Source of the DNA: Paraphysomonas bandaiensis
Taxonomy: Eukaryota; Protista; Chrysophyceae
Direction of reading: 5' to 3'
DNA length: 64,000 nt
NCBI GenBank assembly: GCA_965644295.1
Contig: CBFFRP010000369.1
Span: 35,221-99,220 of the forward strand
Positions 1-64,000 of this stretch are shown one piece after another (the stretch's first letter is position 1; each line of letters begins with the position of its first letter). A program made the translations under genes and the position numbers. The notes under the pieces were generated by a model. It was not told where the DNA came from. It saw nothing but the letters and a program-made list of their open reading frames with translations, and did no database searches.

Positions 1-3000
1 CAGAGTTCTAGGTCTGGAAAGGACCGGCTCAGTGGCCCCACGACTGAGAATTCGATTCAACGGGACAGGCGTTGCGGACTTTGCAGGTGGAGTGCTTGTG
101 CCACTTCCTTTCCGTTCCTGAGGTTGTGAGGTACTTTTTTCAGGAGTGGCAGTTGGAGTCTTACGAGTAACGGAAGGTGACATACTTGGAGGCGGCTTGA
201 GGCCACCAAGCTCATGAAGTTCTTTAAGTGTTTTCCTTATTTCTTTCGGGTTGCTGTTCATATTAGCACCAACAGTTGCACCACGTAGGAAAGGTTTCGG
301 CTTCTTGGATTTCGGTTTCGGTACATCCTCCGCCTCTTTTAACATGGCTGATGGAGCGAGCATCTGAAGCATACCCTTACGTCCGCCGCCCTTGGCTTTC
401 ACATTATCCTCTGTTTCGCTATTCTCCTCGTCGCTGTCATCCTCATCACTTTCCTCCTTCATGCTAATTTGAGACGTTCGATCTCTTTCGGACCGGATAC
501 TCTTGCGTCCTGTATCGGCTTCAATAATTGGTGATATCGGTTTGCGCACCCCTAGTAATCCTACGATACACTTAAGACACTGAGGTGGTACACAAATGAT
601 GACCTACCCAATGGCCTGACTCGATTAGTCGTTCCGCCCACCATCCCGCCCCCTATAGTTAAGAAAGTTATACCATCACTACAATTACCACTTATCCTAC
701 CGATCTGACTTGACATCCTTCGGCCTTCACTACCCTCGCGTGTGTTGTGCGTCGTCGCCACATATCCCACATACGTGTCGTCGTCATCATCGGAGTCAGA
801 TAACGGTACCGAGTTTCGAGTTGACATAAGCCTCTCGAGTCTTAGATTATCGACAGCGAACTGCAGTACAGCAATTAAGCGTCAGAAACATACAAAACAT
901 TTACAAGCACCACACCTTTTGACTGTTCCCATTTCCAGTTTTAAAAACAATATTATTCTTCAGGTTCTTAAGGGTTGACAGCTTTGATGCCTGTTTAGTC
1001 ATAAAAACAGCTGTCGGCTTTTGAGATGTCAATTCTCCTGGTTTGTCGTCACTGAATGAACATGGGAAGGAATCTTCCTCGTCATTAATTTTATTCAACA
1101 TACTTATAACGCAATTAATATCTGTTAGGCCTCTGGCTACATGCTCGGCTTGCATCTGGTCGTCTGCCATTATCAAAGCTACGTTGAAAACAGAAAAGAA
1201 GGACTTAAAGGTTTTGTGATCCCCTAAATCCTTTTGAGTGGGGTTGAATGTCATTTCATCTTGGTCAGCACTGCATAGTCCCAGAACTATAATGCCCCAT
1301 TCCATGTATATAGCTTCACATAGCCTGTCAAAACTATATGATATTGCTTTAAGGAAGTCACTGTCGAGTGGTACATAGTAAAACTCCATACGGGCTCCAT
1401 GCAAGTACTCGCCATACCACGGGTCCAATTTATTCTCAACAACAGCGGACACTGCACCAAAGCTATGAAAAATGTTTTCCACAAATGTTGAAAAACCAGG
1501 ACAAATCGAGTTTCTAGCCTGGAGGGTAGTTTTGAACTCATCCAGACATAGGATGACGTCAATATCACTATCCTTAAGGATGGTACGATCCTCTGGTCGC
1601 AGCACCTGTACAAGACAGTCTAGATCGGGATTGAAATTTGACACAGATAGTGCTCTCATAACAGTGGCCGCATCTTCTGTTCCCGCCGCTGAGGCTGACA
1701 CCTCGGTATTGCACAAAAAAAACATTCCTGCTGCCACATCTGCTCTCACTTTCTTAAGATCTTCAACGGAGAGGGCAGACCCGATCACATATGTGACGCG
1801 AGAATCCAACATCGGACTAAGAATAAGGTTGCGAACATCTTCATTTGGCTCCACGGGACACAATACAACAGCATGGAACTCCGGGGACGAGGAAAATGCT
1901 CTATCTGGATGAAAGAACTCCTTGAAAAACTGCTCTAATTTGGACTTGTCATTAACATGGCCACAGAGAATGACATGGCTCTCTTGGGGATGGGCCTTGT
2001 ACGGATTGCGATAAGGCGATCGCATCGATAAAAGAACCTGTAATTTGTTGACCTGCATCGGAATGACCACTAGAGAGGCTACTATGAACAGAAGCACCAC
2101 AGATCTTGAGTACCTACACAGAAGTATATCAGAGATATCAGAAGAAACCGCAGCACAGAGTTCTCACGTTGTAGTTGGAGCAATGTCGCCATAACCCACA
2201 GTAGAAACAGTAACGATTATGAAGTAGAATGCATCGAAATATGTCAATCGAATACAGCGGATACTTGAGGGTTTGTATTGGTCATCTCCACGCTGTATAA
2301 TGCAGCCGATTAGAATACCAGAAAGATCCAAAAGTGAAACTACCTGGTAATAACCTTCACAATTGTTCTCCTTGCAGTCACAAGAATCATCTGCCGGAGA
2401 GCTAGGAGAACATGAGGGGCGCCAATCAGTTCGCGAGTTGATGTACTGACAGTCGAACTGATACTGCTCAATGTCGTTTTCCATGAGCTGAACCAAGCCT
2501 GCATAGAAAGATTAGGCGAAACACTACTTGCTAGACGAGTTTCACCAGCTGCAAGAAATGTCATACTCAGTAAGGTAAGTGTTAACGATAACAACTGCCT
2601 CTTCACACCACTCATGTTCCGTAAAGCCTTAAACGTTCTGAATATTCTTGCCAATCGCAGAATCCTAACAAAACGTAGAAACCCTAAATTGGTAGCTTTG
2701 TTACCAGTGGCTATCGTTAAGTATACAGGCAAAATAGTCACAATATCAACTATTGTCATAGACTGTCTAAAATAAGAAAGTGTTCCGTCCAAATAAAAAT
2801 TTAACGAAAAATCCACCATAAAGAATTGTGTGATGATCATTTCCGATAACAGGAAGGTCGAAGCTCCTCTGTAGCTGGAGATGTAGGTGTCCGCCACATA
2901 GACAATACATGCCAACACCGACAATGCGATTTGAAGGATATCCCACACGGCCCCTGCCCATGAATTCGCTTTGGTTATAGCGATTTTCTTCCTGAGCGGG

Positions 3001-3185
3001 TAATGCTCTGGAAGACCGGGAAAGAGTATTCGTGAAAGGGAAAAATCATCCGACTGCATGCTGCTGACATGGTCTGCTGCCTTCTTGTTCTTCTTCTCTA
3101 TTTTGCTAATAGAGGGAAGTCCCCGGGGATTATCATGAGAGAAAGAGTCGCGACTAGAGAACTGTCTGGACAGACCCCTATTCAT
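1..3185 (-). CDS. Calcium-activated large-conductance (BK/Slo-like) potassium channel alpha subunit; multi-exon, 3' end runs off the left edge
   Basis: S1-S6 helices, S4 'FLRFVRILRLARIFR', pore 'YFIIVTVSTVGYGD', RCK1 'HVILCGH...YVIGSAL...QARNSICPGFSTFVEN'. GT-AG introns near 2546-2500, 2343-2293, 2166-2114, ~917-862 and ~607-561 join the ORFs to a low-complexity linker. Confidence 0.93.
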
Positions 3186-3883
3186 AGTTGCTACACTGGA
3201 TGTCGCCTATCTGATAATCTCTGCAAATCGAGAGCATATACAATGCTACAAACGCATATAAATCTAACGCCTACACTACTATCGTACCTTATACTATAGG
3301 GGCGAGGATATTATATTAATGTAACGATAGGGAGGGACGTCAATGTATACACACACACACACACACACTGGTAGATCAGTGCCCTACAGAGCTACCTGTA
3401 CAACACCGTACAGAGCTGAAGAGGTATGCCTGGTATGCGTATGATGGCACATCCCTGTATACAGCTACACTACACAGTATGCTATGGAGAGGGATTGGTA
3501 CCAGTACACATACCTGCTGCTGCTGTATACATAGATTCGTACAATGAAACTGACCACTGATACTGCTGCTGGTGCAGTATTTCTGTGATAACGACGGACT
3601 CTGATTGGCTAATAAAATACAATTTTCTATTCCCCAAAGTCCAGCAGGGTATTAAATATCCAGATATTTTGATCTAGAACTTGGAAGAAATTCAGTGTAT
3701 GAAGTACAGCAGTACACACCATGTACAGAGTATGCAGTACTGATGTATGCATGTCCTACTGTGCTGTATGCCATATATTTTAGACGGGAGAATGGACGGG
3801 AGGTGGATCTGCCTCATGCATGGAAAGCAAGAACGAGATAAAGCGGCACATCACACTAATCTGACTCCACTCTCTTGAGCGCT

Positions 3884-4647
3884 ATGGCTCCTTCTAAAGC
3901 AAAGCGTCCTATTGCTGTTCGTCTAAGAGGAGTAGGTAAAGTTAAATCACCAGGACCGAGCAGACTCCTCACTTCTATTGATGATCAAATAGCGGCTCTC
4001 GAAAATGAGATTAATGATATAACTAGTGACTCCGGCGATGAGGATTCGGATGAAAGCTCTGATAGTGACTCGGAAGGCAGTGTACATGAGGAAGAAGATT
4101 TAGTCGAGGTTCGTGATAGTGACGGTAATATAGTGTCCATCAAGTCTAAATTAAACGGTAATTCTTATCGTGTGTTGTTATTGTTTGACGATGATTTATA
4201 GATGAAAAAATTAACCCCTTACCCAAGGAGTACTTACCTGATCCTAAGTGCGGAATTCCAAAAGCGGTAAAGGGACCACAGAAACCAAAGCAGCCACGTA
4301 AGACTAAATCTAATGACAGAACTGTGTTGGGTGCTGCAGACGGACTACAGAAAACTGTGGACGAACTCTTACGCAATTATACTCCATCGTCTGCTGAACG
4401 GCGGCCTTTTTGGTGCCGGATATGTAGGTATCAGGGGTGTAGTGAAGAAGACCTTATGAATCACCGGCAGTCGGAATTACATACCCTGGCATCAGAGCGA
4501 GAGCGGAAGCTGAGTACATGCAAGCTTTGTCGAAAGCAATTCACATCTCCTGAGCAGTTAAAGGAACACTTGAAGGGTAAAGCCCATATTGAGCGTCTTA
4601 GTCGCATGAATCAGAAGCAACAGAAGTCTAAAGACTTTCACCGATAG
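3884..4647 (+). CDS. Two-finger C2H2 (matrin/U1-type) zinc-finger protein with acidic N-terminal tract; one intron ~4158-4201
   Basis: 'FWCRICRYQGCSEEDLMNHRQSELH' and 'TCKLCRKQFTSPEQLKEHLKGKAH'; GT...AG intron links ORFs 3875 and 4324. Confidence 0.85.
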
Positions 4648-5128
4648 GGACCTGTATTCGTGATATTATTGTATAGTGCTGTGACCACTGTTTATTTTAT
4701 TTCAAACTTAAAAATATGTAATGATGATAGCTTTAAGCCGCTAGCATTCCGTTCTATAAACGCCCTAGCGGCATAATCCTATGGTCGTCTACTATACAAC
4801 CGTAATACAACCTTAGATTACTTTGATGGTCGCGGAGCTAAAAATCGACAAACGTACTCCTAAATATCTCAACTCATTGATGAGATACTTTGTAGTATAG
4901 TGATATTTCCAGGGCTACTATGACTGCCCAATTACAATTCATTTTTGTGACCTTGTACTCAGCATTGCTTCTGCTACAACTGTACAGCTGTAACTTAAGT
5001 ATTTGTTACGTTTTACATTACTGTTCCAAATATCCATCACAACTGATACAACCAGATAGAATGCACATATATATTATTACAAATATAATCACATCAGTTA
5101 ATATGAATAAATAAACTATTGATACAAA

Positions 5129-6328
5129 TCAAAGTACAAAACAGCACTTCTCACTCTTAGTGGTCTCGACATTGCACTCCGTGTGTCGCTCGGTGCATAC
5201 CAACATCTCAAAATCCCGAAGAAATTTCTGCACCTGAAGTCGACCATCTGACCCAATACAAAGAAAATTGTCTGCTTCATTTAGGGCTTTGTCAATTGCT
5301 CTGTTTATTATTTCTATGTCACGGCTATCGGCTCCAATGATATGAATTTCCCTGGCACCAACATAAACACGCTTACATACTGCATCAACTGCAAGAGCAG
5401 CAGCCTGTAATGCAGCACTTTCGTTATCCAAAAGAGAGGCTAAGTAAAGCACCGGAAGTGCTAGATGCTCGAGAGCCTGCTCTGAGGCTATATGCATAGC
5501 AGAAGCATAGTAGCCCTCAATGGAATTGACATTTCCGTCATGCAACGGTACCTGGATATGTATCGTTCCGCCATAACATCCGGCAGAGAAGCATGCATTT
5601 ACAATATCATTAGGGTTACAGTCACTTCTATCCAAGCCGTCAACATATTCCACCTGCACAATAGCACCTCTGGGCCCACCGTTAAAACAATGCATATCTC
5701 CAAGTGAAATGCACAAAATGGCACCGTGCGAAAGCTGTAAACGGCGAGTGACAGTTATACCCTTGGCTTCTACACAATGAGCAGCACTGCTATACCCTTG
5801 TAACTCTATTGCCGGGAACAGCAAAGTGCACACACCCGCTTCCGATGCAATGCGAATGTTTCGCGGATCATCGTCAACTAATAACACATTGGACAACGAC
5901 AACTTCTGTTTGTGAAGTTTATATATACACTCCATCGCTGATCCAATGTGACCCTGCTTTCCATACTCGGAAAATCCCTTTGGAGTTTTCCATGACCCAT
6001 CCTCGCACCGAATAATAATTTTCCCAGCGATCTCATTTCCACCTAGCACAATAGCCAAAACCTTACGAATAAGTTCAGTCTGTCCGCTAAACGTAACCAC
6101 TGCTACGTGCATGTCCTGAATTTTAACAGCCTCTTGTAGCATCGCGGTGAATACAGGACGAACATGGGCCGCTAGGGTGTCAGCAGAGCCTGTCCATCGC
6201 CCGCCAGTGTGGATCTGCACTATAGTTGCATCGAAATCAATCGCCAGCAACCTTATCCCGCCCACAGAGGCGGCTAATGAAAGAATTCGTGCAACATGGT
6301 TGTGCAATTGGCCGTTATCGCAGCTCAT
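5129..6328 (-). CDS. HAD-superfamily phosphatase fused to a degenerate Macro-like domain, with C-terminal CaaX box
   Basis: HAD motif I 'LLAIDFDATIV', motif II 'VVTFS', motif III K (GKQGHI), motif IV 'LLVDDDPRNI'. The C-half resembles Macro ('ILCISLGDM', 'YYASAMHIASEQALEHLALPVL'). Ends 'KCCFVL*'. ATG could also be 6382 or 6400. Confidence 0.75.
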   Translation of the reverse strand: MSCDNGQLHNHVARILSLAASVGGIRLLAIDFDATIVQIHTGGRWTGSADTLAAHVRPVFTAMLQEAVKIQDMHVAVVTFSGQTELIRKVLAIVLGGNEIAGKIIIRCEDGSWKTPKGFSEYGKQGHIGSAMECIYKLHKQKLSLSNVLLVDDDPRNIRIASEAGVCTLLFPAIELQGYSSAAHCVEAKGITVTRRLQLSHGAILCISLGDMHCFNGGPRGAIVQVEYVDGLDRSDCNPNDIVNACFSAGCYGGTIHIQVPLHDGNVNSIEGYYASAMHIASEQALEHLALPVLYLASLLDNESAALQAAALAVDAVCKRVYVGAREIHIIGADSRDIEIINRAIDKALNEADNFLCIGSDGRLQVQKFLRDFEMLVCTERHTECNVETTKSEKCCFVL

Positions 6329-7893
6329 GGTGACAAAGCTATAGGCTGCACCAATGCAGTTTCTCCTGTGCAGTATCTTCATGCAACTCCAGGCAGACAT
6401 ACACGCACAACACGGATATACATATATACAGCAGACTGCTGTCGGTATACATCTTGCAATCTACGGTCTATACGCAGCTGTACTCTGCTCTGTACGGTAC
6501 GTCTACTCCCATATACAGCCAGCACACGGGGGTCAGCTGTGTCTCGTATCACATACACATCTCATCACTATCTCGATATCAACCGCCACAGCTCAACAAA
6601 TGCTGCAATCTGTGAATCCTGTCCATCTATCTTCTTGAGAGGTACAACTGTAACTGTTTCTACGGACTTGATAATCGGATGAAGAGGATATACATACTCC
6701 CCTTCTACTGACTGCAGTTGTACTGCTGTGAGGTCGGCTTCCGTGTAATCTCTCTCCACGTTACCCTCTTGTGACCCTTGCGATGTAACTCTTATTCCAC
6801 CACCAACTATTTGACTTGATTATCCCACCTAAAGGAGATGTTCTTGGATATAGCAGGGGCCGGAGCTTCTCCTTCATTTCCTTCACTAGTTGACATCATG
6901 CAGCGCCACGAGCATATACACTGGTACTTGTCATGCTGCTTCAACGCTTAAATGTATGTCTGATTGTTTACGGCTAGTGAATTGCGTCCGTCATCACGTT
7001 AACTCTATGCCAATAATTTTATTTGTTGCGAACATTACAATACTTTGAACTATGGATTTAAGTACCTCATATCTAATACATTGGTATCACGTAGCTGTTA
7101 TATATATTCATTATATATACAACTAATAAACGTTAACTTTATAAATATTAAATCCATTAGCCACAATTCTACTGAACTTGTGGTAGGGAAGTGGACATCA
7201 GGAAGCTACGAGAATGGCAAAATTCATTTGAAACAGAGTTAAAAGTAAACCCAATTCCTTGATTTCAAAGGTAGTGGGCATGTGCAGATTGTCTTAGGTA
7301 ACACTTATTGGAAGGTCATTATTACAGATTACAGCTACTTGGGTAAATCTTTAATGGTAATTATCGAATTGAGATAGCAGGAGACTTTTGTACAAATTCT
7401 GCGGATACAAATTGTAAGCACATGTTTAATAACATTTTAGTTTTATGATTTAGAATATGGTAGTCTCGTAGTACCACTATATTTTTTAAAGTTTCATTAG
7501 GTGATCGATCCTTTCTATATATGTCTATCTGGGCGCAAAATTTTCCAATGATAAAAACTGTCGGCTTAAGAATCAGTTCTTGAAATTTGCTTACATCTAT
7601 AAGTAATTTGTACTCATCTCTACACTTATTATTATTCAATGTGAGATATATCTGAATAGACAATGACAGCTGACGACATTAATGTTCTTGTTGTTTGTTG
7701 CACGAAGATAAAAGTGAAGGCATCAACACGGACCATCGACATCTGTAGTTCAAAGTAAACATACATTTTAAGTCCTTTACATGTTATAGAATGATGAGAT
7801 CAAAGTCAGCACAAGGCTGGAAGTAGAGTAGTATTAAGATAAATACAGACTATAAATTAGTGTACTACAAAACAGACCACTGCTAGCTGCTAG

Positions 7894-8928
7894 CTACCAC
7901 CAAGTTTTCCTCGCTGGGACAGGTGGGTTTGGGGGTGCCTCATCACCACTAAATGGCTTGATGTGAAAGTACGCGATATTGCAATAATTCATATATTCTC
8001 CGTAATTGGTTGTAAAATTAAGTCCAAGCGTAGATTGAATGTGCAAAGCTATTTTGTAGTCTTCTCTAGATTCGTCTGTCATAAGAAGTGGCCGGGATAT
8101 GTATTCAAGATTTGTATAATTCCCGTATAATTCGCAGTGTTGGCGCCTCCTGTGGTGGTCAGAGAGAACATTGCTACCAAATACTACTGGTGGGATCTCA
8201 TGATACGTTTCCAAGTTCCGCTTCAGCCATGCAGCCTTCGGATCATCTGCACGCTCAAGCGTCGATTTGACAGAGTTCGCATGCTCTTGACGTGTCAAAC
8301 CTCCTTGCTGGGGATAATTATCTTCCAGTATCATGTGCTGGAATCCTTGTTTTTGTAAGTATGTCACACGGGCGTAGGACATTTGGTGGTCGTCTTCATA
8401 CACAAGGGTTGTAGCCGGATTGACTCCAGGATAGTTGACCCAATCAATATCCTGAATATCCTTAAATTTCTTACCTGTGAGATATTCATTGTTAGTATTA
8501 TCTATCCATCGAACTGGTTGACCACAGATAGGGTGATCAAGAGGGTCTATAGAGATAATTTTTGCGCTTGGAGCAGCCGAGCGAAAGAAATATGTTGAGA
8601 CACCAGAATTAACGCCCGATTCAATTACTGTTTCTGGTTTGATATGCTTGGTGACCATATATATAGCAAACGCATGATTGATACGAATACCACACTTGTT
8701 ATTTTTATCTGGTCGATTATTATAGAGCTCAAGAAATTCGTCTAAATGTTCCAAGAAATACTCACGAGAGTTGTCAATGAAGTTGTGTCCCAGCTGCATC
8801 AGTTTGCTTCCCAGTTCGGAAGATGGTACTCCAAACTGAAAGTCTCGTCGTATGTATTTAGCTCTACTCAAACAGATAAGCGTACAAAACAATAGAGCCC
8901 TAGCGATGTAGACTGCCTTTAATGTCAT
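7894..8928 (-). CDS. Secretory-pathway class I SAM-methyltransferase-fold protein of unknown function
   Basis: N-terminal hydrophobic signal/anchor; 'KPETVIESGVNSGVSTYFF', 'IISIDP', 'EDDH', 'MILEDNY' motifs; intronless ORF. Confidence 0.7.
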   Translation of the reverse strand: MTLKAVYIARALLFCTLICLSRAKYIRRDFQFGVPSSELGSKLMQLGHNFIDNSREYFLEHLDEFLELYNNRPDKNNKCGIRINHAFAIYMVTKHIKPETVIESGVNSGVSTYFFRSAAPSAKIISIDPLDHPICGQPVRWIDNTNNEYLTGKKFKDIQDIDWVNYPGVNPATTLVYEDDHQMSYARVTYLQKQGFQHMILEDNYPQQGGLTRQEHANSVKSTLERADDPKAAWLKRNLETYHEIPPVVFGSNVLSDHHRRRQHCELYGNYTNLEYISRPLLMTDESREDYKIALHIQSTLGLNFTTNYGEYMNYCNIAYFHIKPFSGDEAPPNPPVPARKTWW

Positions 8929-9429
8929 ATTGTGATTAGGATGGCGCAGATGACAATATAATGACAGTGATAGTAGGACGGTCAACGGTGTGTAGATTAT
9001 AGTAGTATAGTGAGGAGTGGGTAGTGAAGTGGGTGAAGACGAGGATCACTGAACAACTGCTATATCAGGATGAGTGCATAACATCTACATACATACATAC
9101 ATATATATGTACAGTGTATATGTACTACGTGGTGGTACATATAATACCGGCTCACCCTACACATATGTATACCGGTATACTGTACCGTATAGCGAATGAT
9201 GTCGTACTCATACCCTGTCCAGTATACGGTATATACGGTATCTACAGTATACTATACTTAGAGACACGACGTGGACCACATCAGTTGGAATGTGTGCTAT
9301 ATTATATCAAGGAGCACCTCCTTCATTGTGAGAGTGGTCCACAAACAGTAAGGGAAGCTCTCACCCTTTCAGTTCTAACACTTTCACACCTTCAAGCGAG
9401 GCTGTGGTTTATTGTGGTGCATGTTATTT

Positions 9430-9930
9430 GTAGGTGCCCTATTCCGAGATCACGCCCTAGTAAAATGATAGTGTTGATTAAACTAAGCAACGTATAGATT
9501 TTATTAAACTCCTGGCGCATTCTTTGTGTGCTTGTGTGTGGCACCAGACAAGCGTCAGCTAGATCTACACTGTACTTGCATAGTCGTACATGATTACGAG
9601 AAATCCTACGCATTCTAAGGAAGGAGGGGTCTCAGCTAATGCCAGCTTGGCCTATACTGAGTCATACATGGTCACGAAAACTCCGCGTAATCTTTTGGGA
9701 AGGTGAACATGGCATTGCTAGAATATGCGCGAATTACATACATAGGTGAAGACGAACACGGGATAAGGCAGTAGGGTGGCTCGCACAGTATCCGTGCGCG
9801 AACTATATGGTAAGTCAAGCTGTTGAATAGGTGGACGGGTGTGTGAATACGTAGAATCAGCGCAATTTCTTGGTGTTATATGTGGTATACCAGCGAGTCA
9901 TCACTATGGCCACACTGTCGGAATGGGGCA
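9430..9930. repeat. Unclassified interspersed repeat, copy 1 (paralog at ~52505-53040)
   Basis: Shared blocks such as 'tgtggcaccagacaagcgtcagctagatctacactgtacttgcat', 'atgattacgagaaatcc' and 'taccagcgagtc...cactatggcc'. Confidence 0.8.
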
Positions 9931-10584
9931 GCGTGCATATATTTGTTGTTGTTGACGTGAAAGCTCAGCTCGTTGTGTTTGTTACGTTTTTTGAACGTTA
10001 CATGAGCACAATCACTGTGGTGTGGTACAGAAATATTTTACTCTGACCTTCCCATGTTCTGATATATCATCGTTGTTTTGGTTGTGCTCGGTGTTAAAAA
10101 GGCTTACTTTATCACTCTTGTACGAATATTAGTGTGCACTATTGCGACATCCATTTCTGGAAGGCAAGCGAGGCATGATACGCCAATGGCTGAGGTAGGT
10201 TGTACAATTTATATGTTGTTTTGATTTTTTTCTAGCATATACTGCAGTCGAAGAGATAATTTGTAATATATTTCCCATGTGATTGGGACTCCTCTCCACA
10301 CCACCTACCTGCGTATACTGCTTGTATCGAGTCAAATTAGCCTGTCATCTCTGGAATGAAGTTCTTCGTTAAGTGTTATTGTCAAAGATATGTCGTGTCG
10401 CATTGCCATTGAAATCGTCAACAAAACTGAAGCTGGTAATTCACCTACTGTCAACTATGTACACCCATTTGACACAAGATCGACATATAAATATTAATTT
10501 TCATATATATAACTGAAGATGCCGTATCAATGTAGATATACCCAAATTAAGTCAAGTACTTTGTAATGTAGTATGTAAGGCCCT

Positions 10585-10742
10585 CGTGTTTTTAGTGAAT
10601 GTTTTTAGTGAATGTCTGATTATTAGCAATAGGCGTGTAAGACTAGCAAAATAATTTAACTAACCAGTGCTTAACTCTGATATCCTACAATTTGGCGCTG
10701 CTGATTGTGTGTCACCGCAAGCACCAAGGTGCAACCACTTTC
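10585..10742 (-). mobile_element. Short LINE-3'-derived (SINE-like) element, subfamily B, with (AAAAACATTCACT)n tail
   Basis: Head 'gcaagcaccaaggtgcaaccactt' and pre-tail 'ttagcaataggcgt' match the LINE 3' end at 56767-56960; tandem tail 'gtttttagtgaat' x2. Confidence 0.8.
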
Positions 10743-11218
10743 ATTACTTCTCGGCTTCATGATACTTCACTTCAGGGCCTGGTAACCATTAATGGTAATG
10801 CCATTATAATTGCCGGGACATTTTTAATTAATGCCATTAATCTACTTTTGTTGAGAGGCTCTTTAGTCGTGCAGCGTTGATTATGACACCTGAGCGTAGA
10901 ATCATGAATCCATATCGACTAGAATCGGTGCTATTCCTACGAGCCAATTACATGTTGTGGGATGTTTATACCCTCCATAAAGCCCTGCAAGAAGATCCTG
11001 ATGTGTCAGTAGAGAGCGAGAAGTAGTTAAAATTTGTAGTCTGCTATTTAACTAAAAATTAGCAATTAAGGGAGCACAACAGTATCTATTATATGAGTGG
11101 TGCTATCTACTTTAAGTTAGTAGGTACTAATGGCCATTAATGCGCCATTATAATTGCCGGGACATTTTTCATTAATGCCATTATAATTGACGGGAGCTGG
11201 ACTACCATTAATGGGCCA

Positions 11219-11562
11219 TGTTAGCTTTGGACATTTCACTGAAGTTAACTTTGCTCTACGCGTAAACCGTAACCTTGCTGTTGAACACAATGCACTTTCA
11301 AGTAAGAAATTATAATTATTATTCTGAACACTTCACTACATATTCGTGTAACATATGTTGAAACATCTGTTCCCAGCAACACCTGTTTATCATATGTTCA
11401 TCAGTCAGTTCTATATCTTGTATAGTCACACATCAGTAACTGAATTTAATTCCTTTGTAACTATAATCACCCGTTACACCTATGAGTTGACTTTACCTAT
11501 TGCACACTGTTAACTCACTTCAATTGCACAATATATATCACATCATATTGCAGAACTCAACA
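11219..11562 (-). repeat. Copia 3' LTR (344 bp)
   Basis: Direct repeat of 15043-15386; no differences found by eye. Confidence 0.95.
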
Positions 11563-11706
11563 CTCCCACTCAATTGGATGTAGTTAACCATTCTAAAATA
11601 TGTGAAGAACATTGCTATCGGATACGCAACCACCGAACCTCATAGGACACTGGTGGACGTATGACTCCGCTGGTATAGCTAGCTCCCACCATTCAGTAAC
11701 ACCTAA

Positions 11707-14560
11707 CTAGGTACGACGAGCTCTCTTTACCTTGGGTACCTCTGCGATAATTTGTTCAGTAGTCTTAAATTTTTCCCCAAGATTTCGCTCCCTCTGTTCA
11801 ATGAATATTGGACCTCTCAAAGCCTTGGTATATATATCAGCCATCTGTTGTCGACTGCTCACATGAATTAATTTCGCTGTATTAAACTGTTCGGGATCCA
11901 CATGCTCTCTAATCATATGATACTTAATCTCAATATGTTTCGATCGTTGATGTTGCACTGGATTTTCCGATATATCCTGAGCACTTTGACTATCCAGGAA
12001 TAATGGTGTGGGCTCGTCAATTTTCAATCCTACTTCACCAGTCACCCCCCGAGACCATATCATTTCCTGTAATCCATTATATAAGCATTGATACTCTGCT
12101 TGCATAGTCGATGTAGCTACAGTAGACTGAAGTTTGGAACCCCACGATAGTGGTCCACCAGCTCCAAACATAACATAACCTGAAGTTGATCTCCTCGTCA
12201 ACGGATCGCCTGCCCAGTCAGCATCAGTGAACATATGAAGATCAAAATCTCTCCCTCTATAATGAATGCCTTTATCTGTAGTACCTCGTACATACTGCAT
12301 TAAATACATCAGGAGCTTACATACAGTGATATTAACTTTCGTTGAGAATCGTGACAATACTCCCACTGCATATGAGATATCCGGCCTTGTATTCATAGAT
12401 AAATAGAGTAACGCTCCTAGGAGTGGACGATAGGGAAAATTATCAACTAACTTCTGCTCCTCAGCTGAATGCACATGTTCCACTCCCACTTTGACATCAC
12501 TAGGTAGTGGGTATAGCCGCGTCTTGTCCCTTGCACCCAGAAAATCCACATACTTCACCAATATCTTTTTGATGAACACTGTCTGGTCAAGTTTGAGACA
12601 ATTCGGAGTTCTCGTCACTCTCACGTTCAAAAAAACTGGCCACTCTCATTCATATCTGTAATATCAAACCTTTCACATACTCGTCGCTTAATTTCCAAAA
12701 TAATATTCGTATCTCGACATGCTCTCAGCATATTATCATCATGACTGTGGTGAGCTTCGAAGACCATATAAACTTTTCTTCAGTTTAAAGCAATATCCTG
12801 GTGGCAATTTGAAATCTGCTGGTGTTGCATACTTATACACACATCTCCTTTTATATCTGCATATACAAGAATGCATTAGATACGTCGAGTTGATGCACCA
12901 CCATATTCATAACAAACGCGATAGCTAATAGCAATCTTACTGTTACCGCTTTTACCACTGGAGTATAATTGTTGGCTCTACCAACCTCATGGCCTCCGCA
13001 TCCAAGTACCACAAGTCTTGCTTTCTATCGTGGAATCGCACCCTCCTTGTTGCGTTTCAAAGCAAAGACATACTCAGGATTCCAATTGCAGTGACACTGG
13101 GGTAGGGATGATGGGCTTAACTTCCATTACTTCCCTTCGTTCCAGTCTGTCACGCTCAGCCTGTCTTGCTGTCAATGGAGTGACACTGGGGTAGGTATGG
13201 GCTTAACTTCCATTACTTCCCTTCGTTCCAGTTCGTCACATTCAGCCTGGCTGAACTCCATTGCTTCCGTTCCGGCAACTCCAAGGATTCGGAATATGTC
13301 TGAGGCACCTTAGGTCCCGCTGACGAGCACCAGATGGAATCTGCCTCCTCTAGTAGGCTGCACTCCACTTCGTCACACGAAGGTAATACGTGCTTCTCCC
13401 CTACTACTGACACATTCGTCACCACCCTTGGAGCCCTTGTGCGCCTGCCCCTAGTTGAGCGATCTGATGGAGCTTCCTCTCCCGGAGCACTTACGAAGTC
13501 AGAAGGGGATGGAACCGTCCCAGTCAACTGCTGTAATAAATGTCCGCTGGTCCCGTCGTCACGAGATCCAGAACTAGCAGATACTCTTGTCACAAGGTCT
13601 TCACTCATCCGCGATGATGTGAATAGGAGTCTTAACTTCCAGTTGCTCCTCACCACCTGACATCAGGGATCTATATCCCACAGTTAGACCTCTTTCCGAA
13701 TCTATATTCGCGTGGTCTTGTTGTACAGTTGGCCGCCATCTTCACATGGGTTTTGTCGATAACACTCCTCCCTGAGGAACCACTGCCACCGTGGCTTAGT
13801 CCATTTCTCGGTAGTAATCAGCCGATCTCTAGGGCACTGATACATCAAACAGGACATGAACAGACGTGACTATTGTATCTCCTACTATCAACACTTGATA
13901 CCCCATCTGCTCGTTGGGAAACCCACAAAATATCCTGTTTGTGCCTTTTCCTCCCAGTCTTTCCGTCTATCGGCCTTCGGGACTAATACATACGCCTTGC
14001 ACCCCCATTTCCTCTCAACCAGGATAACTCGGGCACCTTTCCTCCCAGGAATACACTCATAAGGCAACATCCACTAACTTTACTGTCCTCCTTGGCATTT
14101 TCCTCCATTACATGATGGCATGATGACGTAATAATAGGCTAATTCAAAACGTCATAATATTATATAGTGCCTCCCATGGCATTCCTCCATGCTCATCATA
14201 GTCTCCAGCCAGCACCTCTCTACCAGTGTTTAACTCTACAATTCTCGGTACTCTAAGTAGTTCCAATCCACACACCAGTGCCCGCAGCATTCCGCCTGAG
14301 ACAATATTCTTCACCGCATCTTCACATACTTTGATGCCTTCTCTTTTGCCAGTGTTGAAAGCTTCCTACTCCTTGAGTCTCCATTGCTGACCCCTTCTTC
14401 GTCAGAGATATGACTCCTGGCTCTGCTTCATATTTCTCTAGCACTCTATGATCTTTAACAACAATGAATAGCTGCTTTCCGGCACAACTGTCTAGATACA
14501 CTCGTTGGTCTACTGTTTCAGTCATAAGCACTTCACCATCTATCATATTGGACTCCCCTC
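11707..14560 (-). pseudogene. Fragmented Copia pol (protease, integrase, RT remnants; intact-looking RT C-terminus/RNase H at 11707-12630)
   Basis: 'VYLDSCA' (PR), 'WGCKAYVLVP...GYFVGF' (IN C-term), 'KARLVV', 'LDVSNAFLY', 'LKKSLYGL' (RT), 'FTDADWAGDPLTRRSTSGY...HQRSKHIEIKYH...ADIYTKAL' (RH); stops, frameshifts and deletions lie between them. Confidence 0.92.
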
Positions 14561-15042
14561 CAGATGAGACATCATCATCTTCATATTAGCACCATTCCGC
14601 CGATGAACTCCGTCTCTGTCTCTGTTCATGTGTATGTTCAGCACTCTCTGCTCGTTAACTATGAACAGCTGCACTGCTCTGCTGCTCTGCTCAGTGTACA
14701 AGGCAGTTTTAGTAGAAAATACATTTCAGCCTATCAATCTCTATTTCGACCATATCATTGGCCAATATTTACAAGCTGGTATTTCGCTGTAGTCTTTTGG
14801 AGTACTACTCCCAACTCACTCCTAGACCTATCCACAAGCGTTTGAAGCATATGATTGGACAAAACCTCCTTATTCGGATCATCGTCTGGTAGTCGCCTCC
14901 ATGTATCGGCTGGCACCCTCCAATACATCTGCGTCATGTTCACATGCCTCCCAAATCGTTACAACACACGTGTCGTTTCACTTGTCAAACTTCAGCACCT
15001 TGCTGTCCTCCTTCGCCTCATCAGAGCTACCACTCGCTACCA

Positions 15043-15386
15043 TGTTAGCTTTGGACATTTCACTGAAGTTAACTTTGCTCTACGCGTAAACCGTAACCTT
15101 GCTGTTGAACACAATGCACTTTCAAGTAAGAAATTATAATTATTATTCTGAACACTTCACTACATATTCGTGTAACATATGTTGAAACATCTGTTCCCAG
15201 CAACACCTGTTTATCATATGTTCATCAGTCAGTTCTATATCTTGTATAGTCACACATCAGTAACTGAATTTAATTCCTTTGTAACTATAATCACCCGTTA
15301 CACCTATGAGTTGACTTTACCTATTGCACACTGTTAACTCACTTCAATTGCACAATATATATCACATCATATTGCAGAACTCAACA
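15043..15386 (-). repeat. Copia 5' LTR (344 bp)
   Basis: Direct repeat of 11219-11562; followed on the minus strand by a TGG-starting PBS. Confidence 0.95.
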
Positions 15387-15838
15387 GGCCATTAATGGTT
15401 ACCAGGCCCTGCTTCACTTAGCCCGAATAATGCTGTAGGAGTTAACAGTTCGGCTTTCAGTACTGACGCTCGGCATGATCTTGATTTGGAGGAATCTGCT
15501 TTAGTTACATCAGTGGTAATAATAATGTATAAAACAACTAATTTTTCGTATATATAACGGTTTTAAAATTAAAATATTGCGTTTGTAAAATTGAAATATA
15601 TTCAATATACAAGATCATGACTATGGACTAAGATCTGATACTTTTATTATAAAGTCCACAAAATCAGATTAGATAAGTTATTATGACGTTCGTCATATTT
15701 GGTGATAGTACAATTGTAATGCTATTATAATTCATGATCATCGTCATATGTATGTAAGCAAGACCACAACATAAATACATATTATTGCCCGGCTACATCT
15801 AATACAAGAGTAGTTGCATCTCGGATATAAATTTGTCT

Positions 15839-17968
15839 TCACTGATCCAATCCCTTTCGTAAGTATGCAAAAGCTCCAAAACCTAAAACATTGTACATGA
15901 AATAAACTTTAAATATAAACGGAAGCCACGATGCCACAGCATTATCTACCTCATGTTGATTCGGGTGACTATCGTCATCTGCGATAGCCTGTGCAGTAGC
16001 CATCATGCGCCTCAGATCAATTTTTTTCTGTCTCTGTACACTTGTTGGCTCGCTACTATTTGTGTCCGGCGTACGTTTCAATCCGCCAAACGAAAAAAAC
16101 TTGCTAAATATTGACCGCCGAGAGGACCCAGCATTGGCGGATTGATCATATGAAGTGTCGGAGGCTACACTGTGGGAGCTGTCTCCCACCAACCGTATCT
16201 ATGGATAAATTTGTAAGACATTATGAATTATTGTATGAATACACATCTGTACCGGAGCCTTATCATTCTTGGCCCACTCCATGATGCTGTGGAAAGACAC
16301 TGGCTGGATCCAGTCTGGTACAAACGATGTACTGTTGCTGTTATCATGAGAGGCACTCAAAGACATAGCACTCAAGGGTTCCTTATCGAGTACAGGGCCT
16401 TCTTTTCTCTTCAAGTACACGACATACGCACTATATATTACAAGTGGGACGCACAACAACACAAGCCAGGCATATTTTGCATGGTTAGGTTCACTATGAG
16501 CATCATGCTTCCCCTGTAGGGAAATATCATTGCCAGTCCATATATATGCGCATCCAGTCCGACGCTCCCCGGAGTTGATTCCATTCGTATCACCTACCAC
16601 GAAATGACCCGCTCTTATTGCCACGGAGACACCAACTCGACTGTATTTATTATCTGCTGAGGATGATGTCCCCGGATCAAGAAATTGATTACTCCAATGC
16701 CCACTATGGGTCCATCCATCACCACTTGAAGAAAACAAATATACCGAAGCGTTTACCCCTAACACTCCGTCACCCGGTGCACCCACCACTATGTTGCCGT
16801 GGTTTATTCGTACACTATACCCGAACATACCGAACTGCTCCACCTCCGCCAAGGTGCCGAGCTCAACTACCCGTCCCCACCACTCTGCATAATTCCCACC
16901 ACCCTCTATTGGTGCATACCCCAAACGATAAACATGCGCCCCGCCAGATTGCACCTCTACGACATTTCCTTCTCCCTCTTGCTCGATATATCTGGTCATC
17001 AGATATTGGCCGACAACTACTTCACTCCCCCACACCGCCACACTGTGACCGAAGTACGTCGTAGTTTGCATATCTGGCGGTTCAAGCCGACTCACGAGCT
17101 CATACATTGTACCTGCTTCTAGGCCGTAGTATACATCGTCATAGAAACCTTGCTCAGTTACATTGCGGGCATAAATATAGACTACCCCAGTTCTACTATT
17201 CGCCCAAGGTGCTCCGACAACCAGTCGAGACATGTGAATGTCAATACTCCAACCGAAATTCAAGTACGGTAAAGGATCCTCTGGAAATAAAACAGAATCT
17301 AACACCCAACCATCCGGTACAGGGGGGGTGTAGTCATCATCCCCAGCTGCACTGATGCCAAGGGATCGGGAGGCCGCTCCTTCATCGACGCGATAGGTGT
17401 ACACTACTCCACACTGTGTATAGAGGTCACTATTGCCAACTGCACCCACAGCAAGAAGTTGGTCTTTCAACACCACGCTCCATCCGAAATGTTCGTTCTT
17501 GCTCGGCCCGTCGGAATAAAATATCCCATATTCGTCCCAGACACCATCTGTTTTGGAATACATGTACACTGCACCCGAGTTCGTGTATTGAGCATCATCA
17601 CCATACGCACCAACTACAGCTGTGTCGTCATTACATGACACACTCCACCCAAAATAATCGGAATCCCCGCCTAGACTCGGTCTTAGTTTCGCTTGTATAT
17701 CCCACCCCCCTGATGATGAGAGGCCATACACATAAGCCGTACCCGACTCCACTGATCGAGATGTGTCCTCATAAGAGCCCACTATCAGTGACTCTCCACA
17801 TAATGCCACACTACTACCATAACTATCCCCCTCCTCTCCGTCCTTAGAGTACAGTTTATAAGCATCAGATTCGCTGAATCCCCACTTGGAATATCCTTCT
17901 ATACACACACACAGATACAGACACAGACAGACAGAGAGAGAGGAAAACAACTGCATGAGTAGATGCAT
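15839..17968 (-). CDS. FG-GAP repeat (integrin-alpha-like beta-propeller) membrane protein, paralog 1; last exon 15839-16197
   Basis: Repeated 'FGWSV...VVGAY...GAVY'; N-terminal hydrophobic segment; TM 'YAWLVLLCVPLVIYSAYVVYL'; intron ~16251-16198. Confidence 0.88.
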
Positions 17969-18632
17969 GCTGCGCTATATTATGATATGCGATTACACTC
18001 ACGGCATCATGAGTATATATATGTATGTATGTGTATATTATTCCCCATCACATGACATCACCTCATGCTCATATCATACTATAGAACACACACGCTGCTG
18101 TACATACCACACTACCACACTACTCATATGTGCAGAATAGGCACTTGTACCTCAAAATACAGCACTGTACTCCATACTGCTGTATGTCATACGTATAATA
18201 TTCGGATATCTACTGTGGAAAATTGGCTAAAAATTTAGATTATTATGTACAATGAGAATACCAGGTATACAGACACAATACAGTACAACCATTGGTACAT
18301 ATGTACGGATAATATATGTACCAATGAGATCTCGACATAAAGCGATGAGGTTCATCGATTGGTTTATAATCCTTCTATTAACCATCCATCTCTCTTTGCG
18401 GGAGTCTTATTGTGTGAATAGGAATACATGTATACGGTATACGGTATACTACATACATACGGTGCTGTTAATGGAGTGTTGAGCAGTGCGGTCATTCAGC
18501 ACACACTCATATATATATACATGTACATGTACTCACCATGACACATGCCCTCGTTCATATCCTTCACTAGTACAGTAATCTAATGTGTCTCATCTCTCTC
18601 CTATCTCTCTCTGTATTGGTGTGACTCTAGTT

Positions 18633-20720
18633 ATGGTTCGAGACAGAGGCGTATACGCATATGCGTGCATGTGTGTGTGCATGTGTATCACTCTGACAGC
18701 CGTCAGCTGCTCATCATCTGCCGCCCATGATAACACACAGCATATGGAGTTTCACGATACACTGTCTGGATCGGGATCAAGGGGATCCATGCAGAGCAAG
18801 TGGGTCCAGTACATAGCCGCAGATGACTCAAGTGTGGTTAAAGTTGAGTGGATATTCAGATCTGTACGCGGATTAACTCAACGATTGAAAACGGAACATT
18901 GTGAGCCTGTGACATGGGTTGTGTCTCTTAATAACTCGTCCATTGGACAGTCCACCTGTATGTGGTCAATGAGAAGAGGCCTCTGCTCGTCTGGCTGTGT
19001 ATTACCTCGTCCTAATATACGGAACACCTACTTTTATATTGATCCATTAGATCTCCTTTTCAATATATCCTCTTTCAGCCATAACACCGAAGCATATAAT
19101 CTTTGGGATCACACTCTATCGACAAAGGAATATACTGTTGTAGACACTGAGATATCAATGACCGAAACTAAATACTTGAGGTCTTTAAGTAGCGGATATT
19201 CGGAAGATTGGAAGAGTGCCAAGCCCCTCCGACTCTTTTCTTCTGACGGGTATTCCTATGATAACTTTGGCACTAGTTTGAGCATGCACAGTGATGTCAC
19301 GGCTGTGGGAGCAGTAACGAGAGACCGTGGTGGTCTTGTGTTCGTCTTCTATCGACAAGGGAAGGACTTCTTTCAAGACCCTTACCCTCTGGCAGGGTAC
19401 CAAGAATATTCCAATGACTTTTTCGGTTGGAGTTTGGATGTTTACGATCGCTCAATCGCCGTTGGAGCTTACCAGACTGTTGTTCAAGGCGAAGATGCCA
19501 CCTCAGTCGGTGCGGTGTATGTATTCCTGCACATGTCATCTGGGTGGACGGTAGAATCATTTATACGAATTGCTCGAGAGCGTGACGGTAAGGACAAAGA
19601 AGATGATAACGCGCCACGTTACGATAATTTTGGTTGGTCTCTGAGTCTCTATGACAACACTCTAGTCGTTGGAGCTTATGGGGATGATAGTATGGGGACC
19701 TCAGCAGGAGCTGTCTATGTGTACGATCGGTTGGAAGGGCGTGCCTTCTCCTGGTCTCTGACCCAAAAACTTGTCGCAGATGATGGGATGGCATATGCAT
19801 CATTTGGATGGAGTGTGAGCCTCTACGAGAATGTGACAGCAGTGGGTGCGTATGGCGACAGTAGCGTGGACTCGTATATGGGGGCAGTATACGTGTTCCA
19901 CCGTACGGATAATATGTTCTGGACGCTTGCTTCTAAGCTGGTTCCTGCAGATGGAGGAGTAAATGATTTCTTTGGGTGGGATGTAGAGGTATGGGGAGAT
20001 GTGCTTGTGTCAGGGTCCCACAGCTGGGCGTATACAGGCTCTATGGATGAGGTCCCAGTTGGTGCCGTCTACACGTATACCCGTGATATCACGTCATCGA
20101 TATCAGAGAATGGAGTATGGGGAGCAGAGTACAAGTTGAAACCAATCGATGCGGCCACGAGATACTTTGGTAATTCTGTCTCTCTGGCAGACAATACAAT
20201 GGTAGTGGGTGCATTCGGGGATGCTAGCAATATGGAAGAATCTGGAAGTGCCTTTGTATACACTGCGACGTCGCACTCATCCACCCATGAAAATGGTGAC
20301 CCTATTACATCAGTCCATTGGTCAAAGCGTATTAAGTTATCAACAAATAGCACAGAGGGGTATATGGACTTTGGGTACAGTGTTGCGGTTTACGATGGTG
20401 TTGCACTGGTTGGTGCTGTGCGAGCTGATGGAGCTGTTGCGGACTCGGGGGCGGTGTTTGCATTCGTAAGATCTGTGGATAAATCATCCCTAGGAAACCC
20501 AGTGAGCGAAACCACCTACATAGCCCTAGTATCTTTTCTTCCTGTGCTTTTTGCTATTGTATGTGCAGTTATTGGTATAGCAATGATTTTCTTGAAACCT
20601 GACAAGTCGTCCCAAATAACTGTGGTTGATGAAAGTGTCTATGGAAAAGATGACCATAGCGGCCACGATATATCTGCTCATTCTGTCACAAGTCTTATTC
20701 CCCACCATTCCGGGAGTTAG
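18633..20720 (+). CDS. FG-GAP repeat beta-propeller type I membrane protein, paralog 2
   Basis: About seven 'FG(W/T/N/Y)S(L/V)...VGA...GAVYVF' repeats; signal-like N-terminus; TM 'IALVSFLPVLFAIVCAVIGIAMIFL'. An intron within 18800-19080 is possible. Confidence 0.9.
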   Translation: MVRDRGVYAYACMCVCMCITLTAVSCSSSAAHDNTQHMEFHDTLSGSGSRGSMQSKWVQYIAADDSSVVKVEWIFRSVRGLTQRLKTEHCEPVTWVVSLNNSSIGQSTCMWSMRRGLCSSGCVLPRPNIRNTYFYIDPLDLLFNISSFSHNTEAYNLWDHTLSTKEYTVVDTEISMTETKYLRSLSSGYSEDWKSAKPLRLFSSDGYSYDNFGTSLSMHSDVTAVGAVTRDRGGLVFVFYRQGKDFFQDPYPLAGYQEYSNDFFGWSLDVYDRSIAVGAYQTVVQGEDATSVGAVYVFLHMSSGWTVESFIRIARERDGKDKEDDNAPRYDNFGWSLSLYDNTLVVGAYGDDSMGTSAGAVYVYDRLEGRAFSWSLTQKLVADDGMAYASFGWSVSLYENVTAVGAYGDSSVDSYMGAVYVFHRTDNMFWTLASKLVPADGGVNDFFGWDVEVWGDVLVSGSHSWAYTGSMDEVPVGAVYTYTRDITSSISENGVWGAEYKLKPIDAATRYFGNSVSLADNTMVVGAFGDASNMEESGSAFVYTATSHSSTHENGDPITSVHWSKRIKLSTNSTEGYMDFGYSVAVYDGVALVGAVRADGAVADSGAVFAFVRSVDKSSLGNPVSETTYIALVSFLPVLFAIVCAVIGIAMIFLKPDKSSQITVVDESVYGKDDHSGHDISAHSVTSLIPHHSGS

Positions 20721-21499
20721 CTGTCAGTAGGATGCAGTATACGCATGATATATATATATAGAAACAGTGCAAGTTTTAAAGAGTATATAGTTTAGATTTT
20801 TGCTGGGTTCATATTATGTGTGGTTATTTTTTAGGACTGCTGTAAAATATAAATAATGTTTTGAACATGCTGTGTAGTGCACTAAATGCTTGGGTATTAA
20901 TTATTGAACCTAGTATATATTGAAACCGTTCGTCACTATAAATTATGATAGTGGCTTCGAAATTGTACTTAATGCTTCAAACCTGTCAACTTTCAGTTGA
21001 AGCCTACTCACAAATTCCGCTCGCGTATACGTACGCATTACAAGTAGCTCAAAGTGCTGCCTATCAGAAGAAGAAAACCTTTTGATGACATTGTGGATTC
21101 TCTTCTTTGCCCCACCATATTCCCAACGAATTGTAATTACAATTTATACATATTTTAAAAACGTTTTACTATCACCACTAGCACATTGCTAGGGTACGCT
21201 CTCGGTTTGTCATCTGAATCTAAATATAGTAGTATACAGTAAGTACAAGTGAATAATGGAGCGTAGCAAGCTGGGGCAATTGTTGAGATCTGAAGATTCT
21301 ATATACTTGCAATTGAGTGCAGTATTATGTGAGATGCAAGGATCGAAAGATATATATGTAATTAGTACATTATATTGTGTAGTATGAAACTGAAGTAGAA
21401 GTGGGTGACTATACAGGATACGATCACTGAGTGTGTGGTTTGTAGACTATAGTAGTATATGAATGGTGTTGAACACATCGAACACAACTTAGGTTCTTT

Positions 21500-22084
21500 A
21501 TCATGTAATGTTTATAATTTCATCTTAGTGATTATGCAGCAATACAGAGGATGACGAAGCTGAAGTTGGCTATATGCAGAAAAAATTCTTCAATCAGCTC
21601 AAAAAATTAAGAAACGGAAAGTTGAAATATCTAAGTACAGGTGCACGAGTCATGTAGTATGTACTACCAGTACATGTGAATGCCTGTTCAGCGCAGCAAA
21701 ACTGATTATATATCAGTGCTGCGCAAACGTATGCATCCTACTACACTTAATATGATGTTGCTTCTGAAAACTAACCGACAGTTGTGGCCGGATGCAAGCA
21801 TATTTCAATTAATATGGGATAAATATGGTGATGATGATGTCACCGATGATGACTCAGAGGGTGATAATGAAGAAACTTTTAATTAGTTAAGAGTAGTGGG
21901 TTGATTATCAAGTGACCTTAGACTTTATAATGACAAGTACTAAAAACTACGGATGTAATTACTTACTGATTAGTCATACTAATATATGGCAATAGCATTG
22001 TTGGGCCGGTTTAAAAACTCCATAAATACTATTGATGGAACGCTATCTAACAATAGTATTGCAATATATTTTTTCCTATCCCTG
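21500..22084 (+). mobile_element. Degenerate hAT transposon remnant (dimerization-domain fragment and right terminus)
   Basis: 'LRKRMHPTTLNMMLLLKTNRQLW' resembles the hAT C-terminal dimerization motif; 'attgcaatatatt' subterminal motif; ends ...CCCTG. Left boundary uncertain. Confidence 0.65.
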
Positions 22085-22564
22085 AATTACGGGATGACTT
22101 GAAGCATTAGCAATAACCCGCGACAATTAATTGTTACCCAGCCCTGATACAGAGGAGCATGTAATCGCAAAGAGACGTATTATCAAAAATGTGTGGTTGG
22201 GTATCAGTTGTTTGATCAAACCAGTAGCCCTACAGCAACAAGATACTTGACAATAAATATATTTGGTTAGTTGTTTCCATAGATTATAGAATTACTGCAC
22301 ACTTTCTTCGCGAGTTCTAAAATCAATGTTCAGCAAATTTTAATGCATTTATATGATCGATATTTCATTGACTTAATGTACTTTCCATTGATAATTTACC
22401 GCGGGAAATCGACTAGTTGGATTGGCTTAAGACAAAATATGCGTACAGTTTTAAAAACAAACTCCGGTCAAAAATACGTATTTACACTGAGAAACTTTCA
22501 CTACTGCAGCCAACCAAAAGCGAGAGTTTTATGCGCACTGTGATACGCCTATATGCACATCATA

Positions 22565-23677
22565 TCATCGTCCTGCCGACTGCGCTCTGTTCGATCCTGG
22601 GAGTTTATTAGCCCCAGAATCCGAGAGGGTCATTCGTATTCTAAGTACTGCGTTTCCTGACGGAGGCCGCTCCCTCGGCTTCTTTTTCAAGGGAGGCATT
22701 GACTTGGCACGTGACATAGATGGGAACTCACGTTCAGGGAGGTCAGTGACGAGATGTGACAAGGGTGTAGAAATTTGCATCGCTGTTTGTATCGAGGCAT
22801 GTACCTGCCGCCCTACCTCCGAGGCTCGGGCCAGCACATCTGCATCCGGAGGGGAACTGAGAACACTCATAATATGATTGTTCTCTATATATAACTCATT
22901 GCTAGTTCGTTCTGCATAGTCATATATGCAACTGTCAGTATCAGCAAAGCTTGGGCGATGTGAATCTTCTATGGAGTCAAGACTGCCCCACTTAGAATCA
23001 GCGTAGGCAAGATACCGCTCTCGTATGACCCCCCTAAGTAATGCTGTGTCAGCAGCGTCCATAGTGCTAGAATTAGTCTCCAAAAGGTCAACATTGCTCG
23101 AGCTTGCCGAAGAGTTTCTTGCTCGGCGAAGGTCCGAAATAGAATGAGCAGAATGGGCTTTCTTCTTCTTGTGCTTCCAGGACTGCCGTATGTACCGCTT
23201 ACGACTGGATATTATATCCCCGCAGTTGGACAAACGCCACTGCACGTTTAGATTAATAAAATTATTTACTGCACGGTTAAATATGGCCGTGATTCGGTCG
23301 ATATATTTCACATGTTTCGTAGGAGAGGGTGCTCGCATTGAAGCTGTCAGTAAGTTTAAGTCCACCTCGAGAAACTCCCTCAACAAACAGTTATCTGACG
23401 GAACTAACGATAAGACAGAAAGCAAATACAAATCCAGTTCTTTCATTCGGGTCAGTATAACATCATCGTAATACTTTCCCAAAATAACCTTAGGTGGCAG
23501 GCGCCTCGGTATATTATACCCCGCTTTCCGTATCTTCCTGTCGAAACGATCAAACTCACTGTATCTCTTCCTCGTCGCCCACTCCTGTCCATGAAAAACA
23601 ACCTTGATTACATACTCCACATGACCGGCTAACCCATAGCCTACAGTGTAACGCTGAATAGTTGCAGTGACAGCCAT
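22565..23677 (-). CDS. PX (phox homology) domain protein, sorting-nexin-like
   Basis: 'HVEYVIKV...WATRKRYSEFDRF...RLPPKVILG...RMKELDLYL...LREFL'. Confidence 0.9.
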   Translation of the reverse strand: MAVTATIQRYTVGYGLAGHVEYVIKVVFHGQEWATRKRYSEFDRFDRKIRKAGYNIPRRLPPKVILGKYYDDVILTRMKELDLYLLSVLSLVPSDNCLLREFLEVDLNLLTASMRAPSPTKHVKYIDRITAIFNRAVNNFINLNVQWRLSNCGDIISSRKRYIRQSWKHKKKKAHSAHSISDLRRARNSSASSSNVDLLETNSSTMDAADTALLRGVIRERYLAYADSKWGSLDSIEDSHRPSFADTDSCIYDYAERTSNELYIENNHIMSVLSSPPDADVLARASEVGRQVHASIQTAMQISTPLSHLVTDLPEREFPSMSRAKSMPPLKKKPRERPPSGNAVLRIRMTLSDSGANKLPGSNRAQSAGR

Positions 23678-23897
23678 GATATTGTCAAGTAACCATACAG
23701 ACTACCATAAGACTCTATACTCCACTCTACAATCAGACAACACACACAGAATACCCTAACACAGGAAACACTGATACAGAGGTACTGCTAATAAGTGTGC
23801 AGTCGTCAAGACTATTGCATTGTGTAGAGGCCTTGATTATACCACACATCTAAAGTTCCACTAATAACAGCAACCACAACAACACACATACAAATAT

Positions 23898-24159
23898 ATA
23901 CATACATACATACATACATACATACATACATACATACATACATACATACATACATACATACATACATACATACATACATACATACATACATACATACATA
24001 CATACATACATACATACATACATACATACATACATACCTACATACATACATACATACCATACATACATACATACATACATACATACATACATACATACAT
24101 ACATACATACATACATACATACATACATACATACATACATACATACATACATACATACA
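23898..24159. repeat. (ACAT)n microsatellite, ~260 bp
   Basis: Direct observation; two small interruptions. Confidence 0.99.
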
Positions 24160-24401
24160 GATATGTATATGTACAACACCAGTATACCACAGTATACCCT
24201 ATGTATACAACTCAATTTGTATATTTAACCAATCACACGCCAGATAAATATATCACATTGTTCTCATTTGCTAATATTATACTAAACAGTGGTCATCATA
24301 CTCTGTCGTACATGTACTGAAACGGACTTAAAGAGGATGTCTTCAAACTATTAGCTACCTTAAGTTAACTTCTTTATCCGCTTACAGAGTGTACACCGAT
24401 A

Positions 24402-25096
24402 ATGGGAGGAGGGATATCTCGACCGAAGCTATTTGAATTGGAGCACACTCCCGAGTTTAATGAGATGACTTCGAAGTTGCATCTCTCTGAAGAAGATGTG
24501 AAGCACTTTTGGAAGGCATTCTGCCAGATTGGTAACACCGCACCCATGTTGAGTTCTAAGTATTGATGATTCTTGTAGATACGTCAAAGAATAATTTTAT
24601 TGCACTTGACGAGTTTCAGAACTATTACCGAATCCATGAAGACAGGAAAGTATTTTTCTTAAAAATGGCCTACTCTCGCACTGTTACTAATAAACACCGT
24701 GAAGTTAACTTTTTCGACTATGTGAGCCACACTTGGGACTATTTGACCTTAGATCTTTCGGCTTTTGTTTTTCAGCTGTACGATAAAGATGGTTCGCAAT
24801 CGCTGAATAGAGATGAATATTCGAAGATTGCCGAATGTGTATATGGAATCAAATTTGGCGAAAATAAAATTCTAGATGACCAGCTGAAGAGAAGCGATGC
24901 AGATGGTAGTGGACAAATTTCGTACAGTGAGTTTGTAGAGCTTACGAAGCGAAATCAACACATCAACCGCGAAGCATTTTATGTCCAGGACGCCATGAAG
25001 CAACACATTGGTGGAGAAAAGTTTTGGAACAAAAAAATTGAAGATAGAAAGGCAACAATGGGAAACAAAACTTTGCACCAGATTTTGAAATCATAG
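24402..25096 (+). CDS. EF-hand calcium-binding protein with probable N-myristoylation (calcineurin-B/recoverin-like layout); intron ~24532-24579
   Basis: Starts MGGGIS (MGxxxS); EF loops 'DTSKNNFIALDE', 'DKDGSQSLNRDE', 'DADGSGQISYSE'. Confidence 0.88.
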
Positions 25097-25176
25097 ATTT
25101 AGGAATGTACTTTCCGTGCTGGTATCCGATATTTGGCCCTGTGTGTGCTGTAAAGGATTTGTTAGAAACAATATAC

Positions 25177-25824
25177 TAGGGGGCGATAACAATATATTGC
25201 AATATATTGCCAGCAAAATTAAATAATAATAATATTTTAAAGACCAATAATTATTAAATATGTTGCAATATATTGATATATATTGGGCGCTACGAAGAAG
25301 AAATGAGCTCGATCGGCAGTAACTAGTTTTAGTAGAGGATACAATACATAATGATGAATACCCAATAACAATGCAGCAACCAGTACTCTTTGTCACTGTC
25401 GTCCTATTCTCGTCCTGATCAGGCGGTCCATGATCGATGACCTGTTGCACAGTCTTTGCGGTCCACAAGTGCTTGTTGAAGCGCAGAAACAGCAGCAGTT
25501 CAAGCAGTTTGGAGTTTACTATTTGGTGAATAGCTTGACAGAGACAGTGCAAATTCTTATGCTGAACATGAATAGCGTTTTTCGTTGCAGGTATGCATCA
25601 GAATTGTTTGATGTTATAATAATATATGAGTTATATGTGAACATGAAGAGTATTTATGGTTAATCAAATATATTTCTAAGACACACAAGCATGAGCAATA
25701 TATGTCAATATATTGCAATATATTGCGAGGCCAAGTTTTGCACAAATAATAATTAATATATTGTGGCAAGTAAAAATAAATAATTGATATATATTGCAAT
25801 CCAATATGTATTTACCTGGCCCTG
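25177..25824 (-). mobile_element. Internally deleted hAT element (648 bp)
   Basis: Termini TAGGG...CCCTG; 8-bp TSD CAATATAC (25169-76, 25825-32); multiple 'attgcaatatattg' subterminal motifs; minus-strand 'LELLLFLRFNKHLW' dimerization remnant. Confidence 0.9.
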
Positions 25825-26301
25825 CAATATACAGATAGTACGATAGTACTATCTTGTCTAGCTAAACTCCCGACTGGCTTCCGAATAGCAGGTAACTAGA
25901 GTTATATTTGAAGTACTTACTATAAAGTTCTTCCCATATAGTAGCTATTAAATTTGATTTGTCAGCGCCCAATCGTGTTGCAGATTGTTTTCTACGTAAT
26001 GTATATTATATCTTTTGGTAGTACATGCACGACACTACTTGTAATGGTGTACTCAGTGCTTACTCCCCTTATGAATCAGGAGTAGAACGCACCCCAACAC
26101 GTCTACATTGCTTTCGAATGTAGAAGAGATGATCAATAATTATATTAAACCAAAATACGATATTCAACTCATATGAAATTACCTCATATGATATTATGTA
26201 ATTAACACACTTGAGTTTAATTCGAATATATCTAATCCCAATCACCTTCACTCTAAATTACAAACGAACTACATATAGCGTAAACACTAAATATATATGT
26301 G

Positions 26302-26691
26302 TCAACTTATATCCAGTGTCTGTTCAAGCTGCAAAATAGCCGCATTGACGTTAATGCTTTCCCTCGTAAATGCACCCAATGAATCTTCCGCATCTCGTAA
26401 ACGCTTGTGTAAATCATCTAGAGAGCGCTGCTCCCGATTTAATTCACTAGTAAGTTCATTCATGGTCTCAACAGATAGGTTCGTCGATCTTCTCCACCTC
26501 TGATACAGTTTAGACTAAGAAAATTAAAGCGATAAGCAGTAAACCTGTAATAATCTTCCAAGATCTCGCGCCAATGTTTCGCATTCTCTTTGATCGTAAT
26601 CCTGCTTCAAACTCTGGCGCTCAAGATCTCTAATTATCGCTAGCCCTCTGTTCTCGATGTTATTATGATGACGACAAATTTCGTTAGCCAT
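26302..26691 (-). CDS. Small predicted coiled-coil protein of unknown function (two exons, 31-nt intron)
   Basis: 'MANEICRHH...LGRLLQ' splices in frame to 'SKLYQRWRR...LEQTLDIS*'; heptad-like sequence; start uncertain. Confidence 0.5.
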
Positions 26692-27432
26692 GTAGTTGAA
26701 TGACTTAAAGATGGTGAGGTGCACAACTCTTGTCTGAAATAACTATGCTTATCACTGCTGTCAGTGGGACGATGGAATAGGACGGTTAGGATGTGGAGTT
26801 GTCGTATAGTATGGTATGGTATAGTATGGTGTGTGGTATAGTAGACTAGGAACTTCCTACAGGCAGATACAGTGTAAGCTTATAGAATAGCGATTGGAAA
26901 CCTAACGTATCACCTGTATACTCTATGTATACAGCTCCACCCTACACTCCTAAGGTATTGTATTCTTATTCCTCTGTAGTCTATGTATTCTATAGTACAA
27001 TGCCGTACGATATCAGTTGAATCTCTTGTGCTGTGCTGCTCTTGTGTACGTATGTGTAGGCAGCAGCAGGAGTACAATGCAGCGTAGGTGTGTATAGAGT
27101 ACAGCGCACAACACGCACTCTCTCTCTGTGTATATATGTATGTATATGTCAGTTGATCTACTATAATTACACGCTCTCTCTTAGTATCAACACAACACTC
27201 CTTCTTTATCTCACTCCATGCGTTGAACATATCACTCATGCACTATACATCAGTGTGTTTATTCATATCGTGTAATTTTATTAGAAGTTAGCTGAGATAT
27301 GCTTCTCATCGAATAACAACACCGTCATAGTGCTTCTGTTGATCTGTGGACTGGCTGAGTCACTGCTATTGATTCAGCAATCAGTAGCTTTGAGTTTAGT
27401 GTTAATATATCGCATATATAATATCTGGAGTT

Positions 27433-30400
27433 ATGAGTAGTGAGTACTCAGCGTTGAGCACGGGCGATCTGTGTACGGCAATAGATTCTATGCCACCTGC
27501 CCCTCCCCCTGACAGTAGCCCAGCTATAAGTGGTAGGGGTGTATTGTAGCCGCCTTTTTTCTTAGATTTTGTTGTATGTAGACTCTGCTGTGTTGGATGC
27601 AATTAAGTTGGAAGAGACTGAATCTCTTTCGCCCTCTCCTGTACGTGACACCAACGGCTGTGTCGCCATGACGATAACTGGGTCACCTAAGACCCCTCGT
27701 AGCAGGTATATACATATATATGTATACATATTTATATGACTAATTATTGGTGTAGTCAAAAGAAGAAGCGTCCAACCCTGTTAACCACGGATGATAGTCT
27801 CTCGGACATTAAATATGACCTCATGTAAGTACGCGACGTATCTAGTACAAATGGTCCCGTTACGCATCATATGTATTCGTGAATCACACAACACTGTGTA
27901 TAGGCGCCGCAGTAAACGAGGAGCATTCGATAGCCCTGTGTCTTATCAGTCAGGCAGCCCCACCAGTGCAGAGAAAAGTATGTCGACGTCCAATATATAA
28001 ACCGTAAAATGACTAATGCTACTGTCCACCATAGCTGGTGCATTTGCTTCTCCTGAAATTTCTCCAAAATCTCGTAGAGGTTCTAAAAGTTTAAATTCCC
28101 CTAGCGGAAGCAGGAGAAGCTCGTTTGAAAACAAGCCATCCACAGTGAAGCACACTTATAAGTATGATATGGTTAAGTGGTGCTTACTCTGCTTAACGTT
28201 GTAAACCACTGTAGAGCGAATTCAATTATGGATCGTGCGAAGCAATTGTCTGTAAATGATTACCACTTTCTGAAGACTATTGGAAAGGTAACAATAAGAG
28301 CATGTATCGCTGATGGTTACCCTCTGTATAGGGAGCGTTTGCAGAGGTAAAGCTAGCGGCTAAATTAGACGAGCCAATGAAAGCTGGCTGCATTCCTGAA
28401 GAGCGGTAGACATAGTCCATAGTTTATGTATAGATGAGTATGATAATCTGTGATAGGTATGCTATCAAGATTATAAAGAAAAACTTCCTCCAAGACAAAC
28501 GTACGGTAAAGTTTAAGGCGCGTGGAAGCGGTGCCAACTCATCCCCAATATCTATTGGGGCTTCCCCACAAAGAAATACACCTGAGGAGGTGCGATTTTA
28601 ACATTAATATTATAGTATTTTGACATGTATCATGCTGTCTAATTCAATGCACTGAGTACTGACTGGTGTGTGTCACCACGGACAGATTAAACAGGTGCCG
28701 GACGAAGTGCTCCAGGAGATCAGTATAATGAAACACCTGGTTCACCCGCAGTTGGTGAAACTGCACGAAATCATTGATGACGAGTCGTCGAAATACCTCT
28801 ACCTCGTGATGGAATATGTTGAGGTACGACTGATCATGCGTATCCCTCTGTATGAGTATAATTGACTGGAAATATACTTCAGGCGGGGCCCATCATGCAA
28901 TTTAACCAAATGTCTCAGACATTTGTGTGTAAGTTGACGAATGGTGTAATGTTGGAGTGCATGGCTAGCCGAGTGTTTCGGTAAGTATGCTCTTGCGGTT
29001 GTGGTATTATATGAATTGACGAATCGTGTGCGTATAGGGAGCTGATGAGCGCTCTGGCATATTTGCACATGAACCATATTGCTCACAGGTCAGGCGACTA
29101 TGTCTATTGTGGCGGATATATATTAGAATGTGTTCGGTATATGTAATGGTTTTTGACAACAGGGACTTGAAACCAGATAATCTATTGGTCGATTTCAATG
29201 GAAATCTAAAGGTTCGGTGAATAGCACATATCATGTGTCGAAGTGTTGAACATGACTCTGTAATGTACAGGTAACTGACTTCGGCGTCTCAAGTCACTTC
29301 TCGGACGAGAAGCGCAAGGCTGCGATTCATTTGCGACATCTGCCCCGCTCTAAAAGCAGGGGAATTGTGGGGAAAACAGAAGGTGTGGTGATAATATATC
29401 TCTTATACCACGTTAATACATACTGACTTTTCCTATAAATTGATTATTCTAGGCACTTTTCCTTTTTACAGCCCGGAGATGTGTAAAGAGAACGCATCCG
29501 TGTAAGTGCTTCGTCGTAGTCATGTCCTTGTAGCTTAGTATGTGAAATGTTTCCGCTGTGAATTTAGCCTGCACATTTTTTATTGGTTGTGTTTCTTCAG
29601 GTATTCGGCATATATGTCGGATGTCTGGGCTGCTAGTGTATGTCTTTGGATTTTTATATTTGGAAAACTTCCCTTCTATCACCCAGATGTTGTGAAATTG
29701 TTTTCCATGATTAGGTACACGCTATCTGTATCTGGAAGTTGACTGCATCATTTACTTTTTCATTGCTGTAGATGTGAAGACCCAATCATGCCCCACCGTG
29801 TATCACCAGGTAAATTCCGGAACTGCTTTGCTTTAACTGCTTATGTGTGGTGCACTCCAGAGCTTGAAAACCTTTTGGGCTTTCTACTGCAGAAGAATGT
29901 CCACAGAAGGTATATATAATGTCGTGTGTAGGTGGTGATATGTATGTTTTCGTTGGTTGGCGAAAACGATTGCATTGTGGCGTGTTTAATATGTATATGT
30001 GTTTGATATATGCAGGTTAAGTGTGGCCCATATTCAACATCATCCATGGCTCACGGGGAAATTTCTTAATAATGTCAAGAGTACCTTAGAGACACAAAAG
30101 AGGTTTGTACTAGCTAATGAATCACTTGTAGCCACACGAGTGGTATAATATGCTACATTTTCATAGACAAGTTGTTTTTACTGATGCGTGGTTAACATTA
30201 TCCTATCTTAGTGAAAAGTCGATCGATACAGCTCACAAATCGGTGGATACTGCTCATAAGTCCGTGGACAAGAGTGTGGATACTGCAAACAACTCCTGCG
30301 ACGAAACAATTACTACTATGCTAACGGCCACACTCCCATCGGGGCCTAACCAGATAGAAGAAAGTAGGATTGGTGTGCTGTATTCGAATGGACAATAACT

Positions 30401-31479
30401 TGTCGTACGCTTTTTTAGATATTCGCCAACGGATACCGCCGAAATTAATTCCAAGGATTATAGCGTGAGTACTCGGATTATTGCTTTTACACTGCTTACA
30501 TTATAATATATATTGGGTGTTTGCCTGTTTAATTGGTTGTGTATAAAGATGGAAGGAGTCGGCCAAAGCAACATGTGAAGCTCGAAAAGTGAAACTTCTT
30601 CGTGCTTCCAGCTCCGACATAAGGTGTGGATTTCTACATTTCTATCTTTCGTGAATTCTGTTAAATCAACTGCAGCACACTTGTTAGAAAGAGTATGAAT
30701 GCGCTTAAAGCCCGCCGACCATCGGAGACATCTGTAGATGAAGCTGTCATCGAACGTGCTTTTACATTCAGCGTACGTGCATGTATATGAATCGTTGAAA
30801 TCTCAATGTGCCATAGGACGACAATAATGATGGAGATAGCGTTGGTTCCGACGATTCAGATCCCCTTGGTAAGAGCGTTTTCTGTGTGTATGGTATGGTG
30901 GGATAATAGTTTTAATGTGCAGCACGACTAGTTTCGTATGATGAAATTAGTGCACATACATTGCAACAGATCGAAGACCATGAGAAGAAAAAGTTGAAAT
31001 CAAATATCATGGCTTCGCTAGACGATGATGACGGCGATAGCACAGCCTCAGGTGTACCCAATAGAGGACTGACACCCCCCCGGCACAAAAGAACTGCCTC
31101 ACAGGACTCCCAAACAACTAGTGTGACGCCTTCGGAGTCGAGTACACCAACCACTGTGAAGAAAAAGGCTCTTCGGGTGGGAAGGAAGAAGGTAATCATC
31201 ACACCCACCGGGGAAATGAAGCCGATATTTCCTGCGGATACCTCTACAGAAGAACGAACATCATCGTCGAAATCAAGGAATAGCATGACGAGTAATCTAA
31301 GCTCAATAGAGGTTTTGGATAAGATTATGAAGGAGTTGGAGCAGAATGAGGACACATGCAGCGAATATAGAGGTGTAGCGACAGCAGAACCGAGTTCAGG
31401 CGACAAAAGTAACGAAACTTCATCGTTCTGGGACGCAATGCTGTGCTGCTGCAAAAAGAGCGGCGTAGCGGAAAAGTAA
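27433..31479 (+). CDS. Ser/Thr protein kinase, CAMKK-like; highly multi-exonic
   Basis: 'IGKGAFAEVKLA', 'YAIK', 'EISIMKHLVHPQLVKLHEIIDD', 'HRDLKPDNLL', 'VTDFGVS', 'EGTFPFYSPE', 'SDVWAASVCLWIFIFGKLPF' distributed over many short exons. Confidence 0.9.
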
Positions 31480-32039
31480 TATATGCACACACCACATGAA
31501 ACCTTCAACGATGTTCATAGTGCCGCATCACACCAGTTGCAGCCGCATCTACAGCATAAAAGTTTGAGCACAAGCATGATATGCTATAATTTAGGTAGGA
31601 AGCGCATCGCATCGAAAATTCAAGCGTTGCGAAGTGATGTATAAATATGTGTGGGATATTATGTTAGTCTCCTTGCCATGAATTGTCAGGTTAACGTGGT
31701 TTGTATCAATAGCTCGTGTGAACTGGCATGATGATGTGTCTGCAGTATATTGTATTCCAAGCGAGGTCGGACTATAGGTGGTGACCCATTGGAAGCATCC
31801 AATCAGTTGGTATGGATATCTTGTAGTTTGGCTGTCTTTTAATTAATTACTGCAAACGAAATTTGGCAATAAACTCATAGCTTTTACTTTAGTCTTTGCG
31901 ATCGCGATCTTGACATAACTATCTTCAGTATCCACATTTGACCTATTTAATTAGGTAAACATGTAAACTTATTTATCCACGGGAAGTAGGGAAGCGCTCA
32001 AGAGGGTAGTGAAGGTCGGATTATGATTAGCGATAGAAC

Positions 32040-32131
32040 TAATTTAGCATTTACTCACTAGTGCTTAACTCTGATATCAGATAGCAGTCTATTTAACGCT
32101 ATGAAAGCTGCTTGCACCAAGGTGCAACCAC
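32040..32131 (-). mobile_element. Short LINE-3'-derived element, subfamily B (hairpin loop deleted)
   Basis: 'ctagtgcttaactctgata...tatttaacgcta...gctgcttgcaccaaggtgcaacca'. Confidence 0.75.
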
Positions 32132-32759
32132 ATTCGCACTAATAGTTTAGTATATAAATATCACGAATAGTTTAGTAGTTTCCCGAAGAAATATATTTAT
32201 GTACTTATCCCCCCAAAACACCAAAAAAGTGCGAGTCCAACTTTGTTGAGGGCTCAGGAAAGGGACGATACTCTTTATCCCTAGGTTAAATTGTAGCTTG
32301 TCCTTATGATGATGAAAACTAAATATTATATTATATAGATATTTGCAACCCGCTATAAGAATACATCTAAAGCTTTCGAACTGCAGGCTAGTATAATAAT
32401 AGTAATTGGTAATTGCAGACTAGTTGGTATCCATTCCTCAGACGAATGGACAACATGACAAATGGTCTACTTGGGAGAGATAAATATAGCACAGTCTTAT
32501 TATGACGACCGATTTGAAAGTGATTAATATGGAACATTTACTCCTAGCTACATCAAAGTACAAAACGGTCAATGTTGAATACATGCCCTTCAAACATCGA
32601 GATATATAACATACAGAAAAAAAGAGAGACTGACGTAATGAGACAAAATACTGCCAAAATAAAGTAGTCTCTAATGCAATAATTTCACAATCCGTGAAGA
32701 CAGTCTGGTGAAAAGTAGCTGTAACATTTATGAAGCATGTATAACGGGGAAGACATGAT

Positions 32760-35700
32760 TTAACTATCAGATTGGAAGAAACTCGCGTCGACAATATTCC
32801 TTGCCGCGGACTCCACTACCCCCACAGGAAGGTGTAACTGTTGTGCTAGGTGACGCCAGTGCTTCATTCCACTTTTAAAGTTAGGTAGTTTCGGCATACT
32901 AGCTCTCGCAAGTGATGGAGAAAGGGATTTCCCGGAGCGAACGGCTTTGTAAACGCCGGTAGGACTGTCCAGTCCAATTGTACTACTGTCGCTGTCCGAT
33001 GGAGGGAAGCATGTCACGGTAGACTGCTGTAGAATGTGACAATATTTCTGCTGCGTAAGACTAAGCACCCCCTCTAGGTGTTCCAAACGCACCGCAGTAA
33101 TGTTGACATCTTCCTCTGACACCACGGAAGTATCGCTAACAGTTGAAACGTCGGAAAAGTCAATATCCTCCACAGGATATAGGGCGCTCGCAGCAACTTT
33201 AGCAGCGGTATTTGCCACAGAACTAGTCCATGCCACTCGGCCGAGGGAGTTGGACCGCTGCGTAGCTGTACGGGCTGTGAGACGGGAGAGTCCGGAGTTA
33301 CCGTCTCCTTTAGGACTAATAGATTCTCCTACATAACATTAACACAAAATCTATTAGACCACACACATACACTATAGTTGTAACCACTTTAACGAAGCAT
33401 TTCACACACCATTGTAGGAACCATTTAAAGTGCCTTGAAACGTAGCCGAGCGTGTGGGAAGAGATCTCGTCGTTACCAACTTAGGGTGCGATGAGGGAGA
33501 TAAATCCGATTCTTCACCATCGTCAACATCCAAACTGGAAAATATACGAAGTGAAAATGAGACAAAATGTCTGACACTAACCACATACTAGAGTGGCAAA
33601 TAAAATATCACATTTGATAATACTAGCCTCTTACCTCTCTAGAGCCGATATTGCATCTGCGAACACATTACTTGACGTACTGCAATCGTCGTCTACAGAA
33701 TAACAACACCGCTGCACGTTGTTTCGGAGAAAAGAGTGCTGGAGGAGGTCCTTCACAGTGGGACGAGAGGCAGGATTCTTCTCTAGACAGGCCCTTATAA
33801 ACATATTGAATTCCTCAGTGTATGCATCACCAGGCAACGGGATGTCTTCATCACAAATGGATTTCATCAGATTCCAGTATCCTCTGGGCTCTTCTCCATC
33901 ACCTGAACTGAGAGGCATGCAACCTCGTAATACGGCAAGGATTGTCATTCCAACTGACCATATATCTCCCGGGAAACCATACTGTTCATTACGGATGCGC
34001 TCTGGTGCCTAATATCGAATACCTATCGATTAGAAGCATATACAAGTGCACTACCACATACCATGTAACACATTGTCCCGACGAACGAATTTGAAGATAT
34101 CTGTTCATTCCGTGGAGAACTGTCTACCACCTTCGAAATCCCAAAATCAGCTAATTTAACTATTCCTTCACAATTCAGAAGAATATTTCCTGGTTTCACG
34201 TCCCTACACAATGATTATACATAGCATAATAGTCAAAGTGTGTGACTACGACCTGTGAGCCAAGCTTCTACTGTGCAAAAAATCTAACCCCAACAGCACT
34301 TGGTAGGCAATGTCGGCTAGCACATCTTCATCTTGGCACCCCCCGTTCTCCACCACATCCTGCAAAGATCCGCCATCCATATACTCTACCACTAAGTTGA
34401 CCATGCCGTTCTTAGAGTCTAGAAATGCTGCCAGTAGAATTCATCAGTGCGAAGCAGAATCTTGCAAAAATGGTGTGCCACATATGAAAAAGTGAAGAGT
34501 TGAGATACATATAGAAGTGCTACGAATATGCTGCAATGTATTTGCTTGCGCTTACGTACCATCATACATGGCTAATAACTGCTGGCAGCTGCTGAGCACC
34601 CTGGAATCTCTTCGGTGAAGCTTTCTTGTCTTACTGAATTCTGATCGGCTCACGTCAGACATAGCATCTCCATCGATATCAGAAAAGGCATCCGAAGCGG
34701 CGTCGGAAAGAGTTTCATCATGATGAAAGACACCATTTTCAACGCCACTGGTATCACTATCCCCGCGAGGTGTGTATCTCGAGCTGCTGTCAATGTACAC
34801 AGAGCGCGGAGTAGTGGAAGCAAAACTATCTATCTGTTCTTCTCCTACTTCGCACTCTATCTCCTCGTCTCCCAGAGACGAACTGATAAGTTGAAGTTCA
34901 GCCAGGTTATGATATAATACTCCTAGTTCAGATGAGATATTATGTAAATTTTCAGAGTCATTTATGGGGATCATTTTGAGTGCCACAATGGTAAGTGTCG
35001 GCAAGTGAAGGGCCTCCAGCACACTCCCAGAGGCGCCACTACCAAGTGTTCCAATCTGCACAAAGTCACTCTTTCCGTCTGTCAAAAATGCATGCGGAGT
35101 TTCCTTGTGACCTGCCGTGGAACTCAAGATAATGCCTGCTTCTTTTATTGCGAAGTTGCCAATATGAAGACCCCCCCCTGGACTTAAATGGGCGTCTTCA
35201 CGAGGTGTATTAGCCTGACTGCACCCATCCATAGGTAGCGAGCGGAGATTCGCGTCAGATACCATATCTTCCGACACTTCAACCTTTAGATTGGGTCGTG
35301 AACGACGACGACGTTGTGAAGGTGGAGTTGGCGGTTTACCGTTGCTGTGGATATCGTCTGCAATTGACAAGTGCGAAAGTTTTCGGAAACTATCAGGGCG
35401 TAACATTCCAATTGGCAAATTGTCTTTGTTATTTCGTGGAGTCTGACGACTACTATCAGTGGAAGTTGTTGTGTCATCCACATTGAGTGCTTTATCTTTG
35501 TTTCGGTTAGTTTCAAGTGTATGTGAGAGATTCTTTAAGGCTATATTGCGAATAGAATCAGTCTTCTCTAATGAGGCCTTGCCTTCAGGACTCTCTCGTA
35601 TTTCTGTATAAGTCTTCCGAATGTTATTATGAATCTCTGAGTCACCTAAACCGGCTCGTTTCATACGTCGAAACGCCCGTCTTAAACCCAATACAGTCTT

Positions 35701-35859
35701 CTTCTTAGTGGGAGCTGTCTCATGTCTAGTCTCATCTATCACTCGACTATCACTAGATTCCAGACTATCTCCCACATCTCTCCTATCTTCCTGAGTGGTC
35801 TCTGTGCTGATGGGGTCTTTCCCACTCTTTTTCTTCGATGATTTAAGAGTGTTTCCCAT
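32760..35859 (-). CDS. MAP kinase kinase (STE7 family); multi-exon, with long N- and C-terminal extensions
   Basis: 'LGSGASGSV', 'VALKMI', '[13 protein letters not shown]', '[12 protein letters not shown]', 'VKLADFGIS', '[16 protein letters not shown]', 'GDIWSVGMT'. Confidence 0.92.
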
Positions 35860-36397
35860 CGTATACAATGTGCGTGTTACAACTCCTTATTCATGACTCT
35901 TGTAGAGCTACTTCACGTACATACTTCGAAGTCAGAGAGTTCCGAGTGAAGTATGCATCCGGAAGCCTATACTGTGTGAGTCATATGGTAAAGTGATATG
36001 ATGTCGCACAGCACACACGATATGAAGTTCATACTCCATCTTCAACTTCCCCCCCTCTGCCCTGTTGTGTGCGTGCAGTTGCTTCGTCATCATATACCAC
36101 CAGTATACAACTGTACTCTTCTCAATATCTATCAGTCATTAAAACTGAAAATAATGTCGATTCAAGATACTCTTCCCAACTGATGAAATTTTTAGACTCT
36201 TTTTTTCTTCAAACTCTGTACAGTAAACTCAAACCGTCATATATAATACACGCATAGATATGCATACATACATATACATACACATACATACATCTTCTCC
36301 AACAAAAAACAATACTCAAATTTTGTAGTCGCAGGGACCCCAGTGCTCACTGCTCGCACACTATCATCCGCATAGACGCTCTACTCTTAATAGAAAT

Positions 36398-38327
36398 ATG
36401 TGGAGATTTTTGCTTGTAGGATTGGCTGCGAGTGTTTATGGGTCATCGCTTCGAGATGGGCGTGTTCTCTACACTGATGCTACGCGTACGTTTAATAACA
36501 GTTATGCGGTGCGGAAAGCTGATCCCAATGGAGCAAGATTAGATAACTTCGGGAGATCAGTTGCGATAGTGAAGGGATTAGCGATTGTTGGATCACCTGA
36601 AGATGATGACAATGTACTCGCAAAGGACGCTGGTGCTGTGTTTGTGTATATTGAAGATGATGCTAACAGTGACTGGCGTCTCATTCGTCAGATAGAGGAC
36701 GGAGAGCCTGGAGACTATTTCGGATGGTCTGTTGCGCTGACCACTGACAACTTTGCGGTAGTCGGAGCCTGTAGAGGAAGCCTGTATGGAAAATTTTCTG
36801 GTGCAGCCTACAGTATGTTCATTGAGAGGGATCCATATGGCGAACAACAGACCCCTACCCATATCGTTCCAACCGAAAGGCATGGTTCCGCATTCTTTGG
36901 ATTCAGTGTTGCAGTAGATGAATATAATGGCAAGGTAAAGGTAATTGTGGGAGCTTATGCGCACAGAGGCAAAGGTGCCGCTTTTATTTATACACGCAAT
37001 AAAGATGGCTCCCTACAACAAAACCAGATTCTATACGGGTCAGATTCTGTGTACGGTGACAAATTTGGGTGGAGTGTTTCGATATTCAATGGTGTTGTGG
37101 CTGTTGGTGCACCCCTGGATAACAAACAGGGTTCTGCATACGTATTTACCGAGCAGTCAGGTGTGTATGCACAGACCGACAAGATCGCTCAGACATTTGT
37201 AGATGACGATGAAAACAACCCCCTGTATGGTGACTCCTTTGGTATGTGTGTTGCGGTGGGACGCGGCATTATTGCTGTGTCCTCACCACATAATGATGTA
37301 CGCGCGACTGATGCTGGGGCTGTCTACATTTACAAGGGCGAATCAGATTACACGTTTTCACAGACACTCTTTCCTCCCAAGTCGCAGCAGTACAACAGGT
37401 TTGGCTGGAGTCTTGCATATGATAAAGCTAATGATCGATTGGCGGTCGGATCTGATTTTTCGAAGCGCTCTACAGCAGGCCAAGTGTATCTGTACGCTAT
37501 GTCATCGTCCGTCTTTTATACCTTGTCTGATGTCATCTACCCTGCCGACGATGGTAGTTTTGTTGAGTCCTCGGACGCGAATTTTGGATACGCGGTTTCC
37601 ATATACGGTGATTACTTAGCCGTTGGGGCAGAGATGGGTACTGGAGAGACTAGTTTATCTGGCGACGTGTACTTCTACAAGGCACAGACGTAAGTGGACG
37701 GAATTTTATTGCACAATATAAGTATTATGCTTTGTTTTCAACCTTTACAATTTAGTATTTCTGCATCGTAACCTCATATTTCTATAGTGAAAAGGAGGCT
37801 TCCACTCGTAAGAGCGGCAAACTATCCTCCTCGGGTAGCACTTCTACTACTGAGACTTCTACGTTTAGTATGGTCGGAGTGACGCTGTTGATTATCGTCC
37901 CTCTTTGTGCCGTGGTTATACTCTACATGTGGTACCGGTAAGGGTTGTGGGAATGAAGTTTTGAAGGTCATTTATTTTTTCTAGGTACAAGTCTGAAGGT
38001 GACAATGAAGGATTCGGTACATTTGTGTGGGATGAAATTGGCGACGTCTGGGACCGCGTAACTGGTAAGGGCGAAGCAGAGACGACTTTAAATTTCATGG
38101 AAGAAGATGATAGCCAACACAGTTCTCACCCCATGATGGAATCACGGGGATCTGGATCAGATGGGTCAGGCAGCCGTGAGCCAAAGAAGTCCCGTAGCAA
38201 GTTGTCGGGTTTGACGTCAGGGTCATCTCGTAGTCCATATTCGAGTAAATCGTCTAGAACTGGCCGCTCTAGTAACAGCGCCAAAAGGGCTGCAGGATAT
38301 ACCTCTGCTAATATGGAAGAGTTATGA
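36398..38327 (+). CDS. FG-GAP repeat beta-propeller type I membrane protein, paralog 3 (3 exons)
   Basis: Signal peptide MWRFLLVGLAASVYG; seven FG-GAP repeats; exon ~37788-37937 gives TM 'MVGVTLLIIVPLCAVVILYMWY'; Ser-rich tail in ORF 38025-38327. Confidence 0.92.
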
Positions 38328-38924
38328 ATCTAAAAGGCTTTGGAATACAGTATATGTAGCAGCAATATGTTAGCACATCCTTCGGCGAGAACGGAGATAT
38401 ATGAATATAATTAGTTGTTAGTATTATAGGAGTAAAAGAAAGACACTCATGTGTAGCGAGAAGTTATATTTGGAAGTCCTTGCCCTACCGTGTCGAGATT
38501 CCTATCGTCAGTATATAAACGTAATGATAGTTGTACTCCTCATTATTTCTACTAAGAATATCTTGAAACCTAAGAATTATGCTCTTTGTCTCTACTCTAT
38601 ATAAAATTGACACATCACAGAAGTTATCCTTGAACTGAATTTAATTCCTTTGCATCAAATATATATTTCTCCCTTTCTCCTAGTATATAATGTGAGTTGG
38701 ATTTGCCTATTTCACACAACTAACTCTCCTTGACTGCACAATATATATTATACATCATACGAAACAGCGAAATTCAACAAATACTTCTCAAAATGCAATA
38801 TATATGTGTCGTATATAATGTCAATCAGATTGTAGGAGAAGTCAAGTTGGCGTTAGCATCACAACAATCAAAACTATCCCTTAGATTCTATTATCTTTAT
38901 GTATATTACAATTTTTATAAGAGT

Positions 38925-39530
38925 CCTTTGGTTGCACCACTCCGTGATTGCTTGTTGTGCAATTCTGAATGCACCATGGTGCAACCATTCGAGTCGTGAT
39001 ATGTAGTCAGGGAATCTTCCTTTGGGGAGTATCTCTGTTGTATTCTACGATGGTGATTGCTGTATTGTTGAAGGCGTAACTTGGTGATAAGCCCTGTAAT
39101 TTGACAGGTTGTATATCTGAGCTGGAATTACTTCGATAGGGGACAGCGGTATGTGGGCGTGGGTGTGACCGGAGGGAAGATTGTAGTCTTGGGGCGGAGG
39201 GTGTTGTTTTAGGATAGCGATAACATCATGGGGGCATGGTTGGTAGTATGTCGGCAACCCCTGTCTTTGAGCATGAAGATGCCGTCTTTGTAAAGTGAAA
39301 TAGGAGGATGACAATAGATTTATGTGTTTAAACGCATCAGCTAATTGTGAGGCTGGTATGTGCCCAGGGCTGTCGCTCTACTTTTGAGTAATGCAAGTGG
39401 AATACAGACAATGCCTTTTAGGGCAAAGTATGTTGACGAGAGGATAATAGCAGTCCGAGAAATGTGCGACACCAGATTCAAGAATGAACTACAAAAAACG
39501 GATTCAAGAAGAAACAAATAACATTAATGC
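38925..39530 (-). mobile_element. Degenerate 3' fragment of a related LINE family
   Basis: LINE-like composition and Pro/His/Gln-rich ORF 39045-39314 leading (minus strand) into the same 'GGTTGCACCATGGTGC' head motif. Confidence 0.5.
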
Positions 39531-39654
39531 GGTAAAATCGTTAATTGTATAAGCAATATGTTCAATTCTAACACTATGAATACATTACATATCAAGGTTT
39601 GACATCGTGAATGTCTTATTGTTTTTAACAATAAGCGTGCAAGAGTCAGAATTC

Positions 39655-39757
39655 ATGTAGCAAAACAATTTAACTAACTAGTGCTTAACTCTGATACCCT
39701 ACTATTTAGCGCTATACGAACGCTGCTTGTGAGTCATCGCAAGCACCATTGTGCAAC
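39655..39757 (-). mobile_element. Short LINE-3'-derived element, subfamily B
   Basis: 'tagcaaaacaatttaactaactagtgcttaactctgata...gctgcttgtgagtcatcgcaagcaccattgtgcaac' matches 10644-10735. Confidence 0.8.
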
Positions 39758-40482
39758 AAATTTTTCTCTCTGTCCTTAAGGTTAACTAGCCCGGATGTTT
39801 GACTTCAGCAGGCAGCTCAATACCCCGGATGTCCTTGAGGTGGGCCCATTCCCGGATGCCTGTTTATTCGTCAAGGCCCAAAAACGTCTACACAAGTGAC
39901 ACTTATTGATCTCCCTTGTACCACACGAGCATTCGGCTATGAGTGGGCAGATGAATATCTGCTGACTATATGATTGCGGCTCACGTTAGTTTCCCAGAGA
40001 GAATCTGTCCGGTACTTATCCCCCAGAACACCACGAAAAGGAGCGAGTCCGACTTTGAGGGAAGGTTTGACATTAGGAAAGTAAGTATCTGAGCGTTGAA
40101 CTCACTGAATAATCAATCCTGCCATATAGATAGACACAATCTGACACAGTCAAAATTACTCAATTAGGCTTCATAGCACGTCAACTTCATATAATACTGC
40201 CAGTAGATACAGTATCCTTCAAACAACGGATAAAATTCAAAACCTTAGATATACAGCTTTTAATTGCTTACGAATACGCAAAACTCAGCCTTACTGTCTG
40301 AATGTATAAATTCCACACATTTCTACTTATTTACGCATATCGTTAGAAATCGAGAATTAAACCAAAAATAATAGCTCGCCAACGCAAAATCAGTGTCACC
40401 ACTATAGAATATGCAAACATATAGTATCAAACATAGATTATGACATCCAAGATGGATGCTATCTAGGTCAAATTCAGTCGTG

Positions 40483-42147
40483 CTACTTCTTTCTTCCTCT
40501 TTTCGACTTCGAGCCTTTAGCGGTGCTAGACGCTCTTTCCTCTGCTGCCCCACGTTTCTTCTTTGTATCCTTCGCTGGATCACTTTTGCATGCTCCCTCT
40601 GAAAGGAGAGGCAATTTCGAAAGCATAGCCGTATACTCAGTTTCTTTAGAGGAATCCACAGCAGCTATCACTAGACATGCATGGGCATATCCACACGAAA
40701 TATCCATAGGGTTGATATCTCCTAGAGCACTCAGAAAGGTGGGATTGGCACTTGATTTGGCACCACCATCCAATCCAAACCGACCTGCGACTGTGGTGCC
40801 CCAGAAAACGCAAGCGGAATCTGCAGCCACAAGTACCCACGAACTACCTCCAGATATGATACGGGTATTCCAATCCAAAAGTTCCTGTTGCATACGTGGG
40901 TAAATAGAAGCCTCGCCGCGAGGGCTGTTCGGTAAGATTCCACAAAAATACAAGTTCTGTGATTTGGATACGGCAACTGTGTACGAGGAGCCACAATAGA
41001 CCTCACGGATTTGTTTCTGTGGAGATGGTCGAGGCGAAACAAACGCACACACTTCACGAGGAATAGACTCATCGTTTACACCGTTATGACCAAGTCGTCC
41101 GTATCCACCAAACCCCCATGAGAACACACGGTTAGAGGGCTTGTCTTTAACGGTCCCATCTTCTGTAGTTTCTTCCCACTCCTCTATACACCAACTATGG
41201 TTCTTACCTACGGACACATATACTATTCACCCTCTAACCATACACTGACACAAAGTTACAATACCTGCAGCTACGGAGCGTATTTTAATATCCATCGCAC
41301 CAGTACGGCCAGTGATATTTCCTTTATTATCCTTTGTCAAATATTCTCGAATGAGTGTGGGAGAGGTCGTGTAACTGTACTGAATACCCTTTTTTCCCTC
41401 CATCAAATAGCCATCAGATGTTCCATCACCCAGCTGCCCACACTGCGGATGCCCAAAAGAATATACTTGTCCGTCCTCACTGCATATGAGAGAGTGCTCG
41501 TACCCACACGCAATGTCACGTATGCGTGCAATTGAAAGTTTCCTAGGACTACTTACATCACGCGGACCCAATCCTAAACCTAGTTGTCCACATGCATTCG
41601 AACCGCACGCGAATACTTCGCCGTTGTCCATTAGAAAGAGAGTGTGATGTTTCCCGGTTGATACTTTCTTCAGGACTGCGCCAGAGAATTCTGGAACTAA
41701 AACAGGAGCGTGCTGCGTAGACCCGCTGCTACCAATTCCCAGCTGACCATTATCATTCTTACCAAGCGCATACAAGCGTCCATCTGCGAGTAAAATGAAC
41801 AAATGGTTGGATGAAGAGGATGAAAACGTCCGGGCTACAGGACACTCAAACGGGATGACATGTGGAGTGTCGAGACCCACACACCCCTTCGAGGTTGCAT
41901 TGTCCCAGTCAACACTGCCGACAATCACCAGATCACCTCCTGAGATGATAGGGGGAGTGTCAGAGGGAGCGGGGGTGTCAGAGGAAGTAGAGTCACTAGC
42001 ATGTTCCTTAATGAACCTGACAAGAGTTGTGAATACATAGATACACATATACACATACACATATACGACTACATGTTAATACTGAGACACAGAAACAGAC
42101 AGAGCAGAACAGAGGAGGAGATGAACTTACGTTTCTAATGGATTCAT
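40483..42147 (-). CDS. RCC1-repeat protein, RCC2/TD-60-like; 3 exons
   Basis: RCC1 repeats 'GRLYALGKNDNGQLG', 'VFACGSNACGQLG', 'VYSFGHPQCGQLGDG', 'VFSWGFGGYGRLGH'; basic NLS-like C-terminus. Confidence 0.9.
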
Positions 42148-42273
42148 CTCAAATAGGTCCGCTATGAAGATGCGAACAACTAATACTGTGATGTGGTACA
42201 GAGAGTTTAAAACAATGCACGCATATCACACTACACCACACATACATAGATACACATGTAACCATGACATCCA

Positions 42274-43083
42274 ACATACATACATACATACATACATACA
42301 TACATACATACATACATACATACATACATACATACATACATACATACATACATACATACATACATACATACATACATACATACATACATACATACATACA
42401 TACATACATACATACATACATACATACATACATACATACATACATACATACATACATACATACATACATACATACATACATACATACATACATACATACA
42501 TACATACATACATACATACATACATACATACATACATACATACATACATACATACATACATACATACATACATACATACATACATACATACATACATACA
42601 TACATACATACATACATACATACATACATACATACATACATACATACATACATACATACATACATACATACATACATACATACATACATACATACATACA
42701 TACATACATACATACATACATACATACATACATACATACATACATACATACATACACATACATACATACATACATACATACATACATACATACATACATA
42801 CATACATACATACATACATACATACATACATACATACATACATACATACATACATACATACATACATACATACATACATACATACATACATACATACATA
42901 CATACATACATACATACATACATACATACATACATACATACATACATACATACATACATACATACATACATACATACATACATACATACATACATACATA
43001 CATACATACATACATACATACATACATACATACATACATACATACATACATACATACATACATACATACATACATACATACAT
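42274..43083. repeat. (ACAT)n microsatellite, ~810 bp
   Basis: Direct observation; one interruption near 42756. Confidence 0.99.
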
Positions 43084-43119
43084 GGTGGTGTAGCTGTCTG
43101 TAGTAGTGTATAATCCTTC

Positions 43120-44204
43120 ATGTCACACCTAGATAAAAGCACTTGTTTACTCGGCGATGGTAAGGAGATCCCGTGGGTGGGGTTTGGCACGTATCTCTCC
43201 TCCAGTGATGACGTCAGGAGCAGCTGTGCGTATGCTCTTGAGTGTGGGTACATGCATATAGATACAGCTGAGGTCAGTGATAGGGGCCGATGACATGGAT
43301 CGGATAGTTGTATATGTGTTATCGTATATGTATTCTGTGTATATATGACTGTAGTATGTCGCCTGTATGTATGTATGTATATATATATGTGTGTCTTATT
43401 GTTAGTGTGTTATGCTGTACGGCTATAGTGTATAACATGCAGATATGGTGTATCGATTAGGGATATAAATCTGAAGAGGATGTCGGTTACGTGTTAGCGA
43501 ATACACAAGCCTCGAAGCCCTTTATAACTACCAAACTCTGGCCAGGAATGGAAGGTAATGTAAAGACCTACGAAGAGACAATAGAATCTTGTCAAGCTAG
43601 CATTGCAAAGCTCGGAATAGAATATGTGGACTTGTATCTAATACATGCCCCGTTCGGAGGCCCTATTGGTCGAATTGAACAGTGGCGTGCTCTAGTTGAG
43701 CTGCAAAGGCGTGGTTTATGCAAATCCATTGGTGTGTCGAATTTTTCTGTAAAGCATTTGGAGGAGTTGAAATCTGCGGGGTTACCACTACCAGCAGCTA
43801 ATCAGCTAGAGTTACATCCTTTGTGTCAGCATCGTGATATTGTAGAATATTGTAAGTTGAACAATATATTACCCATTGCGTACTCCAGTTTAGCACCGCT
43901 CTCCTCATGGAGGCCGGGACAACGGTCTGCGAAATTGGATATGAATGACCCCTCAAGCACCCATTGCGAATTGTACAACACTCTGTCAGAGAAATATTCT
44001 ATTTCACCGGCACAATTGTTATTACGGTGGGCATTGCAGCACGGATGGCCTGTGTTACCGAAATCCATCAATTCGTCCCGAATTGAGAGCAATTTTCAGC
44101 TTTTTCATTTTAACATTAGTGATGATGATATGTGTGCTCTTGATGGACTTGACGAGAATCTAACGTTCGCTTGGCCTAATGGCGATCCATGCCTGTCTCC
44201 GTAG
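43120..44204 (+). CDS. Aldo-keto reductase; intron ~43273-43460
   Basis: 'IPWVGFGTY', 'HIDTAE/GY', 'FITTKLW', 'YVDLYLIHAP', 'SIGVSNF', 'NQLELHP', 'AQLLLRWALQ', 'LPKS'. Confidence 0.95.
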
Positions 44205-44399
44205 GGATTAGTTATCATGCCGATTATTTTTCAAGAGCTCTGAAGTGTTTTTTCGGAATCCAGAATTCTAACAAACACGATTATAGAATTAACAGCAGAC
44301 ACTATCCCACTGAGAATGGTATGAATTAATAATGCTAGTTGTTGCTTTCAAATAACCTCGTTTCAACCTGTTGAACGCGGGCCGATATAGCCTCCTTAT

Positions 44400-45135
44400 C
44401 AGGGAGCGATAACACTACATTGCAATATATTGCCAACAAAAAATTTATTAAATATGTTGCAATATATTGCACTATATGGATATACATTGGGAGTTTTAGT
44501 AGAGGTTACAACATGATGATGATAAGCCAGTAACAATGCAGCAACTAGTACTCTAAGTATTCCAACTCTTCGTCACTGTCGTCCTCGTTCTAGTCATATA
44601 TAGGACGGTCCATCATCGATAACCTGTTGCACTGTCTTTGCGGTCCACAAGTGCTTGTTGAAGCGACGGAAGAGCAGTAGTTCGAGGCATTGTGGGGTCA
44701 TTCCTTGTCGCAAGTGTGTCATGATAATCTTGGCTCTGCTGAACAAACGCTCCACAACGGTAGTTGCACTGAATATGTGCTTGGTCGATCGATACTGGAT
44801 GTCAAGCTGTCGTCGTGACTTCTTGGTACCTTTGTGAATTCAAATGCAGCAGCAGCGTTTCTTACATTTGCCAATTCGACGGCCTTGTCCAGTTTATCAG
44901 CTTCTTCTGCATCCGTTCACTGTTCACTCTACTGGCATCTTGCTTACTGACTGGCATACTGGCATGCTCTTACAGTCTTTAGTTGTACGAGGAGGACAGC
45001 ACTTTTAACAGTTTGCAGTTTACTATCTGGTGAAAGCTCTTGACAGAGACAACACGAATTATAATATCGAACATGATATTATAATTATAGATGAGTTATG
45101 TGGTTATGAAGAGAAATTTATGATTAATCAAATTA
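44400..45135 (-). mobile_element. Internally deleted hAT element, same family as 25177-25824; its other end probably lies at ~46370-46470
   Basis: Starts CAGGGAGCGATAAC; minus-strand 'VVERLFSRAKIIMTHLRQGMTPQCLELLLFRRFNKHLW'; nucleotide similarity to 25177-25690; 46380-46468 resembles 25710-25821. Confidence 0.85.
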
Positions 45136-45139
45136 TTTT

Positions 45140-45326
45140 CAATATTGAAAGTCTTATTTTATTAGCAATAAGCGTTAAAAATCTGCACCAACTCAGTAGC
45201 TAGATGATGAATGCTAGACAAACTAGTCAGACCACTACCTGTAACTAATCAGTACAAACTCTTTTTTCCTACTATTTAACGCTACGAGAACTGCTTGTGC
45301 GTCGCCGCAAGCACCAAGGTGCAACA
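45140..45326 (-). mobile_element. Short LINE-3'-derived element, subfamily A
   Basis: 'cctactatttaacgcta...ctgcttgtgcgtcgccgcaagcaccaaggtgcaac' is nearly identical to 56897-56954. Confidence 0.85.
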
Positions 45327-45419
45327 ATTCTCGCTATATGATAGATGTGTATGTAGGGGACGACGTTGTACAACGTACATCATGACAAGTGAAAGCAGTG
45401 ATCTAAGTCTACTACTACC

Positions 45420-46270
45420 ACACTGGAACGCTTAAGACTAAGCATACATTGTGTGCAATTTGCATCGGGGACTGCCTTATGTGCCTCACGGCAACCAGGG
45501 GAAGCAGTAATATACCCTTCTGAAATTGGCGATCTGGTGGCCTTCCTTTAGGCATTGTGTCAAGTGGCTCGGAGGTATGCGGATGAAGGTCTTGCAGAAG
45601 GTTATGGCCTACTGTGAAGAAGCGTCGAAAGCGACTCTTTTGCTGTCTTAGCCAGCGGCAGAAAGCACATGCAAGAGAGTGTATAGCTGGACAGGAGTGG
45701 GATATGAGTGTTATCCGGTGTGTCCAGCAACAGGGAGTCGAGAGGGAGTGTGATGATCCAGAAGAGGCACACTATCTGATTGAGGAGTGTGAGACTGTGT
45801 AATAGAACTAGGTCTGCCAAGGTCGAGTACTCTGATAGACCTATGCACGAGATGATCATGATGATGGTCTGGAGGAGAGACTCTAATGTCCTCAGCTTCC
45901 CTTGTTAGTGTGTACGTTAGTGCAGGGGGGTACAGGCTGAGGCATAGAGTGTGTGTGGAGGAGAGATGACGGCAAAGTATAAGAGACGAAGGGAGGGGAG
46001 ATAGTTTGTCTGGAGGTTTTCGAGGAGGAGGTAGAGTGTAAGGTGCGTGTGTATGACAGTGCAGTGGTGTTATGAGTGTGTTGGATAGAGAGAGCTGGTG
46101 ATGTGTCCAGTTAGGCAAGACGGGAAATTGCAAGGCCAAGCAATGGGGCTTGGAACGTGTACAACATGTTTGGACAAGAGTTTTGTCGGTAAGGTGGTGT
46201 GATACAAAATGCAGCAGTGCGTGCAGCAGTACTGGGCCTGGGCCAGCCAATGTAACACATCCACGGTCTA
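45420..46270 (-). mobile_element. Highly degenerate retroelement-like fragment (possible Copia gag-pre-integrase remnant)
   Basis: Minus strand 'LSTLLHSR' followed by a CxxC ('CTQC'); lies between the two halves of a hAT element. Weak. Confidence 0.3.
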
Positions 46271-46501
46271 AACTGAGACATAGATCGTGGTGTGAGATAA
46301 AAAGATGTAACTTTTTGTTGGGCTATATTTTCAACCAGATCAAGGTAAGTTCATATTTTCAAAGACACACAACCATGAGCAATATTATTCAATATATTGC
46401 GAAGCCATATTGGCAAAAATAATAATAAATATATTTGTAGCAAGCAAAAATACATTTTTACCTGGCCATATGCCTCTTAGTTTTTTACTTATTATTAGAA
46501 T

Positions 46502-49500
46502 CTCAGAAGATCGCCTTCAGAGTCGTCAAGAACTTGATAATTTGGTTCGGATTCTTGAACGCCTCTTGCTAAATAAAAGGCATTTACAACTTAGAACTTC
46601 AGAGTAATGTTCACGTCCGCCAAACGATATGTACAAAGCGATAATCTTGCAATTTTAACATGCCATGACTGAACGAGCTCAACAGAAGGAAAATACTATT
46701 CATATCTATTACGGGGTGCCCTCATTCTCATAAACACCACATACATGTACACGAGGATTGCAAAAAAGTATACATAAAATACATTTAAAACACACTAAAA
46801 TGCTATAACGGGACAAAAAAGTACTGCATCCGATCATACGCATCTGACTCACGAAAACTAAATCGAAACCCTTCAGCAGAAGGATATGTTATCGGAAAAC
46901 GAAAACACTTTTATATACTTCCCGACAGGAGAAGGAGAGTGCATCACCAGACGCATACATGCAATTATAATTCCCCAGAAATGCCGGATTTAAGATCTAC
47001 TTGCTCTACAACTGATTTGGATCGGCATTCGGGCAAGAGCGCGGGACTGTTTCAAACCCAAGAGGTGAGCGCAGTCGCTTACGACTATGTCTTCCAGAAG
47101 TACTATCAGCGTCTTCTGTAGTAAGATCAATAACAGCAGGAAAGCTGTCGATTCGAAACACTTGCTTCGACCCACTACAACTATTAGATGGACTCAGTGC
47201 ATCACTCTCAGTCCGACTAAATTCTACAGGAGACTGAACTACAACTTGGTCAGAAACACCTTCGGAAACAGCAGTAATATCATTCTGCAGTGAGCAAGAT
47301 GGCACCAACTGCTGCCCACAATTTCTTTGACGAGAAACACAACCATCACACGCACCAGTATCCAGGCTGCAAAGTCGACACTTATCTTCTCCAGTACACA
47401 GGGTCTGCCCAGGACAACAAGGCGATATTCCGCGACTACCCACACTAGTTACTGCATTATTCGTATCTACACTCGCAATCGTAGCCAAATCCAGGTTTTC
47501 CGCCGATGTCGGTAGAGTGTATCCCCTGGCGGTATCGGAAGATGATGCTGATTTTTCCAGTCTATGATGTTCACCTGGTGAACCAGTTGATATACCTATG
47601 CCCCTTCGGCTGTCTTGAAATCGAAAAGTCACGTCTCCAAAACGCCTATTACTTACGCCTCGGCAGCAATCCGAAATACTTTGTGAAGTTAAACCCGTGG
47701 CCATTGCAGCTTCCTTTCCTGAGCAGAACACGTTTAGCACTTCGCCAGTCGCAATGTCCACCATTTCCACTGCCTTGGCGCCTGGACCACTGCTCTTTTG
47801 ACCAACTGTGGCTTTAGGTTTCTTCTTGACTTGAGTACAAACGGATTCTTGATCTACATTGGCCGCACCAACCAGCTGGTGATGACACGAGACAACTTTA
47901 GTTTGGGGCACTGAATTATTGGCAACAGTAACATCATTCTGTGGAGCATATCTGTCGCAATAAAAATATTGACGTAAGTTGGCGTAGTTATATATAGCAT
48001 CTTCATCGCACATTCGTGTATAAGAAATCAAACATAGTTTTAGCTATCAGTTTCGCGTATTTCATAGAATTATACATGATTGTACCTCCACATGAATCCA
48101 CCCGCAGAATGAGATATTCCTTTGCAGCACTTAGTTATCGAGGATGCTCTAGCCCCAGTGGCCTTCGAAGCCACAACGTTCGATGGATACGTGGTGATTA
48201 CTTTTCCTGTGTAGAAATCAAGCCGTTGTACGGCTTTCCCCTTTACTTCAGCGGAGCCCACTTGACTATCAGCCGTTTCCATTTCATGTACAAAACTTTC
48301 TTCTACACCCCTGTGGTAGTAATCTTGATCAATGGCCAGGAGAGGGGCTATATTATCTCCAGTCTTCATATCCAGGTTTTCCGCCGATGTCGGTAGGGTG
48401 TATTCCCTGGCGGTATCGGAAGATGATGCTGATTTTTCCAGTCTATGATGTTCACCTGGTGAACCAGTTGATATACCTATGCCCCTTTGACTGTCTTGAA
48501 ATCGAAAAGTCACGTCTCCAAAACGCCTATTACTTACGCCTCGGCAGCAATCCGAAATACTTTGTGAAGTTAAACCCGTGGCCATTGCAGCTTCCTTTCC
48601 TGAGCAGAACACGTTTAGCACTTCGCCAGTCGCAATGTCCACCATTTCCACTGCCTTGGCGCCTGGACCACTGCTCTTTTGACCAACTGTGGCTTTAGGT
48701 TTCTTCTTGACTTGAGTACAAACGGATTCTTGATCTACATTGGCCGCACCAACCAGCTGGTGATGACACGAGACAACTTTAGTTTGGGGCACTGAATTAT
48801 TGGCAACAGTAACATCATTCTGCGGAGCATATCTGTCGCAATAAAAATATTGACGTAAGTTGGCGTAGTTATATATAGCATCTTCATCGCACATTCGTGT
48901 ATACGAAATCAAACATAGTTTTAGCTATCAGTTTCGCGTATTTCATAGAATTATACATGATTGTACCTCCACATGAATCCACCCGCAGAATGAGATATTC
49001 CTTTGCAGCACTTAGTTATCGAGGATGCTCTAGCTCCAGTGGCCTTCGAAGCCACAACGTTCGATGGATACGTGGTGATTACTTTTCCTGTGGAGAAATC
49101 AAGCCGTTGTACGGCTTTCCCCTTCACTTCAGCGGAGCCCACTTGACTATCAGCCGTTTCCATTTCATGTACAAAACTTTCTTCTACACCCCAGTAGTAG
49201 TAATCTTGATCACTGACCGGGAGAGGGGCTATATTATCTCCAGTCTTTATATCCAGGTTTTCCGCCGATGTCGGTAGAGTGTATCCCCTGGCGGTATCGG
49301 AAGATGATGCTGATTTTTCCAGTCTATGATGTTCACCTGGTGAACCAGTTGATATACCTATGCCCCTTTGACTGTCTTGAAATCGAAAAGTCACGTCTCC
49401 AAAACGCCTATTACTTACGCCTCGGCAGCAATCCGAAATACTTTGTGAAGTTAAACCCGTGGCCATTGCAGCTTCCTTTCCTGAGCAGAACACGTTTAGC

Positions 49501-51585
49501 ACTTCGCCAGTCGCAATGTCCACCATTTCCACTGCCTTGGCGCCTGGACCACTGCTCTTTTGACCAACTGTGGCTTTAGGTTTCTTCTTGACTTGAGTAC
49601 AAACGGATTCTTGATCTACATTGGCCGCACCAACCAGCTGGTGATGACACGAGACAACTTTAGTTTGGGGCACTGAATTATTGGCAACAGTAACATCATT
49701 CTGTGGAGCATATCTGTCGCAGTAAAAATATTGACGTAAGTTGGCGTAGTTATATATAGCATCTTCATCGCACATTCGTGTATAAGAAATCAAACATAGT
49801 TTTAGCTATCAGTTTCGCGTATTTCATAGAATTATACATGATTGTACCTCCACATGAATCCACCCGCAGAATGAGATATTCCTTTGCAGCACTTAGTTAT
49901 CGAGGATGCTCTAGCTCCAGTGGCCTTCGAAGCCACAACGTTCGATGGATACGTGGTGATTACTTTTCCTGTGGAGAAATCAAGCCGTTGTACGGCTTTC
50001 CCCTTCACTTCAGCGGAGCCCACTTGACTATCAGCCGTTTCCATTTCATGTACAAAAGGTTCTTCCACATCAAAATCCCTGTAGTAGTAACTCGGATCTG
50101 CCTGATCGCTTATATCATCAGTTGATGCGTTTTTAAACTTCCACTTGAATCCACCACATGCTTTGTTTGGATTATAACAGCAGGCAGAAATGCTCTTCCG
50201 GTCTTTGCATATTGCAGTAGCTGCTGCTGTCAACGAGGAATAGACCGCAACTACTTCACCCGTATTCATGTCGAGTTGCTCCACAGGTTTAGAGCACACT
50301 GCACCTACTACTGACTGACTTAGCTCACAAAAAATCATCCATTCTTGAACCTACCTGCAAAGCAATGACTGTTGTGATCACTGTTTCCCCTTTTCAGTTC
50401 ATCAGTGGTATGCTATATATACTGCATCAGGTAGACACGCAACCAAAGGCGCAGCTATACCTTCAACACGAAAAAACTCGATACTAGATTTCGTCCAAGT
50501 AGCATATCGGCAGTAAAGTACACGGAATGTATTCGGCGAGCGTTTTTGCCTTCTCTGTCTCCACATAGCATTGGCTGCAACAGAAAATACATACTGACCA
50601 TACGGCGAAAGGATATGTCTTCAACATTCTCTTCCGTAAGCGCAATGCGGGCAAGTTTTGATTTACATTCACCCCATATCAACAACAAATTGCTGCCGTA
50701 TTTGTGTTGAACCTGCAAAAATTGAGTAACCTCTCTTGATGTATACTGACTATCCAGTGAGTTTGCACAATGCTGCATAATTTTTTCCTTCCACTGAATA
50801 TACGTGGTACAGCTATGCCATATACGAAGTAAAAAGTCTTCATGAAGAATGAGTATTCTGCTCATGGGCATGCGACGGTGAGAATTTCCGTCATACAATA
50901 CCACTTGTTCTGAATTTAAAACTGCGATCACACACATGATCACCACCGAGCGTTTGCCAGTTTCGTTGTCACCTACTAGGACCACTCGTCCCGGTTTAAG
51001 GTATGTAAACGCATATAGATCCACTATTTCTCTCCATGAGTCAGAATCATCTAATTGCGGATGCATGCAGCCATCGTCATTGTCGTAATTCGCATTATCG
51101 TGGAGACGATTACTTTCAATCTCAGGAATGTGACTGACTTGATACGATTCACCAACTCTAACACCACGACTACACACTTTCCACGATAAAAACACATCCA
51201 CATCACTACAATCAGACGTAATCAGATCATCAGTACAAATATCTTCGTTGCTATAATTTTCCAACTCGTCTGTCCTTTCTGGCTTCCTGCAACTGGCACG
51301 GCGGTCCGAACTGGACTGCACTGAGTACTGCCTATAGCAGTCCATAAAATAATCAATCTCATTTTCATCCATATCTTCCGAATCGCCATCGTCGTGAACC
51401 ACATGCCACAGGGCATATCCATCATTCACACTCGCAGGCAAATAGGCAACTACAGTCCCGTTTACCTCCCCATGTCCACTGAATCGCTTTCTCACATGGC
51501 TACCAATACGCGACTCGTGATTAGCCGAGAATACCCAACCCTGTGATTTCATATCATCGTTAATGGCTTGTCGACTGGCAGACAT
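46502..51585 (-). CDS. Tudor-like/ELM2/SANT-like chromatin protein with a tandem array of NUMOD1 HTH modules; multi-exon; extreme 3' end frameshifted
   Basis: Tudor-like 'IGSHVRKRFSGHGEVNGTVVAY...WHVVHDDGDSEDM'; ELM2-like 'VRVGESYQVSHIP'; SANT-like 'YTSREVTQFLQVQHKYGSNL...MVSMYF'; seven NUMOD1-like units. Introns 50460-50413, 50354-50305 and three 134-nt introns keep the frame open to a stop at 47006. Confidence 0.72.
47489..50057. repeat. 881-bp tandem repeat, ~2.9 near-identical copies, inside a coding gene
   Basis: Identical anchors at 47489/48370/49251 and ORF stops at 48070/48951/49832; the copies differ by scattered SNPs. Confidence 0.97.
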
Positions 51586-52504
51586 ATCGATCTATAGATG
51601 TCTGTATATTATAAGTGATTTAATAATAAAATAGCCGCATCCCACTCATACTCTTACAGTTACCATACATAGTGTATCATACAGATCTGATAGCCAATTG
51701 TCTGACTCGTCAATACATGTGTGGGTTGCAATGCCTCTGCTATGACTCCACTATGAGGTTAGTATACAGTATACGTCATCGTTCCTAGTCATCGACTTCA
51801 TCCATCATCTATTGAAGCACCCACAATTCTCGTATCGAGCAACACTTCGTACCACTACTAACCATATATCGTACTCATATAAACTGTACTGCTGTATGTC
51901 TAGATGTACGTATAGCAGTACAGGTAGAGACAGTGTGCATAGGTATTGTACAGGAATCTATTGATACGCACGTGCGGTGGCTAAAAGATCAGAAGCAGTT
52001 AAAGAATCCTACTCATTGTCGAACCCAATACCACTGTTATGTGTAGTCGACCTACACCATCCAATGACAGGTATTAGGGTGTAGTGCTTATCACAATAGA
52101 TGGTCGGTCTATAATGTACTCTTCGCCTTTATAAATTATCCAACTCAGTTGCACGTCTTTGCAATACAGAGCAACCACGTTGCAGAAATGCAAGAACCAA
52201 CTGTGTGTGAAACCATGTGCAATCCAATCAAGCATCACTTCTATTCGAATGCCTATCATGTCAGGATTCTACTTGCAAAGACGGCTGCTTCGGTTCTTAT
52301 CTCCACCCTTTGTGGTGTTCTCTAACTGTATTGAAATCAACTTCTGTGTAATGAATTGTCTTAAAGTGTCTCCTGCTGCTGCTGTTTTTACTGTCCCTCT
52401 CTATCTCTCAATGATAGTGTGATGTAGTAATAAGAGACTAAGGGATTGAGAATAGTGACTTATATTACTAGCTACGAAATTTATATGAGATGTGCCCTAT
52501 ACAT

Positions 52505-53040
52505 GTTGCCCCATTCCGAGGGCGTGCCCTAGTAAAGTGCTAGTGTTGAATAAACTAAGCAATGTATAGATTGTTAATAAAATCCCGGCGTATTCTTTGC
52601 GTGTGGCACCAGACAAGCGTCAGCTAGATCTACACTGTACTTGCATGGTCAATACAAGAACGGAAGTGGTTGCACCTTGGTGCTTGCGGCGACGCACAAG
52701 CAGCTTCTGTAGCGTTAAATAGTAGGATAATGGAATTTGTACGGATTAGTTAAGGTTAGAGGTCTAACTAGCATGACTAGCATTCAACTAACCACTATAT
52801 TGGTACAGGTTTCTAACGCCTATTGCTAAATAAAAAGACGTTTAATATGGTCAATACATGATTACGAGAAATCCCGCGTACTCTTAGCGAAGGTGAACAC
52901 GGGTAGGGCAGCAATAGAATCTGCAAGGATCTATGCGGTCAGCTACGTTGGTGGTAGAATCAGTGCAAAATCGCGGTGTTACATGTGGTGTACCAGCGAG
53001 TCTACAGCCTACACTATGGCCCCGCCCTTGGAATGGGGTA
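52505..53040. repeat. Unclassified interspersed repeat, copy 2, interrupted by a short LINE-3' element
   Basis: Colinear similarity to 9430-9930 on both sides of the 52657-52846 insert. Confidence 0.8.
52657..52846 (+). mobile_element. 190-bp LINE-3'-derived element, subfamily A, with 12-bp TSD
   Basis: TSD ATGGTCAATACA at 52645-56 and 52847-58; body matches the reverse complement of ~56778-56966; empty-site paralog near 9580-9590. Confidence 0.93.
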
Positions 53041-53550
53041 CATGTACTGTGCTCAAACTCGCGGGCATGTTCACTAGTGTATGCACCAGACTAACCAGAG
53101 TGGCAACACTTATTTTCAGCACATTTCGCAATTACTCCAGGGAAACGAACGTTGCAAAAAATACGTTCAATTTCTGTGATTGCAACAGTTTCTAACGTTG
53201 ATAAAAGATAAAAGCACTTGCACTCAATGAATATTCGATGATCATACCAGCTAGACCCACAGCAATATCTCAATGTAATCAATATATAGAGGATATACAC
53301 CTCATATGACAGTTTATGACGAGTATATACGACTACATCGTAATTAAGGCACCAATCCGACATTACTTATTAACGAAGTAGATGTGTTGCAATTTACTCA
53401 CAAAATCTATATATTAGCTCACAAGGGAGTCCATTATGACCACTAAAGAGATAATACACGACAGCATAGTAGTTAACTAACAGTCCAGGTGAGTACACTA
53501 CTAGGCGTGCCTACTACAAAAGCCCTTAAAGTTTCAATACTCATCACAAC

Positions 53551-54827
53551 TTAAGGGTGCACAGCCAGGGCAAATCCCACTCTCTCGTTAGCAACATCGA
53601 ACACCGTGTAGTACTTGCGCATAAAGACATCACCCAAGATCCAGAGCGGTCCAGTGGGCTCAGGAATGTCCATAGCCATGAGTCCAAGGAGGCACAAGTC
53701 ACCATCAGGGATGAGATAGTCCTCGGGGGTAAGAGTGTACTCCTTGCCCGCAATAGTGAATACCATATCGGCGGCGTCGTAGTCACACTTCATCATGTAC
53801 TCGCCGGCAATAATCTCCTTAGCACCAAGCATTGAAGCAATCTTCGCAACCTCGTTAGAAGGTCCAGTAAGGATAGAGGTTCCTGAGTCGACAATTGCCT
53901 TGCTCTCGCCAGCACCGACGAAAGAAGATCCTTCCACCTAATTCACACATATCAGATACTACAAACATATCTGCATTTACTGCGGTGTACCTGGAGGTCA
54001 TCCAGAGTGATTTCCCAGTATGTGGCAGCCCTGAGTGGGACGTATGTGATTTCGCCCGTGTAGTGGGCAGGGTCCGTTCCACCAAGCAGAAGCTCTCCCT
54101 TATCCATACGAGAGTTTCCAAGGTAGAAAGAGAACTACATCAACAAATGCTCACTATCAATATTGAAGAAAGCATCAACAACATTCTTACCTCGGCGTTA
54201 TCAACGAGTCCCTGTGAGACGACGTTGTCAAAAGCGGTGGGGACGTTGTTTACAGACAACACACCGAAGGCCATTCCCAGAATGCCGTCGAATTTGCCAA
54301 GCTTATAAGCAGCGCCCAAACCAGAGGCATCAGTCACTTCTGCGAATTCCTGGTTCTCAACAATCAGACCACCGAAGTTGAGGGTGTCAAAAGACTCGTA
54401 GCCAGAGACAGGGCCAGATCCGTACATAATATTGAACTCAGTACCGTTGGCAACATATGTCGATGACTTGGAGGAGTCGTACTCAGCATGTCTTCCGCAA
54501 GAAGAATCGCAATTAGATGAAGCGACCCAGAGCTATAAAGTACTGTTAATTACCACTAAACACAGGATGCAACACACGTACATCAGCAGACCCTGTGTCG
54601 AAAATAACTTCAAAGCTCTGCTCTGGTGTACCCAAGTTGATCTCACCATAGTACTGAGAGTTCTCATAGTCATTGATGACAATGGACCCGTCATCAGATA
54701 GTTTAAAAGACGGCTTCTTGGAAATAACGCTCTGAACGAATTCGTGATTATCGCGCTTCTTCATAGGGACGCGAACCAGGGCAGTGGCCACCGAGATGGC
54801 ACCCATTAGGGAAAGAGCTTTGATCAT
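53551..54827 (-). CDS. Pepsin-family aspartic protease, cathepsin D-like; multi-exon
   Basis: Signal/propeptide; 'QYYGEINLGTP...VIFDTGS', 'YGSG', 'FDGILGMAF', 'AIVDSGTS', 'WILGDVFMRKYYTVFD...VGFA'. Confidence 0.96.
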
Positions 54828-54994
54828 ACTTAAAAAGTGGACAGTGTAATATTAATAATTGCTTATTAATAAATGTGTTACCAGTCTACTTATACACAGG
54901 TATGAGTCAGCACATGCTACATCTACACTATATAAATACATACATAATATACATATGAAAAAACCCGCTTACTAATCCATCCATTAAAAAACGT

Positions 54995-55110
54995 GTTCCA
55001 GATATTCGCCGTATCTTCAAACGACATATTTGTGGCTAAAATGGATACTATTTTCTGATAATACAATCAATCTATTCCAGATGTTTTGCATATCTTCAAA
55101 AGACATATTG
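54995..55110. promoter_or_regulatory. Duplicated ~35-bp motif in the protease/UPRT bidirectional promoter
   Basis: 'ttccagatattcgccgtatcttcaaacgacatatt' versus 'ttccagatgttttgcatatcttcaaaagacatatt'; regulatory role is inferred. Confidence 0.4.
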
Positions 55111-55235
55111 TATTTTCAGTATTTTATAGTTTTCATCGCCACACAACACAACTGCAGTTATTGATACTACGAACAATTGCAACAAATAGTCTGGAAGGTA
55201 TTTACTTGCAGCCAGTTTAAGAGAGTGTGTATAAA

Positions 55236-56090
55236 ATGAGTGAAAGCAATATTAACGTTGTTTCCCACCCTGTGATTGCCCACAAGCTCACATTGTTAAG
55301 GAACAAGGACACTAAGCCGCATGAATTTCGCCAACTATTGAAAGAGATTACCTTCTACCTTGGTTATGAGGTGAGCACAGATATGTGTCGATTAGCCCCT
55401 TGCTTATATCATTCCAGGCTACTAGAAATACGGCCACAGCATCGACTGATGTAAAGACCCCTCTGGGAGTTACATTTTCTGGAACTAAGATCGCTGAGAA
55501 GATTGCTGTGATTCCTATTCTTCGTGCTGGTACGGTATCTACTCTTGATACATACACGTCTAATATTGCATGTTACAGGCATAACAATGGCGGATGGTAT
55601 GCTCGACTTGATCCCTACTGCTGCTGTGCACCATATTGGTATGTTCCGATCGAAGATTTCTCACATGCCAGTGCAGTACTACAACCGCCTCCCACACGAC
55701 TCTCCTTGTGATGTGGCCTACGTTGTAGACCCCTGCATTGCTACCTCTAACACTATTCATGCCGTTGTTTCAATTCTGAAGAAATGGGGAGCTCGTCGTA
55801 TTGTAGTGATTGCCGCTGTGGGCTGCCGTGCCGGAGTCACCAAGTTAAGCAAAGATCACCCCGATATCTCCATTCACATCGGTGACCTCGACTCTGAGCT
55901 TAACGACGCTGGTATGATTGTTCCTGGAATTGGTGATGCAGGTGACCGTCAATTTGGTACTCCTTTTGAGGAGGAGCCGGATATTCTTCCCCTTGGAAAC
56001 ACAGATGAGCTCGCCGTGGATACCACTGGCAAACGCACGCGCTCTCAATCTGGCGATGCCTCGACCTCCAAGTCCCCCAAGAAGAAGTAA
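55236..56090 (+). CDS. upp: Uracil phosphoribosyltransferase (bacterial upp-like); 3 exons
   Basis: 'HPVIAHKLTLLRNKDT...FRQLLKEI', 'IPILRAG', 'VDPCIATSNT', 'IVPGIGDAGDRQFGT'. Confidence 0.93.
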
Positions 56091-57008
56091 ATGTATGGAA
56101 ATGTAATGCAATAATCTCCTTCTGTGGACATTAGAGATACACGTTGAATACCCCATTTTGGCGCTGGCTGCTTTCATTGTTTTTTGGTTGAGCGTAATAA
56201 TAACAACCCGTATCAATTTTTTGCAGACAATTATATATCTTGAGTGGAGTGGATTGATTATCTATTCTTATGCGTATTCTCTAGCTGACATATTCGAGCA
56301 TTGGTGAATTGCTATTGCCTTCATCATTGTAGTCATGTTTGTTCTTTAGCAATGTCGAAAGACAAAATCGATAATAGTTCTTAGTGTATGCACCTGAGTT
56401 CACTTGGGTGATGTAAAAAAGGCACGCCTCCTTCCCCCACCATTTTTAGTTAGATGTTCTTGCATATTTACGCAGTCAAAACCATTTCGCTTCAACTGTA
56501 AGTTCACGACATACTCCTAGACTCCTAGTACTTCTTTCACTGATGCAACGATATTACATACTTCATTCACAAACACATTTATGTGCTGCGCACTATTCAG
56601 TTAATTATTTCAACACTCATTCTTAAGGGGCGCGTCGCTGTAGAACCTCTATGTTGTTTTCTTCCAGCAAACTTTACCAATTTCGCTATCGTATGTAAAA
56701 CTTATAATTGCTAGTAGTCTATTTATTACTACTGTTGTTATATTACTACCAGATCCTCAGATTCCATATTGAATGTCTATTGAATGTCTTTTATTTAGCA
56801 ATAGGCGTTAAAAACCCGTTCCGATTTAGCGGCTAGTTGAATACTAGTCTACTAGTTAGACCTCTACCCATAACTAATCAGCGCAAATTCTATTATCCTA
56901 CTATTTAACGCTACAGAAGCTGCTTGTGCGTCGCCGCAAGCACCAAGGTGCAACCACTTCCGTTCTTGATGTTGTGTGTGAGTTCGCCCTGCTCGTGTGT
57001 CTGAGGAC

Positions 57009-59163
57009 TCACTGGCGCGTGTTGTCCGGGAGTCTCCCCTTGGGATACGGTTCCGCCTGACTCTGAGGTACCGGGTTCTGTATTAAGGTCCTGAGTGTAC
57101 CGAGCACTAGATGTGTGGACTGAGAGGTTGTTGGTGTGGTGGAATGTGGCGGTGTCGCCATGCACCGTTTGGGCGTTGGGCATAGGTGGAGTTGCCGGAG
57201 ACGTCGTCGCCTTTGTCTAGGGTCTGTTGGTTTCATACGGTCCGTTGCTATGGTCCTCTGTGTGTGGTTGGTAGGGTTCAGAGGTACGGTGGGCGGTGTT
57301 CCAGTCTCGGTTCGTTTGTGGATTCCTAGTAATCTTAGCACCCTTGGGCGTTTCCGTTTCTGTCTGTGGTTTGGACTCGGCCGCGGTAGTAGCCTTGGGG
57401 GGCCTTTCCGTAGGGTCACGTATCTTCTTCCGCGATCTTGGATCATGAGCTTTGCTGCAGCGAACAGCGGTAGCAGTAATTTGATGATCGCTGATTCGAT
57501 GCTGCGCAGTCCTTGGGATGTCAGTGATTCATGGATGTGATCTCCAAAAACCATTTCAAGCTGTGTCATTGTGATGGTACCCGTCCAGAATCTCTCCACC
57601 TGTGGCACGGAAGGGTTCCAGGCCCTGCTGGAGAGTCGCTGGAGTACAGTGGTGGTCCATTGGGGTAATTCCGGATTACTCATTTCTTCTAGGAGCGCGT
57701 TTTTGTGGCTGTGAAATGCAGACTCCCTTATCTGCGTTATGGTGTCGTTTGTGCAGTCTAGACACATATGCTTGAGTGAGTCTAGTCTAAATCCGCAGTC
57801 AGAGCATACGGCTTTAGCCATGTCGAGTCCGTGTTTGGTTTTCGCCCGGTTTCTTCCTATGCTGAAGGATTTGTCCCATGTCAGTGCTGCATTTAGTACT
57901 CTTTGGCGCAGGTGGGAGCTCACTTTGTCCTTTGATGGTCCACCATCTGCTTGCGCCAGTTTGCGCGGAAGTAGTGCTCCGCTGTCTTTCCAGTATCCAG
58001 GAGCCCGGTCGGGATTGTGACCGTAGCGTTGGTCTCGGAGAGCTGTATATGCCTCCAGCGTCCGTTGATTACGGAGGGATTGGAAATCCGTGAGCAGGGG
58101 GCTAGTGCGATACGGCCGTCGTTCCCCAGTTAGGCGCCAGTGCCATAAACCCTCGGTGAGTATTCTCTCGATGGCTTGGTCCACTTCCATGTTACAGACA
58201 GTGTAATTTTGTCGTCCGAGTAGTCGATCTACCTCAAGCCAGTCCCCTCCTGCTACTGCGTCGGCAATGTAAATTCCTTTGTCTTCATATGTCCATTCAG
58301 ACTCATCAGAGGTGCGTCGTTCGGGGTGTGATCGGACCCAGGCTACTGTCCTTGTGCAATCGTTATTTGCTGCGATGCTTTCGAGCAGTACACCTTTGGC
58401 ACGATGCCCCAGTGCCCGACGTCTGGCGGAGAGTGCTTCGTGTGTGCGTATGCAGACGGCCTTACAGTCCGTATTTATCGGTATGTGTGATGGGAGTCGC
58501 GCAGACAGTATAAGCGCCATTGCTGCTCCCATGAGCTCGTATGCATACGGGCCAAGTCCAGGCACTTCGCTGAAGGGTGTCTCTAATCGCAGTATTTTTG
58601 TTGTACCGTTCTTCCATTCATCCTCCGGGGGGAGCCAGACTGCCGCCGCTCCTCCATAATGTGCCCATCTCGTACGTGGGTTTACATGCGTAATGCGGCG
58701 CGGGGATAGGGCTGTAGGCGTGTATGAGCCGTCGGTGAAGATTGCCTGATATGTATCCGCGGTTACATCATCCAGTTCTAATGTGCGGATAATGTTGGTC
58801 AGGGTGTTGGTATCTTGAGGTTCCGGACTGTCGGGTTGTTGGAGAGTAAGGCCAACCTCCGTACCCCATTCCCGCAGACTTAAGGCAAAGTGGTGGTAGT
58901 TTGGGTACGGCGCGATAGTCTGTGTTAGGAGAAAGTGCGCTGCGTCACCGGCATCACCGCCTAGGATTATGGCGCGCTGTAGGGAGCCCCATTTTTGTTC
59001 TTGAGCGGAGTCTGAGAAGCGTTTCATTCCAAGTCCATTATGCCTGAGAGAGAGGTAGATCATTTCCGTGGGGTAACCAGGACTCAGGCTTAGTGCTTTC
59101 CTGTAAAGGTTTGCGCAAGTTGAATCGATGTTCTTGTAATATTGCAGGGGCCAAGAAGCCTTG
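57009..59163 (-). pseudogene. LINE ORF C-terminal part (RNase H and CCHC zinc finger)
   Basis: ORF 57009-59063 extends upstream as 'ASWPLQYYKNIDSTC...' to the insertion junction. Confidence 0.9.
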
Positions 59164-59499
59164 AAGTCGGTGTGATCATGAAACCTGGTAAAGTGATTTC
59201 ACCAGGTTTCATATATGGAAAAGTTTCATATAAGTGCTTATTTGAAGTCTGTATTAATATTAGTTATAACTTAGTTGTTGTATATATTATCAATTATATA
59301 TATTATTTTAAAAATATTTTACTAAAATACTGTATTATATTGTTACTTCTCATATAAATCTACTGTATTACTACTTATGAAAATCTCACATCAACGTAAC
59401 ACTACTATATATATATTATGCACAGACAACACATACACGAAGTAATAAAATGCAGACACAATATCCCTGAATTAATTACGCTTCACCGAAAACGATATT

Positions 59500-60134
59500 T
59501 TATTTGAAGTAATTCTGCAACACTAAGTTCTCGTACAAAATATTCTTCTTTTCCGCATCATGTAATCGATGCAGTCGATCAGTTTGATCTTGCACTGTAG
59601 ACATAAGCATAAAAGAATTTCGACCATCACTACAATGAACAGCTTGTTGAGGTGCAAGAGACACACCAGTATCATCACAAGCACCAAGAGAAGCAGTACG
59701 TGCCACAGGGATAGTAGGAGGTACAGGCGGTTCGGAAACACCAACAATAGATGCAGGCTGAGCAGAGGGATCGTGCTGTACAGGTGAGGGAGCCACTTCT
59801 CTGCTTGATACGATCTGCTTCATCTCGTCTCTCAACTCCATACACATAGCCTGGGACTCTTTCAGTTGTTGCATCAACTCTTTGACGACAGCATCCTGGT
59901 GAAGGGGAGGGGGTGGATGAGGAATACCCCCATCCTGGTGGGTGGGAGGGGATGCATGAGAAATACTTCTATCCTCAATCGTGATTACTTCGTCATCATG
60001 GTACTTCCCCTGCACAATAAAAGTCAAAAGTTAAATAAAATATCCAAAGCATAAAAGCAGACATTTCTTACGACTTTACTCCGCTTCGGTTTCTTAGAAG
60101 AGATCTTCTCGACCAGTTCCTGCGCCTTCTTCAT
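59500..60134 (-). CDS. Element-borne basic/Pro-rich/coiled-coil protein of unknown function; intron ~60071-60010
   Basis: 'MKKAQELVEKISSKKPKRSKV' splices (GTAAG...TGCAG) in frame into ORF 59500-60027; start uncertain. Confidence 0.5.
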
Positions 60135-60191
60135 GGCGCAGGCCTTCTTGCGCCGCCCACACACTTTTGGCACCACTATACTGTTGTCCGA

Positions 60192-61042
60192 ATGAACTTT
60201 CTTGGTTCTCCGGCCAGCCCCCTTTCGCTTTCCTATGCAGACGGAATTAGGAGGGTCAAGGCTACGGCTTGTGTTCTACACAACGAGAACAAAACTTCCG
60301 GCGCAAGGAAGATACCCCCACGAGTTGTCGTCCGGAATTGTGATGGTTCTACACCCACCGATATGGTCGGAGTCTTGCCCAATGTATACCCCGGCAGAGA
60401 AGAGCAGCGTGCGGCGAGGAAGAAGACAAATGTTGAAAGAAAAGAAGCACGTGCAAAGAAGGCGAGGCTTGATGCCAGGAGGAGGGAGGAAGGCTGGGAT
60501 TGTGGTGATATAATCGTCAATGACTCAGACGATAGTAATCAATCTGGTATGTTATTGTGTTGTAGATATTATATTATTATGCCATGTTTATATCTGTACA
60601 ATATCAGGACAAGAGGTGGAGTCATCATCGTCTGATGACGATGGTAACCCCTCTATCACGTATTCTCCTGGGGACGAAATTGTTACTGTGACTAGGATGC
60701 GTGGTATTGTCCATGCTGTCAATGATGATGGTACCTATCATCTTGTTTACAAAAGCAAGAAGAGATGTGGTGCCACCAGGGAGGATAAGTCAGTGCGCTC
60801 CAAATACTTCTCGCTTGCATCTGGTATACTTTACATATATGCTTGTTTGTGTACTGTACCTAATATTGAATATAGCCCACCAGGATAAGCCTCATAATAT
60901 TCCCTCCAGTAAAAGAGACAATATTCCGAGGTGGAGATATATCCAGGAACCCACTAAGGAGTGGGTAGACACAGGTGCAGTTGATTCTGCTTCTATTATT
61001 ACTGGTAAACGTACCAGAAGTTCAGTTGATTATCGCTTGTAA
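60192..61042 (+). CDS. Element-borne 3-exon protein with basic tract, Tudor/SH3-like barrel and CHZ-like C-terminal motif
   Basis: Introns ~60548-60607 and ~60824-60875 join ORFs 60192, 60520 and 60701 in frame; 'YSPGDEIVTV...GIVHAVNDDGTYHLVY'; 'VDSASIITGKRTRSSVDY'. Confidence 0.6.
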
Positions 61043-61303
61043 GTATAGATAGCACTTTGTAATATATATAATAGTGCTATCTATAGTATGCATGTATTAA
61101 CCGTTACATTAACCGTTACATTCTCACTTTTTGGACCTGTAACTAATATAAAACTTATTAAATGTCTCCAAAAACATGTTCTCTTTACACCTACTACATT
61201 ACTTATTAATTGCAAAACATATAAAAAACACAACTTAAATCGACATTTTCAAAATTTCACCAGGTTTAGAGCGCTTCTCCAGGTTTGTTCATCACATCAA
61301 CTT

Positions 61304-64000
61304 TTGGTGGCCTTGTAAAGTAGAGTGGGTATGATTTGGGTCTCTATAACCATGACTTTGCAACCCGCTGAGGCGTGCCTGATCCCAAGGTGTGTGCCCG
61401 CTGCCTTTAGGTAGTTTGTACACCAATTGTATGAGTCCGTGTCTGTAGGTGTTAGTGGTAGGTCAGCCCCCAAATAGTGTATCGATTCATGAGTCGTTTG
61501 TATTGGTACAGGTTGGGGTCTCCAATACCAGTCATATAAGGTAATGTGTCCGGTTTGTTTGACCTGGGCTAGATTTTCCCGTAGGTGAGGGAAAAAAGTG
61601 CAGATAACCTTAGGTACCGAGAGTTCCATTCCCGAGAAGCTGCAGAACGCCGACATTCGTATCGCCGTTTCCTGGGCTTGAGTGATAGACACATCTATGG
61701 TGGTGATGTCATCCGCGAAGGAGACTTTTTTCTTTGAGTTCGGGGTCAGTAGGAGTGGTGATGGTGTAAGACAGATTGCTCTAAGATCTAGGTCTAACCA
61801 TGTAAGAAGGATATCGTGTAGCGCCACCCAGGCACAAGTGGATTCGGTTCCCCCCTGAGTGATTCCTCTCACGGCCTCAAATCCGAGTACGAACTGTGCA
61901 AGGAAGTGTCCGTCGGTAGCTAGAAGTTCTGCCAACGAGCGTGGCTCCATGTTGTTCGCCATGAACGGCGTCCATGGGAATGTGAGACCCCCAGCGTCTA
62001 ATTCTCCAAACCATTCAACCACAGCATCGGGGACACCTAGCCGAGCCCATGCTAGTTTCATTTTAGATTAGGTGTTATGGAGTCGAATGCTTTTTTGAAG
62101 TCCCAGAGCGTGCAGATGTGTTGGGCATTGTGACGTCTGGCTGCCTCTGAGGCCGCTAGGACCCTTAAAATGGCCGTGTCTGTGCCATTTCTCCAGCGAT
62201 ATCCATGTTGGGACGGGTATAGGATCTGCTGTTCCTCCCAGACTGTGAGTATCCTGTGGGAGATTATTCTTGTCAGAATTTTCCGTGATATTTCGAGCAG
62301 ACCGATCGGTCGAAGGTTGGAAAAAGAGGGTTCTCCTGGTTTCTTGAGTATGGGGGTCATTACTCTGTCTCTCCACAAAGTAGGCACGTGTTTGTGCTTC
62401 CAGAGCGACTTGATAAGGGTGAATGCTTCCTGTTGTATGGCTGGAGGCCAGGATTTGACCATGTTGGATGAGACCATGGAGGGTCCGGGAGCCCGGTTGA
62501 AGGATATGGAATGTAGGGTGGAGTAGAATTCTTCGTGCGTGATGTCCTTCTCTAAAGCCTTTCCGAGTAGGTCCGCCATTTCTGGTTTAACTTTAGTGCA
62601 TAGTGCACGTCGTAGTCCGTGTTGTAGGGTAAGGGGTATGTTCGAGCACGGATGGAGGGGCTCCTGGGAAGTCACCGATTGAGGGTCAAGGAGGGTTTTC
62701 CACCAGTTGGGGTCGTCCTGTAGTCTTTGTGCGACTGGGTCCAGTCCTGCAGGTTCCGCGTGGTGGTCTCGAAAGTGTTTGTTGATTCCTTCGTGGATGT
62801 CTTGCGGGGTAGTGAGAAGTGTCCCGTCAGTAGTTCTCACTGTCGTTAGTCGAAGTGGCGTTTTGATTTTAAGTCCTATCTTCTGCAGTACTGCTTGTAG
62901 TCTTCTCTGTTCTAGTAGTGCTTCCATTTGGTTTGTACGGTCTGTGAGCCTCTTGCGCATCTCCGTCCTGTCTCGTCCGTGCAAGAGTCCTCGCATTCGA
63001 ATCACAATGTGTAGAAGGTTCTTCTTGGTGACTTGTTTGGCAGTCCAGCTCAGAATGGCTCTGGGGTCTGCTGATCGGTAATCATTCCTGAAGTTGATGT
63101 CGGCTATTCCTTTCGCAGGTCCCGTGGAGTTTTGGAGGTACGAGTTCCCGCGCTCCTGCCAGGCGGTGATGAGCGTGTGGATCGGATTGCGTAATGGGGA
63201 TCCACGCCATCCGTGTCTTTTATATCCAGCTGAGTTAAACATTTTCTGAACTATCTTTATTACCATAACCATCCCTTCTTGAATTACCCTCATTTCCGGG
63301 GAGAAACCATCTTTAAAATGTGAACGAATTCGCTGACACCGGTCATGGAGCCTCGTGCGACGGCTGTAGCGGGGACCCTTTGCTGTAAGCGTTGCCTGCA
63401 AGGTGATGTGATGTATCGCCGCTAGTCGGGTGGCTGCAGTCTCTGGGTCTAGTGTTGGGCTGAGGTTCGTGTCTATAGGGGGCAGTTGGGCGTGTAGCAT
63501 GAGAAGTTTGGCAGCGTACGCTTTTACCTCCTCAGGATCCCTTGGGTTGATGTTTAGGCGAGGAGGTATTTTTAAGTGTGACTCTGGGGAAGAGATATCT
63601 TGTGTTACAGTAATATTGAATCCAACCCAAACCGGCCTATGGTCAAACGCTGCTGCAATTAAGGTGGGGGAATTGAGGCATCCGGTGTCAGTGATTCGCA
63701 TATGCTGTGGAAGTGGCGTATGTAGTATGTGATCGATACGCGAGATTCCCTTGTCCAATCTGTGGAATGTGTGAAAAGCTTGCCGTTGGAGTAATTGTGT
63801 GATTAGTGGCGCCGACAGCTGGAGTTTACCGGCTAGTGGGCGTATATCTCTATTCGTGGTGTGCGTTTCCATGGATCCGTTAAAGTCGCCTGCAATGATT
63901 ACCGTGTGACCTCTGGCCCGGGCCTTGGTAACCCATTTAGTGATGATGTTGCAGAGGAGATCATATGGGGCAACCGGTTTAGTATTGCGGGTCGCTTTCC
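61304..64000 (-). pseudogene. LINE ORF N-terminal part (APE endonuclease and RT) with a 1-nt frameshift near 62060
   Basis: ORFs 62058-63872 and 61297-62061 overlap in different frames at 'FDSITPNLK / MKLAWARLGVP'. Confidence 0.9.

Follow-up and report, generated by a model that had tools for sequence, protein, structure and literature searches.

A predicted spliced gene of Paraphysomonas bandaiensis combining a chromatin-type N-terminal half with seven NUMOD1 modules

In the analyzed window (the whole stretch of 64,000 nucleotides), the minus strand between positions 51585 and 47006 probably carries one spliced nuclear gene encoding a protein of about 1,350 residues, in which a chromatin scaffold is joined to an array of seven NUMOD1 modules; its splicing, expression, DNA binding, chromatin function and HDAC recruitment are what we infer. 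The analysis demonstrates which domains are present, that the family conserves them, that the number of modules varies and that part of the array was duplicated. The protein is likely a lineage-specific DNA-binding chromatin factor.

Gene Structure and Predicted Splicing

The predicted gene comprises six open exons and five GT-AG introns, with an exon sum of 4,077 nt, or 1,359 codons. Five long minus-strand ORFs (51585-50455, 50338-49832, 49793-48951, 48912-48070 and 48031-47006) were found in this region, and no additional long ORFs are present within 46000-52500. The preliminary description had linked the ORFs in frame through introns 50460-50413 (48 nt) and 50354-50305 (50 nt). At the level of prediction this linkage is sound: both introns have GT-AG borders and compatible phases, and the frame is restored via a 58-nt exon. 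However, enumeration of in-frame alternatives gave two solutions for the junction between exon 1 and the NUMOD1 exons, since donor 50460 also reaches acceptor 50324 as a single 137-nt intron; the 58-nt exon is not the sole in-frame route. Three further GT-AG introns of 134 nt each (49847-49714, 48966-48833 and 48085-47952) join the remaining ORFs in frame, and retention of such an intron leads to a stop four codons past the splice point. It should be noted that all searches were made exon by exon. The gene is present in the host genome in one copy, and no Rfam families were matched in the window. The predicted parts of the gene are as follows:

50461-51585, minus strand: exon 1 (375 codons), N-terminal chromatin-type half, ATG at 51585; aligned over its full length with the relatives P0003, P0011, P0032 and P0033
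50305-50460, minus strand: linker zone with intron 50460-50413, 58-nt exon 50412-50355 and intron 50354-50305, or one intron 50460-50324; predicted from splice sites and phases
49848-50304, minus strand: exon 3 (457 nt), NUMOD1 modules A (50135-50290) and B1 (49848-49999); Pfam, motif scan, tblastn
49714-49847, minus strand: 134-nt intron (GTACAA...GACAG), with equal-length copies at 48833-48966 and 47952-48085
48967-49713, minus strand: exon 4 (747 nt), modules C1 (49380-49538) and B2 (48967-49118); Pfam, motif scan
48086-48832, minus strand: exon 5 (747 nt), modules C2 (48499-48657) and B3 (48086-48237); Pfam, motif scan
47006-47951, minus strand: exon 6, module C3 (47618-47776), unique Cys-rich and acidic tail, stop at 47008-47006; ORF, Pfam, motif scan

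The NUMOD1 Array

The C-terminal half had been described as seven copies of a helix-turn-helix of the homing-endonuclease type, and Pfam, tblastn, the predicted fold and the motif count agree on this. A regular-expression scan found the motif exactly seven times, type A occurring once and types B and C three times each. The best score of the exon-3 ORF against NUMOD1 (PF07453) was 40.8 bits at a gathering cut-off of 22.8 (E 2.4e-10). The exon-4 and exon-5 ORFs scored 23.1 and 23.7 bits with PF07453 (cut-off 22.8) and 27.2 and 26.8 bits with the I-HmuI_NUMOD-like profile PF22083 (cut-off 27), while the exon-6 ORF is sub-threshold (PF22083, 15.1 bits), yet the module in it does not differ from C1 and C2. 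By tblastn, the exon 3 modules resemble phage HNH/GIY-YIG endonucleases (E 1e-5 to 4e-5), with I-TevI-like and Mob-type endonucleases among the matches.

The AF2 model of a NUMOD1 module (pLDDT 94.8) predicts a beta-beta-alpha-alpha-beta fold (E3-6, E13-17, H20-27, H31-39, E48-51). Its best PDB matches by Foldseek were 8b6e, Paulinella sCTP-23166 (TM 0.73, 29% identity), and 1u3e, I-HmuI (TM 0.77). With E values of up to 1 allowed, Pfam matched neither HNH nor GIY-YIG domains in the exon ORFs, in line with the earlier statement that no nuclease domain is visible. Judging by sequence, the modules are nuclease-free derivatives of the DNA-binding domains of HNH/GIY-YIG homing endonucleases. By analogy with I-HmuI, I-TevI and the Paulinella sCTPs, each module most likely places its second helix in the major groove. 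The small size of the modules, the high-confidence prediction and the natural arrays of one to seven make them attractive for DNA-recognition studies.

The N-Terminal Chromatin-Type Half

The following domains were delimited in exon 1:

51316-51543, minus strand: Tudor 1 (about aa 15-90), PTM/DIR17-like; PF21743, Foldseek, AF2
51001-51165, minus strand: ELM2-like region (aa 141-195), with the R-V-G-x-x-Y-Q-V-x-x-I-P-E motif at 51121-51159
50827-51030, minus strand: second Tudor/SH3-like beta-barrel (aa 186-253); structural match of the model
50557-50763, minus strand: Myb/SANT-like three-helix bundle (aa 275-343); structural match of the model

The Tudor-like motif noted earlier was borne out by a profile match just below threshold, by hundreds of relatives and by a predicted barrel. 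Exon 1 scores 27.0 bits with PF21743 (cut-off 27.2, E 3.8e-6), and four of the five family members tested match this profile. In the protein library, 405 proteins match exon 1, mostly over the Tudor 1 part. The AF2 model predicts a five-stranded Tudor barrel with strands at 30-73 (pLDDT 72-88, about 80), and nearly all of the top 30 Foldseek matches are Tudor domains (probability 0.9-1.0, E 0.01-0.1). In other proteins, the PTM/DIR17-type Tudor co-occurs with WHIM/WSD and Strawberry-notch helicase domains.

The ELM2-like motif was retained in part. Its first portion (R/I-V-G-x-x-Y-Q-A/V-x-I-P) is present, and no family member differs at R143, G145, Y148 or Q149, the region being predicted as disordered. 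The later positions (W-x-P and L-x-x-F-L-x-x-A) are kept in P0003 and P0032 but are degenerate in the window gene, which has lost the W-x-P and E-F-L residues of its relatives. ELM2 (PF01448) gave no Pfam match in the window protein, and a genome scan with PF01448 yielded two other loci only. A true ELM2 protein encoded in the host genome can be aligned with the region (hhalign E 7.9e-4), and ELM2 is the only Pfam family recurring in the core of the relatives, in 4 of 12 and always below threshold (best E 0.0012; best score 19.5 bits, cut-off 21.7).

A second Tudor-like barrel, absent from the preliminary description, is inserted inside the ELM2-like region. By VIA-align it matches the TDRD3 Tudor with a Z of 7.6 (57 residues, rmsd 2.0), as well as SAWADEE and the PHF19/MTF2 Tudor.

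For the SANT-like motif there is a modest structural match but no sequence-profile match: in the 12 family members searched, Pfam found no Myb/SANT families even with E values as high as 10. Residues 275-339 superpose on the MTA1 SANT domain (4bkx_A 282-333) with Z 6.1 and rmsd 1.9 over 50 residues at a local pLDDT of 58-82, and ARR1, PHR2, LUX and R2R3-MYB domains match the bundle at Z 5.8-6.2; the exon 1 model has a mean pLDDT of 56.8, and a Z of about 6 can reflect a common arrangement. Profiles of the N-terminal half gave only chance-level matches among PDB sequences (MTR3, TTLL6), with no ELM2-SANT chain. Word-index protein searches found no match for exon 1 residues 100-375, only its own first sequence for the full-length family alignment, and only extra Tudor-only proteins for the N-half alignment. 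The ESM Atlas feature search with exon 1 was uninformative (best score 0.76). A conserved SUMO-interaction motif was also considered and rejected; V-I-D-L-T is restricted to the window copy.

Could the protein act in the manner of KRAB zinc-finger proteins, with ELM2-SANT recruiting a class I HDAC co-repressor and a fast-evolving array targeting transposable elements or tandem repeats for silencing? We regard this as unlikely, even though the recurrence of ELM2 alone in the relatives' core, the alignment with the host ELM2 protein and the match to the SANT domain of MTA1 from the HDAC1 complex point that way, as do module numbers from one to seven with recent duplication. The three identical C-B pairs would likewise suggest a periodic DNA target. 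Against it, no ELM2 or SANT profile reaches threshold in the window protein, the profile search of PDB sequences lacks an ELM2-SANT chain, a barrel of roughly 60 residues splits the motif whereas animal HDAC-binding ELM2 domains are without it, and nothing ties the window protein to transposable elements. Among the HDAC loci found in the host genome, one is in a single uninterrupted frame and all others are split across frames by introns; the single-frame locus carries what we take to be a class-II-type motif. The likeness to KRAB zinc-finger proteins is an analogy only, namely variable tandem DNA-binding modules with a putative repressor-recruiting part. The folds are unrelated, the linkers in the window protein are far longer (about 40-90 residues), and KRAB zinc-finger genes number hundreds per genome as opposed to a handful (at least 5 loci) in the window family.

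Relatives and Expression

By profile search, the core of the N-terminal half was found in at least 12 clusters (P0003, P0011, P0032, P0033, P0077, P0014, P0040, P0106, P0104, P0029, P0082 and P0089), and nearly all core-bearing relatives have one to four NUMOD1 modules C-terminal to it. The architecture recurs with a varying number of modules, and the seven modules of the window gene are the largest array among those retrieved. The host genome contains at least 5 family loci. One of them, a paralog on contig C380, is 99.4% identical to the MMETSP/JGI transcript proteins P0011 and P0151; in its transcript, a single mRNA encodes the Tudor domain, the core and four modules, and GT-AG introns of 184, 90 and 55 nt are thereby verified for the host genome. 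The donor motifs of the window gene resemble those of these transcript-verified introns. In addition, a 1,876-residue ORF of the host genome with three bromodomains, FYRN/FYRC, Tudor and WSD has a NUMOD1-type module at its end. Our literature search yielded no report that connects NUMOD1 with diatoms or with Tudor/ELM2 proteins, and this small lineage-specific family is apparently undescribed.

In a library of 1.8 billion proteins, no protein at least 50% identical to exon 1 was found, although the same-species transcript of the C380 paralog is there. The exon-1 ORF product had no exact match. JGI contigs from metagenomes and transcriptomes gave no transcript when scanned with exon 1, and with exon 4 only a single relative of 37% identity.

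These searches bear on another explanation, according to which exon 1 is transcribed separately from the NUMOD1 exons, or the window gene arose as a duplicate of the expressed C380 paralog and is now silent or decaying. The presence of the paralog's transcript, with neither transcript nor protein of the window gene in any collection searched, would fit it, as would the degenerate ELM2 motif and the stop of the exon 1 ORF (50457-50455), which lies directly past the proposed donor. On the other hand, six open exons totalling 4,077 nt keep compatible phases across five GT-AG introns, nearly every core-bearing relative carries NUMOD1 on the same polypeptide, the donors resemble the verified ones of the paralog, and the recent duplicates have no disabling change. 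We consider this explanation quite improbable and prefer one spliced gene.

Tandem Duplication within the Array

A repeat search (spacing 881/881) revealed a tandem block within the array:

47489-50057, no strand assigned: 2.92 copies of an 881-bp unit (747-nt exon plus 134-nt intron)

The units are 98.5-100% identical over 2.6 kb (98-99% in the repeat search). A unit-by-unit comparison found that the two full units differ from each other at 13 positions and that each partial unit has 2 differences, and none of the recent duplicate units carries a disabling change. Tandem Repeats Finder, with a longest period of 500, cannot report an 881-bp unit; the separate repeat search did. The array had been called expanding, and this proved apt: an exon-plus-intron unit was recently duplicated in tandem here, and module number ranges from 1 to 7 across the family.

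We suggest the following pathway for the growth of the array. The ancestral gene probably had modules A and B, followed by the intron and module C. The intron-containing 881-bp unit was then recently duplicated twice, which added four modules in the order C-B-C-B. The reading frame would survive each duplication only through splicing of the 134-nt intron, which reduces the unit to 747 nt (3 x 249). The array is a record of growth in which an 881-bp cassette, which is not a multiple of three, duplicates without a frame break because it carries its own intron.

A mis-assembled 881-bp repeat, the true number of modules being 3, 5 or above 7, is very unlikely in our opinion. The near-identical units (98.5-100%) over 2.6 kb and the fragmented assembly (669 contigs) speak for such an error, but each unit has private differences, which simple over-expansion by an assembler does not create.

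Comparison with Known Systems

The Pfam families above threshold and the predicted fold are common to the window modules and the C-terminal helix-turn-helix of the phage enzymes I-HmuI (1U3E) and I-TevI (1I3J), and T4-type endonucleases match two modules at a similar spacing over 89% of the query. Unlike these enzymes, the window gene lacks an HNH/GIY-YIG catalytic domain and has seven modules rather than one or two, and its modules belong to a predicted spliced nuclear gene in which Tudor, ELM2-like and SANT-like domains precede them. That the gene is a homing endonuclease or mobile element, active now or until recently, was rejected as next to impossible: phage homing endonucleases are the closest matches of the modules and at least 26 NUMOD4-HNH-AP2 ORFs occur in the host genome, but there is no nuclease domain in or beside the gene, which is single-copy, has spliceosomal introns and fuses the modules to eukaryotic chromatin domains conserved across species.

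The DB-sCTPs of Paulinella chromatophora are, like the window modules, eukaryote-encoded and nuclease-free, have the same fold (predicted here) and underwent lineage-specific expansion. The affinity of sCTP-23166 (PDB 8B6E) for dsDNA is in the nM range, and its fold is that of the I-HmuI/I-TevI helix-turn-helix (PMC10319021). DNA binding is experimental there, while for the window modules it is a prediction. The Paulinella proteins are stand-alone, about 50 residues long and chromatophore-targeted, whereas the window modules form arrays in large chromatin-type proteins. Outside Paulinella, the DNA-binding domain of sCTPs is usually combined with other domains, the window architecture not being described (PMC10319021).

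The window protein resembles MTA1, MIER and RCOR (4BKX) in the R-V-G-x-x-Y-Q-x-x-I-P start, in a helix further on (E-D-x-L-x-x-I-W...A-L) and in a predicted three-helix bundle after it, whose model superposes modestly on the MTA1 SANT domain. It differs in being sub-threshold in Pfam and in having a Tudor-like barrel inserted in the middle of the motif. MTA and CoREST proteins, unlike the window protein, have no fusion to sequence-specific DNA-binding modules.

A parallel is offered by the AP2/ERF and ApiAP2 proteins, whose DNA-binding domain is shared with HNH homing endonucleases and reused in nuclear regulators, sometimes in several copies. AP2 is a beta-sheet domain, as opposed to a helix-turn-helix, and these proteins belong to other lineages and have no Tudor/ELM2 scaffold.

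Proposed Function and Significance

Based on the above results, the N-terminal half may serve as a chromatin-interaction scaffold made of a PTM/DIR17-type Tudor, a barrel-interrupted ELM2-like motif and a Myb/SANT-like bundle, and the C-terminal half would present seven NUMOD1 helix-turn-helix modules on long flexible linkers. The array could tether the chromatin-reading or chromatin-modifying N-terminal half to specific DNA. The preliminary description had proposed a homing-endonuclease module domesticated on a co-repressor scaffold. The fusion of nuclease-free NUMOD1 to chromatin-type domains recurs across the family, while the co-repressor part meets ELM2 and SANT matches that are sub-threshold or weak.

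A bolder extension, which we likewise consider unlikely, is that the lineage has its own array readers, i.e., strings of homing-endonuclease helix-turn-helix modules on an HDAC-recruiting Tudor/ELM2/SANT scaffold. Cassette duplication would evolve target length or specificity, isoforms with 2, 4, 6 or 7 modules would result where 134-nt introns are retained, and a tandem DNA repeat would be the target of the three identical C-B pairs (a satellite or an array of transposable elements).

Diatom transcription-factor catalogues consist mostly of HSF, Myb and bZIP proteins. If the proteins of the family described here bind DNA, they would represent an overlooked lineage-specific class of chromatin-targeting factors and the second clear nuclear reuse of a homing-endonuclease DNA-binding module, after AP2 and alongside the Paulinella sCTPs.

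Gene Model and Splicing

The window gene lies on the minus strand between 51585 and 47006, where the ORF listing gives five long ORFs. Reading of the strand and phase computation gave a model with six exons (E1-E6).

Exons and introns of the window gene model (all on the minus strand)
51585-50461, E1, 375 codons
50460-50413, intron 1, 48 nt
50412-50355, E2, 58 nt
50354-50305, intron 2, 50 nt
50304-49848, E3, 457 nt
49847-49714, intron 3, 134 nt
49713-48967, E4, 747 nt
48966-48833, intron 4, 134 nt
48832-48086, E5, 747 nt
48085-47952, intron 5, 134 nt
47951-47009, E6, 943 nt; stop codon at 47008-47006

All five introns have GT-AG boundaries, and the exons total 4,077 nt (1,359 codons); therefore, the two short introns proposed in the preliminary description (50460-50413 and 50354-50305) are real candidates. 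Enumeration of in-frame alternatives indicated that the donor at 50460 also reaches an acceptor at 50324, preceded by a T-run, giving one intron of 137 nt and about 1,346 codons and altering only about 20 linker residues. The E1-to-E3 junction may thus be formed in frame by either candidate, 50460-50413 with 50354-50305 or the single 50460-50324. All sequence searches on the window protein were run with single exons.

Retention of a 134-nt intron would add Y-N-H-V followed by a stop (49835-49847, 48954-48966 and 48073-48085, minus strand), and the protein would therefore be cut short naturally behind module 2, 4 or 6. Module B keeps its terminal tyrosine with or without splicing, since both the first codon of the intron and the next exon encode it.

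The exact look-up of the exon-1 ORF product returned nothing, and two scans of JGI contigs gave no transcript of the window gene. No protein at least 50% identical to exon 1 was found in the 1.8-billion-protein library, though the transcript of a paralog is present there. This paralog, located on contig C380 of the same genome, bears four modules and is 99.4% identical to two library proteins, P0011 (MMETSP) and P0151, the latter being a 3.3-kb JGI contig with a single uninterrupted ORF. Since these proteins match C380 and require three GT-AG introns (184, 90 and 55 nt) there, the Tudor-core-NUMOD1 architecture is present on one spliced mRNA in the same species. Short introns whose donors read GTATAT and GTAGGC, similar to the ones proposed in the window gene, are genuine in this genome.

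NUMOD1 Modules

The pattern scan returned exactly seven modules of three types, the number of motif copies counted in the preliminary description.

NUMOD1 modules of the window gene (pattern scan)
50135-50290, minus strand, type A (one copy)
ending at the E3, E4 and E5 donors, minus strand, type B (three copies)
49380-49538, 48499-48657 and 47618-47776, minus strand, type C (three copies)

Based on Pfam, NUMOD1 and I-HmuI_NUMOD-like were placed on all four C-half ORFs (best score 40.8 bits against a cut-off of 22.8). A tblastn search of the E3 ORF against phage genomes matched 79 records (E 1e-5 to 4e-5), annotated as HNH endonucleases, I-TevI-like intron endonucleases and T4-type mobile endonucleases. 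The AlphaFold model of a single module, built from a 12-row alignment, had a pLDDT of 94.8 and a beta-beta-alpha-alpha-beta topology, and only two PDB matches stood out, namely 8b6e (TM 0.73), the Paulinella DNA-binding protein sCTP-23166, and 1u3e (TM 0.77), I-HmuI. The Paulinella protein is reported to bind dsDNA with nM affinity, has the topology of the module, and likewise has I-HmuI and I-TevI as structural neighbours (PMC10319021). By profile and predicted fold, the modules are members of NUMOD1, in agreement with the identity first assigned to them. The reported absence of a nuclease also held, as Pfam found no nuclease domain in the window-gene exon ORFs, and the interpretation of the protein as a homing endonuclease was rejected.

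The repeat search revealed three copies at 881-bp spacing, and the unit-by-unit comparison resolved 2.92 units over 47489-50057. Between the two full units there are 13 differences, of which 12 are exonic and most lie in the C-to-B linker; reading of the two ORF translations gave 8 non-synonymous differences. Each partial unit has 2 differences from the reference unit. The ancestral module order was A, B, intron, C, with two added cassettes giving C-B-C-B. The length of 881 bp is not a multiple of three, while subtraction of the 134-nt intron leaves 747 (3 x 249); the duplication is frame-neutral only with the intron spliced. Simple over-expansion of the array during assembly is argued against by the private differences in every unit.

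The unique C-terminal tail contains V-I-D-L-T followed by acidic residues (47120-47134, minus strand), which looks like a SUMO-interaction motif, and a stretch of about 43 residues, 10 of them cysteines (47297-47425, minus strand), with a weak PHD-like match (zf-HC5HC2H, E 0.034). Neither was found in the relatives.

N-Terminal Half and Protein Family

In exon 1, the only Pfam match was to a PTM/DIR17-like Tudor; it covers residues 28-78 and, at 27.0 bits, lies just under the cut-off of 27.2. An exhaustive phmmer search of the 1.8-billion-protein library gave 405 proteins matching exon 1, most of them over the Tudor only; clusters P0003, P0011, P0032 and P0033 align along nearly all of it. In the AlphaFold model of exon 1 (mean pLDDT 56.8), the Tudor barrel at about residues 15-90 is predicted confidently; residues 90-194 are disordered, residues 200-240 form another small barrel, and six helices occupy 249-363. 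The Tudor claimed earlier is the only well-supported domain of the N-half.

In a structure search performed without Foldseek, residues 186-253 superposed on Tudor, SAWADEE and PHF19-type barrels, with TDRD3 as the best match (Z 7.6; rmsd 2.0 for 57 residues). Residues 275-343 superposed on Myb/SANT bundles, among them the SANT domain of MTA1 in the HDAC1 complex (4bkx_A 282-333; Z 6.1, rmsd 1.9). Both Z values fall in a range for which the search method warns that a common arrangement may be the cause. The proposed SANT-like region has a modest structural match and no Pfam match. As for the proposed ELM2-like region, the R-V-G-x-x-Y-Q-V...I-P motif (residues 143-155) is invariant among aligned family members, and ELM2 is the only Pfam family recurring in relatives (3/5 and 4/12; no score reaches the cut-off, best E 0.0012), with no Pfam match in the window-gene copy. 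We read the predicted order as a Tudor followed by an ELM2-like region, which a Tudor-like barrel interrupts, and finally a SANT-like bundle.

The same genome encodes a genuine ELM2 protein, L013 (24.1 bits against 21.7, PF01448), in which the barrel end and the following E-D-x-L...A-L helix align with the family (hhalign E 7.9e-4). By eye, the ELM2 N-motif and the 'EDRALEVLHYCNYD...AL' helix of L013 (1567-3054; contig C143) are separated by a long insertion that opens with an 'L-P-x-x-P-G-L-L-V' segment. This insertion resembles that of the window family, and therefore ELM2 may be split in diatoms generally. A histone-deacetylase-domain gene (C430:164126-165377) lies about 5 kb from an ELM2 N-motif ORF (C430:170568-170630; L014, 18.2 bits).

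An HMM of the core (residues 135-375), run over the retrieved proteins, found it in 12 clusters, nearly all of which carry 1 to 4 modules C-terminal to it.

Modules per library cluster (module HMM)
1 module: P0032, P0033, P0040, P0077, P0089
2 modules: P0003
3 modules: P0014, P0082, P0104, P0106
4 modules: P0011

Cluster P0016 has 3 modules and the PTM/DIR17-like Tudor type, and the core HMM did not detect the core in it. The seven modules of the window gene, as assembled, form the largest array among the retrieved proteins.

Related Modules in the Genome and Other Features of the Window

Besides the window gene and the C380 paralog, the module occurs at three other places in the genome.

Other module loci
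L012:584-6214 (contig C28), minus strand, NUMOD1-like module ending a 1,876-residue single ORF, 77 bits to the family module profile
L010:3691-4218 (contig C68), single NUMOD1-like module in a 175-residue protein with a basic N-terminus
one further locus, module

The L012 ORF is of chromatin type, with three bromodomains, FYRN/FYRC, Tudor_5 and a WSD motif. The L010 coding sequence immediately follows a long ATGTATGT-type microsatellite.

ORFs of 168-186 residues with NUMOD4, HNH_3 and AP2 are dispersed over at least 26 loci (e.g., L024:1610-2116, contig C59:142610-143116). They are very Asn/Lys-rich, and many copies lie near contig ends. Their domain content is that of a complete homing-endonuclease-type architecture, which places homing-endonuclease genes, with AP2 and not NUMOD1, within the nuclear assembly; the family may belong to a repeat or to an endogenous viral or mobile element. 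Silicon-transporter genes were observed at at least 7 loci and identify this as a diatom genome.

Other features of the window
901-2100, BK-channel fragment
16199-17968, 18585-20720 and 36398-37693, three clustered large FG-GAP_2 repeat proteins (E 1e-49 to 1e-62)
22565-23677, PX-domain ORF
42149-43253, seven overlapping ORFs of 279-340 residues, spread over both strands in 1.1 kb; low GC (0.35) and pronounced AT skew; probable low-complexity or repeat sequence
62058-63872, LINE reverse transcriptase

Comparison with Known Systems

Full-text searches found no literature linking NUMOD1 with diatoms, Tudor or ELM2. AP2 is the nearest conceptual precedent. The window protein is similar to ELM2-SANT scaffolds, yet falls below their profile thresholds. 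For use of the module fold by a eukaryote without a nuclease, the closest precedent is the Paulinella sCTP family, whose members are stand-alone and organelle-targeted. That the window protein binds DNA, localises to the nucleus, recruits HDAC or has a link to transposons is inference. We rate it as a putative lineage-specific DNA-binding chromatin factor made from a domesticated mobile-element module.
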